DNA of 64,000 nt from Candidatus Nealsonbacteria bacterium (GTDB taxonomy: Bacteria; Patescibacteriota; Minisyncoccia; Minisyncoccales; DAOVPY01). The notes beneath the pieces are model-generated. The model searched no databases. It was given only the letters and a program-made list of their open reading frames with translations, and was not told the DNA's origin. A program made the position numbers and the translations under genes. Where the stretch lies: assembly GCA_030628945.1 (NCBI GenBank), contig DAOVPY010000003.1, positions 1,297 to 65,296 on the forward strand. Direction: 5' to 3'. Below are positions 1 to 64,000 of the stretch, piece after piece (positions within the stretch are counted from its first letter, which is position 1; every line of letters starts with the position of its first letter).

Positions 1-2
1 AT

Positions 3-386
3 GGTTCTTTGGTGGCGCACAAAACAGGTACGACCAATTTATACGGATTAAGAAACGTTCAAAGCAGGGGAGTTTTGTTTCTGGGACCGGGCGTCAAAGT
101 CTACGAAGGCCAAATAGTCGGCCAAAATTCAAGAAGTGGAGATATCAGAGTGAATGTCTGCAAGGAAAAACAGCTTTCTAATATGCGTTCGCGCGGCGAG
201 GGTACGACCGAGCATTTTAACGAACCGAAAATTATGGACTTGGAAGACGCTCTGGTTTATATCAATGATGACGAGCTTGTGGAAATTACTCCAAAAAATA
301 TCCGGATAAGAAAAGTTTTTTTACGCGAAATCAGCGCGAAACGAGCCGCTCGGGAAAAAAGAACCGAGGCGCGCCGTAAGAAATAA
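3..386 (+). CDS. typA: TypA/BipA translational GTPase, C-terminal fragment (5' end upstream of window)
   Basis: The frame is open from the window edge. BipA-type C-terminus (...YEGQIVG...DLEDALVYINDDELVEITPKNIRIRK...). A hairpin terminator follows. Confidence 0.8.
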   Translation, partial: GSLVAHKTGTTNLYGLRNVQSRGVLFLGPGVKVYEGQIVGQNSRSGDIRVNVCKEKQLSNMRSRGEGTTEHFNEPKIMDLEDALVYINDDELVEITPKNIRIRKVFLREISAKRAAREKRTEARRKK

Positions 387-387
387 A

Positions 388-412
388 AAATCGCCGAGAG
401 GGCGATTTTTTG
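388..412 (+). terminator. Rho-independent terminator after typA
   Basis: Stem aatcgcc/ggcgatt with loop gagag, followed by a T-run (ttttttg). Confidence 0.75.
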
Positions 413-433
413 TTTGGGGATATTTTTTGAATT

Positions 434-736
434 TTACAAATCCTGCGCGTCCTTTAATTTGCCTGTTTCCAGAATAAATACGTGTCTGCGCAATTTAGTC
501 TCTTTGCCCTTTGCCTCAGGCCGCTTACGATCCATATTTTCTATCTCCCATTCTTTTTTCTTGATTTTTGCCTTAACCTCTTCAATGGCTTCCGGCTTTA
601 CTTGTTCTGTTATTTCGTATAATTTCAACCGTTCTTTTAATTGCGTTAAACTTTCTTTTCCTTTTTTAACTTTTGGTTTCAATTTTTCCAATGGTTTTAA
701 TTCTTCCATTGGAATTTTTTCTATATGTTTTCTCAT
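434..736 (-). CDS. Hypothetical Lys/Glu-rich protein (about 100 aa)
   Basis: Uses ORF-track frame 434..832; the first ATG that gives a sensible start is at 736 (MRKHIEKIPMEEL...). No domain recognised. Confidence 0.4.
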   Translation of the reverse strand: MRKHIEKIPMEELKPLEKLKPKVKKGKESLTQLKERLKLYEITEQVKPEAIEEVKAKIKKKEWEIENMDRKRPEAKGKETKLRRHVFILETGKLKDAQDL

Positions 737-825
737 ACTTTCATTGTAGCAATTAAAAATTTTAAATGCAACAAAAAGGAATTGCCAGAAGCGCGGTTTT
801 TTGATAGAAAGAAAGAACGAGGTGT

Positions 826-1926
826 ATGGCAAAAGAAAAATTCAAACCAATAAAATTTCCAGAGGACGAACAAGGGCACGACCATGCCATTGAGTGGTGG
901 TATTTTAACGGACATTTGAAAGACAAATATAACAAGGATTACGCTTTTATGAGTTGTTTGTTCAAAGTCAATGTTAGAAAGATGAAGATTCCATTTTTAA
1001 CCAAGTCGCCGATTAATATACTTTATTTCTCGCACTCTATTTTGTCAGATATAAATAATAATAAATTTTATCCGTATATTGATTATATTTCCATTCTTTC
1101 GGAAGATAGTTTTTCAAAGCCCCTGCTTTTTATAAATTATACAAGTCCAATGGTTATAACCGGCTATGTGAATCGCGTTATTGAGGAAACGCAAAAATTT
1201 GTATATCGCTTAAAAGATAAAAATGTAGATTTAAGGTTGATATCGGTTAAAAAACCATTATTGGAAGGCGGGGACGGATATGTTGACCTTAAGACCAGGA
1301 AAGTTTTTTATTATTCTTTGACTAACTTAAAAACAGATGGGAAAATTAAAATTAAAAATAAATGGATAGACGTAACCGGGAAGTTCTGGATGGATCATCA
1401 GTGGGCAGATACAACGTATTCAAAAAATAAGTGGAATTGGTTTTCAATACAGCTGGACAATAAAACAGAAATTGTCTGCTTTGAATACGATGACGCAAAA
1501 AATAAAACATATCTGGCAAGCGTATCATATCCCGACAACAGGCAGGAGCATTTTGAGAAAGTTGAATTTACGCCTTTGGGAACCACGTGGACAAGTCCGA
1601 AAACCAAAGCCGTTTATCCTTTAACATGGAGGATTAAAGCGTTGTCAAAAAATATCAATTTAGAAGTTGCTCCGTTAATAAAAGAACAAGAAATTATATA
1701 CGGCCCAATCAATTATTGGGAGGGACCGATTAATGTGAGCGGTTTATTTAACGGCAAGAAAGTAAAAGGAGTTGGTTTTATGGAGTTGGCCGGGTATCCG
1801 TCAAAATATTATAATTTAAAACATACAAAGGATGAAATAGAAAAATTTATAAATCAAATTTTTTCATATGCTAAAAAAGAGACCGTTGATATTGTCGGCA
1901 ATATAAAAACGAAAATAATAAAATGA
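826..1926 (+). CDS. CrtC/AttH-like lipocalin-fold protein (hydroxyneurosporene synthase family)
   Basis: N-terminal HDHAIEWWYFNGHL motif is typical of the CrtC_N/AttH family. 366 aa, TGA stop. Confidence 0.65.
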   Translation: MAKEKFKPIKFPEDEQGHDHAIEWWYFNGHLKDKYNKDYAFMSCLFKVNVRKMKIPFLTKSPINILYFSHSILSDINNNKFYPYIDYISILSEDSFSKPLLFINYTSPMVITGYVNRVIEETQKFVYRLKDKNVDLRLISVKKPLLEGGDGYVDLKTRKVFYYSLTNLKTDGKIKIKNKWIDVTGKFWMDHQWADTTYSKNKWNWFSIQLDNKTEIVCFEYDDAKNKTYLASVSYPDNRQEHFEKVEFTPLGTTWTSPKTKAVYPLTWRIKALSKNINLEVAPLIKEQEIIYGPINYWEGPINVSGLFNGKKVKGVGFMELAGYPSKYYNLKHTKDEIEKFINQIFSYAKKETVDIVGNIKTKIIK

Positions 1927-1983
1927 GACCCCGTTGAGGCGGGGATATCCTTTCTTACTTGCAAAATTATAAATAAATTAAGT

Positions 1984-1989
1984 ATAATA
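1984..1989 (+). promoter_or_regulatory. -10 box TATAAT, 7 nt upstream of the mscS-like ATG
   Basis: gtTATAATaaaggtgtATG; no SD lies between the box and the start codon. Confidence 0.5.
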
Positions 1990-1996
1990 AAGGTGT

Positions 1997-2518
1997 ATGG
2001 AACAATATATTTTGGATATCATTAAAAGCGTTATTTGGATTTTGGTTTTGTTTTTCGGCGGCCGGCTGGTTTTGAAAAAATTCGTTCAAAAGGGAATTAA
2101 ATTAATGAAGGACAAAGACGAGGCCGAGAATTCGGCCTTAGAGAAAAGAGTGAAAACCCTGGGCGATATATTGATTACTACCGGCAACATCATTATTTAT
2201 ATCATTGTTTTTTTGCTCGTTCTAAAACTTTTCGGCGTAGATATTACGCCGATTTTAGCGGGAGTGGGAATTCTTGGTTTGGCTGTTGGCTTTGGCGCCC
2301 AGTCCATTGTTAAGGATTTTGTCTCCGGTTTGTTTATTTTGATTGAAAACCAGTACGGCATTGGAGACAAGGTGAAAATAGGCAGTTTTGAAGGCCGGGT
2401 GAAAAGGATTACCATGCGTTCCACGGTTTTAGAGAACGATGAAGGCAAAACCTTTTATATCTCCAACGGTTTAATCAAGGACGTGGTAAATTTCTCCCAA
2501 AAGAATACAATAAAGTAA
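1997..2518 (+). CDS. Small-conductance mechanosensitive channel (MscS family, short form)
   Basis: TM helices followed by the MscS beta-domain signature (...VKDFVSGLFILIENQYGIGDKVKIGSFEGRVKRITMRSTVL...). Confidence 0.8.
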   Translation: MEQYILDIIKSVIWILVLFFGGRLVLKKFVQKGIKLMKDKDEAENSALEKRVKTLGDILITTGNIIIYIIVFLLVLKLFGVDITPILAGVGILGLAVGFGAQSIVKDFVSGLFILIENQYGIGDKVKIGSFEGRVKRITMRSTVLENDEGKTFYISNGLIKDVVNFSQKNTIK

Positions 2519-2532
2519 AGTAATATAAGAAC

Positions 2533-2565
2533 CTATCTCGCCCCGTTTCCAACGTGGCGAGATAG
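2533..2565. repeat. GC-rich palindromic hairpin (10-bp perfect stem)
   Basis: ctatctcgcc (2533-2542) pairs with ggcgagatag (2556-2565). Stem sequence is related to the hairpins at 2723 and 33989. Confidence 0.7.
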
Positions 2566-2590
2566 AACCTTCTAATTACTTCGTTCGGTC

Positions 2591-2618
2591 GAAATGCGAA
2601 AATGAATTTTCGCATTTC
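2591..2618. repeat. 13-bp perfect palindrome spanning the annotated ftsZ ATG
   Basis: gaaatgcgaaaat / attttcgcatttc; ATG 2602-2604 lies at the apex. Confidence 0.7.
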
Positions 2619-4323
2619 TCCCTCACTCGCAATTATGAAAAAAACAAAAAAAATAAAAAAAACAAAAAGGAAGAAAACCAAGAAATTTATCAACAAAGTT
2701 AAGAAGGTTCACCCTGTTAAATCCCTCTCGCCACGGAGGCGAAAGGGAATTTCGCGCACAGCGAAATTATTTAACAGGGCAAGAAAATCAGTAAAGAAAC
2801 CGAAGAAATCAAAAAAATTAAAGAAAATCGCGAATAAAAAAAAGCCGAACCTTGGCGTTGTTGGCAAAGAAAATGAAATCTATAAATCCAAAATCAGGAT
2901 TATTGGAATTGGCGGCGGCGGAAACACAATTATTAACGAGCTTGCCCTGAAAATAAAGAGGGTAAGTTTTGTCGCCGCAAACACCGACAGCCAGGCCCTT
3001 GGGCAGATGTCTTCCGGGGTAAAACGTTTCCAATTTGGCAGGGATTTGACCCAAGGTTTGGGATGCGGAATGAATCCTCATTTGGGGAGAACGGCCGCCT
3101 TGAAGGAAAGAGAAAGAATAGCCAAACTTTTTGAAGGAATTGATTTAGTTATTTTAGTCGCCTGTCTGGGCGGCGGAACCGGCTCCGGCGCGGCGCCGGT
3201 TTTTGCCGAGATTTCCCAGGAACTTAAGAAAAATTGTCTCGGTGTTTTTACTTTGCCCTTTGTTTTTGAGGGAGAAAAGAAATTTCAAATCGCCAGAAAT
3301 AGTTTAGAAAAAATTGCTCCCAGAATAAATACCCTTACCACTTTTCCCAATGAAAGAATTTTTCAAGTTATTGACCGCAAAACCCCGTTGAAAGACGCGT
3401 TTTCCTTTGTCAACAAAGCGTTGGCCGAGACCCTGGAGGGACTGGTGGAAATGATTTATTTGCCCGGATTAATCAATATTGATTTTGCGGACCTGAAAAT
3501 GATTTTAGGGGACTCTTCTCTTATTTCCAAGGAAGGGGTAAAAATAGCTTATCTTAACAGCGTGAAAGCCGCGGGCCCCAACCGGGCGGAGGAAGCGGTA
3601 AAGAAAGTTCTTTATAATCCCTTAAGCGAGTACAATATCGGGGGCGCCGGTTCATCTTATTCTTTTTCCCTGCGTTTGATTCCCGAGAAAATTTTGTTTA
3701 ATATTACGGCGCCAAGAGATTTGAAAATGAAAGAAGTGGAGCAGATTAGCAAAACCATTGTTGATTACAATAGACAGGCAAAAATAGTTTTTGGAGTTTC
3801 GTATGACAGATTTCCGCGCAATCAAGATAATCTCAGGATAACTTTGCTGGCGACCGGGAGGAAAACGGAAGAGGAGAAACCAAAGGAGAAACCAAAGGAG
3901 AAACCAAAGAAGAAACCAAAGAAGAAGCAAGTTCGCCCTGTTAAAGAAAAATCAAAACAACCGGTTCTTTTGCCGGCAAGAACTACCCGGCCACGCTTGA
4001 TTGTTTCTCCCAAAAAAAAGCTTCCTGTTCTGCAAAGCAAACCCGGACAAAAAATAAAAAAAATATCTAAACCAAGAAGGAAGAAATCGGTCCCTTCTTT
4101 TGGTTCTTCTTTGTCCGGCAACAATAAGCCGCGCGAGAAAGGAGCAAGGATTCAGCAAACTTCGGGCTTAAATCATAATTCCCTTTCTGCTTCTGACCAA
4201 AAAATCAGGAAGAACGCTTTGGATTTGAAAAAAGAAACAGAGCGGATAGAAAAAGAAATGTGGGCAGAGGAAGAGAAATGGAACATTCCGGCTTTTTTGC
4301 GGAAAAGAAATAAGTCCGATTAG
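2602..4323 (+). CDS. ftsZ: Cell division protein FtsZ with about 100-aa Lys-rich N-terminal extension and about 170-aa basic C-terminal linker
   Basis: Tubulin signature GGGTGSGAAPV, IGIGGGGNTIIN, ANTDSQAL. C-terminal peptide IPAFLRKR. No alternative start codon lies between aa 13 and the core. Confidence 0.9.
   Translation: MNFRISPSLAIMKKTKKIKKTKRKKTKKFINKVKKVHPVKSLSPRRRKGISRTAKLFNRARKSVKKPKKSKKLKKIANKKKPNLGVVGKENEIYKSKIRIIGIGGGGNTIINELALKIKRVSFVAANTDSQALGQMSSGVKRFQFGRDLTQGLGCGMNPHLGRTAALKERERIAKLFEGIDLVILVACLGGGTGSGAAPVFAEISQELKKNCLGVFTLPFVFEGEKKFQIARNSLEKIAPRINTLTTFPNERIFQVIDRKTPLKDAFSFVNKALAETLEGLVEMIYLPGLINIDFADLKMILGDSSLISKEGVKIAYLNSVKAAGPNRAEEAVKKVLYNPLSEYNIGGAGSSYSFSLRLIPEKILFNITAPRDLKMKEVEQISKTIVDYNRQAKIVFGVSYDRFPRNQDNLRITLLATGRKTEEEKPKEKPKEKPKKKPKKKQVRPVKEKSKQPVLLPARTTRPRLIVSPKKKLPVLQSKPGQKIKKISKPRRKKSVPSFGSSLSGNNKPREKGARIQQTSGLNHNSLSASDQKIRKNALDLKKETERIEKEMWAEEEKWNIPAFLRKRNKSD
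2712..2779. repeat. 68-nt three-way-junction palindromic element inside the ftsZ reading frame
   Basis: Outer stem ccctgttaaat/atttaacaggg (11 bp). Arm A ccctctcgcc-acgga-ggcgaaaggg. Arm B aatttcgc-gcaca-gcgaaatt. Confidence 0.7.
3874..3921 (+). repeat. In-frame 12-nt tandem repeat x4 (gagaaaccaaag) encoding (E/K)KPK repeats in the FtsZ linker
   Basis: Three perfect units and one unit with a single substitution, read directly from the sequence. Confidence 0.85.
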
Positions 4324-4339
4324 TTTCATTTGTTTTATT

Positions 4340-5236
4340 ATGGCTGAGAAAATCACTTACAATATAATCAAAAAAGCCATTATTCCCACGGCCGGCATGG
4401 GAACAAGATTTTTATCTTTGTCTAAAATTTTACCCAAGGAGCTTTTGCCTTTGATTGATAAGCCAATGATTCAATACGCGATAGAAGAGATTCGGGCTTC
4501 CGGGGTGGACCAGGATATCATTTTTGTGACCCGGCCCAAGAGAAAAAATGTCCTGGAATATTTTAAGAGGTCCTTGGAATTGGAGAAAATTCTTAAAGAG
4601 CGGGGGCAGGAAGACCTTTTAACGGAATTGAAAAAATTGAACGAAATTTCCGAAAATATTTCTTTTTTATCGGTTTCTCAAAAACACCCTCTGGGCGACG
4701 GTCATGCTATTTCGCAGGCGGGAAATCTTATCGGCAAGGAGCCCGCGGCTGTTTTGTTTCCGGACGATATTATTGATTCAAGAGTTCCCTGCGTTGCCCA
4801 GCTTGTTAAAGTTTTTAAAACCTGCCAAAAGCCGGTTATCGCCCTGAAGAAAATGACAAAGGAAAAAATTTCTCGTTACGGAGTAGTCAAGGTGGAAAAA
4901 ATCGCTAACAGGCTTTACAAAATTAAAAAAATCATTGAGAAGCCGTCCTTTGAAGAAGCGCCGTCTAATTTAGCCATAGTGGGAAGATATATTATTACTT
5001 CGGAGGTTTTTGATTGTCTCAAGAAAATGCGTCCCAATAAAAGGGGCGAAATAATTTTAGCCGAGGCGTTGAATAAAATGATAGAAGACAACAAAGCGGT
5101 TTACGGATATGAATTTGAGGGGCACTGGCTGGAGTGCGGCGACAAGATTAATTGGCTGAAATCAAATTTTTATCTTTCTTTGAAACATCCCAAGTTCGGG
5201 CCGGAACTGAGGGAATACCTAAAGGAGATAATGTGA
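4340..5236 (+). CDS. galU: UTP--glucose-1-phosphate uridylyltransferase
   Basis: N-terminal KAIIPTAGMGTRFLSLSKILPKELLPLIDKP motif and GalU-like length. Confidence 0.9.
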   Translation: MAEKITYNIIKKAIIPTAGMGTRFLSLSKILPKELLPLIDKPMIQYAIEEIRASGVDQDIIFVTRPKRKNVLEYFKRSLELEKILKERGQEDLLTELKKLNEISENISFLSVSQKHPLGDGHAISQAGNLIGKEPAAVLFPDDIIDSRVPCVAQLVKVFKTCQKPVIALKKMTKEKISRYGVVKVEKIANRLYKIKKIIEKPSFEEAPSNLAIVGRYIITSEVFDCLKKMRPNKRGEIILAEALNKMIEDNKAVYGYEFEGHWLECGDKINWLKSNFYLSLKHPKFGPELREYLKEIM

Positions 5237-5248
5237 AATTTCAAAAAT

Positions 5249-5764
5249 ATGGCGATAATTCATTCTTTAGAAAAAAATCAAACAGAGGACATAATTAAAG
5301 AGATTTATCAGGAATTTGAGGGACAAGGGAAAAAGGTTCCGGAATGGATGAAAATAATGGCTCATTGTCCCAAAATTTTGAAGGAATTCAAAGAATTATT
5401 TAATGTAATAATGAGTAACGAAAAAATAGAACGTTGTTTGAAATGGAAAATCGCTTATATGGTTTCAGAAACCCTTCGCTGCCCTTTTTGCGTTGACGTA
5501 ACCTCAAAAATGCTGGAGACAATGGGAGCTAAAGCCGAGAGCCTGAAAAATCTCAAAAAAATAGAAAACCTGCCGGAAAAGGAAAAAAATCTTTTCAAAT
5601 TAGTTAAAGAAATTACCCTGAAAGCAAATGTCTGCACCCCCGGGCTTTTGGAAAAATTCAGAGAAAATTATTCAGAGGCGGAAATAGTTGAGATTGTTTC
5701 TATCATTGGCTTGTTTAATTACATCAATCGGTTTAATAATAGTTTGTGCATCCTGCCCGAATAA
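5249..5764 (+). CDS. Carboxymuconolactone decarboxylase/AhpD-like family protein
   Basis: About 170 aa, helical, with a CxxC motif (CPFCVDV). Its stop overlaps the trxB start (TAATG). Confidence 0.6.
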   Translation: MAIIHSLEKNQTEDIIKEIYQEFEGQGKKVPEWMKIMAHCPKILKEFKELFNVIMSNEKIERCLKWKIAYMVSETLRCPFCVDVTSKMLETMGAKAESLKNLKKIENLPEKEKNLFKLVKEITLKANVCTPGLLEKFRENYSEAEIVEIVSIIGLFNYINRFNNSLCILPE

Positions 5765-6705
5765 TGTCTCAAAATATCTACGATCTCATCATAATCGGCG
5801 CCGGACCCGCAGGCATTACTGCGGGTATTTACGCCGCGCGGGAAAAATTGAAAATATTGTTAATTACCAAGAGTTTTGGCGGGCAGATAGCGAGAAAAGC
5901 GGTGGCGATTGAAAATTATCCCGGATTCGCCGACATTAGCGGTTTGGAACTTATTCAGAAATTTACAAGCCATTTGAAAAAATTTAATCCTGACATAGAG
6001 CAAGGCGAAGTTCGCAAAATTAAAAAAAGCAAAGAGAATTTTATTATCGCGACAAAAGAAAAAAAACAATTTGAAGCAAGGGCGGTAATTATCACTTCGG
6101 GCGCGGACCCTCGTTCCATTGAGGTTCCGGGAGAGAAAGAATTTATCGGGCGAGGCGTTTCTTATTGCACTATTTGCGACGCGCCAATGTTTCAGGACAA
6201 AACCGTGGCAGTAATTGGCGGCGGCAACGCCGGATTTGAAGCTGGTTTGGCTTTAAGCAATTACGCGCGAAAAATTTATATTTTAGAGCATGCTTCAAAG
6301 ATTAAAGCCGACGCCATAAATCAGGAGAAAGCCCGGGCTTTGGGGAAAATTGAAATAATAACCTCGGTTCTTCTCAAAAAAATTCAGGGGGATGACTTCG
6401 TGAATTCAATAGTTTATCAGGACCGCGGTTTTGGGAAGACAAAAACTCTCAATTGCGCGGGCGTTTTTATTGAAATCGGCAGCCATCCCGCAACTTCTTT
6501 TGTCAAAGATTTGGTTGATTTTAACAAGAAAGACGAGATTAAAATAAATCCCGGAACTTGCGAAACCAAAACCTCGGGTCTTTTTGCCGCGGGCGATGTT
6601 ACAGATACAGCGATAAAACAAATTGTGGCGGCGGCAGGCGAAGGCGCAAAAGCAGCCATTTTTGCCGGCAAGTATTTGTCCCAACAAATCAGGGCCATTG
6701 CTTAA
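5764..6705 (+). CDS. trxB: Thioredoxin-disulfide reductase
   Basis: FAD motif IIIGAGPAGITAG, redox CxxC (CTICD), NADPH motif VIGGGNAG, and C-terminal GDV..T...Q.V.AAGEG. The start is taken at the ATG overlapping the upstream stop. Confidence 0.9.
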   Translation: MSQNIYDLIIIGAGPAGITAGIYAAREKLKILLITKSFGGQIARKAVAIENYPGFADISGLELIQKFTSHLKKFNPDIEQGEVRKIKKSKENFIIATKEKKQFEARAVIITSGADPRSIEVPGEKEFIGRGVSYCTICDAPMFQDKTVAVIGGGNAGFEAGLALSNYARKIYILEHASKIKADAINQEKARALGKIEIITSVLLKKIQGDDFVNSIVYQDRGFGKTKTLNCAGVFIEIGSHPATSFVKDLVDFNKKDEIKINPGTCETKTSGLFAAGDVTDTAIKQIVAAAGEGAKAAIFAGKYLSQQIRAIA

Positions 6706-6720
6706 CCGAGTTAAGCAATG
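6696..6720 (+). promoter_or_regulatory. Intercistronic hairpin pairing the trxB stop region with the eno start codon
   Basis: cattgcttaa (contains TAA 6703-6705) pairs with ttaagcaatg (contains ATG 6718-6720). The 17-nt core gcttaaccgagttaagc recurs at 23937-23953. Confidence 0.6.
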
Positions 6721-8064
6721 CCCAAAATTCGCATAAAAATGAAAAATTCAAAAATCAAATCAATAAAAGCGCGGGAGATTTTGGACTCGCGCGGCAATCC
6801 CACAGTGGAAGCAGAGGTTGAAACCGATGCCGGGGTTTTTTTTGCTTCGGTTCCTTCAGGCGCTTCAACGGGAAAACGAGAGGCAACAGAATTAAGAGAC
6901 AAAGGCAAGAGATATCAAGGGAAAGGCGTTTTGAAAGCGGTAAGGAATGTAAACAAAATTATTGGACCAAAATTAAAAGGAAAAGACGCGGCTAAACAAA
7001 AAGAGATAGACGAGTTGCTCATTAAATTGGACGGGACGAAAAATAAATCGCGGTTGGGCGCCAACGCGATTTTAGCCGTTTCAATTGCCGCGTGCCGTAC
7101 GAGCGCCGCAGCAAAAAATATTCCCTTGTATCAGCATATTAAAGAAGTTTATCAGGAAGCCGGGCGAGAAGTTAGACGAGGACAGGCCTCGGTAAAACTG
7201 CCATTCCCTTGTTTTAATGTTATTAACGGCGGCGCGCACGCCGGCAATGACCTGGATTTCCAGGAATTTATGATTGCGCCGCAATTCAAAAAGTTTTCAA
7301 AAAACCTGCAAGCCGCCTCCGAGATTTATCATACCTTAAAACAGATTTTACAAAAGAAATTTGGAAAATCAGCAATAAATATCGGCGATGAAGGCGGTTT
7401 TGCGCCCCCAATTAGATTTCCGGAACAAGCGTTAGATTTAATTATGGAAGCGATTGGAAAGGCGGGTTATGCTAACAGGGTAAAAATCGTTCTGGATGTT
7501 GCCGCGTCGCAATTTTACTTGCCCCCCCACCAAAAATTTGGTAGTGGGGGTTCCAACGGAAAATATAAAACAAAATTCAAAGTTTTTAGCCAAAAAGGAC
7601 TTGTGAATTATTATTTAGATTTAATCAAAAAATATCCCATTATTGCTTTGGAAGATCCTTTTAGCGAAGACGATTGGAAAGGGTGGAAGGAATTAAGTTC
7701 AAAGTTCAAAGTTCAAAGTTCAAAATTATTGATAATTGGGGACGACCTTTTATGTACTAATCCGAAAAGGATAAGAGAGGCGCATGAGAAAAATGCCTGC
7801 AACGGGCTCTTATTGAAGCCAAATCAAATCGGAACAGTAACCGAAGCAATAGAAGCAACAAAGATTGCTCGGTCATTTGGCTGGAAAATAATGGTTTCTC
7901 ACCGGAGCGGCGAAACAAATGATGATTTTATCGCTGATTTGGCAGTCGGAATTTCAGCTGATTTTATAAAAGCGGGCGCCCCTGCCCGCGGCGAGCGATT
8001 AGCGAAGTATAATCGCCTGTTGAGAATTGAAGAAGAGATGCGCTCGGCAAATGAAAATTTTTAG
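6718..8064 (+). CDS. eno: Enolase (phosphopyruvate hydratase)
   Basis: AREILDSRGNPTVEAEV, SGETNDDFIADLAV, KAGAPARGERLAKYNRLLRIEEE. The true start may be the downstream Met (MKNSKIK). Confidence 0.95.
   Translation: MPKIRIKMKNSKIKSIKAREILDSRGNPTVEAEVETDAGVFFASVPSGASTGKREATELRDKGKRYQGKGVLKAVRNVNKIIGPKLKGKDAAKQKEIDELLIKLDGTKNKSRLGANAILAVSIAACRTSAAAKNIPLYQHIKEVYQEAGREVRRGQASVKLPFPCFNVINGGAHAGNDLDFQEFMIAPQFKKFSKNLQAASEIYHTLKQILQKKFGKSAINIGDEGGFAPPIRFPEQALDLIMEAIGKAGYANRVKIVLDVAASQFYLPPHQKFGSGGSNGKYKTKFKVFSQKGLVNYYLDLIKKYPIIALEDPFSEDDWKGWKELSSKFKVQSSKLLIIGDDLLCTNPKRIREAHEKNACNGLLLKPNQIGTVTEAIEATKIARSFGWKIMVSHRSGETNDDFIADLAVGISADFIKAGAPARGERLAKYNRLLRIEEEMRSANENF
7524..7550. repeat. GC-rich hairpin inside eno (in-frame insertion-like segment)
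   Basis: cccccac...gtggggg flank caaaaatttgg. The region encodes LPPHQKFGSGGS, which is absent from the E. coli enolase sequence as I recall it. Confidence 0.55.
7695..7723 (+). repeat. Heptanucleotide tandem repeat x4 (agttcaa) inside eno
   Basis: ttaAGTTCAAAGTTCAAAGTTCAAAGTTCAAaatt, translated SSKFKVQSSK. Confidence 0.85.
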
Positions 8065-8150
8065 TAAACAGACCCGCCCAACCACCCCATACTAAAAATT
8101 TTTATTCGCCTCGCTTACAATTATTCGTATTTATTCATAGATGAGGGTTA

Positions 8151-9359
8151 ATGAAAATTTTATTAGTTATTATAGATGGCCTTGGAGACAGGCCCATTGC
8201 GAAGTTGGGTGATAGGACGCCGCTGGACGCGGCGAAAACACCGAATTTGGATTATATGGCAAAGCAAGGAGTTTGCGGTTTAATAACTCCTTTTTTGTTT
8301 TCGCAGGAGAAAGAACCAACTTCAGAAGGCGCTCACATCGCCTTGTTCGGCTATCAAAATTATTTTTTAGGCAGGGGACCCTATGAAGCTGTTGGAGCGG
8401 GGATGAAAATGAACGCCGGAGACGTTGCCTTGCGGGTGAATTTTGCCACGGTAGATAAGAATTTTAAAATTATTGACCGGCGAGCCGGAAGAATAGAAAA
8501 AACCCAACCATTGATAAAAGCATTGTCAAAAATAAAGATTAAAGGGGTGAAATTTTTAATCAAAAGATCTTTTGGCCACCGCGCCGTTTTGCTTTTGAAG
8601 TGTTTAAGGTTGAACCTTAAACAGCTGTCATCGGGGATTTCAGACAACGATTCTCATAAAAATAAAGTAAAAATTAAAAAAATTATTCCCTTGAATCAAT
8701 CAAGAGAAGCGAAATTCACTGCTGATGTTTTGAGTGAATATTTAGCCAGAGTCCATCATATATTAAAAGACCATTTTTTGAACAGAAAAAGGGAAAAACA
8801 AGGGCTTTTGCCGGCTAATTATCTTTTAGTCAGGGGCGCCGGCAAGTTCAAAAAAACTCCAAGTTTCAAAGAGAGATATAATTTAAGCGCTGCTTGCGTT
8901 GCCGGCGGCGGATTATACAAGGGCGTGGCAAAAATTTTAGGAATGGATTTGATTAAAGTTAAAGGCGCGACCGGTATGGCAGACACCAACCTCAAAGCAA
9001 AATTTCGTGTGGCGAAAAACGCGTTAAGAAAATATAACTTTGTGTTTCTTCATATTAAAGCGACAGACACTTTTGCCCACGACAATGATTTTATCGGTAA
9101 GAAAAAATTTATAGAAAAAATTGACAAAAATATAAAATCTATTTTATGTCTGAAAAATGCTCTTATCGTAATTACGGCAGACCATTCCACTTGCTGTAAT
9201 ATGAAAGCTCATTGCCTTGAACCAATACCGATCTTGATTTTTGGCGATGGAAAAGACAATGTTTCTCAATTTTCCGAGCGTACTTGCGCAAAAGGCAATT
9301 TCAAAAAAATAAAACAAACAGATTTAATGCCAAAAATTTTAAAACTGGCAAAAATTTGA
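8151..9359 (+). CDS. apgM: 2,3-bisphosphoglycerate-independent phosphoglycerate mutase, archaeal type
   Basis: MKILLVIIDGLGDRPI N-terminus, HIKATDTFAHD, ITADHSTC; about 400 aa. Confidence 0.85.
   Translation: MKILLVIIDGLGDRPIAKLGDRTPLDAAKTPNLDYMAKQGVCGLITPFLFSQEKEPTSEGAHIALFGYQNYFLGRGPYEAVGAGMKMNAGDVALRVNFATVDKNFKIIDRRAGRIEKTQPLIKALSKIKIKGVKFLIKRSFGHRAVLLLKCLRLNLKQLSSGISDNDSHKNKVKIKKIIPLNQSREAKFTADVLSEYLARVHHILKDHFLNRKREKQGLLPANYLLVRGAGKFKKTPSFKERYNLSAACVAGGGLYKGVAKILGMDLIKVKGATGMADTNLKAKFRVAKNALRKYNFVFLHIKATDTFAHDNDFIGKKKFIEKIDKNIKSILCLKNALIVITADHSTCCNMKAHCLEPIPILIFGDGKDNVSQFSERTCAKGNFKKIKQTDLMPKILKLAKI
8602..8622. repeat. 9-bp perfect hairpin inside apgM
   Basis: gtttaaggt-tga-accttaaac, encoding the CLRLNLK segment within the otherwise conserved GHRAVLLLK...LSSGISDND block. 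Confidence 0.45.
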
Positions 9360-9442
9360 CAAAAATTTATAAGTGATTATAATTGAGGGTGAGGAAGAAA
9401 TACAAAAGTTTACTTTTGTATTTCAACCGAAAGAACAATTAT

Positions 9443-10186
9443 ATGATGATAAATTTATTTCAATCCAAGAAAAATTTGATATTTTTAGCAATCGGAGTTA
9501 TTGGGATTTTGGTTGTTGGCGCGGTCATTTATACTACATTGGGAAGTGAGAAAGATATTTTATCCGGCGATGAAGCCGCGGAAAAAGCCATGATTTTTAT
9601 TAATAAGAGTCTTGAGCAAAAAGGAATAACAGCTTCTTTGATAGAAATCATTGAAGAAAGGGGCTTATATAAGATAAAACTCAAGATAGAAGAAGAGGAA
9701 TTTGATACATATATTACTAAAGACGGAAAGCTTTTCTTTCCTCAGTTTATTGTTTTGGAAGAGGCGGAGAATGAGCAACCCGAACAACAAGAGCAAAAAC
9801 AAACCATTGGCAATTTTTCAATAACCGAAGACGAGATTTGCGAGGAAGATGGCAAGCCGATTGTATATTTTTTTGGTTCTGAAGGATGCCCGCATTGCGG
9901 ATGGCAACACTCTGTGATAGAGAGGGTTATGACAAAATTTGAAGGAAGCGCGGCTTTTCACAATAATATGGATTCAGATGAAGATATGGATGTATTTTCA
10001 AAATACAGCGGCGGCAGCATACCAACCTTGGTTTTGGGATGCAAGTATTACAGAGTTGGTTCCGGACAAAGAGCCGGCGAGGAAGAAGAATCTAATGCCT
10101 TAACCGCTATAATTTGCAAATTAACCCAGAATCAGCCCACTGAAGTTTGCAGCGATGTTCAGGATTTGATTAACCAAATAGAATAA
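9443..10186 (+). CDS. Membrane-anchored thioredoxin-fold protein (DsbA/thiol-disulfide oxidoreductase-like)
   Basis: N-terminal TM helix (LIFLAIGVIGILVVGAVIY) and a C-terminal Trx fold with CPHC. The ATG at 9443 is preferred over the TTG at 9383. Confidence 0.65.
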   Translation: MMINLFQSKKNLIFLAIGVIGILVVGAVIYTTLGSEKDILSGDEAAEKAMIFINKSLEQKGITASLIEIIEERGLYKIKLKIEEEEFDTYITKDGKLFFPQFIVLEEAENEQPEQQEQKQTIGNFSITEDEICEEDGKPIVYFFGSEGCPHCGWQHSVIERVMTKFEGSAAFHNNMDSDEDMDVFSKYSGGSIPTLVLGCKYYRVGSGQRAGEEEESNALTAIICKLTQNQPTEVCSDVQDLINQIE

Positions 10187-10189
10187 TTT

Positions 10190-11086
10190 ATGCATATCAT
10201 AGGCATTGATATTGGGGCGACTAATACAAGATTTGTTTTGTTGAAAGATTTAGTTGTTTTAAGAAGCCGAAAGATTTCTACGCCGAAGACCAAAAAAGAA
10301 ATAATTGAAGTTCTTGAGAAAAATATCAGAGAAATAGCCATAAAGCCCGGTCTTTCTAAAATTTTTGGAATTGGAATCGGGGTTCCCGGTCCACTTAATA
10401 AAAAAAGAGATTTAATTCTTAATCCGCCGAATCTAATAGGGCTCAAAAATTGCGCTTTGCCTGAAATTATTGAAAAAGATTTGAATATAAAAACTAAGAT
10501 AGAAAACGACGCTAATTGTTTTATTTTGGCAGAAGCAAGAACAGGAGTTGGAAAAGGCGCCGAGATAGTTGTTGGAATTACTCTTGGCAGCGGATTAGGC
10601 AGCGGAATAGTGGTAGGGGACAGAATATATCAGGGCTTTTTTGGAAACGCCGGAGAAATAGGACATATGACAATCAAGTTTGACGGTTTGAAATGCAGCT
10701 GCGGAAGTATTGGTTGTTTTGAAGAATACGCTTCTCAGAAATATATAAAACGAAGAACAAGAATTTCCGCGCAAGAATTAAATAAATTAGCCGTAAAAGG
10801 AGACAAGTCGGCTCAAAAGATTTGGCAAGAATTTGGGAGAAATTTAGGAATTGGATTGGCAAATATTATTAACATTTTAGATCCGGAAGTGATTGTAATC
10901 GGCGGCGGGATTTCAGGGGCAAATAAATTTTTTATGAAATCAGCAAGAAAAGAAATTCAAAAAAGAGTTCTTTCGCCAATATCCAAGAAAAATGTTAAAA
11001 TAAAAATAACCAAGTTTAAGGGTTTTGCCGGAGCGATCGGCGCCACCCTGTTATTTAATCATTATGAAAAAAGTTCGTGTTTTTAG
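10190..11086 (+). CDS. glk: ROK-family glucokinase
   Basis: IGIDIGATNTR, GEIGHM and the zinc motif CSCGSIGCFE. Confidence 0.85.
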   Translation: MHIIGIDIGATNTRFVLLKDLVVLRSRKISTPKTKKEIIEVLEKNIREIAIKPGLSKIFGIGIGVPGPLNKKRDLILNPPNLIGLKNCALPEIIEKDLNIKTKIENDANCFILAEARTGVGKGAEIVVGITLGSGLGSGIVVGDRIYQGFFGNAGEIGHMTIKFDGLKCSCGSIGCFEEYASQKYIKRRTRISAQELNKLAVKGDKSAQKIWQEFGRNLGIGLANIINILDPEVIVIGGGISGANKFFMKSARKEIQKRVLSPISKKNVKIKITKFKGFAGAIGATLLFNHYEKSSCF

Positions 11087-11303
11087 CACCAGCAGCTGTC
11101 CATACTGCGTTACTCTCAAAGAATTCTTGAAAGAGAACAATATTGAGTTTGAGGATATTGACGTTGCCCAGGACGCTGAAGCAAGGGAAGAAATGATTAA
11201 AAAATCAGGCCAGATGGGAGTGCCTGTTCTTGAGATAGACGACGAGATTGTGGTGGGGTTTGACAGGGAGAGAATTTCGCAATTGTTGGATATTAAGGAC
11301 TAA
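11064..11303 (+). CDS. Glutaredoxin-like protein (NrdH/YruB type)
   Basis: 79 aa with CPYC near the N-terminus and GVPVLEIDDEIVVGFD. The start MKKVRVF overlaps the glk 3' end. Confidence 0.8.
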   Translation: MKKVRVFSTSSCPYCVTLKEFLKENNIEFEDIDVAQDAEAREEMIKKSGQMGVPVLEIDDEIVVGFDRERISQLLDIKD

Positions 11304-11331
11304 GAAAATTTTATAATTTAAAATTATTTTT

Positions 11332-12342
11332 ATGGCAATAAAAATCGCTATAAATGGTTTTGGCCGAATTGGCCGATTAGTTCTCAAACGAATAATTGAT
11401 GAGCATCCTGATTTGGAAGTGGCTGCGATTAATGATTTGACAGAGCCAAAAATTTTGGCCCATCTTTTGAAATACGATTCGGTTTACGGAATTTATCAAA
11501 AGCCGGTAGAATTTACTGAAAATTCTCTTATAGTGCATAAAAAAGAAATTAAAATTTTTCAGGAAAAAGACCCGGGCAATTTACCTTGGAAAAAATTAGG
11601 CGTAGATGTTGTTTTTGAATGCACCGGAATTTTCAGGAAATCCGAAGACGCAAAAAAACACATTAAAGCCGGAGCGAAAAAAGTTATAATTTCGGCACCC
11701 GGTAAGAGTCCGGAAATTCCGTCTTTTATTTTAGGCATCAATGCCCAGGATTTTGACCCGAAAAAACACGAGATTATGGATATGGGCTCCTGCACAACCA
11801 ATTGTCTGGCGCCGGTAGCAAAGGTCTTGAACGATAATTTCAAAATTGTTTCAGGGTTTATGACCACTATCCACAGTTATACCAGCGATCAAAAACTTTT
11901 AGACCTGCCGCACAAAGATTTGCGCAGGGCAAGGGCAGCGGCTTTAAATATTATTCCGACCACTACCGGAGCCACAAAAGCAATCGGCAAAGTAATCCCT
12001 GGATTGCAGGGAAAATTAGACGGAATTGCCTTGAGAGTGCCAACTCCAAACGTTTCGGTGGTTGATTTGGTTTGTTCAGTGGAAAAAAAGACCAATAGCG
12101 AAGAAGTGAACAACGTTCTCAAAAAAGCGCGCGAGCAGGATAATTTCAAGGGAATTTTAGATGTAGAGGAAAAACCTTTGGTTTCTTCTGATTACATTGG
12201 CAATTCTTTTTCCTCTATTGTTGACGCCAGTTTGACAATGGCGCAGGATAATTTAGTGAAAGTGGTTGCCTGGTACGACAATGAATTCGGCTACGCCTGT
12301 CGTTTAGTGGAGTTTGCGGAATTCATCGGCAAGAAATTGTAG
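11332..12342 (+). CDS. gap: Type I glyceraldehyde-3-phosphate dehydrogenase
   Basis: INGFGRIGR, SCTTNCLAP, WYDNEFGY. Confidence 0.95.
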   Translation: MAIKIAINGFGRIGRLVLKRIIDEHPDLEVAAINDLTEPKILAHLLKYDSVYGIYQKPVEFTENSLIVHKKEIKIFQEKDPGNLPWKKLGVDVVFECTGIFRKSEDAKKHIKAGAKKVIISAPGKSPEIPSFILGINAQDFDPKKHEIMDMGSCTTNCLAPVAKVLNDNFKIVSGFMTTIHSYTSDQKLLDLPHKDLRRARAAALNIIPTTTGATKAIGKVIPGLQGKLDGIALRVPTPNVSVVDLVCSVEKKTNSEEVNNVLKKAREQDNFKGILDVEEKPLVSSDYIGNSFSSIVDASLTMAQDNLVKVVAWYDNEFGYACRLVEFAEFIGKKL

Positions 12343-12412
12343 TTATTCGTAGGTATTTTTCTGAAATTTTACTAAAATAAGAACATAGCAAAGCTATAAC
12401 CTTCTTTTCTGC

Positions 12413-12454
12413 GTTCGCTCGGAAGTCCGAACGAGCAAGCTCATTCGGACTTCT
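12413..12454 (+). promoter_or_regulatory. Mutually exclusive hairpins upstream of a surface-protein gene
   Basis: The pairings gttcg/cgaac (12413-17 / 12428-32) and gaagtccgaa/ttcggacttc (12422-31 / 12445-54) share bases. Confidence 0.35.
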
Positions 12455-12479
12455 CTCGCTCGCTTGAAAATAAAATAAT

Positions 12480-13535
12480 ATGGCAAAGCAAATTTCATAC
12501 AAAATTATCCCTCTGTGTTTAGGCGTTCTGACAGTTTCCTTGCTGCTCGGTTATATTGTCCTGGCCTGGACAGAGCCAACAATGAGTCCTCCCGGCGGCA
12601 ATATGGCTCCGCCTCTCCGTTTGATAAACGGAGCAGTATCTTTAACCGACGCCACTCATTCCGAAGGAAATCTTACAAATGTTAACGCAATAATAGGTTA
12701 CAATGATCTATTTCTCAAAGGAAACTCAGCTGAAACATCTCCGGTTTATCTCGCTGGCAATGAAATCAAGATGTATACCAGCGGAACACAGAGAATGAAG
12801 ATTGACTCCAGCGGCAATATTACTATATCCGGCGATTTGAATGTGAGTAAAGGAATCATCTTGGGCGGAGTAAAAAAAACAACATGGCCGAGCGGCGGGG
12901 GCAGTATTTTTGATTCAATAGTTTTTAATCCCCAAACAACTCCGCCGAGTAGTCCTGTAAGGGGCCAGGTATATTTTGATGCAAATTCAAACCTAATGAA
13001 GTACTACGATGGAGCCGCCTGGCAGTTTATGGACCGCGGATACCTGAGCGGCTTGATAGGTTACTCTGGAGTAACGCACACGCGCCAGCACTGCGTGAAT
13101 GCTGGCGGCATGATAACTGGAATCAGCGGCGATGGGACAAATACTGAGGTCTGCAAATTTTCTAGAAGTTCTTGCCCGAGCGGGTGGGCACGGGCTGGGA
13201 ATTGGAACACGCACGCCAGTTCAATTAACCCTGATTGTAATACAGGGGGAGATTATTGTGGAAATAATAAAACGACTTGCTGTACAGTAAATGCGTGTAA
13301 TTGGAGCAATAATGATCCGAAATGCACCTATTATTCGTACAGCAAGAGTTCCGGTGGTTGGGGTGACCGCGTTGGTTATTGCTCTTTCGGAAGAACCGGC
13401 GGCTGCGATCCTAACCGGTGGTGCGGATGCTACTACAGGCCACCTCGGGAGATTTACTGTGACACCTTTGACACCCACACGAAGTCGTATTCTGCCTTTG
13501 GTAGTACGGCTATAACAGAAATCGGCTGTAAATAA
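12480..13535 (+). CDS. Membrane-anchored surface protein, AWTEP N-terminal module plus Cys-rich GC-rich C-terminal head
   Basis: TM helix PLCLGVLTVSLLLGYIVLAWTEP. Shares two blocks with the 25973 paralogue. The C-terminal 170 aa contain many Cys, including a CPSGW motif. Confidence 0.75.
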   Translation: MAKQISYKIIPLCLGVLTVSLLLGYIVLAWTEPTMSPPGGNMAPPLRLINGAVSLTDATHSEGNLTNVNAIIGYNDLFLKGNSAETSPVYLAGNEIKMYTSGTQRMKIDSSGNITISGDLNVSKGIILGGVKKTTWPSGGGSIFDSIVFNPQTTPPSSPVRGQVYFDANSNLMKYYDGAAWQFMDRGYLSGLIGYSGVTHTRQHCVNAGGMITGISGDGTNTEVCKFSRSSCPSGWARAGNWNTHASSINPDCNTGGDYCGNNKTTCCTVNACNWSNNDPKCTYYSYSKSSGGWGDRVGYCSFGRTGGCDPNRWCGCYYRPPREIYCDTFDTHTKSYSAFGSTAITEIGCK

Positions 13536-13574
13536 CTCCTAATGGATAAAAAATGTAGTCAACTTTATTTTTCT

Positions 13575-13638
13575 CCCCGCACCTTTTGTAGACAATCTCT
13601 TTTTTTTGCGCAAAGCACGACTCACAAAAGGTGCGGGG
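13575..13638. repeat. 15-bp perfect stem with 34-nt loop
   Basis: ccccgcaccttttgt / acaaaaggtgcgggg. Confidence 0.7.
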
Positions 13639-13697
13639 TTCTGAAATTTGACCTGAAAATTTGATTAACAGGAAAAATTAGGGATGTGTATATTTTT

Positions 13698-13725
13698 AGC
13701 CATCCTCGCGGGTGGCTTTTTTTTT
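13698..13725 (+). terminator. Intrinsic terminator with no upstream ORF (orphan)
   Basis: agccatcc-tcgc-gggtggct followed by a run of 9 T. Confidence 0.65.
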
Positions 13726-13820
13726 GATTTACAAATGTAATTAGTACATAATAAAAGCAGGTATATAATAAAAGCAAGAAGCTTTAAAAGTTCTAAAATA
13801 AACAACCAATAAAAATTCCA

Positions 13821-13850
13821 CTTTTCCACTTTTGCGCAAAAGTGGAAAAG
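13821..13850. repeat. 30-nt perfect palindrome
   Basis: cttttccacttttgc|gcaaaagtggaaaag. The ccacttttg/caaaagtgg core also occurs in the hairpin at 31309. Confidence 0.75.
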
Positions 13851-13905
13851 CGACAAAATGGTTTGATGTTTGATATTAATAATCTTTTCATTTTTATTAC
13901 TTTTT

Positions 13906-13930
13906 GGCTGTCCGAAAGGACGGCTTTTTT
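13906..13930 (+). terminator. Second orphan intrinsic terminator
   Basis: ggctgtcc-gaaa-ggacggct followed by tttttt. Confidence 0.6.
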
Positions 13931-13975
13931 GTTTAGATATTTGGTGTATAATAAAAATTGATATATACTAAAATA

Positions 13976-15919
13976 ATGAGAAAAAAACTAATTAAAAAAG
14001 GAAATTTGTATTTTCCTTCCAAGGAATTCGAAAAGAGGGCGTGGGTGAATGATAAAAAGATTTACAAAGAAGCGGCAAAAAACCCGATTAAATTTTGGGA
14101 AAATTTGGCAAAACAACTTTTTTGGTTTACCCCGTTAAATAGTGCCAAAGGCAATTTAACAGGGGAACAAAAATGGAAGAAAACCTTTGTCCACAAGCCG
14201 CCGCGTTTTCAATGGTTTGTTAACGGGAAAATAAACATTACTTCAAATATCTTTGAGCGCAATTCTTTGGGCTGGGAAAGTATTAAAAATAAGCCGGCTT
14301 TAATTTGGGAGCCGGAACCGATACAGGAAAAATTCAGGACATTTACCTATGAAAAACTTTTCAGAGAAGTCAATCAATTTGCTAACGCTCTGAAAAAATT
14401 GGGAGTGAAAAAAGGAGATAGAATAGGAATTTATCTGCCAATGATTCCAGAGGCAGTGATATCAATGCTTGCCTGCGCCAGGATTGGAGCTGTTCACTCT
14501 GTTGTTTTTTCCGCTTTTTCTTCAACCGCGCTCAAAATTCGGCTTCAAGATACAGGCGCAAAAATTTTAATTACCGCAGACGGTTATTGGCGCCGGGGAA
14601 AAATTATTGATTTGAAGAAAAACGCGGATGACGGGATTAAGGGAACAAAAGTGAAAAAAGTTATTGTGGCAAAGCGAGCCGGGAATAAAGTAAAAATGGA
14701 AAAAGCAAGAGATTTTTGGTGGGAAGATTTAGCTAAAAATCAACCTGATTTTTGCGAACCAGAAATAATGGATTCCGAAGACACATTATTTATTCTTTAC
14801 ACAAGCGGTTCCACGGGCAAGCCAAAGGGCACGGTTCACGTCTGCGGCGGTTATACTGTTCAGGCAAAGTTTACCGGAAAATGGATATTTGACTGGCGCG
14901 ATGAAGATATTTTTTGGTCTACCGCTGATTTGGGCTGGATTACCGGCCATACATATAGCTGTTATTCACCCTTGCTTAATGGCGCGACTTTTCTTATTTA
15001 CGAGGGCGGGATAGATTGGCCCGAGCCGCGCAGGTGGGCGAAAATTATTGAGAAATATAAAGTAAGCGTCTTTTATACCGCGCCCACGGCCGTAAGGATG
15101 TTTGCCAAATACGGGACTGGTCTTCTTAAGGGAATTAATTTTGAGAGTTTGCGGTTATTAGGCTCGGTGGGCGAGCCGATAGATGAATCAACATGGCAAT
15201 GGTATTTCAAAAATGTTGGACAAGAAAGATGCCCTGTCGTGGATACCTGGTGGCAGACCGAAACAGGCGGGATTTTAATAACCTCTTTGCCAGGCATTGG
15301 CCCTTTTAAGCCGGCTTTTACCGGATTGCCTTTTCCGGGAATAAAATTTGATATTAAAAATGGAAATTTAGTTCTTCTTCCTCCTTTTTGTCCCGGACTT
15401 TTGCGGGGAATTTACAAAAATCCCAAAAAATATTTAGATACTTATTGGAAAAAATATGGCAAGAAGATTTACTTTACCAGCGACGCTGCCTATAAAGATA
15501 AAAATAATTTAATTCGGATTATCGGCCGAGTGGATGATGTGATAAAAACAGCCGGACATCGTTTAAGCACCGGCGAATTGGAAGACGCTGTTTCAAAACT
15601 AAAAATTATCAGCGAAAGCGCCGCAATAGGAATTTTTGATGAAATAAAAGGAGAAGCGCCGGTGATTTTTATTGTCTTGAAAAAAGCTGGAAACATTGAA
15701 GAGGTTAAAAAAGAAGTTATAATTCAGCTCAGGAAAGAAATCGGGCCCATTGCCAAGCCAAAGCAGATTTATTTGGTTGATGATTTGCCGAAAACCCGCT
15801 CAGGCAAAATTATGCGTAGAATTCTAAAAAAATTATTCACTGGCGAGGAATTAGGCGATTTGTCCACATTAGCCAACCCGAAAAGCGTAGAGAGAATCCA
15901 AAAAATAATAAAAAATTGA
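13976..15919 (+). CDS. acs: Acetyl-CoA synthetase (AMP-forming)
   Basis: YTSGSTGKPKG, WWQTETGG, and C-terminal PKTRSGKIMRR. The ATG at 13976 is preferred over the TTG at 13958. Confidence 0.9.
   Translation: MRKKLIKKGNLYFPSKEFEKRAWVNDKKIYKEAAKNPIKFWENLAKQLFWFTPLNSAKGNLTGEQKWKKTFVHKPPRFQWFVNGKINITSNIFERNSLGWESIKNKPALIWEPEPIQEKFRTFTYEKLFREVNQFANALKKLGVKKGDRIGIYLPMIPEAVISMLACARIGAVHSVVFSAFSSTALKIRLQDTGAKILITADGYWRRGKIIDLKKNADDGIKGTKVKKVIVAKRAGNKVKMEKARDFWWEDLAKNQPDFCEPEIMDSEDTLFILYTSGSTGKPKGTVHVCGGYTVQAKFTGKWIFDWRDEDIFWSTADLGWITGHTYSCYSPLLNGATFLIYEGGIDWPEPRRWAKIIEKYKVSVFYTAPTAVRMFAKYGTGLLKGINFESLRLLGSVGEPIDESTWQWYFKNVGQERCPVVDTWWQTETGGILITSLPGIGPFKPAFTGLPFPGIKFDIKNGNLVLLPPFCPGLLRGIYKNPKKYLDTYWKKYGKKIYFTSDAAYKDKNNLIRIIGRVDDVIKTAGHRLSTGELEDAVSKLKIISESAAIGIFDEIKGEAPVIFIVLKKAGNIEEVKKEVIIQLRKEIGPIAKPKQIYLVDDLPKTRSGKIMRRILKKLFTGEELGDLSTLANPKSVERIQKIIKN
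14131..14166. repeat. 36-nt (12-codon) palindromic element in frame inside acs
   Basis: The outer stem ccccgttaaat...atttaac(a)gggg is nearly identical to the ftsZ element stem; inner hairpin tgcc-aaa-ggca. Encodes PLNSAKGNLTGE. Confidence 0.65.
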
Positions 15920-15935
15920 AAATATAAATATAAGA

Positions 15936-15973
15936 TATAACACATATAGAACGGCCGTGTTATATGTGTTATA
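15936..15973. repeat. AT-rich 13-bp perfect palindrome between acs and ppsA
   Basis: tataacacatata / tatatgtgttata flank acggccgt. No T-run follows. Confidence 0.6.
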
Positions 15974-15982
15974 CAAAATTCT

Positions 15983-18355
15983 ATGAAAAAATCGCAAAAA
16001 AATATACTTTGGTATAAGGAAATCTCAAAAGATGACGTGGCATTGGTAGGGGGTAAGAACGCTTCGCTTGGGGAGATGTTTTCAAAGCTGACTAAAAAGG
16101 GGATTAATATCCCTGACGGGTTTGTTTTGACTTCCCATGCTTACTGGTATTTTTTGCGGGAGAATAAAATAGATAAAAAACTGAAAGAAATTTTTAGCAA
16201 ATTTAATCCTAATAGCATAAAATCGCTCAAAAAAACCGGAAATGCGGCGCGGCAATTGATTTTAAAAGCCGAATTTCCGCAAGACCTGAAAAAAGAAATT
16301 TTGAGAGATTATCAAAAGTTGTCGCAGAAATATAATCAGAAAAATACCGACGTCGCGGTAAGAAGTTCGGCAACAGCTGAAGACCTTCCAAGCGCGTCTT
16401 TCGCGGGACAGCACGAGACCTACCTTAATGTTTACGGAGAAGAAGATTTATTAAAATCCATCAAAAATTGTATTGCTTCTTTATTTACCGACAGGGCCAT
16501 AGCTTATCGCGAAGAAAAAAGATTTAATCATCTGAAAATCGCTTTGTCAGTGGGAATTCAAAAAATGGTTCGGTCTGATTTGGCTTCGGCGGGAATAATA
16601 TTTACTCTTGACACTGAAACAGGCTTTCAAAATGTGGTTTTAATCAATTCTACATGGGGAATTGGCGAAATGATTGTCAAAGGAAAAATTACGCCGGACG
16701 AATTTTATGTTTTCAAACCAACCCTGAAACAAGGATATAAATCCATAATTTCCAAAAATTTAGGAAGAAAAACAAATAAATACATCTATGGCAAAGACAG
16801 CGGCTTGAAAGAGATTAAAGTTTCGTTAAAAAATCAGGCAGAATTTTCTGTTACTGACAAGGAAATTCTAATTCTGGCAAATTGGGCAGCGCAGATTGAG
16901 CAACATTATAAGACGCCACAGGATATTGAATGGGCAAAGGATGGAAAAACCAAGCAATTATTTATTGTCCAGGCAAGGCCGGAAACAGTTCACGCGCCAA
17001 AAGAAATTAAAACCTATCAAGAATACCAGGTTCAAACTAAACAAAAACCAATCCTGGAAGGGATTGCCATCGGGAATAAAATCGGCCAGGGAAAAGTTCG
17101 TATTATCAAAGACATTTCTAAAATTTCAGAATTTAAGAAAGGCGAAATTTTGGTAACAAAAATTACTGATCCTGACTGGGTGCCGATAATGCGGCTCGCC
17201 TCGGCTATTATTACTAATGAAGGCGGAAAAACCTGCCATTCAGCAATAGTAGCCAGAGAGTTAGGGATACCTTGTATTGTGGGGACAAAAAACGCAACTA
17301 AAATTTTAAGAAATAAACAGGAGATAACAGTTGATTGCGCGCAAGGGTTAAACGGCAAGGTTTATCAGGGTAAAATTCCTTTTAGAATTAAAAAATACAA
17401 TTTGAAGAAAATTCCGAAGTTGAAAACAAAGATAATGATTAATATCGCCGCGCCGGATATTGCTTTTAAGACCTCGTTTTTACCGAATGACGGCGTTGGA
17501 TTGGCAAGGGAGGAATTTATTATTGCGGAAAAAATCAGAATTCATCCATTAGCCCTATATCATTATGAAAAGTTAAAAATAAAATCAATAATTAAGCAGA
17601 TAGACGAGATAACAGTTGGGTATCAAGATAAAAAGCAATATTTTGTGGATAAATTAGCCGAAGGCGTTGGCATAATTGCGGCCGCGTTTTATCCCAAAGA
17701 GGTGATTGTGCGATTTTCCGATTTCAAAACCAATGAATACAAAAATCTTATTGGCGGCGAGTTATTTGAAGGCGAGGAATCAAATCCAATGCTTGGTTTC
17801 AGAGGCGCCTGTCGTTATGTTGACAAAGAATTTCAGCCGGCTTTTAAAATGGAGTGCCAGGCGATAAAAAAGGCGCGCGAGGTTTTTGGCTTAAAAAATA
17901 TTACGATGGAAATTCCTTTTTGCCGCACAGTAGAGGGAGGGAAGGAAGTACTTGAATTAATGAAGCGATATGGATTAGAAAAAGGCAAAGATGGCTTGAA
18001 AGTCATTGTGATGTGCGAAATTCCTTCAAATGTGATTTTAGCGGATGAATTTTTGAAAATTTTTGACGGGATGTCTATCGGTTCCAATGATCTTACACAG
18101 TTGGTTTTGGGAGTGGACAGAGACAACGCCAAGATTGCTTGTATTGGCGACGAAAGAAATGAAGCGGTAAAAAAGATGCTCAGAAGGGTTATTAAAACCT
18201 GTCAAGAAAAGAAAAAAGGCTGCGGAATTTGCGGACAGGGCCCGAGCGATTATCCGGAATTCGCGGAATTTTTGGTCAAAGAGGGGATAGAGAGCATTTC
18301 CTTAAACCCTGATACTATAATTAAAACAATTTTAAACCTGTCAAAAATCAAATAA
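15983..18355 (+). CDS. ppsA: Phosphoenolpyruvate synthase (pyruvate, water dikinase)
   Basis: GGKNASLGEM, phosphohistidine motif GGKTCHSAIVAREL, and a C-terminal PEP-utilising TIM-barrel domain. Confidence 0.9.
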   Translation: MKKSQKNILWYKEISKDDVALVGGKNASLGEMFSKLTKKGINIPDGFVLTSHAYWYFLRENKIDKKLKEIFSKFNPNSIKSLKKTGNAARQLILKAEFPQDLKKEILRDYQKLSQKYNQKNTDVAVRSSATAEDLPSASFAGQHETYLNVYGEEDLLKSIKNCIASLFTDRAIAYREEKRFNHLKIALSVGIQKMVRSDLASAGIIFTLDTETGFQNVVLINSTWGIGEMIVKGKITPDEFYVFKPTLKQGYKSIISKNLGRKTNKYIYGKDSGLKEIKVSLKNQAEFSVTDKEILILANWAAQIEQHYKTPQDIEWAKDGKTKQLFIVQARPETVHAPKEIKTYQEYQVQTKQKPILEGIAIGNKIGQGKVRIIKDISKISEFKKGEILVTKITDPDWVPIMRLASAIITNEGGKTCHSAIVARELGIPCIVGTKNATKILRNKQEITVDCAQGLNGKVYQGKIPFRIKKYNLKKIPKLKTKIMINIAAPDIAFKTSFLPNDGVGLAREEFIIAEKIRIHPLALYHYEKLKIKSIIKQIDEITVGYQDKKQYFVDKLAEGVGIIAAAFYPKEVIVRFSDFKTNEYKNLIGGELFEGEESNPMLGFRGACRYVDKEFQPAFKMECQAIKKAREVFGLKNITMEIPFCRTVEGGKEVLELMKRYGLEKGKDGLKVIVMCEIPSNVILADEFLKIFDGMSIGSNDLTQLVLGVDRDNAKIACIGDERNEAVKKMLRRVIKTCQEKKKGCGICGQGPSDYPEFAEFLVKEGIESISLNPDTIIKTILNLSKIK

Positions 18356-18412
18356 AGATTTTTTGACATAAATTTTCAAAAAGGATACAATAAGAAAATA
18401 AACATAACATAT

Positions 18413-19297
18413 ATGATAAAAACATTAGAAGAACATTTAAAAGGAATTGACAACGAACTAGCCGGTTTAATTCTTAAAATAAGCGAGCTGGCAAACATTA
18501 TAAGCAGCGAACTTCCATATAGGCGAGGCAAGGCAGACACGAAAAATGTATTCGGAGAGGTTCAGCTTGTTATAGACAAATGGGCGGATCAGTTTTTAAT
18601 TGATGAATTTAAAAAATCAAATTTAGTTAAAGCAGTGGTTTCCGAAGAACAACCTGATATAGTAAAACTTAACAAGGATGGAATATTTAATGTTACTTTG
18701 GATCCTTTAGATGGTTCGTCAAATATTGAGAGCAACAATCTAGTCGGGACAATAATCGGAATATACAAAAAAGATTTGCCTTGCCAGGGAAAGCACCAGA
18801 TAGCCGCAATGTACATTTTATACGGTCCGGTGACAACCTTGGTTTATGCGGCAGAGAACGGCGTCCACGAATTTTTATACACTTCAAAAGGATTTGTTTT
18901 AAGGGAGGAAAATATAAGGATTCCAGAGCCGGGCAAGCTGTACGGCATCGGCGGATTGCGAAAGGACTGGCTGCCGCCTTTTAGAAAATATATTGAAGGG
19001 TTAGAAGAAGATGGTTATAAATTAAGATACGGAGGGGCTTTTGTAGGAGATTTCAATCAAATACTTCATTATGGCGGAATTTTCGCCTATCCTGCGTTAG
19101 CTACAAAACCAGGCGGAAAATTGCGATTGTTTGCCGAGGCCAATCCCATGTCATTTATAGCAGAAAAAATGGGAGGGGCTTCAACAAATGGTTCAATGTC
19201 TATATTAGAGATTAAACCAGAGAGCATATCTCAAAGAGTCCCAATATATATTGGGAATAAAGGTCTTGTAGAAAAATTAGAAAAAACATTAATATAA
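18413..19297 (+). CDS. fbp: Fructose-1,6-bisphosphatase class 1 (short)
   Basis: VTLDPLDGSSNIE and YGGAFVGDF..IL..GGIFAYP. Confidence 0.85.
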   Translation: MIKTLEEHLKGIDNELAGLILKISELANIISSELPYRRGKADTKNVFGEVQLVIDKWADQFLIDEFKKSNLVKAVVSEEQPDIVKLNKDGIFNVTLDPLDGSSNIESNNLVGTIIGIYKKDLPCQGKHQIAAMYILYGPVTTLVYAAENGVHEFLYTSKGFVLREENIRIPEPGKLYGIGGLRKDWLPPFRKYIEGLEEDGYKLRYGGAFVGDFNQILHYGGIFAYPALATKPGGKLRLFAEANPMSFIAEKMGGASTNGSMSILEIKPESISQRVPIYIGNKGLVEKLEKTLI

Positions 19298-19306
19298 AAT
19301 AAAATT

Positions 19307-20221
19307 ATGGAAGAAAAAGACATTAAAGTGCCATTGGACGTTCCGGAAAATATGCGGAAAAAATACATAGAGAATTTTGTGAATATTACACGCGGTTCGG
19401 GACGTTTAATGCTTTTTGCCGGCGATCAGAAAATAGAGCATCTTAATAATGATTTTTACGGAGAAGAAATTCATTCTGACGATGCTGACCCAGAGCATCT
19501 CTTCAGAGTTGCGGACAAAGCAAAGATTGGCGTATTCGCCGTTCAATTTGGTCTTATTGCTAAATACGGCGCTGACTATAAAAATATCCAATATCTCGTA
19601 AAACTTAATTCAAAAACAAACCTTGTAAAAACTGCTCAAAAAGATCCTTATAGCGGAAAAATCGTTGATGTTGAGCAAGTCGTTGAGTTTCAAAAAAATT
19701 CAGGCCTAAAAATACTTGCTTGCGGCTATACAATTTATCTGGGCAGCGAATATGAAGACAAAATGTTAAGGGAAGCCGCAGAAATGGTGCGCGAAGCGCA
19801 TAAAAACGGCTTTTTAACAGTTCTTTGGATATATCCCAGAGGTAAGGCGGTAAAAGACGAAAAAGATCCGCACTTGATTGCGGGAGCAACAGGAGTTGCA
19901 GTATGCCTCGGAGCTGATTTTGTTAAAATTAATTATCCTAAAAAAGAAGGAGAGGATTCAAAAGAAATTTTCAAAGAGGCTGTTAAAGCAGGAGGCAGAA
20001 CCAATGTTGTTTGCGCCGGCGGTTCTTCCACGGATGTGAGGGTTTTTCTTCAAAGACTTTATGACCAGCTTGAAAGCGGCGCTAAGGGCAATGCCACCGG
20101 AAGAAATATCCATCAAAAGAGCATTAAAGAAGCAGTGAGTATGTGTAATGCAATTTACGCGCTAACCGTTGAAAACAAAAGCGTTGACCAAGCTTTGAAG
20201 ATTTATGAGGAAGGAAAATAA
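19307..20221 (+). CDS. fba: Class I fructose-bisphosphate aldolase (archaeal/DhnA-FbaB type, DeoC/LacD family)
   Basis: FAGDQKIEH, DFVKINYP (Schiff-base Lys context). Lies next to fbp. Confidence 0.7.
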   Translation: MEEKDIKVPLDVPENMRKKYIENFVNITRGSGRLMLFAGDQKIEHLNNDFYGEEIHSDDADPEHLFRVADKAKIGVFAVQFGLIAKYGADYKNIQYLVKLNSKTNLVKTAQKDPYSGKIVDVEQVVEFQKNSGLKILACGYTIYLGSEYEDKMLREAAEMVREAHKNGFLTVLWIYPRGKAVKDEKDPHLIAGATGVAVCLGADFVKINYPKKEGEDSKEIFKEAVKAGGRTNVVCAGGSSTDVRVFLQRLYDQLESGAKGNATGRNIHQKSIKEAVSMCNAIYALTVENKSVDQALKIYEEGK

Positions 20222-20225
20222 TCAT

Positions 20226-20447
20226 ATGGTAAGAATTATTTTTGAAAAATCAAAATGCGTTGGATGCGGTTCCTGCGCCGCTGTTTGCCCGAAATATTGG
20301 GAAATGAGCGAAGACGGCAAAGCGCGGCTTAAGAACGGCAAGCCTGGCGCGGGCAATGGAAGCGAAGAAATAGAGATTAACGAGGTTGATTGCAACAAGG
20401 AAGCAAGCAACGTCTGCCCGTCGCAGTGCATCCGCATTAAAGATTGA
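20226..20447 (+). CDS. Small ferredoxin
   Basis: 73 aa; CVGCGSCAAVCP ... CPSQCI. Confidence 0.7.
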   Translation: MVRIIFEKSKCVGCGSCAAVCPKYWEMSEDGKARLKNGKPGAGNGSEEIEINEVDCNKEASNVCPSQCIRIKD

Positions 20448-20448
20448 T

Positions 20449-21141
20449 ATGATTTCCATATCGGCGAAACTTAGAGGAAATAAAAAACCAAATGCCCTTA
20501 GAAAAGAGGGTGTTTTGCCAGCGGTTTTATACGGACCTAAAATTAAGAACTTGTCTTTGGAAGTGGACGCAAAGAGTTTTGAAAAAATTTATCAACAGGC
20601 AGGCAGGACTTCTTTGATTTCCTTGGAGATAAAAGGAGGGGGCGAAGAGAAATTTTTAGTTTTAATTCAGGATGTTCAGTCGGATCCCTTAACCGATAAT
20701 TTACTTAACGTGGATTTTTATCAGCCATCTCTAAAACAAGAAACCGAGGCAAAAATTCCTTTGGTTTTTGAAGGCGAAGCCCTGGCAGTTAAAGAATTAG
20801 GCGGAACCCTGATAAAACGTTTTCAAGAAATAGAAGTGAGGGCCTTGCCTCAAAATTTCCCCCATGAAATCAGAGTTGACGTTAGCGGTTTGAAAACTTT
20901 TAAGGACAATATTTTAATTAAGGATTTAAGAGTTTCAGAAGGAGTAAAAATTTTGAAAAAAATGGAAGAAATTGTTGCTTTAGTCGTGCCGGCAGAGAAG
21001 GTGGAGGAAGAGTTGGAAAAGCCGATTGAGGAAAAAGTGGAAGAAGTGGAGAAAGCTGGAGAGGGAGAGGAAGAGAAGGAGAAGGAGAAAGAAGCGCCGG
21101 AAACAGAAGAAAAAGAGGAGGAGAAAAAGAAAAATGTCTAA
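20449..21141 (+). CDS. rplY: 50S ribosomal protein L25/Ctc with acidic C-terminal tail
   Basis: LRKEGVLPAVLYG; Ctc two-domain length; E/K-rich tail. Confidence 0.85.
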   Translation: MISISAKLRGNKKPNALRKEGVLPAVLYGPKIKNLSLEVDAKSFEKIYQQAGRTSLISLEIKGGGEEKFLVLIQDVQSDPLTDNLLNVDFYQPSLKQETEAKIPLVFEGEALAVKELGGTLIKRFQEIEVRALPQNFPHEIRVDVSGLKTFKDNILIKDLRVSEGVKILKKMEEIVALVVPAEKVEEELEKPIEEKVEEVEKAGEGEEEKEKEKEAPETEEKEEEKKKNV

Positions 21142-21273
21142 ATCCTAATTAACCTAATGTCTAATCAATACCCAATGTCCAATAACCCAATGACCAAAAA
21201 ATTTAGACATTAGAAAGCAACCCTACGGGGAGTCTTCCGCTAAAAGCGGAATCCAGGGGATTTGGGATTTGAT

Positions 21274-21301
21274 TAGAAATTAGAAATTAGAAATTAGAAA
21301 T
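21274..21301. repeat. Heptamer tandem repeat x4 (tagaaat), intergenic
   Basis: gatTAGAAATTAGAAATTAGAAATTAGAAATtaaag. Confidence 0.85.
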
Positions 21302-21337
21302 TAAAGACCTGAGTTTTAAGATTTGCTATCTAAAAAT

Positions 21338-22816
21338 ATGCCTTCTCGCATTTTAAAATTAGTTTCATTATTCTTGTTTGTTTCGGTTTTGGTTTTGCCG
21401 AACTTTTTTGTTTTAAGCGAGGAGCCAGACGCTTCGCTAAATTTAGAAGAAATTTGCGAAAAAATTTGTCAAATTGAGCAAAAACCGGAAGAGGTTTCAG
21501 ATGAGGAATACAAATCTTTATTAAGAAAATGCGAAGCCTATTATCAGGAAAAAAGCGAGGAAATAGAAAAGGATATCACTAAAACCCAAAAGGAAAAGAA
21601 AACTCTTCAAAATGAAATTTGGAGCATCAGAAACACAATAAAAAAACTGGAGAACCAGATTTATCAAAGCAATTTAATGATTAAAGACCTTGGCTTGCAG
21701 ATTGAGGATACAGAAGGCGCTATTGGAAAAACCTCTTTGAAGATTGGAAAATCGCAGGAAAAATTAGTTAATATCTTAAGAACAATTTACGAGGAGGACC
21801 AGAAGTCAATAGTTGAGACATTGCTTTCAGAAGCCAATCTGTCTGATTTTTTTGATAATTTAGTCGCCCTGGGGGCTCTCGGAGCTGAAAACAAAAAACT
21901 TTTGGGCCATATTAAAAATCTAAAACTTTATCTTGAAGAGCAAAAGGGATCTCTTGACAGCGAAAAACAGGAATTAGAGGGGGTAGTGGTTGTGCGGTCC
22001 CTGCAAAAACGGGAAAATGCGGCGGCAAAAAGAAAGCAGGAAGGTTTATTAAAAATGACCGAAGCGGAATATCAGCAATCTTTGAAAGAGAAAAAAGAAA
22101 CCCAAGAAAGGATAACTAAAATTGGAAATTTGCTTTTTGAATTGTTGGAAGTGCCGTCCGGCGGCATAAAATTTGAGGATGCGGTAGAAATTGCCAGGTC
22201 CACTTCTCTGCTTACGGGCATAAGTCCGGGATTTTCTTTAGCAATTCTCTGGCAAGAAACAAGAATAGGAAAACTTAAAGGAGGATGTTATTTGAGAGAT
22301 AAAAAGACAGGAGACGGGATTTACATTAAGACCGGGAACAAAGCGCCGCGGACAATGAAGCCGAGTCGCGATATATCTCCTTTTGAAAAAATTATTAAAG
22401 AGTTGGATAAAGCTAAAAAAATAGAAACTGATATGTTTCATACTCCGGTGTCTTGCTGTATGGTTCTTAGTAATGGAAATTTGTTTGGTTGGGGAGGGGC
22501 AATGGGTCCTGCCCAGTTTATTCCTTCCACATGGATGCTTGTTAAACAAGAAATAGAAAAAAAGACCGGCAATATTCCGGCTAATCCTTGGGATATACGA
22601 GACGCTTTTTTGGCTAATGGCTTATATCTGAGAGATTTGGGGGCAAACGTTAAAACTTACAATGCGGAAATGAATGCCGCTTTGAGATATTTTGGCTGCA
22701 CTTCCAGTTGGTGCAGGAAAAATTATGGCGAACCAGTGATGGCTGTGGCAGAGTGCTGCGAGCAATATATCAATAACGGCACAATGTCTTCTGCGTGCGA
22801 AAATTTAATTTTTTAA
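21338..22816 (+). CDS. Secreted coiled-coil protein with C-terminal lytic-transglycosylase-like domain
   Basis: Signal/TM LKLVSLFLFVSVLVLP, then about 250 aa of coiled coil. C-terminus carries ILWQETRIG (candidate catalytic Glu) and GAMGPAQFIPSTW. Confidence 0.55.
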   Translation: MPSRILKLVSLFLFVSVLVLPNFFVLSEEPDASLNLEEICEKICQIEQKPEEVSDEEYKSLLRKCEAYYQEKSEEIEKDITKTQKEKKTLQNEIWSIRNTIKKLENQIYQSNLMIKDLGLQIEDTEGAIGKTSLKIGKSQEKLVNILRTIYEEDQKSIVETLLSEANLSDFFDNLVALGALGAENKKLLGHIKNLKLYLEEQKGSLDSEKQELEGVVVVRSLQKRENAAAKRKQEGLLKMTEAEYQQSLKEKKETQERITKIGNLLFELLEVPSGGIKFEDAVEIARSTSLLTGISPGFSLAILWQETRIGKLKGGCYLRDKKTGDGIYIKTGNKAPRTMKPSRDISPFEKIIKELDKAKKIETDMFHTPVSCCMVLSNGNLFGWGGAMGPAQFIPSTWMLVKQEIEKKTGNIPANPWDIRDAFLANGLYLRDLGANVKTYNAEMNAALRYFGCTSSWCRKNYGEPVMAVAECCEQYINNGTMSSACENLIF

Positions 22817-22827
22817 CCAAATAAAAT

Positions 22828-22875
22828 AAAATCCATTACAAACTAATCCGATCGGATTAGTTTGTAATGGATTTT
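22828..22875. terminator. 48-nt perfect palindrome (bidirectional terminator between convergent genes)
   Basis: aaaatccattacaaactaatccg|atcggattagtttgtaatggatttt. Confidence 0.8.
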
Positions 22876-22883
22876 ACAGGACG

Positions 22884-22912
22884 AAAATACACGGGTGATA
22901 CCCGTGTATTTT
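22884..22912. terminator. Second bidirectional hairpin terminator
   Basis: aaaatacacgggt-gat-acccgtgtatttt (13-bp stem). Confidence 0.8.
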
Positions 22913-22931
22913 TATTGTTTAACATCGTAAG

Positions 22932-23675
22932 TTAAACATTTTTTTGTTGGAGTTTTTTGATAATTGGTTCTAAATTGCCGTCCATAATGGCTTCCAGATT
23001 GTGCCATTTTTTTTTGATGCGGTGGTCGGTAAGCCGATCCTGGGGAAAATTATAGGTTCTGATTTTTTCCGCTCTCATAGCCGCATGAATCTGGGCCCTT
23101 CTGTTTCCGGCAGATTTTTCTTCTTCCTCCTTTTGTTGTTTTTCCAGGAGTCGGGCTTCTAATATTGCCAGAGCGTTTTCTCTGTTTTCCATTTGATTTC
23201 TTTGCGTCTGAGACGTTACTACAATTCCCGTGCGCAAGTGAGTAAGGCGGACAGCGGTTTCCCTTTTGTTGACGTATTGTCCGCCCGGTCCGGAGGAGCG
23301 GTAGTAATCAATTTTTAATTCGCCGGAGTTGATTTTGAATTGCGCTTTTGGCGGTTTTAATAAGACAGCGACTGTTGCCGTAGAAGTGTGAATTCTGCCG
23401 GATTTTTCAGTTTTGGGAATTCGCTGGACTCGATGAACTCCGCCTTCATATTTCATCTGAGAGAAAACATCGCTGCCGTTGAGGATAAAAGTTATTTGTT
23501 TAAAGCCGCCCAGGCCGGTAGGATGAGAGTCCAGGATTTTTTGCCGCCATTCTTGATTGCGCGCGTATCTACTGTACATTCTAAAAAGGTTTGCCGCGAA
23601 AAGAGCCGCCTCTTCGCCGCCCGCCCCGGCTCTGATTTCCATAATCACCGCCTGATGGAGGGATTCTTTATTCAT
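22932..23675 (-). CDS. prfA: Peptide chain release factor 1 lacking N-terminal domain 1
   Basis: PxT-type tripeptide ([14 protein letters not shown]) and GGQ ([11 protein letters not shown]). The protein starts at ...[14 protein letters not shown], about 105 residues into the E. coli RF1 sequence as recalled. Its start overlaps the rpmE stop (ATGA). Confidence 0.85.
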
Positions 23676-23914
23676 TTTTTCTTTTTTCTTTCTTTTTTCT
23701 TTCTTTTTTCCTGTTTCTTCGCCAGCCGTTTCCTGAATTTTTCAACTCTGCCCAGAGTATCAATCATTTTTCCTTTTCCGGTATAAAAGGGATGGCATTT
23801 AGAGCAAACCTCAATTTCTAAGAATTCTTTTGTGGAGCCAATTGTAAAAGTATTTCCGCAGGCGCACTGAACCCGGGCTTTTGGATAATATTTAGGATGA
23901 ATGTCTTTTGCCAT
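23672..23914 (-). CDS. rpmE: 50S ribosomal protein L31 with Lys-rich C-terminal tail
   Basis: [10 protein letters not shown], CxC...[10 protein letters not shown] zinc motif; tail [15 protein letters not shown]. Confidence 0.9.
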
Positions 23915-23926
23915 AATTATTGTTTG

Positions 23927-23963
23927 TTGGGCTTGTGCTTAACCGAGTTAAGCACAAGCCCAA
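23927..23963. repeat. 16-bp perfect palindrome between argF and rpmE sharing a 17-nt core with the 6696 hairpin
   Basis: ttgggcttgtgcttaa-ccgag-ttaagcacaagcccaa. Confidence 0.75.
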
Positions 23964-23981
23964 ATGATTATTGATTATTGA

Positions 23982-24899
23982 TTACTTTAATAATAATACT
24001 AAAATTGCTTTTTGGATATGGAGCCGATTTTCCGCTTGGTCAAAGATTATTGAGCTCTGGTGGTCCATCACTTCGTCGGTGATTTCCTGACCGCGATGAG
24101 CCGGAAGGCAGTGCATAATTTTTACATCCGGCTTTGCCAAAGCGACTAATGCTTTATTAACCTGATACGGCTTCAGGTTTTCTATTCTTTCTTCGCTGTC
24201 TTCCCTGCCCATACTCACCCAAGTATCAGTATAGATAATGTCAGCATTTTTTACAACTTTTTTCGGGTTATCAAGGATTTCTATTTTTGCGTTGGCGCGG
24301 GAGATGTCTTCCTTAGCCAAATCCAAAATTTCCTGTTTTATTTTGTATTTTTTGGGACAGCCCGCGCTGAAATTTACGCCCAATCTGGCGCATAAAAGCA
24401 ATAAAGAATTAGTGACATTATTATCTCCGTCTCCGATAAAGGCGATGGTTAAATTATTAAAGGTTTTTTTGTGTTCCCAAATCGTGAACAAATCAGTTAA
24501 TGCCTGGCAGGGATGGAATTTATCCGAAAGTCCGTTTATTATCGGTACTGTGGAGTTTTTACATAAATCAATAATATCCTGATGATTAAAAACCCGAGCC
24601 ATAATTCCATTCGCGTATCTTGAAAGTACTTTCGCGGTATCGCTAATTGTTTCTCCTCTGCCAAGTTGTAGGTCGGAAGCGGAAAGATAGAGAGCGTGGC
24701 CTCCTAATTGAGTCATTCCAACCTCAAAACTAACACGGGTTCGGGTAGACGGCTTTTGAAAAATCATTGCCAAACTCTTGCCCCGCAGCAATTCATGAGG
24801 TTCGCCTCTTTTTTGTTTTTCTTTTAATTCTTTTGCCAATTCAAAAGTTTGCCAAATCTCCTCTTTGGTAAAATCCTGAATTGTGGTGAGATGTTTCAT
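23982..24899 (-). CDS. argF: Ornithine carbamoyltransferase
   Basis: FQKPSTRTRVSFE, DTWVSMG, HCLPAHRGQE. Confidence 0.9.
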   Translation of the reverse strand: MKHLTTIQDFTKEEIWQTFELAKELKEKQKRGEPHELLRGKSLAMIFQKPSTRTRVSFEVGMTQLGGHALYLSASDLQLGRGETISDTAKVLSRYANGIMARVFNHQDIIDLCKNSTVPIINGLSDKFHPCQALTDLFTIWEHKKTFNNLTIAFIGDGDNNVTNSLLLLCARLGVNFSAGCPKKYKIKQEILDLAKEDISRANAKIEILDNPKKVVKNADIIYTDTWVSMGREDSEERIENLKPYQVNKALVALAKPDVKIMHCLPAHRGQEITDEVMDHQSSIIFDQAENRLHIQKAILVLLLK

Positions 24900-25855
24900 C
24901 TAATTATTGTTGTTCCGGCTTTTCCTTGTAATATTTTTTGGAGTTCATTAAGACGGCCAATCATCGCTTTGCTTCCCCCTTTTTTCAGAAATTTTATTGT
25001 TGCTTCAATTTTGGGTTTCATGCTCCCCGGGGCGAATTCTCCTTTTTTCAGCTCTTTCCGCGCTTCCGCGATTGTTAGTTTGTCTAACCATCGCTGGTTT
25101 GCTTTTTGAAAATTAAGCGCCACTTTTTTCACATTGGTAAGAATAATCAAATAATCAGCTTTTATTTGAATGGCAAGAACCTGGGAAGTCAAATCTTTGT
25201 CAATTACCGCGTCTGTTGGTTTTAATTTGTCCCGCATACTGCGGGATTTAATCATTGGGATTCCGCCGCCGCCGCAAGCAATTGGAATAAATCCTTTCTC
25301 CAACAAATTTTTTATAACCTCAATTTCCAAAATTTTCAAGGGCATGGGAGAGGCTACCACCCGCCTAAAAGCGCCGGGCATTATTTTTTTTAAAGTCATG
25401 CCTTGTTTTCTTAATTCTTCGGCTTCACGAGGAGTGTAAATCGGACCGATTGGCTTTATGGGTTTTGAGAAGTCCGGGTCGTATTTATTTATCAAGACAT
25501 GGGAGATTATGGCTACAGCTTTGGTTTTCAAGCTGTGTTTCTTAAATTCGTTATTAAGCGCGTTAACCAGCATTGTTCCGATTTGGCCCTGAGTTTGAGC
25601 GCCGCAAACAGAAAGGGGCATGCAAGGGACATATTCTTTTGAATATTCCTGCTGGAGCAGGATGTTGCCCACCTGGGGTCCGTTGCCATGAGTGATAACG
25701 ATTCTCCAACCTTTTTTTGCTATTTTAGCGATTTCTCGGGCTGTTTTTTCAGTATTTTTCAGTTGCTCTAAATAGCCCCCTTTGCCGCGAGGAGAACTTA
25801 GAGCGTTACCCCCCAAGGCGATAACTATAATTTTTGAACGCTTTTTCATTATCAC
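24896..25855 (-). CDS. arcC: Carbamate kinase
   Basis: IVIALGGNAL, ITHGNGPQVG, CGGGGIP. Overlaps the argF start by 4 nt. Confidence 0.9.
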   Translation of the reverse strand: MIMKKRSKIIVIALGGNALSSPRGKGGYLEQLKNTEKTAREIAKIAKKGWRIVITHGNGPQVGNILLQQEYSKEYVPCMPLSVCGAQTQGQIGTMLVNALNNEFKKHSLKTKAVAIISHVLINKYDPDFSKPIKPIGPIYTPREAEELRKQGMTLKKIMPGAFRRVVASPMPLKILEIEVIKNLLEKGFIPIACGGGGIPMIKSRSMRDKLKPTDAVIDKDLTSQVLAIQIKADYLIILTNVKKVALNFQKANQRWLDKLTIAEARKELKKGEFAPGSMKPKIEATIKFLKKGGSKAMIGRLNELQKILQGKAGTTIIR

Positions 25856-25959
25856 TCTTTTTTATAGCATATTGAGCGAATCCCGCAATGTGCGGGGTTC
25901 TCGTTCCGCTTCCAGCGGAACTCAAACTTATCCACAAAGATTTTTATTTTGAAATGCGG

Positions 25960-25965
25960 TATAAT
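25960..25965 (+). promoter_or_regulatory. -10 box TATAAT, 7 nt upstream of the start codon
   Basis: ggTATAATgaagtatATGgcaaag. Confidence 0.45.
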
Positions 25966-25972
25966 GAAGTAT

Positions 25973-27166
25973 ATGGCAAAGCAAACTTTATACAAAACCG
26001 CGCCTTTGTGTTTAGGCGTTCTGGCAGTTTCGTTCCTGCTCGGTTATATTGTCCTTGCCTGGACAGAGCCGTCTGTCGCTCCTCCGGGCGGCAATGTAGA
26101 CGCGCCAATAAACGTGGGAACGGATTATCAGGTTAAGGACGGTGATTTAGGCCTAAGAACCTTTTACATAGACGATATTAAGATTGGAGGAACCATCCCT
26201 GACTTATATTCCGCGCACGGAAATCTGATTGTAAAGAACAGCAGCAACAAGGTTACCCTGGAAATAGACGGCAGCGCAGGCAATATCACAATGTCCGGCG
26301 ATTTAGAGGTGAGCAAAGGAATTATCCTGGGAGGAGAGAAAAGAACTACCTGGCCAGGCGGAGAATCCGACATTTTAGATATTCTCTATTTTGGTTCTGG
26401 AAAAGACGGCGATATTGTGATAACTTCAAATACAACACTTTCAAGAGATATGGAATATAGAAATTTAACAATAAATTCCGGCGCCCTTAATCCAAATGGC
26501 TGGAGAATTTTCGTGTCAAATACTTTAACAATAGCATCCGGAGGAAAGATTAGCAGGAATGGAACAAGCAATGGCTCTGCTCTTGCGGCTCACACTATTG
26601 GTGGTTCAGGGGCAGGGGCGCCTGGAGTTAGAAGTCCTTATCCTCGTCATCCTCTTGTTAAAGGGGCGAAAGGCGAAGATTCTGAAGCAGGAGGAAATGG
26701 AGGAGCCGGTGGTAGTTGCGGCGCAGGTGGCGGAGCAGGAGGAAAAGGTGGCAATTGGGTTATTAATGGAATTCCAGGAATAGCTCCTATTATTATTCCG
26801 AGAAGCGGTGGAGCTGGCGGGGGCAGTGGAGATGCAGACGGTTATGGTGGATGTGCAGCAAGTAGTCGCGTAGGCGCAAGCGGCGGCGGAGTACTTGTTA
26901 TTTTCGCAAAAAATATAGTAATGAATGGAGACATAACTGCGAAAGGTGGCAATGGAGTAAATGCATACGGATGCGGTTGCGGTGGGCCCACACGTGGCGG
27001 TTCTGGCGGCGGGGGTGGCGGCCATATATTTTTAGCTTATAAAACAAAAACAGGTTCTGGAATAATAGACGTCTCTGGGGGAAACGGCGGCAACGGTTGT
27101 GTAGGTTGCGGTAATGGACAAAATGGCAGTCCAGGTTATAGCAGAGGATATCAGGTTACATATTAA
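25973..27166 (+). CDS. Membrane-anchored surface protein, AWTEP N-terminal module plus Gly-rich C-terminal domain
   Basis: Start chosen by homology to the 12480 paralogue (MAKQ...). TM PLCLGVLAVSFLLGYIVLAWTEP. The C-terminal half is made of GGxGG/GGNG runs interspersed with short hydrophobic strands. Confidence 0.75.
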   Translation: MAKQTLYKTAPLCLGVLAVSFLLGYIVLAWTEPSVAPPGGNVDAPINVGTDYQVKDGDLGLRTFYIDDIKIGGTIPDLYSAHGNLIVKNSSNKVTLEIDGSAGNITMSGDLEVSKGIILGGEKRTTWPGGESDILDILYFGSGKDGDIVITSNTTLSRDMEYRNLTINSGALNPNGWRIFVSNTLTIASGGKISRNGTSNGSALAAHTIGGSGAGAPGVRSPYPRHPLVKGAKGEDSEAGGNGGAGGSCGAGGGAGGKGGNWVINGIPGIAPIIIPRSGGAGGGSGDADGYGGCAASSRVGASGGGVLVIFAKNIVMNGDITAKGGNGVNAYGCGCGGPTRGGSGGGGGGHIFLAYKTKTGSGIIDVSGGNGGNGCVGCGNGQNGSPGYSRGYQVTY

Positions 27167-27323
27167 TTAAAACGAAAAATTCGGGATGTTTCTGAATTTT
27201 CTCAATTCTATTTTGGAATTTGTACAAATTAGTGGATGTTGAGGTCTGACCTTAACAGCCCCCTAAGTCAACACTTTTCCACAGGGATTTTTGTTAGGAA
27301 ATGTGCTATTGTATAAAAATACA

Positions 27324-28706
27324 ATGTCAAAGAAAAACTTTCTAAAAATTTGTTCAGTTATTCTGGGAGGAATTTTAGTGGTTTTAGTTTTTTCTCAAAT
27401 TCCGGTTTATGATTTGTTTATCGCGGAAAAAACAATTGCCGGCGATGATGATAATATTTCTGGCTGGGCTTGGTCAGAAAATATCGGCTGGGTGAGTTTT
27501 AATTGCAATAATCCGGAATTATCAGCGCCCCGATGCAATAAAGATTACGGCGTAAATATTAATGACGCTACTGGAAAATTTTCCGGCTATGCCTGGTCCA
27601 GGGGGACTGACGCGGATGAAGGCGGAGTGGGTTGGATTGATTTTGCTCCAACTGGCCCTTATCCCGGGGCGCCGAATTATTCCGTTTGCGTAAATCTTCC
27701 CAATATCAGCAACGAAGTTTGCGAAGCGGATTTATTAAAGGGCCAGATTGGCGGTTGGGCAAGAGTGGTGTCTTCCGGAGAATGGATTAAATTAAGAGGA
27801 ACTAATTACGGGGTTTACGTAGATAAGACAACCGGTGAATTTCACGGCTGGGCATATGGCGGAGAATCCATGGGCTGGCTCAGTTTTAACTGCGTTGAAG
27901 GCGGAGATTGCGGAGATTCAGATTACAAAGTGAAAACTGCTTTGTCTTTTAATTCTGCCCCGGATAAACCGGGAATTGACCTTGCATATCCGGAAGGAGA
28001 AAGTTTGAGTCATTGTTCTTTTCAGGGAAAATCCATTCCCAGTTTTTATTGGACTTATTCCGACCCGGAAACCAATCCACAAATCGGTTATGAGATTTGG
28101 ATAGATGATGATCCCGGTTTTCTTGACCCGAAATTTAATAATTTGGTGGAAGCAAGCGCGTCCACGGCTTATACCTTGGATCTCAGTCAGGATGATGAGT
28201 GTCCCGGTGATTGCTGGCTTTCTAATCTTGCCTGGAACACTACTTATTACTGGAAAGTAAAAGTAACAGATGATATAGATGACCCTTCCCATTGGTCAGA
28301 ATGGTCAGATGTAAATTCGTTCGCCACGCCAAAGCATGCCTGGCCCTGGCCCGATTTTGCCCCCTCGCCCGTTCATCCGGGAGTTAACGGGATTGTCCAT
28401 TTTATTCAGAACGGCGCGTTTCCCCATGAAGATTATAAATCTTTGTGTTATGCAGGGGGCGAGCATCTTTGCGAAGATGATTCAAATGTCGTATATGAAT
28501 GGGATATTGGAAACGGCCAGATTCCCGATATTTGCGATATAGATATTAATTGCAGGGGAAACGCCACCACCACTTATACCGCTATGGGAACATATACAAT
28601 AAAATTAACAATAACCGATACGACTCTTCCTGGAACTTGCAGCCGTTCAAAACCAATAAATATTAGCCTTCCTTTCCCAATATGGGAAGAAATCCGTCCG
28701 CAATAA
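27324..28706 (+). CDS. Membrane-anchored surface protein with GWxW...GW(I/L)(S/D)F repeats and a C-terminal PKD-like domain
   Basis: TM ICSVILGGILVVLVF. Repeats ISGWAWSENIGWVSFNC, FSGYAWS..GVGWIDFAP, FHGWAYGGESMGWLSFNC. C-terminal YEWDIGNG...YTIKLTITD. Confidence 0.7.
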   Translation: MSKKNFLKICSVILGGILVVLVFSQIPVYDLFIAEKTIAGDDDNISGWAWSENIGWVSFNCNNPELSAPRCNKDYGVNINDATGKFSGYAWSRGTDADEGGVGWIDFAPTGPYPGAPNYSVCVNLPNISNEVCEADLLKGQIGGWARVVSSGEWIKLRGTNYGVYVDKTTGEFHGWAYGGESMGWLSFNCVEGGDCGDSDYKVKTALSFNSAPDKPGIDLAYPEGESLSHCSFQGKSIPSFYWTYSDPETNPQIGYEIWIDDDPGFLDPKFNNLVEASASTAYTLDLSQDDECPGDCWLSNLAWNTTYYWKVKVTDDIDDPSHWSEWSDVNSFATPKHAWPWPDFAPSPVHPGVNGIVHFIQNGAFPHEDYKSLCYAGGEHLCEDDSNVVYEWDIGNGQIPDICDIDINCRGNATTTYTAMGTYTIKLTITDTTLPGTCSRSKPINISLPFPIWEEIRPQ

Positions 28707-28762
28707 AAATTTTTCTATACGTTCAGGTTTTTTGTATTGGAATTTCTAAACGCTTGCAATTC

Positions 28763-28787
28763 ACCCTTAAAAAGGGGTTATTTTTTT
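28763..28787 (+). terminator. Weak intrinsic terminator
   Basis: accctt-aaaa-aggggt followed by tattttttt. Confidence 0.45.
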
Positions 28788-28820
28788 AGTTGTAAAAAGA
28801 TTGAAAGATAATTATTTTTA

Positions 28821-28829
28821 TGATAGAAT
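28821..28829 (+). promoter_or_regulatory. Extended -10 promoter (TGaTAGAAT) for the tRNA cluster
   Basis: tgatagaat lies 19 nt upstream of the tRNA-Tyr 5' end. Confidence 0.5.
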
Positions 28830-28848
28830 TAAAATTGAAATTGAAATC

Positions 28849-28931
28849 GGGTAGGTACCAAAGTGGCTAAACGGGTGTGGCTGTAAACCACATGGCTTCG
28901 GCCTTCGGGGGTTCGAATCCCTCCCTGCCCA
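28849..28931 (+). tRNA. tRNA-Tyr (GTA), long variable arm, no encoded CCA
   Basis: Manual fold. Acceptor gggtagg/cctgccc, anticodon stem tgtgg/ccaca with loop ctGTAaa, variable arm ggcttcggcc, T-loop ggttcgaat. Confidence 0.85.
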
Positions 28932-28935
28932 CACG

Positions 28936-28975
28936 GAAATTTTAGTTGCTGAAAGCAACTTAAAATTTCTGTTTT
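28936..28975 (+). terminator. 14-bp hairpin immediately after tRNA-Tyr
   Basis: gaaattttagttgc-tgaaa-gcaac(t)taaaatttc followed by tgtttt. Confidence 0.5.
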
Positions 28976-28980
28976 GAGAT

Positions 28981-29071
28981 AGGGAGTGGGGGCGTGTAAT
29001 TCCCGAATTCCGAGCCCCGCTGAAAGCGGGGCGAGGGAATGCCTTCGGGCAACTTTCCCTCCCTGCCCACA
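28981..29071 (+). repeat. Structured spacer ending in a degenerate copy of the tRNA-Tyr 3' part
   Basis: 29041-29071 (gccttcggg...tccctccctgcccaca) repeats 28901-28933 except in the T-loop. Internal hairpins are ccccgc-tgaaa-gcgggg and gcc-ttcg-ggc, plus the pairing aattccc/gggaat. Confidence 0.6.
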
Positions 29072-29079
29072 ATAATTTC

Positions 29080-29153
29080 GCCTGGATAGCTCAGATGGTT
29101 AGAGCACTTCATTGGTAATGAAGAGGTCAGCGGTTCAATTCCGCTTCCAGGCT
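29080..29153 (+). tRNA. tRNA-Thr (GGT)
   Basis: Manual fold. Acceptor gcctgga/tccaggc, D-arm gctc...gagc, anticodon stem cttca/tgaag with loop ttGGTaa, T-arm agcgg-ttcaatt-ccgct. Confidence 0.9.
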
Positions 29154-29236
29154 CATATCCTTAATTTTTAATTTTGCTCTGTCATTTTGCATTTTTCATT
29201 TTGAATTTTGCATTTGACTGAATGAAATGAAGGAAT

Positions 29237-29401
29237 ATGGCTACAAAAAAGAAACCATTTATAAAACTTCAGTGCAAGGAATGCAAAAACATAAATTATT
29301 TTGTTCGCAAATCCAAAGGCGCGGTTGAGATAAAATTAGAATTGAAAAAATACTGCAAAAAATGCCGCAAGCACACAACGCACAAAGAAATGAAGAGATA
29401 A
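29237..29401 (+). CDS. rpmG: 50S ribosomal protein L33 (below the ORF-track length cutoff)
   Basis: Own translation: MATKKKPFIKLQCKECKNINYFVRKSKGAVEIKLELKKYCKKCRKHTTHKEMKR, with the two CxxC pairs typical of L33. Confidence 0.85.
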   Translation: MATKKKPFIKLQCKECKNINYFVRKSKGAVEIKLELKKYCKKCRKHTTHKEMKR

Positions 29402-29406
29402 ACTAT

Positions 29407-29757
29407 ATGGAGATAACAATCGTAAAAGATTCTATAAGCAAAAAAGAGCTTGTTGATATTGCGGAACAACAATTTGGCGATTTAGTAAAAGCGGTGGTGG
29501 ATATTGAGCAAGAAATAATGGCTATAGGCGGTGAACTGCACTCGGATGAGGAAGTGGCATTAATGGAACAAGAAGGAGCGAAACGGGAACATACTTGGGG
29601 TATTAATCTTTATCCTGAAAAGACCGGTGATGATTGGATTGAGTTTGATTCTGTAATTAATCTGAAACCTTCATTTGATAATCGCTCGCGAGGGGTAGAA
29701 AATTCTGAAACAAGAAAAAAAATTCAAAACATTATCCAAAAATTGGTTGTTTCATAG
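29407..29757 (+). CDS. Hypothetical protein, DUF5674-like
   Basis: Start MEITIVKD. The conserved-looking block MAIGGELHSDEE...WGINLYP is family recall only. Confidence 0.45.
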   Translation: MEITIVKDSISKKELVDIAEQQFGDLVKAVVDIEQEIMAIGGELHSDEEVALMEQEGAKREHTWGINLYPEKTGDDWIEFDSVINLKPSFDNRSRGVENSETRKKIQNIIQKLVVS

Positions 29758-29761
29758 TATA

Positions 29762-30103
29762 ATGCCTTTATTTATACATCAAAATTTAGCTTCCGGAAGA
29801 TGGTTTCAGCTTTCACTTTGTGAGCAACTCGCTAATATCGGCAGCGAGGTGAGCCGAGCGCGCAAATGGCAGGGGAAAGACGAAAATATTTTTCGGGGCG
29901 CGGTTGAGCGAGCGCTTGAACTTTTTGATTTAACCCTTGCTGACCCGCGCTGGCGAGGACGTCTAAGAGAGATTGGCCGTTTAAGGGAAGTATTTTGCGA
30001 CGTTGTTACGGGCGGCAAGGAATATAAAAGCACATTCAAGGGTTTAGAACAATATTTATTTCCTTTTGCTTTCCTCTCGCGACGTCAAATTAACAATTTG
30101 TAA
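29762..30103 (+). CDS. Hypothetical helical protein
   Basis: ORF-track frame with the start moved to MPLFIHQ. Contains LANIGSEVSRA...ALELFDLTLADPRW; no domain assigned. Confidence 0.45.
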   Translation: MPLFIHQNLASGRWFQLSLCEQLANIGSEVSRARKWQGKDENIFRGAVERALELFDLTLADPRWRGRLREIGRLREVFCDVVTGGKEYKSTFKGLEQYLFPFAFLSRRQINNL

Positions 30104-30140
30104 TTTGTAATTTAGGATTTCTTTTGTAAAGCAAAAGCAT

Positions 30141-30211
30141 GGGGGCGTGGTGAAATGGCATCATAGAAATCTCCAAAATTTTTGTTCCGGGTTCGAATCC
30201 TGGCGCCCCTG
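30141..30211 (+). tRNA. tRNA-Trp (CCA)
   Basis: Manual fold. Acceptor gggggcg/cgcccct, anticodon stem gaaat/atttt with loop ctCCAaa, T-arm ccggg-ttcgaat-cctgg. Confidence 0.8.
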
Positions 30212-30247
30212 CTGTTGTTGTTGCTATTCTGAATAGAGTTTGGTAAA

Positions 30248-31186
30248 ATGAAAATGATGGAAAATAATTTTTACAATCAAGAGCGAGGATTTGTTGGCAT
30301 AATTGCTGTTTTGGCTGCGGTTATTTTAATTTTTACTGGTTTGTATTTTTATCTTCAAACACAGGCCCCGGAAATAGATGAAATGACCGAAGAGCTGGTG
30401 GAAGAAAAAATAGTTGAACCGGAAAAAGAAACCATTTCTCCTGTTAAGGAACAAGTTGAAGAAGAAAAATTTGAAATTACTAAACCAGAAGTAGAAATAA
30501 CTGCTCGCCGCATTGGGACTGCTAATAAAAATTTGCCGCTCGGAACAGGTTTTAATATTTTGTTTGCTCTCGCGGAATACCAAGAATTTGAAAAGGGCGA
30601 AGAGCTGCAGGCAGAAGTCCGAATAGCGCCTTCAAAAGAAATTACCGCTCTTCAAACTTGGGCCGTGGGATATACTATTAAAAATACCACTGATTCTTCT
30701 TTCGCTTTGACTTACGACTTTAAACCTTCTTCTTACAAAACATCGGGGGCAGTAGCAGTTGACCCGGACGGAAATGGGCCAAAAGAATATTTCTATTATA
30801 CTTTTGGAGAAGAAGTTTTACTGTTGCCAAATAGCGAACAATATCTTGATATCTCTCTTATCCCGCCAAAGGATTTAACCGAGATTACTCCAAAAGTAAT
30901 TTTTAAAGGATTCAGCGCAAAAGACCCGTTTTTCATTCACGAATTCGCTGTGAAAATAATTTCTGTTCATTGTGGCGAATGCAAAAAGCCTGTTTGTAAA
31001 GAAGGAGAAATTCTTTGGGATGTTGGCGGAGTAGATGACTGCATGTGTCCAATATTTTACTGCGTTCAATCTGGAGAAAGATGCGTGATAATAAGTCCTG
31101 AAGGAGCGTGTATTGAAACTCCTTTATCCTGCGACGAGATAGGAATAGGAGAAGGGTGGACCATTGTTGATGAATGTCCTGAGTAA
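30248..31186 (+). CDS. Membrane-anchored hypothetical protein with Cys-rich C-terminus
   Basis: TM FVGIIAVLAAVILIFTGLYFYL; the C-terminal 70 aa contain 11 Cys. Confidence 0.55.
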   Translation: MKMMENNFYNQERGFVGIIAVLAAVILIFTGLYFYLQTQAPEIDEMTEELVEEKIVEPEKETISPVKEQVEEEKFEITKPEVEITARRIGTANKNLPLGTGFNILFALAEYQEFEKGEELQAEVRIAPSKEITALQTWAVGYTIKNTTDSSFALTYDFKPSSYKTSGAVAVDPDGNGPKEYFYYTFGEEVLLLPNSEQYLDISLIPPKDLTEITPKVIFKGFSAKDPFFIHEFAVKIISVHCGECKKPVCKEGEILWDVGGVDDCMCPIFYCVQSGERCVIISPEGACIETPLSCDEIGIGEGWTIVDECPE

Positions 31187-31290
31187 TATTTAGGCGCAAA
31201 AAATATACGCGCCGGCGCCCCTGCTTGATTTCCTGTTTTCACACAGGATTTTTTCTTGTCTTAAAGGCAAAATTTGGATACAATAAAGTA

Positions 31291-34029
31291 ATGAAGGAAG
31301 AAATTTTACCCCCCGCCACTTTTGGCGTTTCGCCAAAAGTGGCGGGGGGCGCGTGGCACAATTTGGAATGGGAAGAGGTGGTGAAGAAATTCGGCTCAAA
31401 CGTTGAAACGGGTTTAACCGAGAAAGAAGTGAAAATCCGCAGAAGAAAATTTGGAGCCAATGAATTGCCCGCGGAAAAACCTTTTTCTAAAACAAGGATA
31501 TTTTTGGAGCAAATCAGAAGCCCCCTGGTTTATATTTTAATAGTTGCCGGAATCGTCACTTTTCTTTTCAAAGAATACACCGACTGTATGGTTATTTTCG
31601 GCGCTGTTTTTTTGAATACCATTGTTGGTTATTTTCAGGAAAATAAGGCATCAAACGCTCTTAGACAGCTCAAAAAAATAGTCAGGCACAGCGCTCGGGT
31701 AGTCAGAGATGGAGGCGAAAGCATAAAGGATTCTTCTGACTTGGTAATCGGAGATATTTTTATTTTAAATCCCGGAGACAGGGTTCCGGCAGACGGACGG
31801 CTGATAGAAGTTCACAATTTAAAAATCAATGAAATGTGCCTTACAGGGGAGTGGCTGCCGGCAACAAAGCGCCTGGATATTTTGCCTGAAAAGACCTCTC
31901 TGGCCGACAGAGACAATATGGTTTATATGGGTTCTATTGTTGAGGACGGAAAGGCCGCGGCAATAGCCGTTGGGACCGGAATTCAAACCGAGATAGGAAG
32001 AGTCGCTGAAATGGTGAAGGAAACCAAAGAAGAAAAGACCTCTCTTCAAAAAAAATTAGCCCGTTTTAGCAAAATTATCGGGATGATTATTGCCGTTGTT
32101 TGCGTTGGTATTTTTATTGAAGGAGTAATAACAGGCGTGGAGGTTATAGAAATGTTTACCATTGCCGTTGCCGTTGCGGTCGCCGCTATTCCAGAGGGAC
32201 TGCCAGTGGCTATGACCGTAATTTTGGCTCTGGGAATGACCAGGATTTTGAAAAGAAAGGGATTAGTGAGGAAATTAGTCGCCGCGGAAACTCTTGGCTC
32301 TACTTCAATAATTTGCACCGACAAGACCGCTACTCTGACCCAGGGGAAAATGAGAGTGAGCGAGATTTTTACTCCCGGGCAAATTTTTAACAAGAAGGAT
32401 ATGGACAAAGGAAGCGCCTCCTTAACAATGGCTCTAAAAATTGCCGCGCTTTGCAATGAAGCGTTTATTGAAAATCCCGAAGCAATGATGGAGAAATGGA
32501 TTATTCGGGGGAGACCCACTGACAAGGCGTTGCTTTCGGCAAGCATAGAGGCCGGTATTAATAAAAAAGAATTAGAGCAACAGCTCTTTGAAATTGATGA
32601 AGTTCCCTTTGATTCAATTCATAAATACATTGCCAAACTCTATCAAACAAAAAATGATTCCCGGGTTTTATATGTCTGCGGCGCCCCCGAGAAAATTTTG
32701 GGTCTGTCTGATTATTTTGAAATAGACAACAAAATAGAAGAATTAAGCGTTGGCAAATTAAAACAAATGGAATTAAAATTAGATGATTTAACTGGAAAAG
32801 GGATGAGGGTAGTGGCAGTGGGGTACAAGGAAGCGAAAAGCGAAAAGCGAAAAGCGAAAAGATTAGAGGAAGAAGTAAAAAATCTGGTTTTTGCGGGATT
32901 TATTGCGTTGAAAGACCCGTTGAGGAAAGAAGTCAAAGGAGCGATTAAGATTTGCCAACAAGCGGGAATGAAGCCGATTATTGTGACAGGCGACCATAAA
33001 TTGACAGCCAGGGCAGTAGCCGAGGAATTGGGCTTAAAAATAAAAGAAGAGCATATTTTAGAAGGAGAAGAATTAGACCAATTTTCAGACGAGGAATTTG
33101 ACCGGCGGGTTAAAGATATTCAAATTTACGCCAGAGTGGAACCAAAACATAAAATGAGAATTATCAGCGCCTGGCAAAGGAGGGGAGAGGTGGTTGCAAT
33201 GACCGGCGATGGAATCAATGACGCGCCGGCGCTGAAAAAAGCGGATATTGGCGTAGCTTTGGGTTCCGGCTCCGAAGTGGCAAAAGAGGTCTCCGACCTG
33301 ATACTTTTGCCGGATTCTTTTGATATTATTGTTGCGGCTATAGAAGAAGGAAGGGCGATTATTGACAACATCAGGAAGGTGATTACCTATCTGCTCTCTG
33401 ATAGTTTTACCGAAGTAATTTTAATTGGAGTAAGCCTGATGCTGGGTTTGCCTCTGCCGATTGTAGCGGTTCAGGTTTTGTGGGTGAATCTTATTGAAGA
33501 CGGCCCGCTCGGTCTCTGTCTTGCCTTTGAACCGAAAGAAAAAGATTTAATGCGCAGAAAACCCGAGAGCAGCGATATTCCTCTTTTGACCAAAGAGATG
33601 AAAGCGTTGATTTTTATCATTGGATTAATAACCGACATTTTACTTTTGGCCCTGTTTTTTTGGCTTTTGAGATATTCTAATTATGAAATTCCACATATTC
33701 AATCAATAATTTTTGCCGGATTAACCATTGATTCTCTTTTTTATGTTTTCTCCTGTAAAAGTTTGCGTAGAAATCTCTGGCATATAAATCCCTTTTCCAA
33801 TAAATTTTTAATTCTTGCCTGGGCGCTCGGGATAATCGCTTTGCTTGCGGCATTATATGTTCCTGTTCTTCAGACCCTTTTAAAAACCGTGCCCCTGAGT
33901 TTATTTGACTGGCAGCTTGTTTTGGGTTTGGGCTTATTGAATATACTATTGATTGAAGCCACCAAATGGTATTTTATCACGAAATTGCCCCTCACCCTTT
34001 CGCCTGAAGGCGAAAGGGTGAGGGGTTAG
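31291..34029 (+). CDS. P-type ATPase, Ca2+-transporting (P2 type)
   Basis: TGE motif, phosphorylation site CTDKTATLT (Ala replaces the usual Gly of DKTGT), TGDGINDAPALKKADIG, 10-TM layout. The ATG at 31291 is preferred over the upstream extension. Confidence 0.9.
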   Translation: MKEEILPPATFGVSPKVAGGAWHNLEWEEVVKKFGSNVETGLTEKEVKIRRRKFGANELPAEKPFSKTRIFLEQIRSPLVYILIVAGIVTFLFKEYTDCMVIFGAVFLNTIVGYFQENKASNALRQLKKIVRHSARVVRDGGESIKDSSDLVIGDIFILNPGDRVPADGRLIEVHNLKINEMCLTGEWLPATKRLDILPEKTSLADRDNMVYMGSIVEDGKAAAIAVGTGIQTEIGRVAEMVKETKEEKTSLQKKLARFSKIIGMIIAVVCVGIFIEGVITGVEVIEMFTIAVAVAVAAIPEGLPVAMTVILALGMTRILKRKGLVRKLVAAETLGSTSIICTDKTATLTQGKMRVSEIFTPGQIFNKKDMDKGSASLTMALKIAALCNEAFIENPEAMMEKWIIRGRPTDKALLSASIEAGINKKELEQQLFEIDEVPFDSIHKYIAKLYQTKNDSRVLYVCGAPEKILGLSDYFEIDNKIEELSVGKLKQMELKLDDLTGKGMRVVAVGYKEAKSEKRKAKRLEEEVKNLVFAGFIALKDPLRKEVKGAIKICQQAGMKPIIVTGDHKLTARAVAEELGLKIKEEHILEGEELDQFSDEEFDRRVKDIQIYARVEPKHKMRIISAWQRRGEVVAMTGDGINDAPALKKADIGVALGSGSEVAKEVSDLILLPDSFDIIVAAIEEGRAIIDNIRKVITYLLSDSFTEVILIGVSLMLGLPLPIVAVQVLWVNLIEDGPLGLCLAFEPKEKDLMRRKPESSDIPLLTKEMKALIFIIGLITDILLLALFFWLLRYSNYEIPHIQSIIFAGLTIDSLFYVFSCKSLRRNLWHINPFSNKFLILAWALGIIALLAALYVPVLQTLLKTVPLSLFDWQLVLGLGLLNILLIEATKWYFITKLPLTLSPEGERVRG
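31309..31349. repeat. 19-bp perfect hairpin in frame near the ATPase N-terminus
   Basis: ccccccgccacttttggcg-ttt-cgccaaaagtggcgggggg, encoding LPPATFGVSPKVAGGA. Confidence 0.75.
33989..34026. repeat. 17-bp perfect hairpin forming the last 13 codons of the ATPase ORF
   Basis: cccctcaccctttcgcc-tgaa-ggcgaaagggtgagggg, followed immediately by the TAG stop. Confidence 0.75.
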
Positions 34030-34034
34030 CGATT

Positions 34035-34988
34035 ATGGCTTTATCCATTTTTATTTTCATTGTTTCTTGCGCCCTGCTTTTCTATTCCGGCAATTTTTTG
34101 GTCGGCGCCATAATGAGAATGGCCCGATTTTTAGGTTGGAGAGAGTTTGTGGTCGCGTTTTTCGCTATGGCTTTCGCCGGTTCTATTCCTAATTTGTTTG
34201 TGGGAATAAACTCGGCTATTTATAAAATTCCTCAGCTTTCTTTCGGCGACGTTGTCGGCGGCAATGTAATTGACCTCACCTTAGCCGTTGCTTTGGCTGT
34301 TTTAGTTGCCAAAGGACTGACGGCTGAAACCAAAATAATTCAAAGGTCCTCAATTTTTACTATTGCTGTCGCTATTTTGCCTTTGCTTCTTATCTTAGAC
34401 GGAAACTTGGGCAGGGGGGACGGGATTCTCTTAATTTCAATTTTCTTTTTCTATATTTTTTGGCTTTTTTCCAAAGAAGAAAGATTTAAAAAAGTTTATG
34501 GAGATAACGAGCAGGAAGCCGTTAAAGAATTCAGGGTTTTTATAAAAGATTTAGGCAAGACCATTTTATCTTTGATTTTACTTTTAGCGGCAGCTGTGGG
34601 AATAGTAGAAAGCGCTTCTTCTTTGGCTGTCTCCCTAAATTTATCTTTGCCATTGATAGGAATTCTGATTGTGGGGTTTGGAAACGCTTTGCCGGAAATC
34701 TATTTTGCCGTTGCTTCGGCGCGGAAAGGTCAGCTCCAGATGATTTTAGGGAATTTGATGGGAGCGGTTATTGTTTCGGCTACTCTGGTTTTAGGAATTG
34801 TCGCCTTAATTTGTCCCATTGAAATAACTAATTTTTCGCCTTTTGCCATTGCCAGGATTTTTTTAATAATTTCCGCTTTGTTTTTCTTATTTTTTGTCCG
34901 CACCGGCCGCAAAATCACTCGCAAAGAAGCTCTGTTTTTACTCGGAATTTACCTTGTTTTTGTCGCCTGCGAAATTTTAATCAGGTGA
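34035..34988 (+). CDS. Ca2+/cation antiporter (CaCA/YrbG family)
   Basis: Two alpha-repeats: GDVVGGNVIDLTL and GNALPEIYFAVASARKG. Confidence 0.85.
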   Translation: MALSIFIFIVSCALLFYSGNFLVGAIMRMARFLGWREFVVAFFAMAFAGSIPNLFVGINSAIYKIPQLSFGDVVGGNVIDLTLAVALAVLVAKGLTAETKIIQRSSIFTIAVAILPLLLILDGNLGRGDGILLISIFFFYIFWLFSKEERFKKVYGDNEQEAVKEFRVFIKDLGKTILSLILLLAAAVGIVESASSLAVSLNLSLPLIGILIVGFGNALPEIYFAVASARKGQLQMILGNLMGAVIVSATLVLGIVALICPIEITNFSPFAIARIFLIISALFFLFFVRTGRKITRKEALFLLGIYLVFVACEILIR

Positions 34989-35008
34989 TTGTTTTTTAGC
35001 TTAAATTG

Positions 35009-35017
35009 TGGTATAAT
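35009..35017 (+). promoter_or_regulatory. Extended -10 promoter (TGgTATAAT), 9 nt upstream of the first gene of the Glu/Lys-rich operon
   Basis: ttgTGgTATAATaaaaaaattATG. Confidence 0.55.
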
Positions 35018-35026
35018 AAAAAAATT

Positions 35027-35608
35027 ATGGCAGAGAGATACGAGTTTAAAACAAAATTTGAAAGGGAACGCGAGAATCAGGGAAAAGAAGCGGAAAATAA
35101 ACAAGAAAAAGAAAGCCAGTTTTCTCTTTGGGAAGAGCCGCTCAGCGAAGAGGAAATAAGCGAATTTTTTCATAAAATAAAAATTATTCGGGAGGAGGAA
35201 AATCCGGAAGGAAAAACACAAGAAATTAAAAAATTGCTTCCTCATCTTTTGGGCAAAAGAATAGAGGAACAATTAAAAAAAGAAGGAAAAAAAATAATAA
35301 AAATTGAAGACGAAGAAGGCGAAGAAATACTTAAGTCAGGGGGATATGAATGGTTTACAGAGGAGAACGAGGAAAAGCAGGGCTTAGAAATTCGGCGGGC
35401 AGTTGTTGAGAAAGAAGAGGGAAAGATGAAAAAAATGAGAACTAATACTATGATTTTTTCAGGAAAGGATATTGAAGCAATGACTGATAAATTTTTGACA
35501 GAAATAAAAGAGCTAAAAAAAGAAGATTTATGGAGAATAGAGGAGGATAAAAGAAAAAGCAGGGAACAAGCCAGAAAACCAAAGATTTTCCGCCGTCCCG
35601 AGAATTGA
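35027..35608 (+). CDS. Glu/Lys-rich hypothetical protein P1
   Basis: 193 aa, highly charged, no TM or signal peptide. The purine-rich coding strand gives an antisense shadow ORF. Confidence 0.55.
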   Translation: MAERYEFKTKFERERENQGKEAENKQEKESQFSLWEEPLSEEEISEFFHKIKIIREEENPEGKTQEIKKLLPHLLGKRIEEQLKKEGKKIIKIEDEEGEEILKSGGYEWFTEENEEKQGLEIRRAVVEKEEGKMKKMRTNTMIFSGKDIEAMTDKFLTEIKELKKEDLWRIEEDKRKSREQARKPKIFRRPEN

Positions 35609-35637
35609 ATCACAATTTATTAACAAACAAAAAAGTT

Positions 35638-36039
35638 ATGGAAGAAATTAATAAAAAAATTGAAAAAGAGACAAGAGAGGAATATAAAGAAAAACCTTCT
35701 TCCGCTGAAGCCCCGCTTTCAGCGGGGGAAGAGAAAGAGGGGATTTTAGAAAAAAGAGAATTTGCAGAAGAAGAAATAAAGAAACGGGAAGAATTGGAAA
35801 AAGAGATTGAAAAAATTAAATTATCTCCGCAAATAAAAGCGCAAGCGCAGAAGCAGGCAGACGAAATAAAGAAGCAGTCAGCCAAAGGAAAAATTCAGCA
35901 TCTCTTGGATTTGGCCCAGGCGCAGGGAATTTCTTATGCAGTGGAAGTGGCGCGAAAAATAGATGACCCGTATCTGCTGGATTTATTCCACGACACTCTG
36001 GCTAAAGAGGGCTTGTTCAAAAAATTTATGGAGAAGTAA
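35638..36039 (+). CDS. Glu/Lys-rich hypothetical protein P2 with a small globular C-terminal region
   Basis: The ATG at 35638 is preferred over the TTG at 35605. C-terminal sequence KIQHLLDLAQAQGISYAVEVARKIDDPYLLDLFHDTLAKEGLF. Confidence 0.55.
   Translation: MEEINKKIEKETREEYKEKPSSAEAPLSAGEEKEGILEKREFAEEEIKKREELEKEIEKIKLSPQIKAQAQKQADEIKKQSAKGKIQHLLDLAQAQGISYAVEVARKIDDPYLLDLFHDTLAKEGLFKKFMEK
35711..35727. repeat. Hairpin ccccgctttcagcgggg inside P2, the exact reverse complement of the tRNA-spacer hairpin at 29015-29031
   Basis: 17-nt identity in inverted orientation; a half-copy tccgctgaag lies just upstream. Confidence 0.8.
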
Positions 36040-36080
36040 AGATTGGTTTGTAAATAAATTTAAAATTAAAAATTAAAATT

Positions 36081-36689
36081 ATGTCAAAATCAATGGAAAA
36101 AATAAAGATTACAACAAAAGAAATAGAAGAAAAAAAAATAGAGAAAGGGGCATTAAAACAAGAGGTAGGGGAAGAAATAATCTCAGAAGAAGATATTGAG
36201 AAGCGAGAGGCTGGAATAAAAGCGCAAGACGAAGAGGAACTCGTGAAACAAAGAGAAAAAGTTAAAGAAATAACAGGGGAGAGAGAAAAAGTTAAACCCG
36301 AGGAGTTAATGCCGGAATTAGGTAAAACAATAATAGAAACAGCAGAGAAAGAAAGAAAGGAGGTAGAAAAGCTTAAAGAAAAAGTAGAGAAAATTAAAGA
36401 AGTTTTAGAAAAAGCAAAATGGGTAAGTACTATTGAGGAATTAGATCAGTTAGAAAAAGAAGCAGGAGAAGTAACTAAAGAAGGGGAGAGATTAATCAGT
36501 GGTATCGGCATCTTACATGCATTTCGAGAGAGATTAATGAGAATTTTGGGAGGTGGAGAAATAGAGAAAGAAAAAATAATAGGAGAAGAATCAGAAAGAT
36601 TAAAAAAAGAAGCAGAAGTATCAATGAAATCTCGAGGAGAATTAAAAGAATTTTTCGAAAAACAAAGAAGAAGAATCGAAAAAGAATAA
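36081..36689 (+). CDS. Glu/Lys-rich coiled-coil hypothetical protein P3
   Basis: 202 aa and extremely charged. Same strand, closely spaced with its neighbours. Confidence 0.55.
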   Translation: MSKSMEKIKITTKEIEEKKIEKGALKQEVGEEIISEEDIEKREAGIKAQDEEELVKQREKVKEITGEREKVKPEELMPELGKTIIETAEKERKEVEKLKEKVEKIKEVLEKAKWVSTIEELDQLEKEAGEVTKEGERLISGIGILHAFRERLMRILGGGEIEKEKIIGEESERLKKEAEVSMKSRGELKEFFEKQRRRIEKE

Positions 36690-36704
36690 TTAAGATTATC
36701 AATT

Positions 36705-37166
36705 ATGGCTTTGTTTAAAAAAATTGAAAAAGGAATAAAACCAAAAAGTAAAATAGAAAAAATAAGAGAACAGGTTTTTGATTTGAGAAAGGAAAGAATA
36801 AAACTGGAAGATAGATTAGATAAGGCGAAAGACAGAAAGAAGAAAGAGCGGCTAATTTTAGAAATTGCTGGTTTAATGGAACGAGGAGAAAAATTAGAGA
36901 AAGATTATTCTGAAGAAATAGGGAGGGCGAAACAATTAGAAGAAGAAGCAGAAGCAGACAAAATTATAAAAAAGACAGACGATTTTGAGACAGAAATAAA
37001 AAAAATCGAAAAAACAGAAGAGGGAGGACGGGTCCCGGAGAAAGCAGGACCTGAAGTAGACGAAGACCTTGAAAAATTGGAAGAGGAAATCAGAATAGAG
37101 GATGAAGCAGAAAGAAAGAAGGCAGAAGCAGAGCTCGGGAAAGCATATAAAGAAGGCGGGCTGTAA
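36705..37166 (+). CDS. Glu/Lys-rich coiled-coil hypothetical protein P4
   Basis: 153 aa and extremely charged. Confidence 0.55.
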   Translation: MALFKKIEKGIKPKSKIEKIREQVFDLRKERIKLEDRLDKAKDRKKKERLILEIAGLMERGEKLEKDYSEEIGRAKQLEEEAEADKIIKKTDDFETEIKKIEKTEEGGRVPEKAGPEVDEDLEKLEEEIRIEDEAERKKAEAELGKAYKEGGL

Positions 37167-37192
37167 TCTGACGAAAAATAAAAAATAAGATT

Positions 37193-39619
37193 ATGTTTTT
37201 ATTGATAGTTTTAGCAATAATTATTTTGGCCCTTGCGGGAATTACCGGGTTTTTGGTTGCCAAAAAAAGGAAAATTAATAGCCTGACAAAATCATTGGAT
37301 ATGGTTTTGTTTTTGGTGAAAATGCCGAAATACGAGAAGAAAGAGGAAAAAGAAAAACAGGATATAAAATCCCTAATTGGAATGATGGAGCAGATTTATT
37401 CTAATTTTCTTTATCTTGAAAAACCGAATATTGTCAAAAGATTTTTTCAAGGCCAGCCAAGAATTGCTCTGGAAATCGCTTCCGAAATCGGCGGCTCGGA
37501 TATTTCTTTTTATGTTGCGGTGCCAACTGAATTAGAGACATCTTTGGAAAAATATATCCAGGGCGTTTATCCGGGCGCTGTTCTGGAAAAAATTCCTCAG
37601 GACTACACCGTGTTTGAGCCCAAAAGTAAAACAGCCGGCTCTTATTTGAAGTTAAAAAAGCCGATTTATTTCCCCATCAATACTTATAGGAATCTGGAGA
37701 GCGACCCTTTGTCTTCCATCACTAATTCCTTAAGCAAAATTTATCCTGAAGAAGGAGCGGCTATTCAAATAATTTTGAGACCAACTTCTCTGGATTTAAC
37801 AAAAAAGGGGGATGAAGTTCTTTCCCAGGTGATGGAAGGGAAAGACATAAAAACAGCCGTGGCCAAAGTTCAGGAAAGCATGATGATGAAATTTTTCAAC
37901 GCTCTGTTTGATATAATTACTTCTCCCAAGAGCGCGCAATCAGAAATTCCGGAAAAACCAAAAGAAAAGATTGTTGATGACACAACAATAGAAGCAATTC
38001 AATCAAAAATCAAACACCCGGTGTTTGAAACAAATATCCGATTAGTGGGAGTGGGTAAAGACCAATGGCGCGCGGACGAAATCCTGCATATTTTACAATC
38101 CGGTTTCTCTCAATTTTTCTCTAATTTTAACGGATTTGAACCGATAAAAATAAAACCGCGTAAATTGAAACGGTTTATTTACGAATTCAGTTTCCGCAAT
38201 TTTAATAAAACCCAAAAAAATATATTAAATTTAGAAGAATTAACCTCTCTGTATCATTTTCCTTTGTCGCATATTGAAAGCCCTCATCTAAAATGGGTAA
38301 AAACAAAGGAGACAGAGCCGCCGACCGAATTGCCGATTACGGGCATGAATTTAATCGGCAAAGCAATTTTCCGGGGCGAAGAAAAACAGGTTTATTTCGC
38401 CTCTGAAAATGACAGGCGCAGGCATTTCTATATTGTGGGGCAGACAGGAACAGGGAAGTCCGCTTTATTAAGCGAGATGATTCGCCAGGATATTGTTCGG
38501 GGCAGGGGCGTTGGCGTAATTGACCCGCACGGCGATTTAATTGAGCAAATTTTAGCCAATATACCCAAGGAAAGAACAGAAGATGTGGTTTTATTCGAGC
38601 CATTTGACATGGAACGTCCCTGCGGATTAAATATGTTGGAATGGGATTTGCCCGAGCAAAAGGATTTTGCCGTTTCTGAGATGATTGCTATTTTTTCCAA
38701 ATTATTTCCGCCGGAAATTATTGGACCGATGTTTGAGCATTATATGAGAAACGCGATGCTTGCCTTAATGGCAGACAAAGAAAATCCCGGAACCCTGGTG
38801 GAAATTCCCAGAATGTTCACCGATAAAGAGTTTATGGACGAGCGTATGCGAAAAGTGAAAGATCCCTTGGTGAGGCAGTTCTGGATTAAAGAATGGTCTC
38901 AGGCAACCGGCGATACCCGTTCCGATATGCTGGGCTATGTGGTTTCAAAGGTTGGAAGATTTGTGGAAAACGAGATGATGCGGAATATTATTGGCCAGCC
39001 GCGCTCCGGATTTGATTTGGATAAAATTATGAATCAAGGCAAAATATTTTTGGCGAATTTATCAAAGGGACAAACCGGCGAAACCAACAGCAGTTTATTG
39101 GGTTTAATCTTGGTTTCAAAAATGCAGATTGCCGCGATGAGAAGGGGAACAATGCCGGAAGAACAAAGAAAAGATTTTTATCTATACATTGACGAATTCC
39201 AAAATTTCACTACCGACACCATCGCGACAATTTTGTCAGAGGCAAGAAAATATCGTCTCAATCTGATTTTAGCGCACCAGTTTATTCCCCAGCTAACCGA
39301 GGAAATCAAAAACGCGGTTATTGGAAACGTGGGTACTATCGCTTCGTTCAGAATCGGAGCCACTGACGCTGAATTTTTGGAAAAGCAATTTGAACCGGAA
39401 TTTTCTCATTATGACCTTGTTAATCTTGATAATTTCCAGTTTATTGTTAAGATGATGATAGAAAACAAAATTTCATCTCCGTTTAAAATAAAAACTATCA
39501 AACCGTCAGAAGGCAATTCAAAAATTGTAGAGCCAATCAAAAAAATCTCTAAACTAAAATACGGCCGTTTGCGAACAATCGTGGAAAAAGAGATAATGGA
39601 ACGTTCAAAATTAGGATAA
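37193..39619 (+). CDS. Membrane-anchored TraD/TraG/VirD4-like (type IV coupling protein-like, FtsK-HerA superfamily) ATPase
   Basis: N-terminal TM MFLLIVLAIIILALAGITGFLVA, then about 400 aa of unknown function. Walker A VGQTGTGKS, Walker B FYLYIDEFQNF, and ARKYRLNLILAHQF as in T4CP C-terminal domains. Confidence 0.75.
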   Translation: MFLLIVLAIIILALAGITGFLVAKKRKINSLTKSLDMVLFLVKMPKYEKKEEKEKQDIKSLIGMMEQIYSNFLYLEKPNIVKRFFQGQPRIALEIASEIGGSDISFYVAVPTELETSLEKYIQGVYPGAVLEKIPQDYTVFEPKSKTAGSYLKLKKPIYFPINTYRNLESDPLSSITNSLSKIYPEEGAAIQIILRPTSLDLTKKGDEVLSQVMEGKDIKTAVAKVQESMMMKFFNALFDIITSPKSAQSEIPEKPKEKIVDDTTIEAIQSKIKHPVFETNIRLVGVGKDQWRADEILHILQSGFSQFFSNFNGFEPIKIKPRKLKRFIYEFSFRNFNKTQKNILNLEELTSLYHFPLSHIESPHLKWVKTKETEPPTELPITGMNLIGKAIFRGEEKQVYFASENDRRRHFYIVGQTGTGKSALLSEMIRQDIVRGRGVGVIDPHGDLIEQILANIPKERTEDVVLFEPFDMERPCGLNMLEWDLPEQKDFAVSEMIAIFSKLFPPEIIGPMFEHYMRNAMLALMADKENPGTLVEIPRMFTDKEFMDERMRKVKDPLVRQFWIKEWSQATGDTRSDMLGYVVSKVGRFVENEMMRNIIGQPRSGFDLDKIMNQGKIFLANLSKGQTGETNSSLLGLILVSKMQIAAMRRGTMPEEQRKDFYLYIDEFQNFTTDTIATILSEARKYRLNLILAHQFIPQLTEEIKNAVIGNVGTIASFRIGATDAEFLEKQFEPEFSHYDLVNLDNFQFIVKMMIENKISSPFKIKTIKPSEGNSKIVEPIKKISKLKYGRLRTIVEKEIMERSKLG

Positions 39620-39657
39620 AAAGGTCGAAAATAAATAATTTTTAATTTAGAAAAATT

Positions 39658-40830
39658 ATGATAAAAAAAGCAGAAAAAGTGAAAATTGAAAGAGAAAAAG
39701 AAGGAGCAAAAGAAACCGAAGAATTAAGAGAGAGATATGGAGGAGAAGATTATGTGGAAACGGTTTTAGATAAAGAGAAAGAAGTCATGAAAGAAAAAGA
39801 GGGCGAGGAAGAAAAAACCGCGTTCGGAGAGACCCTTGCGGAAGAAAAAGAGAGAATGGACCGCGCGAAAGAAGTTGAGGATGAATTAGCAAGGCAGGCA
39901 GACGCGGAAAAACAAGAAGCTGAAACAAAAGAAATAGAAGAAAAAAAGTCGGAAAAAAAGCCGGATGAGATGGGCGAGCTTATTGGGCGGATACAAAAAG
40001 CAGAAACAAAGCAAGAATATAATAAATTGAGGGGAGAGTTAGAAATATTGGACCGAAGAACAAGAGAAGGAGAAAGAGAAGAAAAAAAACAAGCCGAGAA
40101 AGAGCTCGGGGAAGCGGGAAGGGAAAAGTTGGAAAAGGATTTACTTGCGGCGCTTGAAGAGCCAATAGAAAATTTAGTAAAAAGCGGGTCTAATGTGGAA
40201 AAATGCGACGAGAAGCTTGAAGAATTAAAAGGAAAATGGTTCAAAGGGAAAAAAATAAGGGCGATAGAAGCTGTGAAGCGGCTGGCTAACAACGAGAAAA
40301 GAGAATCCCAGGGGATTATAAGCGATATTGAAGATGAGTATATTCAAAAAGGATTTTCAGGCAGCGAGGTTAGAAAAATAATTCAGGAAAAAATTAGAGA
40401 GAAAAAAAGCGAGGGACGAGAGGAGTTAGTCGGAGAAGCCGAGCTTAATCCGGAAGGTAAAAAAAAAGAGCAAATAAAGGAATTTTTAGAGGGAGTAGAA
40501 ACAGAAGAGGAATTAGAGAAAAAACTTGAGGATTACACAAAAGAAATTATAAAAGACAAGGATTTGACCGGGAACTGGGAAGAGGATATAAAAAGAATTA
40601 AGAAATTATCATTTGAGGGAAAGGTTAAAATAGAATTTGAAGGTTTGGGAAAAGAAGTGAAAAAGTTTGAAAAAGAAAAAGGAATTTCTTATAAAGAAAT
40701 ACTTAAGAAAGGCCTTGCCGGAGCCGGTGTGTTATCCTTATTTTTATTTGCCTTTGTTTTTTGGTACTTGGGAAATACCATTGAAAAAGCCGAAAAATCG
40801 GCTCCAAAAGTTCCAAAAGCAAAAAAATAA
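39658..40830 (+). CDS. Glu/Lys-rich coiled-coil protein P5 with a C-terminal tail-anchor helix
   Basis: 390 aa. The only hydrophobic segment is GLAGAGVLSLFLFAFVFWYLGNTI, about 20 aa from the C-terminus. Confidence 0.6.
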   Translation: MIKKAEKVKIEREKEGAKETEELRERYGGEDYVETVLDKEKEVMKEKEGEEEKTAFGETLAEEKERMDRAKEVEDELARQADAEKQEAETKEIEEKKSEKKPDEMGELIGRIQKAETKQEYNKLRGELEILDRRTREGEREEKKQAEKELGEAGREKLEKDLLAALEEPIENLVKSGSNVEKCDEKLEELKGKWFKGKKIRAIEAVKRLANNEKRESQGIISDIEDEYIQKGFSGSEVRKIIQEKIREKKSEGREELVGEAELNPEGKKKEQIKEFLEGVETEEELEKKLEDYTKEIIKDKDLTGNWEEDIKRIKKLSFEGKVKIEFEGLGKEVKKFEKEKGISYKEILKKGLAGAGVLSLFLFAFVFWYLGNTIEKAEKSAPKVPKAKK

Positions 40831-40885
40831 AAAAATATAGTTCTGTCAAAAAGAGTAAAACCTGCTAAAGGGTAAGGGTCTTTTT

Positions 40886-41935
40886 ATGTTAGATTTTATT
40901 TTTACTTTGATAATCTTTTTAATTGTCGGCGGGGGAGTAATACTCTCGATTTTTTTAGTTAGAAAAGAACTCGGGTCATTGAAAGAAAAAAAGGGAGACG
41001 AACCGATTTTTAATTTATTTCAGCAGGAATTAAAAGAAATTCGGGAAGAAATCAAACAATCAAGAGAAAAAAATATAGAATTTTTACAAAATCAATCAGA
41101 AGCAAGCGGTAAGATTCTAAAAGATGTGGGGTTGCAATTGGGAAAAATTGACAGCGACCTCCAACATGTTTCAGACGTTAAAACTCAGTTGGGAAAACTC
41201 ACCGATGTTCTGGCAAATCCCAAACAGCGGGGAATCTTGGGCGAATATTTTTTAGAGACCTTATTAAAAAATGTTTTTCAGCCCAATCAATATAAACTTC
41301 AATATCAATTTAAGGATGGCGAAACAGTTGACGCGGCAATTTTTATAAAAGATAAAATTATTCCAATTGACTCTAAGTTTTCTCTGGAAAACTATAATAA
41401 AATTTTGGAAGCAAAAGAACCAACAGAAAAAGCAAAATTGGAAAAGATATTTAAGCAGGATTTAAAGACCAGAATTGAGGAAACCGCAAAATACATCAGG
41501 CCGAGCGAGGGCACAATGGATTTTGCCTTTATGTTTATTCCTTCGGAGGGAATATATTATGATTTGCTTATTAATCAGATTGGCGCTATAAAGATAAGCA
41601 CATACGACTTAATTGAATACGCTTTCAAGGAAAAGCATGTGATAATTGTTTCTCCGACCTCATTTTACGCTTATTTGCAAACAGTGCTTCAGGGATTAAG
41701 AGCTCTCCGAATAGAGGAGTCAGCAAAACAAATCAGAAAACAAGTTGAAAATCTGCAAAAACATCTCTTAAATTATAATTCTTTTTTAGAGCGGCTTGGG
41801 AACAATCTTAGCGCGACTGTAAATACTTATAATCAGAGCTATAAAGAATTCGGAAAGATAGACAAGGATGTCGCTAAGATTATCGAAGGAAAGAGGGTAA
41901 TTGAGCCGCGGCAATTAGAAAAACCCGAACAATAA
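40886..41935 (+). CDS. rmuC: DNA recombination protein RmuC
   Basis: N-terminal TM, coiled coil, then the RmuC nuclease-like core (LANPKQRGILGEYFLE...IPIDSKF...FMFIPSEG). Confidence 0.85.
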   Translation: MLDFIFTLIIFLIVGGGVILSIFLVRKELGSLKEKKGDEPIFNLFQQELKEIREEIKQSREKNIEFLQNQSEASGKILKDVGLQLGKIDSDLQHVSDVKTQLGKLTDVLANPKQRGILGEYFLETLLKNVFQPNQYKLQYQFKDGETVDAAIFIKDKIIPIDSKFSLENYNKILEAKEPTEKAKLEKIFKQDLKTRIEETAKYIRPSEGTMDFAFMFIPSEGIYYDLLINQIGAIKISTYDLIEYAFKEKHVIIVSPTSFYAYLQTVLQGLRALRIEESAKQIRKQVENLQKHLLNYNSFLERLGNNLSATVNTYNQSYKEFGKIDKDVAKIIEGKRVIEPRQLEKPEQ

Positions 41936-41955
41936 AAATTAAAAATTTTCGTACT

Positions 41956-42264
41956 ATGTTGGCTGTTATTAAAACCGGCGGGAAGCAGTATCTTGTTTCT
42001 CCCGGGGATAAAATTAAAGTGGAAAAATTAAGCGCAGATGAAGGCAAAGAAGTAATCTTTGACCGGATTTTACTATTAGAAAAAAACAAAAAAATAGAAA
42101 TCGGCGCGCCTTTTGTTAAAGGAGTGAAAGTTATTGGAAAGGTTTTAATGCAAGGCAAGAGTAAAAAAGTAATTGTTTTCAAATACAAGCCAAAAACCCG
42201 TTATAAAAAAAAGAAGGGGCACAGACAACCCTTCACCGAAGTAGAAATTATTTCAATTAAATAA
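41956..42264 (+). CDS. rplU: 50S ribosomal protein L21
   Basis: MLAVIKTGGKQYLVSPGDKIKVEKL...KGHRQPFTEVEI. Confidence 0.95.
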   Translation: MLAVIKTGGKQYLVSPGDKIKVEKLSADEGKEVIFDRILLLEKNKKIEIGAPFVKGVKVIGKVLMQGKSKKVIVFKYKPKTRYKKKKGHRQPFTEVEIISIK

Positions 42265-42290
42265 TCAGTCGCCGATTTTTAATGATAATT

Positions 42291-42325
42291 CGTTCCAACA
42301 TTTTTGAGAATGTTGGAACGTTTTT
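42291..42325 (+). terminator. Intrinsic terminator after rplU
   Basis: cgttccaacatt-tttgag-aatgttggaacg followed by ttttt. Confidence 0.85.
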
Positions 42326-42345
42326 GATTCTCTTTAACTCTTTTT

Positions 42346-43689
42346 CTATTTCTCTAAATTTCTAAAACTCGCTCGTTGTTCGTCAAAAAAGAGTTTAATT
42401 TGACCGGGCGGGCCGTTGCGGTGCTTGGCGATAATAATCTCCGCAATATTTTTAGGAGCGTCTTCCCGGTATTTGTCCGGTCTATGGATAAACAAAACTA
42501 CGTCGCTGTCTTGTTCAATTGCTCCGCTTTCTCGAAGGTCGGATAAGCGAGGTATTTGCGGCGAACGCTGCTCTACGGCCCTTGATAACTGCGATAAAGC
42601 CAGAACCGGAACATTAAGTTCCCTTGCCAGGGCTTTTAGAGAGCGAGAAACCTCGGTCATTTGTTGAACCATGCTTGTATTTGTATTTCTGGGCTCCATT
42701 AGTTGTAAATAGTCAACAATGATTAGACCCAGACCTTTGTCGGCTTGGAGCCGCCGGGCCATTGCTCTCATTTGGAGAATATTGGAAGTAGCGGCATCGT
42801 CAATAAAAATTGGCGCGTTTGATAAGCGGTCCATTGCCTGTTGGATGCTGGCAAAGTCATCATCTTTCAGTCGGCCGGTTCTTAACCGCCATAAATCAAT
42901 ATAAGCCATACTCGCCAGCAATCTATCTACCACCTGGTCTTTAGACATTTCCAAACTGAATATCCCTACCGGAGTTTTGTGAAAAACCGCGGCTGAGCGG
43001 GCGATATCAAGGGCTAAAGCTGATTTACCAAGGGATGGCCGCGAAGCTACAATAATCAGGTCGGCTTTTTGAAGCCCGGATAATTTGTTATCCAGGTCTG
43101 TGAAGCCGGTTGCAACTCCCCGCAATTGTCCTTGATGTTTTGACAGACGGTCAATTCTTTCAAAAGTTTCTTCCAGGGTTGCTTTAAGGGGCACAAAATT
43201 CTGGCTTAAAGAGCCCTGGGCAATGCCAAAAATTTTTCTTTCGGCCTGGTCAAGTAAAACATCAGAATCCTCGGCTTCATTATAACCCATTACGCCGATT
43301 TCATAACTCGCGCTTATTAAGTCCCTTAAAATCCTTTTATGCTGAACCATTTTAGCGTAATTCAGAACATGCGCTGCCGTGGGAACGGAATTTATCAATT
43401 CGGTAAGATAGCTGTTTTCGCCGATTTCTTCTAATTGGTTTTTTTCTTTCAGCCGGGTTGAAAGAGACAGCAAGTCAATTGGCTCTCTTCTTTCAAAAAG
43501 TTCCGCCATTGCCAGATAGATTTCTTTATGGATGTCTTTATAGAAATCTCGGGGCTGTAAAAAATCAACCACTTTAACAATAGCGTTTTTATCCAGCATC
43601 AAAGAGCCCAAAAGCGATACTTCCGCTTCAAGGCATTGAGGCGGCAATTTATCCGGCAATTCTTTGTTTTTTAAAACATCGCCGTTCAT
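42346..43689 (-). CDS. dnaB: Replicative DNA helicase DnaB
   Basis: N-terminal PPQCLEAEVSLLGS, Walker A SRPSLGKSALALD, and the RecA-like C-terminal domain. Confidence 0.95.
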   Translation of the reverse strand: MNGDVLKNKELPDKLPPQCLEAEVSLLGSLMLDKNAIVKVVDFLQPRDFYKDIHKEIYLAMAELFERREPIDLLSLSTRLKEKNQLEEIGENSYLTELINSVPTAAHVLNYAKMVQHKRILRDLISASYEIGVMGYNEAEDSDVLLDQAERKIFGIAQGSLSQNFVPLKATLEETFERIDRLSKHQGQLRGVATGFTDLDNKLSGLQKADLIIVASRPSLGKSALALDIARSAAVFHKTPVGIFSLEMSKDQVVDRLLASMAYIDLWRLRTGRLKDDDFASIQQAMDRLSNAPIFIDDAATSNILQMRAMARRLQADKGLGLIIVDYLQLMEPRNTNTSMVQQMTEVSRSLKALARELNVPVLALSQLSRAVEQRSPQIPRLSDLRESGAIEQDSDVVLFIHRPDKYREDAPKNIAEIIIAKHRNGPPGQIKLFFDEQRASFRNLEK

Positions 43690-43712
43690 ATTTATAATCT
43701 ACATAATTTTTG

Positions 43713-45110
43713 TTATTTTTTCAAGGCCTTTGGCCCCTTTTTCGTATCCTCAATCTGATAGCCCATTTTTTTAATTTTTGCGCGGATTTCATCGGATTTT
43801 TGCCAGTTTTTTTGTCGGCGAAATTTCTCGCGCTGTTCAGCGAGTTTTTTTATTTCTTGCGGAATTTTTTCGCTTTTTATTTTGCGCAAATCCAAACTAA
43901 AAACCCTGTCAAAATCTTTTAAAAGTTTGTATTTTTCTTGAGGCGAAATTTTTTTATCTTTAATCATTTGCCACATCAAAGCCAGGGCTTTGGGCATATT
44001 AAGGTCGTCCTGAATAAAATTTAAAAATTTTTTCCGATAATCAATCTGGGGGAGGACAGACCTCCCACAGATTAAAGGAGGACAGACCTCCCCTAATTTT
44101 GTTATTTTTTGATAGAGATTGTTCAAAGAATTTTGCGCTCCTTTTAGCGCCTCTATGGAAAAGGTTAATTTTGAGCGATAATGAACGCCGAGGCAAAGAT
44201 AACGGAAAGCAAGAGGATTAAAGCCGCGCTTAATCAGATTTTCTAAAGTAATAATGTTTCCTTCGGATTTTCCCATTCTGCCGTCTTTCAAAACCAGAAA
44301 TTCGCCATGAAGCCAAAAATTAGCTAAAATTTTTCCAAAAGCCGCTTCTGCCTGCGCGATTTCATTGGGATGATGGATTGAAATGTGGTCAATGGCTCCG
44401 CAGTGAATATCAAAAGGAATGCCTAAATTTTTAATTCCCATCACCACGCATTCGGTATGCCAGCCCGGAAATCCGATTCCCCAGGGCGAGTTCCATTCCA
44501 TTTGCCTTTTTGTTTCTTTTGGCGAGAATTTCCACAAGGCAAAATCAGTTGGATTCTTCTTGCCGCATACCATTGCTACTCTGGTCCCGGCTTTTAACGT
44601 AATTTTTTTGTTCCCCCGCAGCCGGCCATAGGTTTTAAGTTTAGAAGTATCAAAATAAATTCCGTCTTGAATTTTATAAGTAAATCCTTTCTTCTCCAAA
44701 ATTTTGATTAAGTCAATCTGCTCTTTTATGGTAGCAGTGGCTTTCACCCAAACATTTGGCGGCTTTATATTTAATTGTTTAAGGTCTTTTTTGAAGGCCG
44801 TAGTATAAAATTCCGCAATTTCCCAGACCGTTTTTTTTTCTCTTTTCGCGCCTTTTTCTAATTTGTCTTCGCCGGTATCGGCGTCAGAGGTTAAATGGCC
44901 AACATCCGTAATATTCATTGTGTGTTTTATTTTATAGCCGTTATATTCCAAAACCCTTTTCAAAATATCCTCAAAAATATAAGTTCGTAGATTTCCAATA
45001 TGGGCAAACCAATAAACCGTGGGCCCGCAAGTGTAAAGCCCTGCTCGTTTGTTTTTCAGTGGTTTAAAAATTTGTTTTTTGCGAATTAGGGTATTGTAAA
45101 ATTTTAACAT
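43713..45110 (-). CDS. cysS: Cysteine--tRNA ligase
   Basis: HIGH-type [13 protein letters not shown]-type [13 protein letters not shown] zinc site. Start taken at MLKFYNT. Confidence 0.9.
44048..44093. repeat. Two copies of a 16-nt hairpin (ggaggacagacctccc), 26 nt apart, inside cysS
   Basis: Copies at 44051-44066 and 44077-44092. They are read in two different frames as GEVCPP and GRSVLP. Confidence 0.75.
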
Positions 45111-45180
45111 CAATTTTATTATAGCTTTTTTTTGAAAGCTTGTCGCCATTGACAAATTTTACGAAGGTAGTATACTAAAA

Positions 45181-45303
45181 ATGGTGGTAAGTATGAAAGA
45201 AGAAGAAGAAATTTTCGTTGTTTACGCCGCCGGTCAGGCTTTTTACGGTAAAACTATGGCGGAGGCGGAAGAGAAAAGAAGAAAGTACACAGAAGGACGG
45301 TAG
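45181..45303 (+). CDS. Possible small protein (40 aa)
   Basis: Own translation: MVVSMKEEEEIFVVYAAGQAFYGKTMAEAEEKRRKYTEGR. The ATG lies 4 nt after a TATACT -10-like box, matching the local short-leader pattern. Confidence 0.25.
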   Translation: MVVSMKEEEEIFVVYAAGQAFYGKTMAEAEEKRRKYTEGR

Positions 45304-45418
45304 TATAACTCAAAGGGAATGATAAAAATAAAAACAAGAAGAGGGAACGCAAGTTCTCTCATATTTTTTGTTTTTTCAAAGATTTTGAGTTATGATGTAA
45401 AAACAAACAAGGAAAAAT

Positions 45419-47152
45419 ATGGAAGCTCTTGGAGAATTTAAAATTATTTGGGGATATCTGAAAAAATACAAAAAAGAGGTGCGAAAGCTCGCGGTTTTCG
45501 CTGTGGCAAGTTCGGCAATTACCGCTGTTATCCCTTATATTTACGGAAGATTAGTGGATTTGGTCTCTGTCCAGGCGTTTGAACTGAATTTTATTTTCGC
45601 GCTTTTGGGAATATGGCTCTTAATGAGCATAGTTTCCTCTCTTTTCACTAAAATCGTTGACCAGCGAGGAAGCTTTTTAGGAGCCGATATTTCCAATGAC
45701 TTGGTTTGCGAAACCGCGGAACATATTATCGCGCTTCCGATGAGATTTCATAAAGAAAAAAGCATTGGCAATATCTTTTCCAAAATTGAAAGAAGCGCCT
45801 CTAACCTCAGACGGATTACGCATCAAATTGTTTTTTGGTCTCTACCTCAATTTCTTACTGTTTTTATAGGTCTGTTAATATTGTTCCTTGCGGAACCGCT
45901 GTTAGCTTTAGCTGCCATACTTTTATTTTTAGGTTATATCGCAATCACCCTTTACAAAACAAATCCCATTATCGCAACCCAGAAAAAATTAAACCAAACC
46001 TCTGAAAATGTGGCGGGAAATCTTTCCGACGGTCTTCTGAACATCCACACAATCCAATCCTCCGCTGCTGAAGATTTTCAAAAAGCGAGAACTGAAAAAG
46101 ATTACCACGAAAAATTAGGCGGGGTCTTTAAGGATTATTTTCAGCTATGGGCGTCTTTAAGTTTTTGGCAAGATATCTTTTTTTCTCTTGGTTTTCTCGG
46201 GATATTTTCCCTGTCTCTTTTTCTTTTGCGAGATAATTTAATTACGCCGGGAAAGTTAGTAATGTTTTTGGGCTATTTGAATATCTTATACGCTCCTCTG
46301 TCTAATTTGGCCTGGCAGTGGGAGCATTTCAAAACCGGAATAACCACCATTAAAAGAGTAAGAGAACTTGTAGCGATAAAGCCGGAAAACTACAATCCCA
46401 AAGGCAAAATTTTGGAACGAATGGCGGGAAAAATAGAGTTTAAAAATACTGAATTTGGCTATAGAAAAAGCCGTCTGATTTTAACAAACATTAATTTCAT
46501 TGCCGAACCCGGACAAAAAATCGCTATTGTGGGCGGCAGCGGCGAAGGGAAAACAACCTTGGTTGATTTGATTTCTCTTTATTTTGTCCCTACCAAAGGA
46601 AAGATATTGCTGGACGGAACAGATATCAGAAAAATAAATCTTCGGTTTTTGAGAAAAATAATCGCTTATGTGCCGCAGGAAATAATTTTATTCAACGATA
46701 CGATTAAAAACAATATCCGCTACGGAAAACCAGGGGCTACGGACGCAGAAATTAAACAAGCCGCAATGGCTTCTTACGCCGCGCGTTTTATTGAAAAACT
46801 TCCAAAGAAATACGACCAATTGGTGGGGGAGCGGGGAGTGAAACTTTCCGGGGGACAAAAACAGCGTCTTGCCATTGCCCGGGCATTAATCAGAAATCCT
46901 AAAATTTTAATTTTAGACGAAGCAACATCGTCTTTGGACGTGGAGTCGGAAAAATTGGTTCAGGAAGCGCTGGAAAAATTAATAAAGGGAAGAACGACTT
47001 TTATTATTGCCCATCGTTTAAGCACCGTAAGAAGCGCGGATAAAATTTTGGTTTTGGAGAAAGGCAGAATTGTTGAGCAGGGAACCCATCAAGAACTTAT
47101 TAAAAACAAAGGCGCTTACTTCAAATTCTACTCCCTTCAATTTCAAACCTGA
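45419..47152 (+). CDS. ABC exporter, fused permease/ATPase (MsbA-like)
   Basis: 6-TM N-terminal domain, Walker A GGSGEGKTT, signature LSGGQKQR, Walker B ILILDEATS. Confidence 0.9.
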   Translation: MEALGEFKIIWGYLKKYKKEVRKLAVFAVASSAITAVIPYIYGRLVDLVSVQAFELNFIFALLGIWLLMSIVSSLFTKIVDQRGSFLGADISNDLVCETAEHIIALPMRFHKEKSIGNIFSKIERSASNLRRITHQIVFWSLPQFLTVFIGLLILFLAEPLLALAAILLFLGYIAITLYKTNPIIATQKKLNQTSENVAGNLSDGLLNIHTIQSSAAEDFQKARTEKDYHEKLGGVFKDYFQLWASLSFWQDIFFSLGFLGIFSLSLFLLRDNLITPGKLVMFLGYLNILYAPLSNLAWQWEHFKTGITTIKRVRELVAIKPENYNPKGKILERMAGKIEFKNTEFGYRKSRLILTNINFIAEPGQKIAIVGGSGEGKTTLVDLISLYFVPTKGKILLDGTDIRKINLRFLRKIIAYVPQEIILFNDTIKNNIRYGKPGATDAEIKQAAMASYAARFIEKLPKKYDQLVGERGVKLSGGQKQRLAIARALIRNPKILILDEATSSLDVESEKLVQEALEKLIKGRTTFIIAHRLSTVRSADKILVLEKGRIVEQGTHQELIKNKGAYFKFYSLQFQT

Positions 47153-47170
47153 TTTTAAAATTTTATTAGT

Positions 47171-47210
47171 AACCAAAAAACGCCTCAACCTCAAGGCGTT
47201 TTTTTTGGTT
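47171..47210. terminator. Bidirectional hairpin terminator
   Basis: aaccaaaaaacgcct-caacctca-aggcgttttttttggtt. Confidence 0.8.
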
Positions 47211-47244
47211 TTTCCCGGACTACTTGAATTGCTTAAATTTTGTA

Positions 47245-47316
47245 AGCCAGAGAGAGGAATCGAACCCCCAACCTATGGTTTACAAAACCATTGCTCTGCC
47301 ATTGAGCTACCCTGGC
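47245..47316 (-). tRNA. tRNA-Thr (TGT)
   Basis: Manual fold of the reverse complement. Acceptor gccaggg/ctctggc (one G-U pair), D-arm agctcaatggcagagc, anticodon stem atggt/accat with loop ttTGTaa, T-loop ttcgatt. Confidence 0.8.
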
Positions 47317-47321
47317 CCATT

Positions 47322-47687
47322 TTATTTTTTATTTTTTTTAACTTTTTCCAAGGAACCGGATTTTACTGAATTCTTCAACTCTTGCCAATAGTTGTCATTG
47401 TGTGAATTTTCGGGTTTTTGCTGCAATTGTTCCAGCCAGCCGCTGATTTGATTTTCGGTTTTTAAGGTCAAAATTTTGCCGCGCCGAAGGAATTTTTGTA
47501 AAAAATTTTCCAAAGATAAGGATTGAAGGAAATGGTTTTTTTCTACCTGTTTCTTTATAATTTTCAATAAAGAAAGTTCTTTTTCCCTGGGGGAGGTTTC
47601 TGCTAAAGATGGAATTTTGGGCAGTAAAATTGCCGCTATGCCCGATAAGCTGCCCAACAAAATTGTCGCGGCAATTAACTCTATCAT
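47322..47687 (-). CDS. Hypothetical membrane-anchored protein
   Basis: N-terminal TM IELIAATILLGSLSGIAAILL. Overlaps the tsf stop by 4 nt. Confidence 0.5.
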   Translation of the reverse strand: MIELIAATILLGSLSGIAAILLPKIPSLAETSPREKELSLLKIIKKQVEKNHFLQSLSLENFLQKFLRRGKILTLKTENQISGWLEQLQQKPENSHNDNYWQELKNSVKSGSLEKVKKNKK

Positions 47688-48268
47688 ATTTCGTATCTCG
47701 CAAATTTTTTAATTACTATGTTTTCTCCCAACTTAGCGATGTATTCATTGATTATTTCCTGGACGGTTTTATTCGGATTTTTCACAAAGGGCTGAGTCAA
47801 TAAAGAGATTTCTTCTTTATATTTTTTGAGTTTTCCCTGGATAATCTGTTCTATAATCTTTTTCGGTTTGCCGCTTTTGGCAAATTGTTCTTGATATATT
47901 TCTTTTTCCCCTCTTAAAATTTCTTCTGAAATATCTTCCGGCTTAATATAATAGGGCTTCATTCCGGCAATATGCAGGGATAAATTATGAACCAGGGTTT
48001 TGAAGTCCTGAGAGCGGGCAACAAAATCGCTCTCGCAGCGAACATCAATCAGCGTCCCGATTTTTTTATTGGGATGTATGTAGCTTTCAATGATTCCCTG
48101 TTTTGCCTCTTTTGCGCTTTTTTTCCCTGCCAATTCCTGGCCCCATTTTCTTAAGACCTCTTTTGCTTTTTCCATATCGCCGTTGCTTTTCTCTAAGGCC
48201 TTTTTACACTCAATAATTGAGACATCGGTTTCCTCCCGCAATTGTTTAATTTGGTCTATGGTTGGCAT
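47684..48268 (-). CDS. tsf: Elongation factor Ts (short form)
   Basis: UBA-like N-terminus IKQLREETDVSIIECKKALEKSNGDMEKAKEVLRKWG. Confidence 0.9.
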   Translation of the reverse strand: MPTIDQIKQLREETDVSIIECKKALEKSNGDMEKAKEVLRKWGQELAGKKSAKEAKQGIIESYIHPNKKIGTLIDVRCESDFVARSQDFKTLVHNLSLHIAGMKPYYIKPEDISEEILRGEKEIYQEQFAKSGKPKKIIEQIIQGKLKKYKEEISLLTQPFVKNPNKTVQEIINEYIAKLGENIVIKKFARYEI

Positions 48269-48280
48269 AAAATTTAGAAC

Positions 48281-49015
48281 CTAATTTTTAGGTTGTTTTA
48301 CTTTTGCTTTTTTTATTACTTCGGCCGCCTTCTCAAGTATGTACTTCACAGACGAGATGGCGTCGTCGTTAGCCGGGATAGGGTAATCAACAAGGGTCGG
48401 GTCAACATTGGTATCGCAGATTCCAATACTTTTTATTCCCTTCATTCGCGCTTCTTTAACTACAAGTTTGTCTTTTCTTATATCCAAAACAAAAACAGCG
48501 TCCGGCAGCCGGTCAAGGGTTTTAATGCCCTCAAACTTTGTTTTTAATTTCTGAAATTCTTTCTCAATTTTTATTCTTTCTTTTTTAGTGTATTTTTCCA
48601 GCTTTCCTTCGGCTTTTTCTTTTTCTAAGTTCTTGAAGTAGTCAACCCTTTTAAGGATGGTTCCCAAATTAGTAAGAGTTCCCCCCAACCATCTTTCATT
48701 GACATAAGGCAAACCGCATTTTTGGGCAGTATCTTTTACCAAATCCTTTATTTGAATTTTAGTCCCCACTAAAAGAATAATTTTGCCTTCGGAAACAAGG
48801 GTATGAATGAACTTTAAGGCATCTTTTAACTTCTCAGCCGTTTTCTCCAAGTCAATAATGTGGATAGTGTTTTTAACTCCCTCAATATACGGCTTCATTT
48901 TTGGATGGACTCGCGAAGCGCGATGACCCAAATGCACCCCGGCTTTCTCCATTTTTTCCGGATCAATGTTAAATTTATCTATTTGTTTTTCTTTTTTTTG
49001 TTTTTCCGCCATCAA
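48281..49015 (-). CDS. rpsB: 30S ribosomal protein S2
   Basis: AGVHLGHRASRVHPKM...ERWLGGTLTN... Confidence 0.95.
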   Translation of the reverse strand: MMAEKQKKEKQIDKFNIDPEKMEKAGVHLGHRASRVHPKMKPYIEGVKNTIHIIDLEKTAEKLKDALKFIHTLVSEGKIILLVGTKIQIKDLVKDTAQKCGLPYVNERWLGGTLTNLGTILKRVDYFKNLEKEKAEGKLEKYTKKERIKIEKEFQKLKTKFEGIKTLDRLPDAVFVLDIRKDKLVVKEARMKGIKSIGICDTNVDPTLVDYPIPANDDAISSVKYILEKAAEVIKKAKVKQPKN

Positions 49016-49065
49016 TTTTTAATATATCACTCTTAAAAAAATAAATCAACACCCCCCACACCTAA

Positions 49066-49662
49066 TTAGGTGTGGGAGTCTATTCTGCGGACGTACTCAT
49101 GAGTTTCAGTGTTTATCTCAATAAGGTCGCTTTCTTTAATAAATAAAGGCGCGTTTATTTTGGCGTTGGTTTCCAGGGTAATAGTTTTTGTTCCGGGCTG
49201 GGAGCGCGCGCCCTGGATCCCGGGCGGCGCTTCAATAACTTTTAACGTAATTTTTATGGGCAGAGAAATGTTGATAATCTCATCTCTGTATTTCAAAATT
49301 TCTACTATTTGATTCGGCTTAAGAAATTTAGATTGTTCGTGAATTTGGTTTTCATCAATCTCAAATCTTGGAGAAGGACATTGCCCTGAGTTTGCCGAAG
49401 GGTTTTCTTCAGAGAAAATAAACTTTTTCCTATGGGAATATAAAAATTTTGCTTTTGTTTTTTCAATTTCCGCTTCTTCAAATTCATCAGAAGGATGAAA
49501 AGTCCGCGATACAACATTGTTGCTAATCAAATTTTTCAGTTTCGTTTGCAAAACCGAATGCCCCCGTCCCTTAAAAAGACGCGAGGCCTCAATTATCTCA
49601 TAGGGCTGTTTGTCTATAATAATGGTTATTCCCTTTTGCAGTTCGTTGAAAGCTATTGACAT
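49066..49662 (-). CDS. efp: Elongation factor P (Arg at the loop tip; extra GC-rich segment)
   Basis: KOW/OB architecture. Loop LFKGRGHSV aligns with KPGKGQAF of E. coli EF-P as recalled. An extra ENPSANSGQCPSPR segment is present. Confidence 0.85.
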   Translation of the reverse strand: MSIAFNELQKGITIIIDKQPYEIIEASRLFKGRGHSVLQTKLKNLISNNVVSRTFHPSDEFEEAEIEKTKAKFLYSHRKKFIFSEENPSANSGQCPSPRFEIDENQIHEQSKFLKPNQIVEILKYRDEIINISLPIKITLKVIEAPPGIQGARSQPGTKTITLETNAKINAPLFIKESDLIEINTETHEYVRRIDSHT

Positions 49663-49705
49663 ATTGATAACTAATATGCTATTATTTTTTAGAGGTAAAA
49701 TAAAA

Positions 49706-49834
49706 ATGGCAAAACATGCAGGTATGGATGATTTTGGTGATTTGCCAACAGTAACGCCAGTTGTTAAGGCGTTCGTCGGAGTTGTGGTCGCCGCGATAGT
49801 AATTGGAGCAGTTTTGTATTCCGGAGTTTTTTAA
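49706..49834 (+). CDS. Possible small membrane protein (42 aa)
   Basis: MAKHAGMDDFGDLPTVTPVVKAFVGVVVAAIVIGAVLYSGVF, with one TM helix. An agagg sequence lies upstream. Confidence 0.35.
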   Translation: MAKHAGMDDFGDLPTVTPVVKAFVGVVVAAIVIGAVLYSGVF

Positions 49835-49861
49835 AAACAAGAGAGGTAAAAAAAAATAAAG

Positions 49862-49896
49862 AAAAGAGTTGAGCGCGTTGTGCTAACTCTTTTTTA
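49862..49896. terminator. Hairpin terminator between convergent genes
   Basis: aaaagagtt...aactctttt followed by a T-run. Confidence 0.6.
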
Positions 49897-50367
49897 TTTG
49901 ATGGTTCGCCACTCAATTTCCGATTCTTTGTCCGCAAATTCCAGCCAGTCGCCGTTTTTGTCAATCACAAACCATTTTCTTTTTGTTTCGCTCCAAACCA
50001 TAGGATTATTTAAGTAAAAGGGCTTTTTAATCACTTCTTTTGGCTTGAGCCGGTCCAATTCCAGCCATTTTTTGAATACGGTCTCAATAGCGTAATCCAG
50101 GTTTCTGGATTTTGCCCAGTCCGCCACTATGGTAATGGCCTTTTTCGCTTTTTCAATAGAGCCTGCTAATTCTAACAATTGTTTCGCTGGTTTGGTAAAT
50201 CTTGAATAAATAATTTTTTTCTTTTTCGCGTCTTTTTTAATTTTTTCCAAACTCAAACCTTTGCTGTAAAAATAATGGTTAACCACTTTTTGGATAGAGG
50301 TCTCTTTTATTTTTTCCTTTCCTTTCTTTTTCAACTTTTTAATTTTGCTTTTTGATTTATTTTTCAT
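49894..50367 (-). CDS. Hypothetical protein with Lys-rich N-terminus
   Basis: 157 aa. Its start overlaps the end of the AMMECR1 gene by 11 nt. No domain recognised. Confidence 0.5.
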   Translation of the reverse strand: MKNKSKSKIKKLKKKGKEKIKETSIQKVVNHYFYSKGLSLEKIKKDAKKKKIIYSRFTKPAKQLLELAGSIEKAKKAITIVADWAKSRNLDYAIETVFKKWLELDRLKPKEVIKKPFYLNNPMVWSETKRKWFVIDKNGDWLEFADKESEIEWRTIK

Positions 50368-50908
50368 ACTTTTCCGTGGTGAATTTGTAAATTATTATTT
50401 TTTCTTGTTCAAAATTAATATTGGCTTTCTGGCAGGCAATGGAAATCTGTTGTTCTGCTGTGTCTATCCCTTGTAAATCCGGAAGCAAAAGCCCGGATTT
50501 TGACGCGCTTTTTATAATAATACCATATTTTTTAGGATTTAATTCTTTTATGTCTTTCACTAATTCCGGCTCGCTTAAAATATAAACAGTGTAAGACAGA
50601 AAGGGGAGTTCTTTGGGTTGGATTGGTTCAAAGCGATAATCTTCAACAGCCGCGGCAATGGCGTTATGAATAATCTCTTGCGCGATATTTTCTTTTATTG
50701 GCAGATAAGTGCCAATACACCCTCGCAAAATTCGCTGCGGCTCATCGCGGGGCGCGCTCTGTAAATTTTCGTTTTTTTCAATGGTTACAAAAACCCCGGA
50801 TTTTCTATTCAAAAATTCCTTTGGCAAATCAATCGGCAGAGAAATAATTTTTCCCTCTCGGATATAATGCTCCGCCGCTGATTTGGCAAGTAAAACATAT
50901 TGGTTCAT
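50357..50908 (-). CDS. AMMECR1 domain protein
   Basis: LRGCIGTY motif and AMMECR1-like length. Confidence 0.8.
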   Translation of the reverse strand: MNQYVLLAKSAAEHYIREGKIISLPIDLPKEFLNRKSGVFVTIEKNENLQSAPRDEPQRILRGCIGTYLPIKENIAQEIIHNAIAAAVEDYRFEPIQPKELPFLSYTVYILSEPELVKDIKELNPKKYGIIIKSASKSGLLLPDLQGIDTAEQQISIACQKANINFEQEKIIIYKFTTEKYEK

Positions 50909-51104
50909 GAATTTATTTATTTTACAATGCTTTTAGCGAATAGAAAAGGGCTTGACTTATTAAACATAAAAATTATATAATAACCCTAAAGTCAATAAGT
51001 CGAAGTATCTTAGGAAGGTTTTTGATTTCTTAAATTAGGAACTCAAATAAGTAAAACGGCTTATAGTCATAAAGGTCGTTTTGCTTATTAACTAATGTAT
51101 CATT

Positions 51105-51293
51105 ATGGTATTCAAAAAATTTGACGACCAGCCTCGGAGAGATTTTACTCCCAGGCCAATGGTCAAAGGAAATTGGAAATGCGCGGATTGCGGAAAAGAG
51201 ATAACCGAGCTTCCGTTTGAACCGGCTCCTGACAGGCCAATCTACTGCAGGGAGTGCTGGCAGAAGAAAAGAGCCCAGAGATTTGACCGCTAA
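51105..51293 (+). CDS. Small zinc-ribbon protein (CxxC-x18-CxxC)
   Basis: CADCGKEITELPFEPAPDRPIYCRECW, resembling the CxxC-x17-CxxC family. Confidence 0.65.
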   Translation: MVFKKFDDQPRRDFTPRPMVKGNWKCADCGKEITELPFEPAPDRPIYCRECWQKKRAQRFDR

Positions 51294-51310
51294 CATTATA
51301 TCCAAAAAAC

Positions 51311-51340
51311 AAAATTCCGCTGAAAGCGGGATTTTGTTTT
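51311..51340. terminator. Bidirectional hairpin terminator with CCGC-TGAAA-GCGG apex
   Basis: aaaattccgc-tgaaa-gcgggatttt followed by gtttt. Confidence 0.8.
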
Positions 51341-51345
51341 AAAAA

Positions 51346-52236
51346 TCAGTCCAACCGCAATTTCAGCCCATTGAATATTTTTTCAATCTCTTTTTTAGCT
51401 TTTAAGTTTGTCTCTAAAATTGGAGTTAAATTGGAAATAGCTTTAAAGATTTGTTTATCATAAGAGATTTTGCCTAAAAACTTGCTTTTAGTCCATTTTT
51501 CCATTTTACTGCTTAATTGAGGATTAATATCCCATTTATTAATAACTAAACTCCATGGGATGTTAAAATGATTAACTACTTCTAAAACCCTTTTTAAATC
51601 AGAAAATCCGGAAGGAGTGGGCTCGGTAATCAAAATAGCAAGATTTGCGCCTTGCAGAGAAGCAATAACCGGACAGCCGGTTCCGGGCGCGGAATCAATG
51701 AGCATTAAATCGTACTTAAATTTCTCGGCTTGTTTTTTAATTTCAGCAACCACCTTGCCGGAGCCGCTCTCGCCCGGAAAAAGGTTCCCTGAAATCAAAG
51801 GAAAATCATATTTTAAGTTTAGAATTTTAATTTCACCATTTTGAACGGGTTTTAATTTTATCGCCTTTTGAGGGCAAATAACTTCGCAAGCGCCGCAACC
51901 CTCGCAAAGAAATTGATTTAATCGGGGCCTCCCATTTTTTAAGGACAAGGCATGAAACCTACAATTTTTAACGCATAGCCCGCAAGCGTTGCACTTTTTG
52001 TAATCGATTTCCGGCCTTGCAGAAGCGATCACTGGAATAGTTTTATCCCTTTCCCTTTTCGCCGAGGAGGGGTCAAGACCCAGCCAAATTGCCAAATTGG
52101 GAGCGTCAGCGTCGCAATCCACAGCCACTATCTTTTTGGTCTTGGCAAAAAGCATTGCCAAGGCAGAACACAACATTGATTTTCCAACCCCGCCCTTTCC
52201 CGATGCAATAACTAATTTTCGTTTTGATTTTTTCAT
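51346..52236 (-). CDS. MinD/ParA-type P-loop ATPase with inserted 2x[4Fe-4S] ferredoxin domain
   Basis: Deviant Walker A ASGKGGVGKS; CNACGLCVKNC and CEGCGACEVICP. Confidence 0.8.
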   Translation of the reverse strand: MKKSKRKLVIASGKGGVGKSMLCSALAMLFAKTKKIVAVDCDADAPNLAIWLGLDPSSAKRERDKTIPVIASARPEIDYKKCNACGLCVKNCRFHALSLKNGRPRLNQFLCEGCGACEVICPQKAIKLKPVQNGEIKILNLKYDFPLISGNLFPGESGSGKVVAEIKKQAEKFKYDLMLIDSAPGTGCPVIASLQGANLAILITEPTPSGFSDLKRVLEVVNHFNIPWSLVINKWDINPQLSSKMEKWTKSKFLGKISYDKQIFKAISNLTPILETNLKAKKEIEKIFNGLKLRLD

Positions 52237-52260
52237 TGTTTAAGCACGGGCTTTAAACAC

Positions 52261-52575
52261 TTATAACAAAGAATTGAGTTTGTCAGTCAGGACTTGTTTG
52301 GGCCGCAATCCTGTTGCTCTTTCGATTGGCTTTCCGTCTTTGAAAATAATAATGGTAGGGACACCCAAAATTCCATAGCGCTTCGCGATTTCTGGATATT
52401 CGCCTATGTTCAATTTTCCAACCCTTGCCTCGCCTTCAAATTCTTTAGATAATTCTTCAATAATTGGCCCTATTGCCAGGCAGGGACCGCATCCAGGCAT
52501 CCAAAAATCAACTAAAACTGGTTGAGCGCTTTTTATAACCTCTTTCTCAAAATTTTGATCAGTGAATTCTAACAT
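52261..52575 (-). CDS. trxA: Thioredoxin
   Basis: WMPGCGPC active site; 104 aa. Confidence 0.9.
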   Translation of the reverse strand: MLEFTDQNFEKEVIKSAQPVLVDFWMPGCGPCLAIGPIIEELSKEFEGEARVGKLNIGEYPEIAKRYGILGVPTIIIFKDGKPIERATGLRPKQVLTDKLNSLL

Positions 52576-52576
52576 A

Positions 52577-53401
52577 TTAATCTAATTCAAAATTTAATAA
52601 TTTTCCTTTTGAATACGCTTTTACAAGTTTTTTTGAATATGGGATTTCTTTCTCAATTTTTATTTTATATTTTTTAGCAATTTTCGCAATTTTTCTTTTG
52701 TCTCCCAAATCACTTTGATTTAAAATTATTTTTGTTGGCACTTTTAGCTTTCGGCATAAATCCAGAATTAAATTCAAGTCATAAGCGCCCATTGGAGTTG
52801 GTTCGGTTATTGCGTAAGCCGAATCGCAGCCCATTAAAGCTGAAATCACCGGGCAATGAGTGCCCGGAGCAGTGTCAAATAAAACAAAATCTATTTTTTT
52901 CTTTTTTGCGAAATCTAAAGCAATTTTTTTTGTCTGAGTCACCACGGGTCCAGTTTCTTCAAGCCCGGGATTTGCCTGTCCTGTGAGCAGCCAAAAGTTT
53001 TTCTTAACGGGGTTAATGAAAATTTGTCCGATTTCCTCTTTTTTGGGCTCAATGGCTTTATTCGGACAAACAATCCAGCAGGCGCCGCAGTTAGAACATA
53101 GATTTTTGATAAATACAGGATATTGTCCTTGTCCTTGAAAAACAGCGTTGCTTCGGCAGGTTTTAACGCATAATCCGCATTTTGCGCATTTTGTTTTATT
53201 TAATGTCGGAAATTCGGCATAAATTTTCTCAACCGGTTTCTTTAATTTTTGTCCCAATAACAAATAGCCGTTGGGGCACTCAACATCGCAATCGCAAAGA
53301 AGAACTTGCTTCCCTTTTTTAATTAATTCCCGAGCAAATAAAATGGCGCAGGTAGATTTTCCCGCGCCGCCTTTGCCTCCGGTAATAGCTATTTTCTTCA
53401 T
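52577..53401 (-). CDS. MinD/ParA-type P-loop ATPase with inserted 2x[4Fe-4S] ferredoxin domain (paralogue)
   Basis: TGGKGGAGKS; CAKCGLCVKTC and CSNCGACWIVCP. Confidence 0.8.
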   Translation of the reverse strand: MKKIAITGGKGGAGKSTCAILFARELIKKGKQVLLCDCDVECPNGYLLLGQKLKKPVEKIYAEFPTLNKTKCAKCGLCVKTCRSNAVFQGQGQYPVFIKNLCSNCGACWIVCPNKAIEPKKEEIGQIFINPVKKNFWLLTGQANPGLEETGPVVTQTKKIALDFAKKKKIDFVLFDTAPGTHCPVISALMGCDSAYAITEPTPMGAYDLNLILDLCRKLKVPTKIILNQSDLGDKRKIAKIAKKYKIKIEKEIPYSKKLVKAYSKGKLLNFELD

Positions 53402-53409
53402 ATCAAAAT

Positions 53410-53733
53410 TTACTTTAATTCTCCTTTTTTAAACCTATTCAGGATTTCTTTCACTGTTCCCGAAGCCCCGAAAATTACTTTAATCCCGGATTGTTTTAAA
53501 ACCATTTGAGCGTTTGGGCCAATATTTCCGCAGATAATAAGTTTCGCGCCGGAATCAGCCACAGTTTGAGCGGCCGCAATTCCAGCGCCTCTTTTTGCTT
53601 TTTTAGCCTCATTAGTTATAGCTTTAAATTCTTGGGTTTCGCTGTCAATAATCAAAAAATAAGCGCACCGGCCAAAGACTTGGTCTGCCAAAGAATCTAA
53701 ATCAGGGCCGGTTGCGGCAATACAAATTTTCAT
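53410..53733 (-). CDS. NifB/NifX-family (dinitrogenase FeMo-cofactor-binding fold) protein
   Basis: 107 aa; FGRCAYFLIID...AAQTVADSGAKLIICGNIGPNA. Confidence 0.7.
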   Translation of the reverse strand: MKICIAATGPDLDSLADQVFGRCAYFLIIDSETQEFKAITNEAKKAKRGAGIAAAQTVADSGAKLIICGNIGPNAQMVLKQSGIKVIFGASGTVKEILNRFKKGELK

Positions 53734-53734
53734 G

Positions 53735-53941
53735 TTATTTTTCTCTGGTCATTGGAGCGCCGCAATCAGGGCATTTTTGTTCATAACAAGGGATTCCCCT
53801 CTGGTGAAGAACTTTTTTATTGCATTTACTGCAAACACATTCTCCGTTTGGTCCCAGTCCGAATCCTTCGGGCTGACGGCCCCTTCCTCTGCCCGGAGGA
53901 GAAAATCTACCTGGTCCCAATGGACCTCTTGCATTTGGCAT
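53735..53941 (-). CDS. DUF5320-like small protein
   Basis: Gly/Pro/Arg-rich N-terminus (MPNARGPLGPGRFSPPGRGRG) plus CxxC...CxxC. The other ORFs overlapping this locus are rejected. Confidence 0.55.
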   Translation of the reverse strand: MPNARGPLGPGRFSPPGRGRGRQPEGFGLGPNGECVCSKCNKKVLHQRGIPCYEQKCPDCGAPMTREK

Positions 53942-54000
53942 AATATTAATAATTAATTATCATTATTTACTGCGACCTTACACTTTCATATTAGCACAAA

Positions 54001-54062
54001 CAAAAACCCGAGGCAATAACCACAAACCAGAACGAAGCTCGGTTCACGGTTCTGCTCTCGGG
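54001..54062 (-). terminator. Compound hairpin terminator downstream of the Cys-repeat gene
   Basis: Outer stem cccgag/ctcggg, inner stem cagaac/gttctg, and a T-run on the minus strand. Confidence 0.5.
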
Positions 54063-54204
54063 CGAAAAATCAAAAAGGTTTAACGTTGGATTTTAAATCT
54101 TTTCAGAGGGAGGGTTTTTCTTCTTCTTTTGGAACTTCTTCTTTTGGAATTTCCTCCATAAATTTAAAATTAATCTATGTTAATTAAGAATCTCTTGACC
54201 TTTC

Positions 54205-55368
54205 TCAAAATTCCATAAATTTTAAACATTCCTCATAATGAGCCGGGTCAGCGCAATAGGCCTCGCATTCTTCGGGAGTAGCGCAGCCGCCGGGACCAAT
54301 AAATCCCTCGGGGGGACTCCCGGGAAGACCTTTGGGGGGACTCTCGAGGTGTGGGCTCATATATTTATCAAAACAAGCTCCAATTTGATCTCCCATTTCT
54401 TGAGTAGGCAAGAAAGTCCCGGCTTTAATTTTTTCTAAATTTTCTTTTCCAACCACTGTTTTGATACATTCCAAAGTTTCGGAATTAGCTTGTGCTAAAC
54501 CCTGTTTTAGTCTTGCTGCTCCCTCTTTTATCTCTTGAAGTTTTTCCGGCGGAATTAAGTCGTGGTCTAAAGCAAATTGAAAACAAATTTCCTGATTGGC
54601 AGGGTTATTGCAAAAAGCGTCGCACTCAATTTTTGATTTACAGCCGCCCGGTCCCTTGCCTTTGGTTTTTCGAAACATCTTCAACTCTTCTTGGGTCATT
54701 AACCCGGCTTTTTGGGCGAATTGGATACATTCTTCCACGTGGTTCTCGTCAGCGCAATAGGTCTCGCATTCTTCTTTTGATTTACAGCCGCCGGGACTCT
54801 CTCCTTTTGCCATTAAAGGCATTACTTTTTCTGCTTGAGCCGCTTCTTCCGCAGAAATTAAACCGGCCTTTCTGGCAAACTGAATGCATTCTTGCATATG
54901 GGCTGGCTTTGAACAATAAGCATCACATTTTTTTTTAGTTCCACAATTGCCCGGTAATGGAATTCCAGCCAGCAAAGCTTTTCTTACCTGTCTCGCTTCT
55001 GCTGCTTCGGATGGGGGTATAATTCCGGCTTTCTCGGCAAAAGTTATGCATTCTTCTATCAGAGTGGGTTCTTCGCAATAGGCCTTACATTGAGTCGGAT
55101 TCAAACATCCGCCGGGCGGCACCGCCCCTCCGGCCAAGGCCTTTATTATTTTTTTAGCTTCTGCTAATTCTTCCGGCGACAATAAGTTGTGCGCTTCAGC
55201 AAAAGATACACACTCTTCAATGTTTTCCCAGCTATCGCAATAAGCCTGACATTCATCTTCATTCTGACAATTTCCTAATTCCTCTACCGGATAATTTATT
55301 TCGGCAAAAACAAAAACCCCGGCTAACAGTCCAAAAAAGAAGATAACTAATAAAAATATTTTTCGCAT
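54205..55368 (-). CDS. Secreted protein with six tandem Cx5Cx3Cx8C repeats
   Basis: Signal/anchor IFLLVIFFFGLLAGVFVFA. Repeats of the form GGC.....C..YC........EC..FA.KAGL, each about 45-50 aa. Confidence 0.75.
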   Translation of the reverse strand: MRKIFLLVIFFFGLLAGVFVFAEINYPVEELGNCQNEDECQAYCDSWENIEECVSFAEAHNLLSPEELAEAKKIIKALAGGAVPPGGCLNPTQCKAYCEEPTLIEECITFAEKAGIIPPSEAAEARQVRKALLAGIPLPGNCGTKKKCDAYCSKPAHMQECIQFARKAGLISAEEAAQAEKVMPLMAKGESPGGCKSKEECETYCADENHVEECIQFAQKAGLMTQEELKMFRKTKGKGPGGCKSKIECDAFCNNPANQEICFQFALDHDLIPPEKLQEIKEGAARLKQGLAQANSETLECIKTVVGKENLEKIKAGTFLPTQEMGDQIGACFDKYMSPHLESPPKGLPGSPPEGFIGPGGCATPEECEAYCADPAHYEECLKFMEF

Positions 55369-55378
55369 AAATTAATAT

Positions 55379-55660
55379 TTACTCAAAAGGGTTTATTTTC
55401 AGTCCTTCAAAAGGATTAATTTTGGTCTTAAAAGGGTTGATTTGAGGGATTTTTTCCGCCGGGTTTCGGACCATTTCATAAATTTTTGCGCCAAAGGTTG
55501 CGGATTTTTCTTTCTCCATGAGTTCTAATTGAATATCGGGTCCTTTTTCTGGAAAATATAAAACACCCCAGACCACTAAGGATAGAACCACAATAATTAA
55601 TAATATTTTTTTATTAGCCGCCATCTCTTTCATTTTATCAGAATATTTTTCAAAGCTCAA
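55379..55660 (-). CDS. Small membrane-anchored protein with C-terminal INPF x3
   Basis: TM ILLIIVVLSLVVWGVLYF; C-terminus QINPFKTKINPFEGLKINPFE. Confidence 0.5.
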   Translation of the reverse strand: MSFEKYSDKMKEMAANKKILLIIVVLSLVVWGVLYFPEKGPDIQLELMEKEKSATFGAKIYEMVRNPAEKIPQINPFKTKINPFEGLKINPFE

Positions 55661-55763
55661 TTTTAGTTATCCACAGCCCCAAGGAAGATTGACTTTTTCT
55701 AAAATAGTGTTAGAATTAAACATTAATATAAAATAGTTCTTTTTAATTAAAACGGAGGAGGAA

Positions 55764-56132
55764 ATGGAAAAAACAAAAAGAGATGTACAGACGGGAGTAT
55801 TTATCCATCACATTTATGAGTTCAAAAAAGGGCTCAGGGATATTGTTTTGTGCACAGTGGATAAATCATTAAAGAAAACAATAGCAGATAGATTAAAAAC
55901 AGAAGAAATAGATTATCTTATTTATCCTGTCGGAGATAAGAAAATTAATATTTTTTTCGGAAACAATTCCTGTATAAGGACGATAGAGACCATTGGCAAA
56001 GAAAGGCTGCAGGATTACACAGACGAGGAAGATTTTATTTTAGGCATAATGCTTGGTTACGATATAGTGAAACAATGCGACAGATTTATAAGAAGGAAAA
56101 GGGATATTGAGACAGGGGGCAGCATTGGTTGA
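55764..56132 (+). CDS. DUF2023-like protein
   Basis: GVFIHHIYEFKKGLRDIVLCT resembles the DUF2023 N-terminus (family recall). Preceded by a strong SD, ggaggagg. Confidence 0.45.
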   Translation: MEKTKRDVQTGVFIHHIYEFKKGLRDIVLCTVDKSLKKTIADRLKTEEIDYLIYPVGDKKINIFFGNNSCIRTIETIGKERLQDYTDEEDFILGIMLGYDIVKQCDRFIRRKRDIETGGSIG

Positions 56133-56139
56133 TTTTTTT

Positions 56140-56166
56140 AAAAAGTGTTCATGGGGACACTTTTTT
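56140..56166. terminator. Hairpin terminator
   Basis: aaaagtgttc-atgg-ggacactttt followed by tt. Confidence 0.65.
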
Positions 56167-56178
56167 CATTTCAAAAAT

Positions 56179-56206
56179 AAAAAGCAGGGGATAGCCCCTG
56201 CTTTTT
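56179..56206. terminator. Hairpin terminator, copy 1 of a repeated sequence
   Basis: aaaaagcagggg-atag-cccctgcttttt. Nearly identical to the copy at 61124-61150. Confidence 0.75.
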
Positions 56207-56239
56207 ATTTCCTTATTTTATACATAGAGATTCAAGCGC

Positions 56240-57274
56240 TTAAAACGATTCAGAACTTTGAACCTCAGCTTTCTCTTTCTCTAATTCCTGTTGAACTTTC
56301 CTTTGGATTCTCTCTCTTACCTCTTTTGGAACCTCCATTGGCAGGGGAACTTCTTCCGGAACTTCATCCAAAGCATCTTTTGCTTTTAATGTTTCAACCG
56401 CTTTTTTGTGTCCTTTTACTGAAACTTCCATTGCCCTTTCAATGGCATTTTCAATGGCTGGTTTTGCCTGCTCGGGAATTTTTTCATGAACTTCAGCTAA
56501 AATCTTTAGATGGATGGAAGTAGCTCTTCCAACCAATTGTTCCACAGTGGTTATGTCTTTGCCAACTCCTTGAGCAATGTGAGAGATTTCTTCTCCGAAC
56601 TTATACTGATTCTCAAACTCTCCCATGGCTTCTTCCGCGTCTTCGGTATCGCCTTTCTCTGCTTTAGATTTAGCTTTATTTAATCTGGCTTCAGCTGCTT
56701 TTAAGTTGATTTCAGTGGCGCTTTCCGGATCTTCTTCAGCTAAAGCTCTTAAAGCGTTCTTCTGGCCATTCATTGACACCTCTTTGGCTTTGGTTGCAGC
56801 TTCTTTGGCTTTTTCCGAAACCTTTTCTAAGATGTTCTCTATTATTGTTAAGTGTTTTCCCGTTCCTTCAGCCACAATTTTCATAACATTTTTAACGCTC
56901 TTGTCTTTATCTTTCGCTTTTTCTGCTCTGGCTAAAGCTTTATTCAGCTGCATTTCATATCTTTGAAGAGTTTTTTCTACAAATTCCGGTTTTCCTTTTT
57001 CTACCAGGGCTTCTGCTTCAGCCACTCTTTCAGCGGAAAGGGCGGCATATCTTTCGGCTTTTTTGAGGTCGCTAAAAGTAAAGAAAGTGACAATGTCTTC
57101 CGCGATTGTCTCCAGAAAATAGAAAGGACTGTCAGGAGTGAGTCCCGGGTTTGGAAGTTCTGTTCCTTGGGCTAAAACGCCTGTTCCGAGAGAGAACAGA
57201 AATAGTAAAGTTATTAAAAAAGATATTGCTTTCATATTTTTTTTATTACTTCTTATGTTTTGCCGACCTTTCAT
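56240..57274 (-). CDS. DUF5667-like secreted helical protein
   Basis: Signal peptide, then PGLTPDSPFYFLETIAEDIVTFFTF...AERYAALSAERVAEAEAL, typical of DUF5667 (family recall). Confidence 0.55.
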   Translation of the reverse strand: MKGRQNIRSNKKNMKAISFLITLLFLFSLGTGVLAQGTELPNPGLTPDSPFYFLETIAEDIVTFFTFSDLKKAERYAALSAERVAEAEALVEKGKPEFVEKTLQRYEMQLNKALARAEKAKDKDKSVKNVMKIVAEGTGKHLTIIENILEKVSEKAKEAATKAKEVSMNGQKNALRALAEEDPESATEINLKAAEARLNKAKSKAEKGDTEDAEEAMGEFENQYKFGEEISHIAQGVGKDITTVEQLVGRATSIHLKILAEVHEKIPEQAKPAIENAIERAMEVSVKGHKKAVETLKAKDALDEVPEEVPLPMEVPKEVRERIQRKVQQELEKEKAEVQSSESF

Positions 57275-57278
57275 TTTT

Positions 57279-57284
57279 ATTATA
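57279..57284 (-). promoter_or_regulatory. -10 box TATAAT, 4 nt upstream of the ATG (leaderless-type)
   Basis: Minus strand reads ...ggcggctttttgcTATAATaaaaATGaaagg. Confidence 0.5.
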
Positions 57285-57286
57285 GC

Positions 57287-57314
57287 AAAAAGCCGCCTCT
57301 CTGGCGAGGCGGCT
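57287..57314 (-). terminator. Intrinsic terminator after the PD-(D/E)XK gene
   Basis: agccgcctc/gaggcggct 9-bp stem with a T-run on the minus strand. A degenerate copy lies at 59671-59697. Confidence 0.7.
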
Positions 57315-57315
57315 G

Positions 57316-58077
57316 TTAAAAATTCTTGCTTTGTTCATTTATTGAATTGATGTAATTACAATAATCGCAATCAGGATTAGGTTCCGGGATTTTATCGCTG
57401 TTTAAACATTTGTGAATGTTTAAAATTGTTTTTTCAACCCATAAATCTTTGCCTTGATAGGGGATTAAAGTTATATCAAATTCCAGCTTTTTATCAAGCG
57501 CCTTTTTATTTGCTTTGCCGTTGCAATATACAAAATAGCCAATATCAGAAACTTCGTAATGGTTTTGCCTTAAAAGCCACTGATAAATTTCCATCTGCCT
57601 TTTGTAGCCCTTGTGCCATTCCTTGTCCAGCTCTTTTATCTCTTCTCTTTTGGCTGTTGCTTTATATTCAGCCACAATAAACTCGTTTTTGGAATTTTGC
57701 CATAAATCGTCAATAGCGCCAAAAATTAAAAAATTAGTTGCTTCGTGCAAAAATTGCACGCCTGTAAAATTATTTCGCCATTTTTCCAAATCCTTATGGG
57801 GTATTGGACGCGCGTCAATGCCGTATTTTTCAATCAAGGGGTGTTTCGTCCCGTTGGCGCGATAAATATCAAATTCCTTTTTGAGCAGAGCGTCAACAGC
57901 CGCGTTAAGCGTAAACGGAAAACCCGGGGGCCTGCCGACCCCGAGCCGCCTGTCCAGATAAAAACACCGCGGACAATTCAAAAACAGGTCAATCTTTGAC
58001 CGGGACAGCCTAAACGGTTCTTTTAGGTCGGGAGTATATAATCCCGTTGTTCTTTGCGGATTATAATATTGAGACAT
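57316..58077 (-). CDS. PD-(D/E)XK nuclease, Cas4/AddB-like with Cys cluster
   Basis: N-terminal CPRCFY, core GAIDDL...VAEYKAT, QMEIYQWL, and C-terminal CDYCNY. Confidence 0.7.
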   Translation of the reverse strand: MSQYYNPQRTTGLYTPDLKEPFRLSRSKIDLFLNCPRCFYLDRRLGVGRPPGFPFTLNAAVDALLKKEFDIYRANGTKHPLIEKYGIDARPIPHKDLEKWRNNFTGVQFLHEATNFLIFGAIDDLWQNSKNEFIVAEYKATAKREEIKELDKEWHKGYKRQMEIYQWLLRQNHYEVSDIGYFVYCNGKANKKALDKKLEFDITLIPYQGKDLWVEKTILNIHKCLNSDKIPEPNPDCDYCNYINSINEQSKNF

Positions 58078-58128
58078 ATTAATTTGGCGAACAGAGCGGA
58101 TAAAAAATAGAGTTGGCGCCGTTTTTTT

Positions 58129-58980
58129 TCACTTTTCCAGTAAAATTCTTGCTTCTTTAATTAACGGATAAAAACGTTTTATCGGTATTTTAAATTTTTT
58201 GGCAAGTTTTTGAAAGTCAATTTTTAAAACATCTTCCACTAACATTATTTTTTCCGAGATAAAGATGTCTTTCAGGCGCCCCCTTGAGGAGGGGAGAATA
58301 GTAATGGGATAAAATTTTTCTTTCTCTATCAAATGTTCCAATCCTTTATTTTTGGGATAGCTCCAGCCCAAGAGAGCGGCTCCCGCGCAAAGAGAATAAT
58401 CTATTGCCCGGCTGGTGAATTTTGTATTCGTAACCATCATTGTTTTTACCTTAATGCCTCGGTATTTTTTTGATTTAAAATAGGGGCCTTTTAAAATATC
58501 TAAAAAGCGCGCGTAATTTGCCAGAGCGTCCTTTGAATGTACTCTTTCTCCGGCAACATTCCGATATTTGCATTCCCCGACGTATATTAAGTTTCCTTTT
58601 CTGGCTAAAAAATCTATTTCAAAAGATTTGAGGCAAAGACCCGGCAGATATTGGTTAATTTTTGTCTCAAAACCTAATTTTTTGAAAATCTCGCTGATAA
58701 ATTTTTCAAAAGGAAAGCCGGTAGGCCCTAATTTTCTCATGCCATCCTTTAGATTGAATCTTATGGCGGCTCTCGGAATTTTTCCGCGAAGCAATTTTTT
58801 TACTTTTTTGAAAATTTTTGAGGTTTTAATTCCGGAATAGGCCTCTTTTTCAATAGATTCCGCGATTTTTCTTGCCAATTCTTTGTTGGCTCCGACCCGC
58901 CTTGCCGATTTATATATTTTTTGCAAAGAAAATAATTCCCTTTCTCCTCTTGAATTTATAATGTATGAAGAATGAGCCAT
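58129..58980 (-). CDS. ATP-cone domain protein fused to a restriction-endonuclease-like (Mrr/PD-ExK) domain
   Basis: The N-terminal 90 aa are ATP-cone-like (RGERELFSLQKIYKSARRVG...). Nuclease core EIDFLARKGNLIYVGECKYR. Confidence 0.6.
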   Translation of the reverse strand: MAHSSYIINSRGERELFSLQKIYKSARRVGANKELARKIAESIEKEAYSGIKTSKIFKKVKKLLRGKIPRAAIRFNLKDGMRKLGPTGFPFEKFISEIFKKLGFETKINQYLPGLCLKSFEIDFLARKGNLIYVGECKYRNVAGERVHSKDALANYARFLDILKGPYFKSKKYRGIKVKTMMVTNTKFTSRAIDYSLCAGAALLGWSYPKNKGLEHLIEKEKFYPITILPSSRGRLKDIFISEKIMLVEDVLKIDFQKLAKKFKIPIKRFYPLIKEARILLEK

Positions 58981-58983
58981 TAC

Positions 58984-59652
58984 TTATAGTAGTTTAAAAT
59001 TATTGATTACCAGTCCGAATTTATAACCTAAATATGCCGCCGCTTTACGGCAGTAAATCATTCTCTCGGTAAAAATTTCAAAATACTCCATTATTGGCGT
59101 GAAATTGGTGTCAATTTTAAGACTCAGGGTAATTCGTTTGCTTTTTTTGTTAATGCCCAAGCGGGAAGACCTGGTCGCAAAGTTAACCCTGTTATGAATG
59201 TCGCTTTTTATTTTTTTCATGTCCTTTACAATTACTCTGGACCGGCGGACATCTGATTTGTCGGCCAAAACAACGATTGCCGAGACGGAGTTGGAAAACT
59301 CCATTTTATATTTATCGTGATTGGCGATTGCCTGCATGATTAAAGATGATTCTTTCGGCGAGAAATCATTTATGAACAACTGATGGAAAATCAGGGCTCC
59401 CAGGTAATTATGGTAAGTCCGGCTCAAAAAATTGGCAAAATCATGAGTAAAGCCGGCAATTGCCGCAAGTTCCTGGCTTCTTTTTGACAAACCGGTTTCT
59501 CTGGCAACCGTCCTTGCCCTTGTCGCCACCAATTTTGCGTGCCTCAAGCCGTGGTCAGTGTAATTATGAATTTTTAAACACGCCTCTGTTTGATTGAGAA
59601 ATTCCAAAACACAAGGATTTTTTTGAATTTCTTTTAATGTTAATTCTTTCAT
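58984..59652 (-). CDS. HD-domain phosphohydrolase
   Basis: H...HD pattern (DHGLRHAKLVA ... GFTHDFANF ... NHD). Confidence 0.65.
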   Translation of the reverse strand: MKELTLKEIQKNPCVLEFLNQTEACLKIHNYTDHGLRHAKLVATRARTVARETGLSKRSQELAAIAGFTHDFANFLSRTYHNYLGALIFHQLFINDFSPKESSLIMQAIANHDKYKMEFSNSVSAIVVLADKSDVRRSRVIVKDMKKIKSDIHNRVNFATRSSRLGINKKSKRITLSLKIDTNFTPIMEYFEIFTERMIYCRKAAAYLGYKFGLVINNFKLL

Positions 59653-59658
59653 TCTTTC

Positions 59659-59667
59659 ATTCTATCA
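59659..59667 (-). promoter_or_regulatory. Extended -10 (TGaTAGAAT), 6 nt upstream of the ATG
   Basis: Minus strand reads ttttTGaTAGAATgaaagaATG. Confidence 0.5.
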
Positions 59668-59718
59668 AAAAACCGTGCCTTTGGCGAGGCGGCTGTCAAA
59701 AATCCCTGCTCCATTTTT

Positions 59719-61083
59719 CTATTTCAAATGATGCAAGGCCTCTTTGGTGTAAATATTTAAAGGATTCCAAAGCAGCCAGCCGGACGTTCCGGAATCTTCC
59801 GCCGCTTTAATTTGAGCTTTTATTTTTTCAGCATCGTAAGAGATACCCCTTTCGGTATCAACTTTTAGGTTAAAATTTTGAAGCCAGGGACGAATTTTTG
59901 CCTTAGGGCAAAATAAAAAAGAAAATCCCTTGCCCATGCATTGTGGTTGAAGTTCATTTTGAGAATAAAATAATGAGAGATAGTCAAAGCCGGAAAAGAC
60001 AGACCGTAGGATTATTTCATAGGGATTGTTAGAAACCACTTTAGTAATATCTTCGTTTTCATAAGGGAAATATATTCCGGAAAGCTGGCGTTTTGAATCT
60101 TCTTCCATCGCAAACCCGTTAAAAAAATGGCTGGGATAAAGCATGAAAGAAACATAATCAAATACATCAACAACATCGGCAAGATTCTGCCCGATTGCCG
60201 AAGAAACGGGCCGGGTGGCTGTTTCTCCAAAAAGGTCAATAGAAAGAATAATGCAGGGTTTATAATCCCTTAAATTGTTTCTTATTTTTAAATAAAAATC
60301 TCTGATAATTTCTTGTTTTTTCTTTTCATTCGCGTTATAAACTGGATAAACCGCGCTCCCGTCCTTAACCGGAAAGCGAACATAATCAAATTGAAGTTCG
60401 TCAAATTCAAAATCAATTACTTTATAAGATAAATCAAGAAGATATTTTTGAACCTGGGAACTGGCAGGATCAAGCCAATAATATCCCTTTTCATCCCTCC
60501 AAAGAGTCCCGTCTTTCTTTTTAAGGTAAAGTTTGGGTTTTTCGTTAATCAAAGAAGAATCGCGAAAAGCCACGAATCTGGCAATAACCCAAATATTTTC
60601 TTGGTGCAGTTCGTTGATTAATTTTTGCAGAGGATTTGACAATTTAAATCCATCTACTTCTTTTACATCTATCACTACCGCGTTAATCTCGGTTTCATCT
60701 ATAAGTTTCTTAATGTCTTGTAAAATTTTTGTGGCGTATAAATCTTGAGGCCTGGCATTGGCGATAACTTTGGTTATATAAATTCCTTTTTTGTCGCTTG
60801 AAAGTTCAAGAACTTTTTTCCTCACGCTGTATTCCTCATTAAATTTTTTAATCATTTCAACGGGATTGAGTTCCGCTTTTTCAACCGGCTCTTTGCTTTT
60901 GATCGCCTCTTCCGCTAATTTTTCTTTAAGATTTTTTATTTTTTCTTCAGCGATTTTTTCATTCTCGGTTCTTTCTAATTTAGCTATCCGAAGTTCCTGA
61001 TTTATTTGATAAAATTCAAGTCCTCCCCAAGAAATTCCAATAAAAATGCATACGAGTAAAATTATTTTAGATAATTTTTCCAT
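59719..61083 (-). CDS. Membrane-anchored putative glycoside-hydrolase-like TIM-barrel protein (DUF4015/GHL type)
   Basis: N-terminal TM, coiled coil, then VVIDVKEVDG...WLDP...FDELQFDYVRFP (family recall). Confidence 0.5.
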   Translation of the reverse strand: MEKLSKIILLVCIFIGISWGGLEFYQINQELRIAKLERTENEKIAEEKIKNLKEKLAEEAIKSKEPVEKAELNPVEMIKKFNEEYSVRKKVLELSSDKKGIYITKVIANARPQDLYATKILQDIKKLIDETEINAVVIDVKEVDGFKLSNPLQKLINELHQENIWVIARFVAFRDSSLINEKPKLYLKKKDGTLWRDEKGYYWLDPASSQVQKYLLDLSYKVIDFEFDELQFDYVRFPVKDGSAVYPVYNANEKKKQEIIRDFYLKIRNNLRDYKPCIILSIDLFGETATRPVSSAIGQNLADVVDVFDYVSFMLYPSHFFNGFAMEEDSKRQLSGIYFPYENEDITKVVSNNPYEIILRSVFSGFDYLSLFYSQNELQPQCMGKGFSFLFCPKAKIRPWLQNFNLKVDTERGISYDAEKIKAQIKAAEDSGTSGWLLWNPLNIYTKEALHHLK

Positions 61084-61089
61084 AATTTT

Positions 61090-61098
61090 ATTCTACCA
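61090..61098 (-). promoter_or_regulatory. Extended -10 (TGgTAGAAT), 6 nt upstream of the ATG
   Basis: Minus strand reads ttttTGgTAGAATaaaattATG. The flanking sequence is shared with the 59659 promoter. Confidence 0.5.
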
Positions 61099-61123
61099 AA
61101 AAACCGCTTTCTTGGCAAAAACA

Positions 61124-61150
61124 AAAAAGCAGGGGATAGCCCCCTGCTTT
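61124..61150 (-). terminator. Hairpin terminator, copy 2 of the repeated sequence
   Basis: aaaaagcaggggatagccccctgcttt; differs from 56179-56206 by one extra c. Confidence 0.7.
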
Positions 61151-61226
61151 CGCTGCTTTGCTCGCCAAACCGGGACTCGCCGATAAATTCGGATAAATGA
61201 AAAAGGCGGCGCATGGTTGAACCGCC

Positions 61227-61625
61227 CTAATTTCTTGTTTCTTTTTCAATGCGTTCGTGAAATTTAAGCAAAGAATCAAAGATTGTCTTAAGTTTTTTTT
61301 CTCCCTGTTGGTCCAGAGAAATTTTAATATCATCAACTAACGGCCAATAACGGAAAAGAGTAATCTTCCCGTCTATCGGAGCGAAACACACTGGTTCGTC
61401 ACCGTAGTCTGAATCAGCCGGAATTCCATATTCATCAATGTTATGTTGAGGAGTAAGTTTAAAAAAGTTTTTCCTTAAAAGAAATAAAACAAAAGAGTTC
61501 AGCATCTTATTGGCTATATTTTTAATAAAATCCTTGGACTTGGATTCTCTGATTTTTTGCAAGGTTTTGGCGATATGAGATGTCTTATCCCATTCTTCTT
61601 TCCTGAAATCTTCGTTGTTTTTCAT
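61227..61625 (-). CDS. Hypothetical protein (132 aa)
   Basis: A strong SD (ggggagg) lies 5 nt upstream of the ATG. No domain recognised. Confidence 0.5.
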   Translation of the reverse strand: MKNNEDFRKEEWDKTSHIAKTLQKIRESKSKDFIKNIANKMLNSFVLFLLRKNFFKLTPQHNIDEYGIPADSDYGDEPVCFAPIDGKITLFRYWPLVDDIKISLDQQGEKKLKTIFDSLLKFHERIEKETRN

Positions 61626-61810
61626 AATCCTCCCCTTTTTATTGTAAAATTCGCTGATTTTATTTTACAAAATTTTAAAAGAAAAATCAAGTCCCCCCGG
61701 CAGTCGCGACGCTCGCGATTCTGAAAAACTATCGCATTGCCAAAATTCAAAAACTTGACAAAGAATTATTGTATGTTATGCTTATACCACAGTTCTTTCG
61801 CAACAGAATA

Positions 61811-62338
61811 ATGAAAGATAAAATGGAAACCAAACAGCAAGAAATTATTAGAGAAATTTCAGAAGAAAAAATTAAGGATTCTTCAATTATAGCGATGGTT
61901 GTCTTTGGAAGCGCTTCTGTCGGCGCGGAAAGAGAAAATTCAGACGTGGATATTCAAATAATATCTAAAAAAGCGAAAAAATATATTTTTGACCAGAAAG
62001 AAAGACGTTGCGGAATAAAAATAGATTTGGAAATTATACCCGCAAAAGATTTTGAAAGGTGGATAAAGGATTATCCTTATTTATGGTATGACTACCAGAG
62101 AAGATATAAAATAATATTTGACGAACAAGGTATGGTGAAAAAAGCTATGAAATATCTGAAAGATTATTTCAAACGTCATCCAAATGTGGTTAATTTTTGG
62201 GAAGAAAAATTATCCGCTGTGAAAGAAGCAAAAAGAAAGGGGATAAAACAAAAAAATTCTTGTTATAGAGATTTTGACGAGATGGAAATTAAATTTTCCA
62301 AAGAACATAAAGTTACGAGAGATTTTTACAGAGATTAA
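61811..62338 (+). CDS. Nucleotidyltransferase-fold (Pol beta superfamily) protein
   Basis: VVFGSASVGAERENSDVDIQII (GS...DxD). Start uncertain: TTG 61769, ATG 61778, 61811 or 61823. Confidence 0.6.
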   Translation: MKDKMETKQQEIIREISEEKIKDSSIIAMVVFGSASVGAERENSDVDIQIISKKAKKYIFDQKERRCGIKIDLEIIPAKDFERWIKDYPYLWYDYQRRYKIIFDEQGMVKKAMKYLKDYFKRHPNVVNFWEEKLSAVKEAKRKGIKQKNSCYRDFDEMEIKFSKEHKVTRDFYRD

Positions 62339-62409
62339 ATTCATAAAATTTGTAAGCCCTTGACAGATATAAGAGAGTATGTTAAAAAAACAAAAGGAGG
62401 AATTAAAAA

Positions 62410-62679
62410 ATGAATAAAACAAAGGGTATAGAGAAGAAGAAAAAAGTGGAAGAGGCGGTGGTGATAGAACAAATGAAGTTCAGTGAAGCTCTGAGTATGG
62501 TAGATGTCGATAAAAACAAATTAAAGCAAGAACGCTTTCTTGAAGCGGCTACGATTTTATATCTTTCGGATAGTATTAGTGTGGCAGAGTATGACGAGAT
62601 TCTCTCGGCTAAAACTGCTACTGATATAAAAAAGATAATAGATCGTATTGAGAAATCAAAACAGGAAAGGAGAAGTTAG
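62410..62679 (+). CDS. Hypothetical protein (89 aa)
   Basis: Strong SD aaaggagg 8 nt upstream; helical and charged. Confidence 0.5.
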   Translation: MNKTKGIEKKKKVEEAVVIEQMKFSEALSMVDVDKNKLKQERFLEAATILYLSDSISVAEYDEILSAKTATDIKKIIDRIEKSKQERRS

Positions 62680-62682
62680 GAG

Positions 62683-62976
62683 GTGAAAAAGAAAAAAATG
62701 ACACTTATTCTTGACAGAAGCAATCCCAAGATAGCAGTAAAAACCCGCGGGTTTGACCCTATGGTTGGTACTACGATAATTCGTTTCGGAGATTACGATG
62801 TACCGATGAATGACTTTTTATCAGCGGTTCATTATGTTTTGACAAATACTGATCTTCAAACTTCCGACGATGAGCGGCTTCAATTTGTTAAGTGCGTGAA
62901 GTCGATGAAGGTCGTGGATGGATGGAATCAGGGGAGAAAACGTTTAAATACATCCATCGAACCGGTTGTTCGATGA
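62683..62976 (+). CDS. Hypothetical protein (97 aa)
   Basis: GTG start preceded by aggagaag/ggagg; alternative ATG at 62698. No domain recognised. Confidence 0.45.
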   Translation: MKKKKMTLILDRSNPKIAVKTRGFDPMVGTTIIRFGDYDVPMNDFLSAVHYVLTNTDLQTSDDERLQFVKCVKSMKVVDGWNQGRKRLNTSIEPVVR

Positions 62977-63084
62977 AACTAAAAAAGTAAAGGGAGAAGT
63001 CTTTTGATTTTTTCCTTTTTGTTTTTTCTTGTGGTAAATTTTAAGCAGAAATGAAAAATCCCCTAAGGGGATTTTTCATTTCTC

Positions 63085-63405
63085 TTACCAGCGATCTCTT
63101 CGATTTCCGCTGAACCCTCGATTTCCGCGGTCAAATCCGTTTCTTCGAGGACGAGACTCTAAAGGTTTAGCTTCGTTTACCGTAACGTTTCTTCCGTCAA
63201 TTTCTTTGCCATTTAACGTTTCAATCGCTTTTTTGGCTTCTTCTTCGGAAGACATTTCAACGAAACCAAATCCCTTTGAACGGCCGGATATTTTATCGGT
63301 AATCACAGTTGCCGATTCAACGGTTCCGGCCTTAGAAAAGGTCTCTTTTAAAATCTCTTCGGTGGTCTCGTAAGATAATCCACCGACAAACAATTTTTTT
63401 GCCAT
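63085..63405 (-). CDS. RNA-binding protein (RRM/RNP-1 type) with Arg/Gly-rich tail
   Basis: RNP2 LFVGGL and RNP1 KGFGFVEM. Confidence 0.9.
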   Translation of the reverse strand: MAKKLFVGGLSYETTEEILKETFSKAGTVESATVITDKISGRSKGFGFVEMSSEEEAKKAIETLNGKEIDGRNVTVNEAKPLESRPRRNGFDRGNRGFSGNRRDRW

Positions 63406-63480
63406 AATGCGAGCGAAAAGAAAATTATCTCCAGGATTATCATTTTGTAGTAAAAAAATATGCCCAGAGGTATAATTGTT

Positions 63481-63561
63481 CCTTACGCTATTTATTTATG
63501 TGTAAGCCGACCGCTGTTTTTATTCTCTTTCAAAGCTTACATAATTAATAAATACGTAAGG
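63481..63561. repeat. Imperfect 27-nt inverted repeat upstream of the RRM gene
   Basis: ccttacgctatttatttatgtgtaagc ... gcttacataattaataaatacgtaagg. Confidence 0.6.
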
Positions 63562-63660
63562 AAAGTAAAATTAACAGAAACTTACCTTATTACAATAGCT
63601 TACTGCTGACAGAAAGTCAAGAAACCGCGCAAAGGACGATTTTAAAGTCAAATATCAGTT

Positions 63661-64000
63661 TTATTCCTCTCCTTCTGGCTCTGCCCTATGTATTTCTATA
63701 TATCTTTCTTCTTCTAACCCTTCCGTAGGTATCTCTATGGTTCCTTCGGGTGTCTGGTACTTTATTGTTCTGCTCTCCTTTTCTATCTCCTCTATTCTTT
63801 TTCTCTCTTCCATTTCTTTTTCTGACATTTCTTCTTCTGACAAAGCAGGCGCCGGGGAAGTCTTTAGTTCAGTGGCTTGGTAGGTCTTTATTGTAGAAAC
63901 TGAAAGAAAGAGAAAACATTCATTTGGCGTTGTTACTCCAAATTCTTTACATTTATCTTCAAGCGACGAGCAGAGCTCTGGCGGTCCTCCTTTTTCTACG
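63661..64000 (-). CDS. Hypothetical protein, C-terminal part (ORF stays open to the window edge)
   Basis: My own reading of the minus-strand frame finds no stop from 63844 to 64000 (...ELCSSLEDKCKEFGVTTPNEC...SEEEMSEKEMEERKR...). The ORF-track entry 63661..63843 is only its TTG/Met-limited tail. Confidence 0.45.
   Translation of the reverse strand, partial: VEKGGPPELCSSLEDKCKEFGVTTPNECFLFLSVSTIKTYQATELKTSPAPALSEEEMSEKEMEERKRIEEIEKESRTIKYQTPEGTIEIPTEGLEEERYIEIHRAEPEGEE

Follow-up and report, generated by a model that had tools for sequence, protein, structure and literature searches.

A 76-nt DNA palindrome that is read in frame near the start of the cell division gene ftsZ of a Candidatus Nealsonbacteria bacterium belongs to a very small, apparently undescribed repeat family that is scattered through many bacterial phyla and sometimes sits inside conserved genes without breaking them. 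We analyzed a 64,000-nt stretch of contig DAOVPY010000003.1 (the window), in which an earlier note had described three palindromic structures at the 5' end of ftsZ. All three are present where the note had placed them, and its observation is confirmed. The note had also proposed that these structures and hairpins in further genes form one family of small palindromic elements that can reside in frame inside essential genes, as Rickettsia palindromic elements (RPEs) do. This interpretation is partly supported, since it holds for the three-way junction in ftsZ and for a second copy in acs, but not for the other hairpins that were pooled with them. We consider it most likely (probability about 0.6) that the element is one copy of an ultra-small, non-autonomous MITE- or RPE-like mobile palindrome.

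The whole element spans positions 2708-2783 (+ strand) and consists of the tips TTCA and CAAG around a 68-nt closed three-way junction (2712-2779). The left terminal arm CCCTGTTAAAT (2712-2722), the family-defining 11-mer, pairs with the right terminal arm ATTTAACAGGG (2769-2779). In between lie the internal hairpins H1 (CCCTCTCGCC-ACGGA-GGCGAAAGGG, 2723-2747), which is longer than the usual 13-nt H1, and H2 (AATTTCGC-GCACA-GCGAAATT, 2748-2768), which has the family-typical AATT...AATT frame and whose exact sequence is unique within the window. RNAfold gave -36.3 kcal/mol for 2712-2779 compared to -14.3 ± 2.6 for 200 shuffled sequences (z = -8.4, 0 of 200 as stable), and z = -9.0 for the whole region 2520-2800. 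The element is translated as (V)HPVKSLSPRRRKGISRTAKLFNRA(R) in the frame that runs into the FtsZ core. Homologues begin with MKKTKK and have variable lysine-rich extensions, which places the probable start of ftsZ (2635-4323, + strand) at the ATG at 2635 and not at the ATG at 2602, at the apex of the palindrome 2591-2618, which the note had called the annotated ATG. No in-frame ATG, GTG or TTG is present between 2635 and the core, and the element must be read through for FtsZ to be made. The 82-residue N-terminal extension is 45% Lys+Arg and holds the element at residues 25-49.

Searching with the stem sequences and building a covariance model had been suggested in advance as a test of the family, and further copies were indeed found. 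An exact-pattern scan for the outer stem, CCCTGTTAAAT...ATTTAACAGGG, hit more than 119 loci from about 90 assemblies, covering Patescibacteria, Desulfobacterota, WOR-3, Omnitrophota, Cloacimonadota and others, so that the element is not specific to CPR-like genomes. One of the fetched loci (numbered with the prefix L), L087, derives from the Nealsonbacteria chromosome CP179888.1, while L009 turned out to be an inverted-duplication contig and was excluded. The fetched loci plus the window contain 133 copies, nearly all with the same plan: (T)TYA, the 11-bp stem, one or two internal hairpins of free but compensating sequence, the 11-bp stem again, and TRA(A), which together give a terminal inverted repeat of 14-15 bp. 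On a single strand, the element folds into a hairpin or a closed three-way junction. Cores are 29-78 nt long. The left 11-mer is identical in more than 130 copies from other genomes, although the scan pattern itself required this. All loci were selected for exact termini, and conservation of the termini is therefore partly an ascertainment effect. However, the four flanking positions, which were not required by the pattern, also show a consensus (T-T-Y-R / Y-R-A-A). All 5 pairs of H1 and 4 of 8 pairs of H2 show changes on both sides, with a covariation score of 0.292 compared to 0.108 in shuffles (0 of 500 reach it) and ≤0.085 when partners are slid. The inner part of H2 (TT/AATT) is invariant in an alignment of 21 copies, although its rows were picked partly on the AATT ends. 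The covariance model (R1) accepts only two members in the window, the ftsZ copy (59.3 bits, E = 1.2e-10, + strand) and the acs copy (28 bits, E = 8e-4).

The acs copy (14126-14168, + strand) is the one-hairpin form, TTTA CCCCGTTAAAT AG-TGCC-AAA-GGCA ATTTAACAGGG GAAC, and encodes (T)PLNSAKGNLTGE. The note's observation that the outer stem recurs in acs is correct (14130-14164; the gapped pattern matches 3 times, 0.00 expected), and a near-identical interior occurs in locus L010. Comparison with orthologues, likewise named beforehand as a test, showed an exact 13-codon insertion relative to the solved Acs 8rpk. The phosphoglycerate mutase (PGM) of the closest relative (L001) carries +60 nt (20 codons) exactly at the element, while the window's orthologue is empty there (at about 9026). 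The ftsZ copy is lacking in the closest FtsZ relative as well as in the 120 best homologues. In L059, a full element resides inside the H1 loop of another one, and several assemblies carry multiple copies, for example 8 copies on 6 contigs of JAHJSK01. About 90% of the copies are intergenic, so in-frame residence is the tolerated exception and not the rule. About 12 of 133 copies sit in long ORFs, and all of them keep the frame, with a core length of 2 mod 3 in 11 of the 12, in line with selection against disruptive insertions. Their peptides are HPVK...FNRV or TLLN...LTG, and the hosts include KsgA, a glycosyltransferase, HolB, a DsbD_2 protein, MalK and MotA/ExbB.

Flanking direct repeats of ≥7 nt are enriched (17 observed, 1.3 expected with a same-locus control). 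However, their offsets vary, some belong to larger repeat units, and the PGM, acs and ftsZ copies have none, which leaves undecided whether target-site duplication accompanies insertion. The two best-resolved insertions, in PGM and acs, have no target-site duplication and a net gain of exactly the core + 4 nt, which does not fit a uniform DDE cut-and-paste model. Many copies within one genome or clade share longer flanks and sit inside larger repeat units in Desulfobacterales, WOR-3 and JAHJSK01, and some of the copy number may therefore come from duplication of larger units. Flank palindromy beyond the 4-nt tips is not enriched, arguing against targeting to hairpin loops; it is seen only in one composite repeat (L004, L030, L063) and in the nested copy in L059. 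Orientation relative to neighboring genes is unbiased (12 same and 13 opposite upstream, 11 and 14 downstream). An all-against-all BLAST of 841 neighboring ORFs revealed no linked gene, the largest cluster covering 7 loci and representing an ABC ATPase. No transposase or recombinase was detected among 30 ORFs of the window or among the neighbors checked, which are housekeeping genes. A related autonomous insertion sequence with the same termini was not found in 0.85 Mb of fetched loci or in the window, but since whole genomes were not searched, the existence of such a partner is left undecided, and the resemblance to the terminal motif of IS6 (GG tip, cTGTt, caaa, 8-bp repeats; PMC7986276) is weak. 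Phage carriage is not supported, with only 2 hits in 2.9 million viral contigs.

Our data show that copies are dispersed within genomes, differ between related genomes and can nest inside one another, while movement in trans by an enzyme recognizing the conserved stem is an inference, and that enzyme has not been identified. In this view, most surviving insertions are intergenic, and a minority landed in tolerant parts of genes with a net length divisible by three (core + 4 nt) and in one of the two stop-free frames, where they are simply translated. The ftsZ copy adds about 24 residues to the lysine-rich N-terminal extension, which we infer from its composition to be disordered, and no role for the peptide is implied. 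Translation is inferred and has not been observed directly.

An alternative that we regard as unlikely is that the element is a structure-specific recombination or transposition substrate and not a classical MITE, and that the folded single strand (a 15-bp stem plus variable arms) is recognized by a tyrosine recombinase or HUH-type enzyme, as for integron attC sites, IS200/IS605 ends or REPINs, and inserts without target duplication at a TT|AR-like site. The conserved stem with a variable but always paired interior follows such attC-like logic, and the PGM and acs insertions, the nesting in a hairpin loop, the GTTRRRY and RYYYAAC motifs in the stem and a covarying variant, GTTAGAT/ATCTAAC, are in agreement with this. 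However, the motif order GTT...AAC is the reverse of that in attC sites (AAC...GTT), the stems are perfect without extrahelical bases or unpaired spacer, no integrase, Y1 transposase or other gene recurs nearby, and flanking direct repeats of 7-10 nt are not expected for these mechanisms. Even less likely appears a host-useful cis element acting as RNA or DNA, such as a protein-binding stem, an mRNA-stabilizing or processing hairpin or a bidirectional terminator, kept by selection and with the intragenic copies as by-products. Strong covariation, the location of many copies within tens of nucleotides of gene starts or ends, and identical stems across phyla, which could reflect a conserved binding partner, would support this. 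Moreover, at one apparently orthologous intergenic site three genomes (L016, L066, L096) all keep the element with compensated differences, which hints at retention or function and not just selfish spread. In contrast, the lack of orientation bias, of any associated gene family, of a T-run after the stem and of an Rfam family, as well as the variable presence between close relatives inside coding sequence, argue against it. The frequent TTCA...TAAA tips, giving a C-A mismatch on one strand and G-T on the other, show no link to gene direction, and the ascertainment of exact termini inflates apparent conservation.

Local formation of the palindromes by template switching or fold-back synthesis, with a coincidental resemblance of the ftsZ and acs sites, is very improbable. 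The window does contain many unrelated, lineage-specific perfect hairpins inside genes (enolase, N- and C-terminal ends of the ATPase), and hairpin-templated repair rather than selection could produce the compensatory changes. However, the same 11-15-nt termini and architecture occur in more than 130 copies, and in PGM and acs both arms are new relative to the empty site, so neither arm is copied from local sequence. For the three-way junction this origin is largely refuted, whereas it remains open for the non-family hairpins. More speculative, and doubtful at present, is that the family represents a new class of structure-defined mobile element, with a roughly 15-bp universal stem carrying interchangeable hairpin arms and moved as a folded single strand by an unidentified trans-acting enzyme working across phyla. 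In streamlined CPR genomes it would act as a recurrent source of new peptide segments inside essential proteins; alternatively, it has been domesticated as a conserved protein-binding module.

Like RPEs (Ogata et al. 2000, as summarized in PMC10969869), the family is multi-copy palindromic DNA without a gene of its own, found between genes and in frame inside unrelated housekeeping genes, where it adds a peptide segment without destroying the protein, and the mobilizing enzyme is unknown in both cases. RPEs are about 100-150 bp, confined to Rickettsia, and roughly half lie in ORFs, while the elements described here are 35-76 nt (a few reach about 150 nt), occur in Patescibacteria and other phyla, and are defined by a short terminal stem with a free, covarying interior and not by a conserved full-length sequence or peptide; they are not members of the Rickettsia families by host and size, although sequences were not compared with RPE consensus sequences. 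With bacterial MITEs such as ERIC, Correia, RUP and Nezha (PMC10969869, PMC2229807, PMC3184786) the family shares terminal inverted repeats, small size, lack of coding capacity, dispersed copies, flanking direct repeats at some copies and occasional intragenic in-frame copies. It is much smaller than typical MITEs, no cognate insertion sequence was identified, the best-resolved insertions lack target duplications, and near-identical termini across phyla are unusual. Integron attC sites also have short inverted core motifs of GTTRRRY/RYYYAAC type at the ends of a stem, and a central part of variable length and sequence that can be branched, and recognition would be of a folded strand, but our elements show the reverse motif order on either strand, are mostly solitary and not arranged in cassette arrays next to an integrase, and also occur inside ORFs. 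REP/REPIN elements are likewise short, non-autonomous, hairpin-forming palindromic repeats in which structure matters and doublets make longer hairpins, but they are extragenic, species-specific, carry a 5' GTAG and are linked to a RAYT (Y1 transposase) gene, none of which is seen here, as there is no GTAG at the ends, copies occur inside ORFs, and no Y1 transposase turned up among the ORFs scanned. For palindrome-associated elements derived from IS200/IS605, which have subterminal hairpins, no terminal inverted repeat and no target duplication and insert 3' of a fixed tetranucleotide, the comparison gives no decision: insertions without target duplication next to TTYR fit, but the long terminal inverted repeat and the two dissimilar, freely varying hairpins do not, and no TnpA was found. 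Mitochondrial GC clusters and double-hairpin elements of yeast and Allomyces are small G+C-rich multi-hairpin mobile modules in A+T-richer genomes that can lie in frame in protein genes; they are organellar and have different sequences, and no relationship was tested here. Resemblances to XerD/dif, parS and boxA (a shared TGTTAAAT or UUUAACA) were dismissed since arrangement and copy number do not fit.

Neither Rfam nor the searchable literature yielded a description of the family. At gathering threshold the window contains only four tRNAs, and region 2500-2900 at E ≤ 10 gave only chance-level hits to unrelated eukaryotic RNA models. Literature searches covered the arm sequences, CPR palindromic elements or MITEs and IS6 MITEs, and the only paper holding both arm sequences is a coincidental primer and promoter sequence in a Picrophilus plasmid study. 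CPR/Patescibacteria genomes are regarded as streamlined and poor in mobile DNA, and a repeat family small enough to escape gene callers and repeat finders, yet present in many lineages and phyla, changes that picture. It explains odd, non-conserved peptide islands (HPVK...FNRV, TLLN...LTG) in otherwise conserved proteins and flags a source of annotation and alignment artefacts. It also provides a second system, independent of Rickettsia, in which selfish palindromes are tolerated inside essential genes, with natural filled and empty alleles that make the effect on proteins testable. Identical 15-nt ends across phyla point to an unknown mobilizing or binding protein.

The remaining hairpins that the note had pooled with the three-way junction, including those in the ATPase, enolase and cysS genes and the TGAAA-loop hairpins, were rejected as members by the covariance model and by k-mer searches, and hairpins (i) and (ii), the ATPase and enolase hairpins and the TGAAA-loop hairpins do not share the family's termini. 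Hairpin (i) (2533-2542 and 2556-2565), a perfect 10-bp stem with a 13-nt loop that starts 15 nt after the stop codon of the upstream MscS-like gene, is a singleton (12 bits, E = 2.3) without relatives in the fetched loci. No T-run follows it, and a terminator scan called no + strand terminator at 2533-2565, 2591-2618 or 2712-2779. Structure (ii) (2591-2618) is a perfect palindrome of 12-13 bp with a TGAA loop, which ends 17 nt before the probable start codon, and this start would put it in the 5' leader; a hairpin in a similar position lies upstream of ftsZ in locus L002 (114-142). The claimed recurrence of arm A (H1) at 33989 is a shared 10-mer, GGCGAAAGGG, whose count in the window is not above chance (7 observed, 6.2 expected at ≤1 mismatch), and the model does not accept that hairpin (17.8 bits, E = 0.13). 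Of the sites listed in the note for the TGAAA-type apex, 28950 shares only the loop, while CCGCTGAAAGCGG is a genuinely repeated hairpin of a different sequence family, with 5 sites at ≤1 mismatch (21237, 25906, 29017, 35713 and 51317) compared to 0.02 expected.

The region between the MscS-like gene (1997-2518) and the FtsZ core contains the three structures reported in the earlier note, whose observation is confirmed. Hairpin (i) at 2533-2565 has a perfect 10-bp stem and starts 15 nt after the upstream stop codon, while palindrome (ii) at 2591-2618 has a 12-bp stem closed by TGAA. Element (iii) at 2712-2779 folds into a closed three-way junction without unpaired junction bases, with a fold energy of -36.3 kcal/mol compared to -14.3 +/- 2.6 for shuffled sequences (z = -8.4, 0 of 200). 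The window as a whole is rich in perfect hairpins, with 33 stems of >=9 bp against 2-7 in shuffles and 46 G+C-rich stems of >=7 bp against 4-8. Most are intergenic.

FtsZ homologues place the organism in Parcubacteria, close to Nealsonbacteria; the best hit is 72% identical, and the window's own protein was not among the hits. Homologues carry a lysine-rich N-terminal extension of variable length, and since several of the closest begin MKKTKK or MKKIKK, the start codon is most likely ATG 2635 and not the ATG at 2602, which lies at the apex of palindrome (ii). No ATG, GTG or TTG is present in frame between 2635 and the GIGGGG motif at residue 91. To make FtsZ, the ribosome must read through element (iii), which would give HPVKSLSPRRRKGISRTAKLFNRA at residues 25-49 of an extension that is 45% Lys+Arg. 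An alignment of FtsZ orthologues had been suggested beforehand to score presence or absence of the segment, and neither the closest relative (the syntenic locus L001) nor any of the 120 best homologues has it. The L001 comparison also revealed a 21-nt (7-codon) insertion in the window's FtsZ core at ~3511-3535, roughly SLISKEG, between GD and KIAYLNS, which was not examined for structure. In the ftsZ of another Parcubacteria (P0005, locus L003), two related short hairpins at 2775-2810 and 3054-3085, CCCGCC-N14-GGCGGG and CCCTCC-N14-GGAGGG, code KPAFAKSTAGK and KPSFAKAMEGR in the lysine-rich N-terminal extension; their stems differ by a compensated change, and they represent another in-frame hairpin type in the same protein region. 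In a relative with 52% identity (L002, 114-142), a perfect 12-bp hairpin with a TGAAG loop lies about 20 nt upstream of the ftsZ start. Its position and loop are similar to those of palindrome (ii), and it may be a positionally conserved leader hairpin.

The outer stem of element (iii) recurs in acs. A scan of one genome per species of bacteria and archaea with CCCTGTTAAAT-N(3-51)-ATTTAACRGGG returned at least 119 loci from about 90 assemblies. These comprise the Patescibacteria lineages Doudna-, Nomura-, Niyogi-, Kuenen-, Morani-, Nealson-, Berkel- and Kaiserbacteria, Paceibacterota and Saccharibacteria, as well as Desulfobacterota, WOR-3, Omnitrophota, Cloacimonadota, Zixibacteria, Calditrichota and others. 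We roughly estimate about ten chance matches in this collection, and a few hits do look like chance, for example those from Clostridium and Domibacillus, which lack the flanking consensus. One locus, L009, is a perfect inverted duplication of itself over the whole contig, with element copies at the mirror positions 679 and 6201, and is probably an assembly artefact; in L040 (5347-5447) a run of N lies directly next to an element copy. Nearly all of the copies other than these chance-like hits share one plan: four flanking positions T-T-Y-R, the 11-nt arm, either one 4-bp hairpin (35-nt cores, as in acs) or two hairpins stacked directly on the stem, the complementary arm, and Y-R-A-A. In the Patescibacteria type, the first hairpin (H1) usually has 5 bp and a 3-nt loop, and the second (H2) begins and ends with AATT. 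The ftsZ copy fits this plan, with an unusually long H1.

To examine whether the structure is maintained, 21 oriented copies were aligned without reference to structure. All five pairs of H1 show changes on both sides, with up to four pair types per position, as do four of the eight pairs of H2. The covariation score is 0.292, compared to 0.108 for shuffled partners (0 of 500 reach the observed value) and at most 0.085 for slid partners, and overall 91% of cells are paired. Since every locus was selected for exact termini, conservation of the termini themselves is partly due to ascertainment, but the flanking T-T-Y-R and the hairpin pairing were not selected for. At what appears to be one orthologous intergenic site in three genomes (loci L016, L066 and L096), the arms differ by compensated substitutions, while the surrounding DNA is only about 60-70% identical.

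A covariance model (R1), a check likewise proposed in advance, was built from this alignment. In the window it finds the ftsZ copy (59.3 bits, E = 1e-10) and the acs copy (28 bits, E = 8e-4), and nothing else above noise. Hairpins (i) and (ii), the enolase hairpin (7522-7550), the ATPase hairpins (31309-31349 and 33988-34025) and the CCGCTGAAAGCGG hairpins are not members. The interpretation of the earlier note as a family of small palindromic elements is right for element (iii) and the acs copy, but it pools unrelated hairpins with them. The 10-mer shared between arm A (the H1 of element (iii)) and the ATPase hairpin, which had been taken as a recurrence, is not above chance.

Some of the excluded hairpins show features of their own. 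The enolase gene (6718-8064) contains at 7520-7552 a G+C-rich hairpin, CCCCCCCACCAAAAATTTGGTAGTGGGGG, that codes LPPHQKFGSGG and is an exact 33-nt (11-codon) insertion relative to the enolase of L001; it is not a member of the CCCTGTTAAAT family. The enolase of L001 (15909-17057) is called as two pieces of 289 and 50 residues with about 100 central residues missing, and around 16335-16385 it has an extra pair of short G+C-rich hairpins (CCGAGG...CCTCGG and AGACCCGACGTCGGGTCT) where the window has one. In the P-type ATPase (31291-34029), perfect 19-bp and 17-bp G+C-rich hairpins at 31309-31349 and 33988-34025 code residues 7-20 (PPATFGVSPKVAGG) and the last 13 residues (PLTLSPEGERVRG), respectively. 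Both segments are absent from the L001 orthologue, so lineage-specific hairpin-coding insertions occur beyond the family studied here. The hairpin CCGCTGAAAGCGG is a separate small repeat family with five sites at <=1 mismatch (21237, 25906, 29017, 35713 and 51317) against 0.02 expected, of which four are intergenic and one is inside ORF 35605-36039. One of these hairpins is contained in a G+C-rich, strongly folding segment (28983-29075, -38.8 kcal/mol) between tRNA-Tyr and tRNA-Thr, which ends in the same ~15 nt (CCCTCCCTGCCCACA) as the 3' end of tRNA-Tyr. Neither ARAGORN nor Rfam calls this segment a tRNA, and it may be a disrupted tRNA copy. Two further pairs of intergenic hairpins, 6696-6720 / 23927-23963 and 56175-56210 / 61126-61150, share their core sequences (GCTTAACCGAGTTAAGC and AAAGCAGGGGATAGCCCCTGCTTT, respectively) and look like repeated terminator-like hairpins.

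Several observations are evidence that the element moves and that in-frame copies are insertions. The phosphoglycerate mutase (PGM) gene of L001 carries a two-hairpin copy coding CPVKCRSAAISPKAKLFNRV, whereas the closely similar orthologue of the window (8151-9359) goes straight from ...AKNAL to RKYNF.... The difference is exactly 60 nt, which is core 56 + 4, with no duplicated target. The acs copy aligns to the solved acetyl-CoA synthetase structure 8rpk as an exact 13-residue gap, i.e. 39 nt or core 35 + 4. In other genomes, copies lie in frame in KsgA/RsmA, a family-1 glycosyltransferase, DNA polymerase III delta', a DsbD_2 membrane protein, a MalK-type ATPase and MotA/ExbB, reading as HPVK...(F/Q)FNR(V/A) or TLLN...LTG peptides. 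Those are the two stop-free frames of the arms, while the third frame reads TAA in both arms. In locus L059 a complete element sits in the H1 loop of another. Flanking direct repeats of >=7 nt occur in 17 of 114 copies against 1.3 expected from same-locus controls, but their offsets vary and some belong to larger repeat units, which leaves undecided whether they represent target duplications. About 12 of 133 copies are inside long ORFs. Assuming that these genomes are largely coding, this implies strong removal of intragenic insertions, or avoidance of genes, and the intragenic copies that remain are frame-preserving.

The two-hairpin form has a defined polarity, with H1 before H2, and for these copies the orientation relative to the neighbouring genes is even (12 same and 13 opposite upstream, 11 and 14 downstream). 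No gene family recurs next to the element, no T-run follows it, and no Rfam model matches. While we cannot exclude a symmetric function, such as protein binding to the stem, these findings argue for a DNA-level element rather than an orientation-dependent RNA. Our data demonstrate that the family exists with a conserved architecture and compensated hairpins, that there is insertion polymorphism, that elements can nest, and that in-frame copies exist in conserved genes. In contrast, mobilisation in trans by an enzyme that recognises the 15-bp stem, translation of the intragenic copies, and tolerance of the ftsZ copy due to its location in a variable, presumably disordered extension are inferences.

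No transposase, integrase or Y1 enzyme was found among 30 ORFs of the window or among the neighbours of copies that were checked, and phage carriage is negligible. The chemistry of insertion was not established, as the PGM and acs insertions have no TSD, yet direct repeats are enriched elsewhere. Hairpin-templated repair could produce the compensated changes without selection. Part of the copy number may be carried along by larger units, since in Desulfobacterales, WOR-3 and one Patescibacteria MAG the element sits inside larger repeat units. In the Desulfobacterota loci L020, L022, L024, L033, L045, L047, L076, L100, L103 and L105, the 48-nt form of the element sits at the centre of a conserved repeat unit of about 200 nt with further inverted repeats, such as ACTTCGTAAAAAGTCCA...GGACTTTTTACGAA and GCGTAC-N5-GTACGC.

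Small palindromic mobile elements that can be translated are already known, and functionally the nearest parallel is the Rickettsia palindromic elements (PMC10969869), selfish palindromes tolerated in frame in housekeeping genes. Formally, the element satisfies most MITE criteria except for a demonstrated autonomous partner and a regular TSD. It differs from both in its size (35-76 nt), its definition by a short stem with a free, covarying interior, and its spread across phyla. The mechanism of mobilisation was not identified and could turn out to be new. We found no description of the element in open-access text. It resembles integron attC sites in logic and even in motif content (GTTRRRY/RYYYAAC), but the motif order is reversed and there are no cassettes or integrases, and it is not a REP/RAYT system. 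Elsewhere in the window, at 35006-41935, a run of Glu/Lys-rich ORFs with no Pfam match flanks a VirD4/TraG-like type IV coupling ATPase (37193-39619) and is followed by an RmuC-family gene (40886-41935), which may be a remnant of a conjugative or DNA-transfer module.

Follow-up and report, generated by a model that had tools for sequence, protein, structure and literature searches.

Two genes of a Nealsonbacteria contig and a probable patescibacterial family of modular secreted surface fibres with a WTEP-type N-terminus

Two genes in a 64-kb window (the whole stretch of Candidatus Nealsonbacteria DNA analysed, 64,000 nucleotides) raise the question of why two proteins should begin almost identically and end in unrelated domains. 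Patescibacteria (candidate phyla radiation, CPR) are ultra-small bacteria, believed to spend their lives in attachment to other microbes. To our knowledge, the molecules with which they choose and bind their hosts are largely unknown outside a few Saccharibacteria. We conclude that the two genes, here called A and B, are probably paralogues in a very large, undescribed family of modular secreted surface fibres. The family appears to be specific to Patescibacteria.

Genes A and B and their common N-terminal part

The open reading frames of genes A and B were confirmed at their annotated positions. The features of the two genes are as follows.

12480..13535, + strand: gene A, 351 aa, made up of a predicted signal peptide, the WTEP motif, a tail-fibre-like stalk, the TTWP junction and a Cys-rich head
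12480..12566, + strand: predicted Sec signal peptide of gene A, aa 1-29 (MAKQISYKIIPLCLGVLTVSLLLGYIVLA), C-terminal end V-L-A, assigned with the -3/-1 statistics of the family
12567..12602, + strand: conserved, predicted mature N-terminal motif of gene A, WTEPTMSPPGGN, from sequence comparison
12603..12812, + strand: stalk of gene A (…NAIIGYNDLFLKGNSAETSPVYLAGNEIKMYTSGTQRMKIDSS), whose relatives match PHROG tail-fibre families
12813..12890, + strand: junction block of gene A, GNITISGDLNVSKGIILGGVKKTTWP, the second block, common to gene B, P0009 and P0004
12891..13532, + strand: head of gene A, a tail-fibre-type motif followed by a Cys-rich domain with CPSGW
25928..25965, + strand: conserved element upstream of gene B (TTATCCACAAAGATTTTTATTTTGAAATGCGGTATAAT), common to the relatives P0009, P0004 and P0003
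25973..27166, + strand: gene B, 397 aa, made up of a predicted signal peptide, the full WTEP…L motif, a short stalk, the TTWP junction and a Gly-rich virus-type fibre head
25973..26059, + strand: predicted Sec signal peptide of gene B, aa 1-29, C-terminal end V-L-A
26060..26149, + strand: conserved, predicted mature N-terminal motif of gene B, WTEPSVAPPGGNVDAPINVGTDYQVKDGDL, in agreement with the full family consensus
26279..26356, + strand: junction block of gene B, GNITMSGDLEVSKGIILGGEKRTTWP, the second block in common with gene A
26357..27163, + strand: head of gene B, a Gly-rich domain of about 250 aa (FGSGKDGDIVITSNTTLSRDMEYRNLTINSG…), AF2 pLDDT >90

In the ORF list, gene B starts at a TTG (25949). 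We prefer the ATG at 25973 because it lines up with the gene A start, the conserved ATATGGCAAAGCAA and the public gene call P0010. In the public (NCBI/ENA) annotation gene A begins at M42, without the signal, and therefore secretome predictions can miss such proteins. The sequence 5' of gene B is termed a conserved element and nothing more, because sigma-70 and terminator scans 5' of both genes gave nothing canonical; it contains TATAAT, yet no canonical sigma-70 site.

The near-identical beginnings reported in the first-pass annotation were borne out, with 32 of 41 residues identical over residues 1-41 and 83.7% identity over the first 123 nt. So was the second common block, GNIT(I/M)SGDL(N/E)VSKGIILGG.K.TTWP (A aa 112-137, B aa 103-128; 22/26 identical). 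BLASTP aligned the two proteins over aa 1-150 (49% identity, E 4e-35) and nothing beyond, in agreement with the claim that their heads are unrelated; the part in common is about 130 to 150 N-terminal residues long. In the 29-residue signal, A and B use the same codon at 20 of the 23 identical residues, compared with 12 of 22 in the second block.

The Cys-rich end of gene A was also found as described (15 Cys between aa 205 and 350, CPSGW lying at aa 232-236), and the head of gene B is indeed Gly-rich (27.7% Gly). The proposal that markedly GC-richer DNA encodes the Cys-rich domain and gives rise to spurious ORFs held in part. Overlapping ORFs are present at 12993-13515, but the GC rise is not peculiar to this head: GC content is 42-52% throughout both genes versus 38.8% for the window. 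The gene A head (48.8%) lies modestly above the remainder of the gene, consistent with its Gly/Cys/Ser/Pro-rich composition. The idea that the Cys-rich head is compositionally foreign DNA is unsupported, a GC content above that of the window being common to both genes along their whole length. Neither gene has a Pfam or NCBIfam match.

The leader family and its predicted signal peptide

A 60-residue leader profile matched 3,638 protein clusters (50% identity) at E<=1e-3 among 1.84e9 representatives, and 532 at E<=1e-10. Inspection covered the best 150 of the 3,638 matches, and the hydrophobic segment may partly drive the weak ones. In nearly all of these 150 the match begins at residue 1. The leader DNA pattern was found on more than 120 metagenome contigs and gave 0 matches in 2.9 million viral contigs (IMG/VR). 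The motif thus extends far beyond genes A and B, its only two copies in the window. Named relatives belong to Ca. Paceibacterota, Falkowbacteria and Nealsonbacteria; members come from many environments, with several per genome. A GTDB genome scan based on a 60-aa alignment used overly specific patterns and returned 2 loci; locus L003 (Tepidisphaeraceae) was rejected, since its 'VVLAWTE' is a chance match inside an unrelated protein of high GC content. A word-indexed protein search with the same alignment gave just 4 short proteins. No Pfam or NCBIfam model and no PDB entry was found that covers the leader, and the literature on CPR surface fibres, also searched by motif string, gave no account of the family.

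The family consensus is WTEP-x3-PP-x-G-N-V-x-A-P-(I/L)-N-(V/T)-G-x3-Q-x-K-x-G-x-L, about 30 residues. Counted from the W, the anchor used to locate the motif, P+3 and N+11 are invariant in 151 members, and other positions are kept in most of them: T+1 in 135, E+2 in 140, P+7/P+8 in 150, V+12 in 144, P+15 in 146, Q+23 in 133, K+25 in 132 and G+27 in 131. Past GGN, gene A deviates from the consensus NV.AP(I/L)N.

This conservation bears on whether the common N-terminus is a mere recent local duplication or gene conversion without specific function. The higher codon identity in the first 29 codons than in the second block and the mosaic tracts among paralogues would fit such an origin. Gene conversion accounts for the local nucleotide identity but not for conservation across the family, in which thousands of clusters, drawn from many environments and divergent in signal, stalk and head, keep the motif invariant. 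We find this explanation scarcely credible.

The residues before the motif follow a different pattern. In both A and B the n-region carries K3/K8 and is followed by an uncharged run of 20-21 residues (family median 20). Position -1 is Ala in 143 of the 151 members and -3 is V/I/A/L in 148, with -2 unconstrained (L, F, V, A, I, W, R, S). Among 111 distinct metagenome members, -3 is V in 60, I in 20, A in 16, L in 6 and T in 4, -2 is R/K in 21, and the median signal length is 29 aa. One or two inserted residues between the A and the W are tolerated. The basic n-region, the h-region and the small or aliphatic -3 and -1 residues are those of the Sec/signal peptidase I -3,-1 rule. The hydrophobic part itself is subfamily-specific and interchangeable, varying as an ordinary Sec signal peptide does: 45 are gene-A/B-like, 16 are of a second type and 50 are others, including short classic signals (…ARA↓W and …ASA↓W) and one twin-arginine signal (NRRKFLKF…AKA↓W). 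Since a varying hydrophobic part and (V/I/A)-x-A precede the invariant WTEP, we read AWTEP as most likely a signal peptidase I site plus a conserved mature N-terminus, with predicted cleavage between the A and the W. The hydrophobic helix is then most likely a cleavable signal peptide and not a lasting anchor.

It had been suggested that AWTEP could be a dedicated processing or sorting signal. Part of this stands, with the A as -1 of the predicted signal peptidase I site and the conserved element as the mature N-terminus. A dedicated enzyme is hinted at by S26 signal peptidase genes next to some family genes, and none lies in the window.

Alternatively, the helix could be an uncleaved type II signal-anchor, AWTEP…PPGGN being a juxtamembrane, wall-spanning linker and the fibre tethered for good. 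A run of 20-21 uncharged residues is long enough for a permanent anchor, AF2 gives gene A a confident helix at aa 9-30, helix positions K-22, L-18, G-15, V-14 and L-13 are kept within the gene A/B subfamily, and a fibre requires an anchor that neither C-terminus supplies. Against this, the helix is not conserved family-wide and is replaced by short classic signals and, in one case, a Tat-type signal. The strict -3, Ala at -1 and free -2 (Arg/Lys in 21/111) form a signal peptidase I pattern in which a stable membrane helix would not be expected to end, and S26 peptidase genes adjoin family genes in some loci. We consider a permanent anchor unlikely.

Several other surface-protein types were tried and rejected. 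A lipoprotein signal (signal peptidase II) does not fit, as the -1 residue of Cys13 is Leu in both A and B (IPLC), and a Cys is found there in only 28/150 members. A, B and their relatives lack the G[FM][TS]L[IL]E motif of type IV pilins, and no Pfam or NCBIfam prepilin model matched; true pilins with GFTLIELLVV are separate genes adjoining some family loci. The C-termini (…AITEIGCK in A, …SRGYQVTY in B) have no hydrophobic tail and no NCBIfam match to a C-terminal sorting signal (LPXTG/sortase, PEP-CTERM/exosortase). No member matched a YadA anchor model of trimeric autotransporter adhesins; YadA_head repeats occur in one relative.

Stalks, heads and their exchange

The regions downstream of the leader are very diverse. 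Five members carry Peptidase_S74, the tail-fibre chaperone. Other members match Gp34_trimer (T4 gp34; 7.7e-37), YadA_head (6e-26), collagen-IV C4 (1e-29), Collagen, Shufflon_N (PilV; two members), Endostatin/DUF1554, Lcl_C, Dockerin and fn3. Stalks of relatives match PHROG tail-fibre families (phrog_9942, 5e-10) more clearly than do gene A (phrog_8309, 5.8e-7) and gene B (phrog_13336, 1e-6), whose matches are weak. By analogy with the domain types in some relatives, the fibres may be trimeric.

The gene A stalk is common to P0002-P0008 and P0011 and is also found in P0012/13, there without the leader. A recombination breakpoint follows RMKIDSSGN. P0002 and P0003 share the first ~112 residues of gene A at 79-85% identity and then carry different heads. 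In the sister-sample gene P0009, a nucleotide mosaic, nt 1-45 resemble A, nt 120-340 resemble B and nt 330-390 again resemble A, followed by a head of its own. Heads are exchanged by recombination. The head swaps of P0002 and P0003 and the A/B/A mosaic agree with the earlier proposal of a common export or stalk module with exchangeable heads, and they represent more than a simple duplication.

The gene A head has a tail-fibre-type G.VYFD…YYDG..W motif (12957-13028) ahead of its Cys-rich domain. Its relatives are weak and all inside the leader family, and tblastn found no match among 50,697 deposited phage genomes. In a single-sequence AlphaFold model of gene A (pLDDT 37.6), the N-terminal helix was the sole usable part. 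The gene B head was modelled well, and the fold of the AF2 model matches Caudovirales, Pandoravirus and Orpheovirus fibre or collagen-like proteins (E 1e-17). This head has more than 100 homologues, most without the leader. More than 120 viral contigs carry its signature, and 58 of these are confirmed. Against the same 50,697 phage genomes it gave two marginal Halorubrum virus matches (E ~1e-3), one annotated as a putative adhesin. Assignment of the gene B head to Pfam Gly_rich_2 (PF21722) was rejected, with no match even at E<=1; the family member P0036 matches this model at 8.7e-21. PDB sequence searches with gene A, the gene B head profile and the leader profile gave no meaningful match.

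The family resembles phage tail fibres (T4 gp34/gp37, and the endosialidase type with a Peptidase_S74 intramolecular chaperone) in having a conserved N-terminal attachment end, a repetitive stalk and a recombining C-terminal head. The tail-fibre-like modules are Peptidase_S74, Gp34_trimer and GNVGIGTT.P..KL repeats in some members, together with the occurrence of the gene B head fold in Caudovirales proteins. Genes A and B might thus be prophage remnants or a phage-derived tail-fibre cassette and not cellular surface proteins, as the tail-fibre-like stalk and head modules and the frequency of the gene B head fold and signature on viral contigs would allow. Unlike phage tail fibres, both genes are chromosomal, have no virion context and lie among housekeeping genes (GAPDH, acetyl-CoA synthetase and carbamate kinase); both proteins have predicted Sec signal peptides. 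The leader motif, present on metagenome contigs, is absent from the viral contigs searched, and the N-terminal 130 aa of gene B had no match in any of 120 viral loci. A phage origin of the two genes is very improbable.

Gene neighbourhoods, known systems and a possible route of attachment

The gene next to gene B also encodes a secreted protein.

27291..28706, + strand: secreted protein with GWAWSENIGWVSFN repeats and Ig/PKD domains, here called the IGWISFN protein, adjoining gene B

In 17 other loci a homologue of the IGWISFN protein is encoded beside a family gene. Of the 53 family genes with sufficient flank, 4 are immediately followed by a gene for an S26 signal peptidase (Pfam E 2e-19 to 5e-14). 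Upstream of 7/88 family genes, on the same strand and no more than 600 bp away, is a prepilin peptidase gene, preceded by genes for pilins, PilC and PilT/PilB; the PilD proteins of these loci are just ~54% identical to one another. Directly upstream of 14+7 of the 88 is a gene for a small TM protein; the cluster-1 type of this protein has an …ENIRGK.EF domain. These associations are drawn from phylogenetically related loci, and the surroundings of gene A are without them. The 64-kb window contains no pilus gene, S26 gene or gene of the small TM protein type (cluster 1).

A family protein consists of a predicted signal peptide, the conserved ~30-residue segment, a phage-tail-fibre-like stalk, the junction (…ILGG.K.TTWP) and a variable C-terminal head. 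In our working model, the Sec-type signal (Tat-type in one relative), ending (V/I/A)-x-A, would carry the protein across the membrane and then be removed. The WTEP segment would form the cell-proximal end, docking or assembling the fibre on a conserved envelope partner, and the distal head would bind a ligand on another cell, making the protein a putative adhesin. Recombination at the conserved joints would yield new specificities, in part by taking up heads that phages and giant viruses also use. The docking role is suggested by analogy, because the segment is modelled with low confidence (pLDDT ~50-60 in the gene B model).

One analogue is the exoprotein TcpF of Vibrio cholerae or CofJ of ETEC. 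Once signal peptidase has removed the Sec signal peptide of these proteins, a flexible segment at the mature N-terminus serves as the recognition signal and attaches to the trimeric minor pilin at the tip of a type IVb pilus (PMC10120004). The likeness lies in a Sec signal peptide (predicted in the family) followed by a flexible mature N-terminal segment, and in some loci a family gene closes a type IV pilus operon. By this analogy, the type IV pilus machinery may recognise the mature N-terminus as a signal for export or docking, through a tip minor pilin, or the N-terminus may dock on the upstream small membrane protein. The prepilin peptidase operons ahead of 7/88 genes, in loci with diverged PilD, the PilV shufflon domain in two members and the upstream small TM proteins point this way. 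Against it, the majority of family genes, including those of the window, lie away from pilus genes, and synteny may reflect inheritance and not function. TcpF and CofJ also have no sequence similarity to the family, and each known pilus has one exoprotein compared with thousands of family members, several per genome. CPR cells, as far as we know, are thought to be without an outer membrane and secretin. We regard this docking route as quite unlikely. A broader version, that the mature N-terminus is a hitherto unrecognised, phylum-wide secondary sorting signal that, once Sec export and signal peptidase cleavage are complete, passes thousands of fibre or adhesin passengers to one conserved envelope machine, is rather doubtful as well. 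If it held, the machine would most plausibly be a type IV pilus tip of the TcpF/CofJ kind, by analogy, or else a small membrane docking protein with the IGWISFN protein.

The modular type IV pilins PilB/PilC of Streptococcus sanguinis join a constant N-terminal module to grafted adhesive C-terminal modules (PMC8179133). Like these pilins and shufflon PilV, the family combines a constant N-terminus with exchanged C-terminal modules, and Shufflon_N occurs in two members. It differs in having no class III (prepilin) signal, no G↓F-T-L-I-E motif and no pilin model match. Many Gram-positive surface proteins with differing passengers share the conserved export signals YSIRK-G/S or KxYKxGKxW. In those proteins the motif is part of the signal peptide; in this family the signal varies, the conserved stretch comes after the predicted cleavage site, and no NCBIfam model matched. 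BclA-type exosporium fibres of Bacillus, with a stalk and a globular head, use a short N-terminal targeting segment that ties the trimeric collagen-like fibre to the basal layer. Some family members have collagen repeats and collagen-IV C4 heads; BclA has no sequence relation to the family and another export route, and a BclA-like attachment is hypothetical.

With an export signal, a conserved WTEP…PPGGNV start and interchangeable, partly virus-like heads, the family proteins are good candidates for the means by which CPR bacteria attach to other cells. The signal peptide followed by WTEP…PPxGNV is a sequence handle that selects thousands of candidate surface fibres. The family supplies a catalogue of candidate binding heads and evidence of heads exchanged with viruses, and its neighbourhoods name candidate partner genes, namely the small membrane proteins, the IGWISFN proteins, the type IV pilus operons and the S26 peptidases. 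If the conserved start does prove to be a phylum-wide sorting signal, its machine and the head repertoire would decide which host cell a CPR bacterium attaches to.

Shared N-terminus and divergent heads of genes A and B

The two paralogous genes of the window encode proteins that begin alike and end in unrelated heads.

12480-13535, + strand: gene A, 351 aa, Cys-rich head
25973-27166 (ATG at 25973), + strand: gene B, 397 aa, Gly-rich head

Residues 1-150 share 49% identity (BLASTP, E 4e-35) and no BLASTP alignment was found past residue 150, in agreement with the paralogy and the divergence proposed in the first-pass annotation. At the very start, 32 of the first 41 residues are identical and nucleotide identity over the first 123 nt is 83.7%, as high as it had appeared by eye. 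The same codon is used at 20 of the 23 identical residues of the 29-residue signal. The second shared block that had been recognized, GNIT(I/M)SGDL.VSKGIILGG.K.TTWP, has 22 of 26 residues identical, with the same codon at only 12 of these 22. The gene A head carries 15 Cys and the CPSGW motif and the gene B head is 27.7% Gly, as described earlier. The overlapping ORFs at 12993-13515 are present in the ORF listing. The gene A head is indeed GC-richer than the window, but GC content is 42-52% along the entire length of both genes (38.8% for the window) and the Cys-rich head is therefore no distinct compositional island. Neither protein matches Pfam or NCBIfam, and the motif occurs in the 64-kb window only in these two genes.

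The public NCBI/ENA call for gene A (P0001) starts at Met42, and the signal peptide and WTEP motif (12480-12602) are lost; the protein would escape secretome predictions built on this call. Between gene A and the gene for GAPDH lies a near-perfect inverted repeat (GAAGTCCGAA…TTCGGACTTC, 12421-12453) that may be a terminator, but without the T-run that the terminator scan requires.

The WTEP leader family and its signal peptide

An initial search with gene A brought up ten homologues starting with M.KQ…LAWTEP..PPGGNV.AP. Most have the stalk IGYNDLFLKGN…RMKIDSSGN in common, and the C-termini of the ten are wholly unlike each other. A 60-residue leader profile, searched exhaustively against 1.84 billion representatives, matched 3,638 proteins at E<=1e-3, of which 532 also pass E<=1e-10, so the motif is not confined to two genes, a possibility raised at the outset. 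In nearly all of the best 150 of the 3,638 the match starts at residue 1, and these 150 proteins are 62 to 1,103 aa long. Position counts, in which the invariance of W is built in since W is the anchor used to locate the motif, gave an invariant core of T/E/P after W, PP at +7/+8, G-N-V at +10 to +12, A-P-(L/I)-N at +14 to +17, Q at +23, K at +25, G at +27 and L at +29. Gene B has the full consensus and gene A deviates beyond PPGGN. The leader has no curated model in Pfam or NCBIfam and no solved structure, and no description of it was found among the searchable papers. It defines a very large, previously undescribed family of modular secreted surface fibres. Gene B has named relatives in Ca. 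Paceibacterota, Falkowbacteria and Nealsonbacteria, and tandem arrays of 2-3 family genes each are found at four metagenome loci (L021, L055, L067, L079).

The first-pass annotation had suggested that AWTEP could be a dedicated processing or sorting signal. Among family members, the residue before W (-1) is Ala in 143/151, -3 is V/I/A/L in 148/151, -2 is unconstrained, and the Ala-Trp gap tolerates insertion of one or two residues. Such a -3,-1 pattern is characteristic of signal peptidase I sites, for which reason we read TM+AWTEP as a putative cleavable signal followed by a conserved, predicted mature N-terminus. In 111 distinct proteins from the metagenome contigs listed, the region before Ala behaves as an ordinary set of Sec signal peptides (median length 29 residues; -3: V60 I20 A16 L6 T4; -2: 21 Arg/Lys). 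Forty-five are gene-A/B-like, 16 belong to a second type (…YW.GV…G.S.Q..[RK]A), and the remaining 50 include short classic ones (…FVLPARA↓W, …NQASA↓W). Processing at this site is thus probable; the conserved part would be the mature N-terminus, and the signal itself is replaceable. An uncleaved signal-anchor is kept as an alternative, given an uncharged stretch of some 20 residues and a helix modelled by AlphaFold at residues 9-30. On the cleavage reading, a replaceable signal ending in V-x-A would be removed at A↓W and the mature protein would start at WTEP.

One family member (L075, start ~3387, - strand) has a twin-arginine signal, NRRKFLKF…NFAKA↓WTEP, which implies that folded export of the passenger may also be possible. 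Two variant leaders, …AYQVFAAYLTSPENLKYPNPGHYPGEIGPGTFN and …FIVYS(W/F)(K/T)EP…P(S)SY..P(L/I)NT…Q.K.G.L, precede gene-B-type heads (P0160, P0161, P0163, P0164, P0167; P0162, P0165, P0166); these point to sister forms of the design that pairs a signal with the N-terminal motif.

Passenger domains and head exchange

In a Pfam census of 132 family members no model covers the leader. The passengers include Peptidase_S74 (tail-fibre/endosialidase chaperone, five members), the T4 Gp34 trimerisation domain (7.7e-37), YadA head repeats, collagen repeats, collagen-IV C4 (1.2e-29), Endostatin/DUF1554, Lcl_C, Shufflon_N (PilV), Dockerin, fn3, Reelin-B and FGE-sulfatase. Repeats of the form GNVGIGTT.P..KL.V.G occur in many members, and stalks match PHROG tail-fibre families. 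Taken together, these features point to fibres on the cell surface that bear binding heads and are probably trimeric; for the gene A and gene B proteins themselves a trimeric state is inferred. In P0097, a 222-aa member, the C-terminal domain matches the metazoan collagen-IV C4 (NC1) domain (E 1.2e-29), unusual in a bacterium.

A motif of tail-fibre type, G.VYFD…YYDG..W (phrog_8309, 5.8e-7), opens the gene A head. The only relatives of the Cys-rich part of this head are weak ones, all of them family members (P0063, 1.7e-7 in a ~400-sequence set, in which CP[ST]G[WY] occurs 36 times). The gene B head is a discrete ~250-aa domain, modelled by AlphaFold with high confidence (pLDDT >90, 95-sequence alignment), and has >100 homologues, mostly with unrelated, phage-like N-termini. 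It has no significant match in PDB; among predicted structures it matches uncultured Caudovirales and collagen-like proteins of Pandoravirus and Orpheovirus (E 1e-17 to 1e-18). Its FGDGSDGDV signature is found on >120 viral contigs (58 confirmed by tblastn), and the N-terminal 130 residues of gene B have no match on the viral contigs listed with this signature.

The idea of a common stalk with exchangeable heads was strengthened by P0002 and P0003, which are 79-85% identical to gene A as far as RMKIDSSGN and wholly divergent thereafter. P0009, which the same study recovered from a sister sample, is a mosaic at the nucleotide level: nt 1-45 are 97% gene A-like, nt 120-340 are 85-100% gene B-like, nt 330-390 (the TTWP junction) are 91-93% gene A-like, and a different Cys-rich head follows. 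Recombination joints thus number at least two, one following …(D/S)SGN and one following TTWP. What stays together through head exchange is the stretch that starts shortly before the start codon and stops at either joint.

25928-25965, before gene B: conserved upstream element TT.TCCACA…ATTTTTATTTTGAAA.G.GGTATAAT

This element, with TATAAT, is common to gene B, P0009, P0004 and P0003 (L005, L004 for the latter three) from different samples; gene A is without it. It was not called as a promoter by a sigma-70 consensus scan.

Gene neighbourhood and known systems

Gene A lies between the genes for GAPDH and acetyl-CoA synthetase, and gene B between those for carbamate kinase and a secreted repeat protein. 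The contig is scaffold_47 (106.6 kb) of sample SAMN18200505, which belongs to South China Sea cold-seep metagenomes, a data set including 44 Patescibacteria genomes; the contig itself is probably patescibacterial.

27291-28706, + strand: secreted protein, 471 aa, directly after gene B, with GWAWSENIGWVSFN-type repeats and Ig (Rha78A_N-like) and PKD domains
28849-28931, + strand: tRNA gene, clustered with the next two just downstream of the gene B/IGWVSFN pair
29080-29153, + strand: tRNA gene
30141-30211, + strand: tRNA gene
47245-47316, - strand: fourth tRNA gene

Neighbours were clustered at 120 metagenome loci among the matches listed, and IGWISFN-protein homologues are near family genes at 17 of them (tblastn with the window gene, 1e-68). 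Directly upstream of 14 of 88 evaluable family genes is a single-pass membrane protein of 160-195 aa with a conserved C-terminal domain; another small membrane protein and the prepilin peptidase PilD each occupy this position in 7/88. Pilins, PilC and PilT/PilB come before PilD, the median identity among the PilD proteins being 54%, and 4/53 family genes are directly followed by one for Peptidase_S26. Recurrence of these genes suggests envelope partners; the association is correlative and the loci are phylogenetically non-independent. The 64-kb window contains none of these pilus, S26 or small-membrane-protein genes.

The 160-195-aa proteins (L021:11396-11869, L056:5968-6447, L013:5665-6180 and 11 more loci) combine an acidic GEVGEI linker with a conserved C-terminal domain, …GSNF.D…R.LT…FE.GQ…GLEGL.YL…ENIRGK.EF, and have no Pfam match. 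The adjoining Peptidase_S26 (signal peptidase I family) proteins (L045:1056-1619, L036:730-1299, L028:2076-2642, L122:1894-2421, L050:254-814) have a G.SL.P motif where SM is usual. At L037, L026, L040/L110, L047, L062, L067, L070, L090 and L103, a WTEP-family gene on the same strand closes a type IV pilus operon (PilT/PilB, PilC, one or two pilins, PilD).

The family resembles phage tail fibres in its conserved proximal end and recombining distal head, and its design also recalls modular or shuffled pilins. It is neither: the DNA pattern AWTEPxxxPPxGNV, which is independent of the hydrophobic region, is found on >120 metagenome contigs and on 0 of 2.9 million viral contigs, the genes stand in a housekeeping context, and a prepilin signal is absent. 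As a mechanistic precedent for a conserved N-terminus exposed by cleavage, the closest is the TcpF/CofJ export signal, whose binding partner is the tip minor pilin of type IVb pili (PMC10120004). By analogy the WTEP segment could be such a signal for a type IV pilus, a reading singled out by the partial linkage to pilus operons, and we consider it rather unlikely. Through this family, host recognition in CPR bacteria becomes accessible to concrete tests.

Follow-up and report, generated by a model that had tools for sequence, protein, structure and literature searches.

The acs gene examined here raises the question of why a coding sequence should contain, in frame, a palindrome resembling another one in ftsZ, and whether the two are coincidental hairpins or copies of one repeat. 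Both genes lie in a 64-kb stretch of DNA; by the window we mean this whole stretch under analysis, not the acs element. We consider it probable that a MITE-like, non-coding miniature of a GIY-YIG mini-element has left a copy in acs, in frame and translated, since the hairpin is an insertion, belongs to a shared family, and has ends in common with ~290-nt units that encode a GIY-YIG nuclease. Family membership, insertion polymorphism, an inserted unit composed of the core plus 4 nt, and ends shared with the GIY-YIG units are established by sequence comparison. The mode of movement is inferred and has not been shown.

The palindromic block in acs

The host gene, which encodes an AMP-forming acetate-CoA ligase, spans 13976..15919 on the plus strand, the start of the ORF being either 13958 or the ATG at 13976. 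Homologues of its product are named acetate--CoA ligase and carry PF16177, PF00501 and PF13193, and the product matched Salmonella Acs (2p2f) with E = 2e-167. The first-pass annotation had reported a 12-codon palindrome in this gene. The sequence it described is present, but its placement was one base off: the core is a 35-nt palindrome at 14130..14164 (plus strand, as are all features given below), in frame within acs. It consists of an 11-nt left arm, CCCCGTTAAAT (14130-14140), followed by AG, an inner hairpin TGCC-AAA-GGCA (14143-14153), and an 11-nt right arm, ATTTAACAGGG (14154-14164), with a G next at 14165. What had been taken for a bulged A in the stem is better read as a C.A mismatch, since related copies show CCCCG/CGGGG. 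The element folds at -16.5 kcal/mol (z = -3.8), none of 200 shuffled sequences folded equally well, and there is no ORF of its own. Directly 5' of the core, at 14126..14129, lies TTTA, formed by the Phe codon TTT plus an A, a putative target tetranucleotide that is found at empty sites as well.

Had Acs of unrelated taxa kept the twelve residues (PLNSAKGNLTGE, 14132-14167 in the acs frame), this would have spoken against a repeat, but aligning the orthologues gave no such picture. Of the 120 closest Acs homologues, 109 are without the block, among them the nearest (83-87% identity), and alignment with Salmonella Acs leaves a 9-residue gap at the insert position. Filled Acs genes occur in at least eight scattered lineages, every one of which has an empty neighbour at 86-90% identity. 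One metagenome, ERZ4756919, contains a filled acs (L002) as well as an empty one (L127). At the DNA level the filled genes (n = 5) read TGG TTY A followed by the core, and the unit is the core plus 4 nt. The empty orthologues read W-F-K/E-K-W, with TGG TTT GAG/GAA AAA TGG in the DNA of two typical cases (L127 and L126); the third empty gene that was read, L001 (W-N-K-L-W), is divergent at the insert site.

Judged by this comparison of filled and empty genes, the acs block is an insertion, and the 4-nt tail GAAC at 14165..14168 belongs to the inserted unit. Measured against the empty orthologues the unit comprises 39 nt (the 35-nt core + 4), or 13 codons in place of the 12 originally proposed, and supplies Acs residues 52-64 (numbering from the ATG at 13976). 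Its 13th codon is read as GAA; across the filled genes compared this codon is GAA, TTA, CGA, TCA or TTT, without a stop. In an AF2 model of Acs the insert is a coil, with a pLDDT of 58 for the block and of 83 and 87-96 for the neighbouring blocks. On this predicted structure the 13 residues are tolerated as a low-confidence loop in the N-terminal domain, and we infer that they have no function for Acs.

Related copies in ftsZ, apgM and other genomes

The window's ftsZ (2635..4323, with the ATG at 2635 taken as the start; homologues with PF00091/PF12327) carries a 68-nt family member at 2712..2779, in which the arms CCCTGTTAAAT and ATTTAACAGGG surround two hairpins in a three-way junction. It is flanked by TTCA (2708-2711) and CAAG (2780-2783), folds at -37.4 kcal/mol (z = -7.9), and is translated in frame as HPVKSLSPRRRKGISRTAKLFNR within a Lys-rich N-terminal extension. 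The acs and ftsZ stems had been said to differ by one base in each arm, which is correct for the left arm (CCCC versus CCCT) and mistaken for the right, where both have the same 11 nt. The peptide of the ftsZ element was found in none of the 120 closest FtsZ homologues, including that encoded on the close relative's contig (P0122); a DNA-level empty site was not obtainable, the Lys-rich extension being too divergent for alignment.

In apgM it is the close relative, on JGI contig Ga0466255_071024, that carries a copy, a 60-nt (56 + 4) family member at a site that is empty in the window (~9012..9038, about codons 288-296 of the ORF 8151..9359, with the junction GCG TTA/AGA AAA TAT). BLASTP of the two proteins gave a clean 20-residue gap and otherwise 80% identity. 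The second hairpin of the ftsZ element, AATTTCGC..GCGAAATT, is common to this apgM copy. The apgM copy retains TGAA, and both it and the ftsZ copy are read in another frame than the acs copy (PVK..FNR). All three copies are open and of 3n length. Between the window organism and the relative, with Acs proteins of 83-87% identity, four such sites differ, in acs, ftsZ, apgM and a P-type ATPase. Comparisons of presence and absence show insertion polymorphism at the sites in acs, apgM and ftsZ, and indicate that the family is mobile. No further credible copy was found in the window when up to 3 mismatches were allowed per arm (15 matches versus 12.9 in shuffles), and tblastn revealed no GIY-YIG gene in the 64 kb.

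Searching two public collections for the arms returned at least 119 stretches in the genome collection and at least 120 in the metagenome collection. These scans demanded exact arms, so that the apparent variability of the family and the counts are biased. The suspicion that one repeat underlies both hairpins, in acs and in ftsZ, and that their likeness is no coincidence is supported by the size of this family, by a copy at an unrelated, non-acs locus (L177) that is identical to the acs core at 35/35 positions, and by the apgM copy of the relative. Among the matches listed, ~85% are intergenic and ~15% are open and in frame in ORFs, and the taxa represented are Patescibacteria, Desulfobacterales, WOR-3, Omnitrophota, Bacteroidales and others, phylum labels having been taken from MAG titles. 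Several copies (contigs) can occur within one MAG, and the GC content of the loci ranges from 0.26 to 0.57.

Members are 32-78 nt long, with arms of 11 nt, or 15 nt with flanks, and the core length is 2 mod 3 in 17 of the 19 in-ORF copies. Across 125 copies the flanks follow the profile TTYR on the left and YRAA on the right. Pairing is kept throughout the family: 98.2% of cells are paired, double changes occur at 10 of the 14 inner pairs, and 0 of 500 shuffles match this. The arms also covary (GTTAGAA/TTCTAAC, GTTAGAT/ATCTAAC and GTCAAAT/ATTTGAC). In 21 of 278 copies, against an expectation of 4.6, the core is directly bordered by 4-nt direct repeats; most copies have non-identical flanks, such as TTTA..TGAA or TTCA..TAAA, and a simple 4-bp target duplication is therefore not general. 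Beyond the flanks, a subset of the elements shows direct repeats of 7-9 nt, (A)TCTGYG(T), and further copies of these at times lie close by. Tandem copies are separated by 4-nt spacers. One element holds a tRNA; targeting of a tRNA intron was seen at locus L244 only, the other 'introns' called by ARAGORN being without elements. An analysis of strand asymmetry by loop composition was ambiguous.

Full-length relatives of ~290 nt have the same arms around an 85-aa GIY-YIG (UPF0213-type) nuclease gene and code for nothing else. Their layout is TTYA, CCCYGTTAAAT, a short AATTT-rich leader, the 85-codon gene, and the right arm ATTTAACRGGG. The last four codons of the gene (Y-L-T-G) are the right arm, and the 4-nt tail is made up of its stop codon and one A (TRA-A), so that the copies end in ATTTAACAGGG followed by TAA-A or TGA-A; the acs tail at 14165-14168 corresponds to this stop + A. 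Intact copies with arms, in which the ORF ends within the right arm, are found at L249, L267 and L259, and at L127 the arms surround a frameshifted GIY-YIG gene. The proteins are 84-86 aa long, scored 57-61 bits against Pfam PF01541 (cut-off 22.6), and consist of the catalytic domain only, without an extra DNA-binding domain; the nearest solved structures are the UPF0213 proteins 1zg2 and 1ywl. Next to the ends of the miniatures the most frequent tetramer is AATT (70 of 502 ends), which also features in the leader of the full-length units. These coding members, together with the mostly intergenic location and the spread across phyla, lay beyond the reach of an annotation made from the window alone.

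Several known kinds of sequence were considered and rejected. The heptamers fit the GTTRRRY/RYYYAAC of integron attC sites, but the order here is GTTAAAT ... ATTTAAC on both strands, whereas attC has RYYYAAC ... GTTRRRY. The element contains TGTTAAAT, identical to the outermost 8 nt of the XerD arm in E. coli, but a partner arm is lacking at a distance of 6-8 nt and the sequence to the left shows no relation, and we regard the likeness to dif as a coincidence. An intrinsic terminator is not supported, the orientation relative to neighbouring genes being unbiased (15 versus 18). With regard to an intron or translational bypass, deletion of the element fused long ORFs in 23 cases versus 16 for shifted controls, and the striking fusions joined adjacent genes (alr with ilvB, dnaG with rpoD, tyrS with pheS), not split ones. 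Rfam matched only tRNAs and rRNAs in the window and 15 loci; for the ftsZ element the best hit was a miRNA model with an E-value of 1.5, and no gathering threshold was reached. Literature searches with the arm 11-mers returned primers and coincidences only, and those on CPR bacteria with in-frame palindromes or MITEs, on GIY-YIG with inverted repeats, and on COG2827 returned nothing relevant. We thus found no description of the element family in Rfam or in the literature searched.

Competing histories and mode of movement

The miniatures would have arisen by replacement of the nuclease gene with one or two short hairpins, and would mostly settle between genes, with a minority in coding sequence. 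A copy in coding sequence would persist only if its length (core + 4 = 3n), its frame and its position can be accommodated. The acs unit lies after TGG-TTT-A, adds 13 residues and is read in the parental frame, which required a sense codon, here GAA, in place of the former stop. We infer that the nuclease, acting in trans on an extruded hairpin or cruciform, mobilises the miniatures, and that TNNA is the target tetranucleotide; neither activity nor movement has been observed. The GIY-YIG gene could also be cargo and not the mobilising enzyme, given that one element carries a tRNA, and the model leaves the (A)TCTGYG(T) repeats unexplained. Moreover, a 4-nt target is not enough on its own to account for at least eight Acs lineages being filled at precisely one position with interiors that are nearly the same. 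The model needs a further process here, be it homing, recombination between orthologues, or an ancestral copy that was precisely lost again and again.

The last of these, taken by itself, is the rival that survives best. The block could have entered acs once, in an ancestor of these Parcubacteria, descended vertically with many precise losses, and now be an immobile relic, which we regard as unlikely. All filled genes do share one identical site, four lineages have the short interior AGTGCCAAAGGCA in common, and an NJ tree (~75% identity) is poorly resolved and places six filled lineages inside one large clade. However, such a history needs many independent base-perfect deletions, since the empty genes all read W-F/x-K/E-K-W, and it sits badly with the four different interior types at the acs site and with the varying codon at the former stop position among the filled genes compared. 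The acs core is identical at 34/35 and 33/35 positions to the copies in Acs L002 and L005 (94-97%), whereas the flanks are only 66-79% identical, and the identical 35-mer at L177 lies outside acs altogether. In P0082, the same sub-type occupies a second Acs site, flanked by TTTA..TTTA where the empty genes have a single TTTA.

A mobile miniature could instead be a REP/REPIN- or IS200/IS605-type single-stranded hairpin moved by a Y1 (HUH) transposase encoded elsewhere, with the GIY-YIG gene as occasional cargo. We find this doubtful. Insertion beside a tetranucleotide with no general target duplication, a unit of core + 4, clean empty sites, an element that is a hairpin in its entirety, and inner loops that are mostly GAA/AAA/GTA-type triloops would all suit such a mechanism, and the copy with a tRNA suggests that cargo may vary. 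Nevertheless, the flanks lack a GTAG or CGTC tag, and 2,192 ORFs from 1.6 Mb of neighbouring sequence (flanks, not whole genomes) contained no HUH-Y1 motif. A search for a linked transposase by clustering 744 neighbouring ORFs gave housekeeping families only. The right arm encodes the conserved C-terminus of the GIY-YIG family, in which 104 of 120 homologues end in KSYLTG, and the arms vary in step with the GIY-YIG sub-families. A nuclease-derived miniature remains the preferred reading.

The remaining three readings fare worse. The stable fold, the conserved pairing with covarying inner stems, and nucleotides better conserved than the flanking codons might indicate a hairpin selected in acs and ftsZ mRNA or DNA as a ribosome pause, RNase III site, attenuator or protein-binding site. 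This is very improbable and largely refuted already: the block is missing from 109/120 Acs and 120/120 FtsZ homologues, the same sequence stands in unrelated intergenic and genic contexts across phyla without orientation bias, and no Rfam family was matched. Even less credible is that the 13 residues were selected as a surface loop of Acs and that the palindrome is incidental; TPLNSAKGNLTG is identical across several orthologues, but the majority of copies are non-coding, ftsZ and apgM translate this DNA in a different frame, the outer stem of L004 covaries despite a change in the peptide, and the AF2 model has the loop as low-confidence coil. An origin of both hairpins by chance or through faulty assembly is already refuted. 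AT-rich genomes do contain many imperfect palindromes, and a listing for the window has 116 inverted pairs, but GTTAAAT..ATTTAAC occurs there once at 5-35 nt and once at 36-66 nt spacing where 0.04 and 0.05 were expected, and the same element recurs in independent ENA, JGI, Logan and NCBI assemblies.

Extending the favoured miniature reading to the whole family, we tentatively propose, at somewhat less than even confidence, an unrecognised class of mobile DNA. Its ~290-nt units would have an 85-residue UPF0213-type GIY-YIG nuclease as their sole gene and CCCYG-terminated inverted repeats, the right one coding YLTG, and would be moved by this structure-specific nuclease acting on the extruded hairpin. 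Together with their hairpin derivatives they would have spread across Patescibacteria, Desulfobacterota, WOR-3, Omnitrophota, Cloacimonadota, Bacteroidota and others (as labelled in MAG titles), hitting among other targets the reading frames of essential protein genes, without disrupting them, and the anticodon loop of a tRNA. Three traits are unusual, namely 11-15-nt ends that are constant across phyla, the tie to a minimal nuclease, and a coding end that is itself the repeat. If the proposal is true, the widespread small GIY-YIG (COG2827/UPF0213-like) proteins, a large family without known function to which the nuclease belongs, would gain one as selfish nucleases. If the nuclease does move the element, it would be a mobilisation enzyme outside the recognised IS transposase classes and a very compact structure- or sequence-specific nuclease. 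To our knowledge, in-frame palindromic insertions in essential genes have so far come mainly from the Rickettsia palindromic elements (RPE) and a few REP families. The acs case extends them to small CPR genomes, where they are a sizeable overlooked source of protein-length variation and annotation noise. Inserts in MAG proteins could be flagged by CCCYGTTAAAT/ATTTAACRGGG arms and by the peptides (T)PLN..LTG and PVK..FNR.

Comparison with known systems

Free-standing GIY-YIG homing endonuclease genes, such as the seg genes of phage T4 and the I-TevI family, are selfish and occur sporadically at the same site in orthologues. The acs family resembles them in its catalytic domain (full-length relatives only) and in the sporadic same-site pattern at acs. 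It differs in that its protein is an ~85-aa UPF0213-like catalytic domain only, and in that the gene is bracketed by inverted repeats, occupies many unrelated sites, and has spawned non-coding miniatures. Intervening sequences (IVS) of 23S rRNA, which RNase III removes from the rRNA and which are associated with S23p/Avd-like proteins, are likewise stem-bounded inserts able to sit in essential RNA or protein genes. However, the acs family gives no sign of RNA-level removal, since its in-ORF copies are open and 3n long. The location of GIY-YIG units, within or beside Avd/IVP-like genes, is the sole connection seen.

RPE and intragenic REPs (Ogata et al., summarised in PMC3733652) are short, dispersed and mostly non-coding, with a minority in frame. 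The GTAG and CGTC tags are defined in the same paper (PMC3733652), where CGTC-tagged elements include RPE-4 and RPE-6 and no dedicated transposase is reported for CGTC-tagged repeats such as RPE. The acs family shares with RPE its short dispersed palindromes, a minority of which lie in frame in genes for functional proteins and add a peptide segment. In contrast, it has no sequence relation to RPE and neither tag, its members are 32-78 nt long whereas RPE-1 measures 100-150 nt, and it is found in many phyla with the same 11-15-nt ends and a link to GIY-YIG genes. The criterion of in-frame insertion is met, but membership of RPE is not, the organism being Parcubacteria-like and the flanks TTYA/TRAA. 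Likeness to the REP/REPIN-RAYT and IS200/IS605-derived systems lies in hairpin units of 20-60 nt, a conserved tetranucleotide at the foot of the stem, tandem or grouped copies, and clean empty sites. Here the tag is TTYA/TRAA and not GTAG, no Y1 transposase was found nearby, and the ends coincide with the coding end of a GIY-YIG gene; by the flank profile of the 125 copies, the requirement for GTAG or CGTC at one end is unmet.

There is also agreement with MITEs such as Correia/NEMIS and the enterobacterial RU/ERIC, which are non-coding miniatures whose terminal inverted repeats are common to a longer coding element, and which are multi-copy, polymorphic for presence or absence, and occasionally intragenic in frame. 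The presumed parent of the acs family is, unlike theirs, a ~290-nt GIY-YIG unit and not an IS with a DDE transposase; there is no uniform target-site duplication, and the interiors are rebuilt as tight hairpins, so that the element forms a three-way junction. That the nuclease of this presumed parent mobilises the miniatures is an inference. Two MITE criteria are satisfied, in that the elements are below 300 bp, non-coding and bounded by terminal inverted repeats, and in that their copies are dispersed and polymorphic.

The acs insert and its absence from most homologues

The window is AT-rich (GC about 39%), and the names of its protein homologues indicate that its closest taxa are Candidatus Parcubacteria / Patescibacteria. 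The palindromic core within the acs ORF (13958/13976..15919) comprises a left arm, CCCCGTTAAAT (14130-14140), an AG dinucleotide, an inner hairpin, TGCC-AAA-GGCA (14143-14153), and a right arm, ATTTAACAGGG (14154-14164); in the acs frame the hairpin encodes PLNSAKGNLTGE (14132-14167). The hairpin described in the first-pass annotation is therefore present, one base to the left of where it had been placed. It folds at -16.5 kcal/mol (z = -3.8), a value that none of 200 shuffles reached, and the 68-nt ftsZ element (2712-2779) forms a three-way junction of -37.4 kcal/mol (z = -7.9). The two had been said to differ by one base in each arm, which holds for the left arms, while the right arms are identical. 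GTTAAAT..ATTTAAC pairs occur once per spacing class in the window against 0.04-0.05 expected. A relaxed arm scan found no further family copies in the window, and tblastn detected no GIY-YIG gene in its 64 kb.

The family arms were absent from four other strong palindromes outside coding sequence in the window, which are probably terminators: a perfect 25 + 25-nt palindrome (22827-22876) just 3' of ORF 21323..22816, and hairpins just after acs (15936-15973), just before ftsZ (2524-2574) and outside the coding sequence at the end of a P-type ATPase gene (33988-34025). Near the start of this ATPase gene (ATG at 31291) lies a GC-rich perfect palindrome, CCCCCCGCCACTTTTGGCG-TTT-CGCCAAAAGTGGCGGGGGG (31309-31349), which encodes PPATFGVSPKVAGG in frame between MKEEIL and AWHNLEWEE. 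The ATPase gene (L248 7057..9927, MAENFWHNLSWEE) of the close relative, whose contig carries the nearest Acs homologue, P0001, is without it. With it, in-frame palindromic inserts of a second family are present in this genome.

The 120 closest Acs homologues (BLASTP identity 68-83%) were then compared in an alignment. In 109, including P0001, the motif FW(F/x)-K/E-K-W-K-K is uninterrupted, so the 12 residues are not conserved across Acs. The other 11 carry an insert at exactly the window's position, of the types TPLNSAKGNLTG or TPLNNAKGNLTG, TPLNPRKARCSPKANNLTG, TPLEIPKQKAGKKKVRKSLTG, or a decayed form, TRPSFSSKNLGG. When a neighbour-joining tree was computed with the insert columns removed, filled genes appeared in at least 8 separate lineages, each with an empty neighbour at 86-90% identity. 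Junctions were read from the DNA of five filled and three empty genes. Typical empty sites (L126, L127) read TGG TTT GAA/GAG AAA TGG, that of the window's nearest relative (L001) is divergent (TGG AAT AAA TTG TGG), and filled sites read TGG TTY A + core + 4 nt + AR AAA TGG. This comparison establishes that the inserted unit is the core plus 4 nt, adjoining TTYA; the element proposed as 12 codons is indeed an in-frame block, of 39 nt or 13 codons in the window.

The window's core matches those of two other filled genes at 94-97% identity, against 66-79% for flanking coding sequence. Inside the inserts there may be a single hairpin, a pair of hairpins or a stretch that forms none, and in L004 the outer stem covaries (CCCCGTTAGAGATT / AATCTCTAACGGGG). 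In the alignment, Salmonella Acs has a 9-residue gap opposite the window's insert, and in an AlphaFold model the 13 inserted residues form coil with a block pLDDT of 58, compared with 83 and 87-96 for adjoining blocks. Separately, lineage-specific inserts of 5-20 residues occur at other positions in P0039, P0083, P0041, P0062, P0081 and P0003/P0070 (for example KPPHLKLGGGG, PYSRAKLGTGRLAEGENR, ESAETRSRQNCRERVSADLL and AGLPASAASKALQ); these are known from protein alignment only, without DNA data, and may come from other palindromic element families.

A dispersed family of palindromes

Exact arms were searched as CCCTGTTAAAT-N16-46-ATTTAACAGGG in one genome per species and as CCCCGTTAAAT-N10-40-ATTTAACRGGG in JGI metagenomes. 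These scans returned at least 119 and at least 120 stretches, respectively, where by our own estimate chance would supply about one or fewer, and they bear out the proposal that the acs and ftsZ hairpins are copies of one repeat family. The acs hairpin thus belongs to a dispersed, polymorphic palindromic family. Titles among the matches listed include Patescibacteria (several classes), Saccharibacteria, Desulfobacterales, WOR-3/Stahlbacteria, Omnitrophota, Cloacimonadota, Armatimonadota, Acidobacteriota, Bacteroidales, a gammaproteobacterial MAG and Clostridium thermobutyricum, with several MAGs contributing 2-4 element-bearing contigs each; locus GC ranges from 0.26 to 0.57. Arm position 4 is C or T and its partner G or A, and since all combinations occur, the acs variant (CCCC/CAGGG) is an ordinary family member. 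Covarying arm sub-families (GTTAGAA/TTCTAAC, GTTAGAT/ATCTAAC, GTTAGAG/CTCTAAC) were also found.

Family members are 32-78 nt long (modes 48, 54 and 56), and a 35-nt class with AG and a 4-bp stem recurs. Interiors contain two short hairpins in 156 of 257 copies and one in 81, with chiefly triloops (GAA/TTC, AAA/TTT, GTA, GGA, AGA). In a 56-nt set of 26 members, chosen by arms and AAT/ATT, 98.2% of cells are paired and double changes affect 5/5 pairs of helix 2 and 5/9 of helix 3; none of 500 shuffles equalled this pairing and these double changes. About 15% of copies (19/136 and 20/130) are open in a long ORF, and 17 of 19 in-ORF cores have a length of 2 mod 3 because core + 4 must equal 3n. 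The remaining 85% or so are intergenic, often in very short spacers. We found no orientation bias relative to neighbouring genes, no recurrent gene in a clustering of 744 neighbouring ORFs, and no Y1 transposase among 2,192 ORFs in 1.6 Mb around the elements.

Several observations outside the acs site point to mobility. The TPLE..SLTG sub-type occupies another Acs site in P0082, close to the C-terminus; the sequence there is TTA-TTTA-core-TTTA-CC, and at this place three empty genes show just one TTYA (TTTA in L001 and L126, TTCA in the window). The close relative's apgM contains a family member of 56 + 4 nt, adding 20 residues, which is missing from the window's apgM (8151..9359); the proteins are otherwise 80% identical. 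This copy shares a second hairpin, AATTTCGC..GCGAAATT, with the window's ftsZ element, and the ftsZ insert peptide was found in none of 120 FtsZ homologues, including that encoded on the close relative's contig (P0122). On metagenome contig L177 a core identical to the acs copy at 35/35 positions lies in surroundings unrelated to acs, and the L178 core matches at 33/35. Other repeated inserts occur in Lys-rich N-terminal extensions of Parcubacteria FtsZ homologues P0134 and P0125, for example RQNLVFVHRTKIRTTRRSAS, repeated in P0134; this suggests that short elements often land in the disordered FtsZ extension.

The flank profile of the family is TTYR / core / YRAA. Of 278 copies, 21 have direct repeats of 4 nt (TCAA, TAAA, TTTA, TTGA, TGAA) adjoining the core, where 4.6 would be expected (z ~9), and tandem copies are separated by 4-nt spacers; the majority of copies are flanked not by direct repeats but by TTTA..TGAA or, in reverse complement, TTCA..TAAA. 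In a subset, direct repeats of 7-9 nt, (A)TCTGYG(T), lie beyond the tetranucleotides (15 vs 0.4 expected). They surround TTYA-core-TGA at L067, L139, L134, L180, L237, L124, L104 and WOR-3 loci, with TCCGCG or TTCGTG variants in some organisms. Such repeats may reflect either a target duplication of 8-9 bp or iterons that were already there, and extra copies of the same heptamer lie close by at some loci.

A 62-nt sub-family in WOR-3 / Stahlbacteria MAGs (L017, L021, L025, L032, L057, L062, L071, L073, L090, L095, L121) has a conserved non-hairpin interior, AAAGTACCAGAGATGATTACTTGTACTTAATTTTGTAAAT, and a right flank conserved for about 30 nt further, with TTGACA, a -35-like hexamer, and therefore belongs to a longer repeated unit. 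Of some 250 loci, metagenome contig L244 (1-240) alone involves tRNAs. Here a GAT-subfamily element, CCCCGTTAGAT..ATCTAACGGGG, which encloses a complete tRNA-Val(TAC), splits the anticodon loop of a class-I tRNA (anticodon read as CAA); the split tRNA is in turn contained in a second such element, in the 3' half of yet another tRNA. L010 (JAHJJO010000063.1, 6,934 nt) carries two copies that, with flanks, are exact reverse complements 5.5 kb apart; the contig has the appearance of a fold-back assembly artefact, and some counts exclude it.

Full-length units and the parental reading frame

A search for arm pairs farther apart revealed a 286-nt element on L127, the contig of an empty Acs gene, with ends ttca-CCCTGTTAAAT ... 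ATTTAACAGGG-taaa and an interior consisting of a GIY-YIG nuclease gene with two frameshifts. At E <= 1e-5 the reconstructed protein has 3,764 homologues, of which the best 120 are mostly 84-86 aa long and 74-87% identical to it (a handful of 87-154 aa are N-terminally extended annotations or fused duplicates), carry PF01541 in precomputed annotation, and come from CPR (Minisyncoccia, Azambacteria) and also Bacteroidales and Prolixibacteraceae. GIY-YIG proteins score 57-61 bits against a Pfam cut-off of 22.6, and their nearest solved structures are the UPF0213 proteins BH0048 (1zg2) and EF2693 (1ywl).

The C-terminus is KSYLTG in 104 of the best 120, and the right arm reads as the codons TAT TTA ACR GGG, or Y-L-T-G; over-extended N-termini, FTLLNNFKF, correspond to TTCA-CCCTGTTAAAT-AATTTTAAATTT, the left flank plus left arm. 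The DNA of intact copies confirmed that the arms are the element ends and that the right arm is the coding end: ATTCA-CCCTGTTAAAT-18 nt-ATG ... T-ATTTAACAGGG-TAA-A in L249, TTTA-CCCTGTTAAAT-25 nt-ATG ... ATTTAACAGGG-TAA-A in L267, and CCCTGTCAAAT ... ATTTGACAGGG-TGA-A in Bacteroidales L259/L260, where both arms carry a compensatory change and the protein still ends in YLTG. The palindromic family therefore shares its ends with these units. AATT, the start of the full-length leader, is also the top subterminal tetramer of the miniatures, the short non-coding copies (70 of 502 ends; next, 21). Other fetched GIY-YIG genes have different inverted repeats: CCCTGCACCTTTAT/ATAAAGGTGCAGGG with flanks TTGA..TTGA, the GCCCTGTGTAAT type, and CCCGTTAGGGAT/ATCTCTAACGGG. 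At L249-L258 and L260-L265, intact units directly follow bAvd in a diversity-generating retroelement with the order target gene, bAvd, GIY-YIG, RT, and in Bacteroidales a 23S_rRNA_IVP (Avd-like) gene is in two fragments with two different units in tandem between them.

The 4-nt tail of the inserted unit is the parental stop codon plus A. Translation of the acs copy follows the parental frame (..N-L-T-G), so that the next codon would be the parental stop; in filled Acs genes it is GAA (window), TTA, CGA, TCA or TTT. This 13th codon is sense in all and differs between lineages, being hypervariable because its position is that of the former stop codon, and it fits several separate histories at the acs site. 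The apgM copy, which keeps TGAA, uses the other open frame (PVK..FNR). Because the third frame has TAA in each arm, no more than two peptide signatures are observed.

Inferred mechanism and known systems

We infer that miniatures may arise through loss of internal sequence, the interior then being remade as hairpins, and that the small nuclease might recognise a CCCYG-terminated hairpin or cruciform and mobilise units in trans. The acs insert, we further infer, would be a neutral passenger in a loop of the N-terminal domain to which the structure model gives low confidence. Occupation of the same acs site in at least 8 lineages needs more than a 4-nt target. Candidate causes, which cannot be separated, are that selection favours a permissive loop, that orthologues exchange the element by homing or recombination, and that the element was present ancestrally and then precisely lost.

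No Rfam family matched the element in searches of the window, the element itself and 15 loci, and literature searches found nothing relevant to the family. With substantial probability, the parent element represents a class of mobile DNA not yet described. The family works like Rickettsia RPEs and intragenic REPs (PMC3733652) and like MITEs, but it departs from them in lacking a GTAG or CGTC tag; in addition, no RAYT was found among the ORFs searched around the elements, and the copies examined show no uniform duplication. With free-standing GIY-YIG homing genes it shares the catalytic domain and a sporadic occurrence at one and the same site, but unlike them it has no DNA-binding domain and is bounded by inverted repeats.
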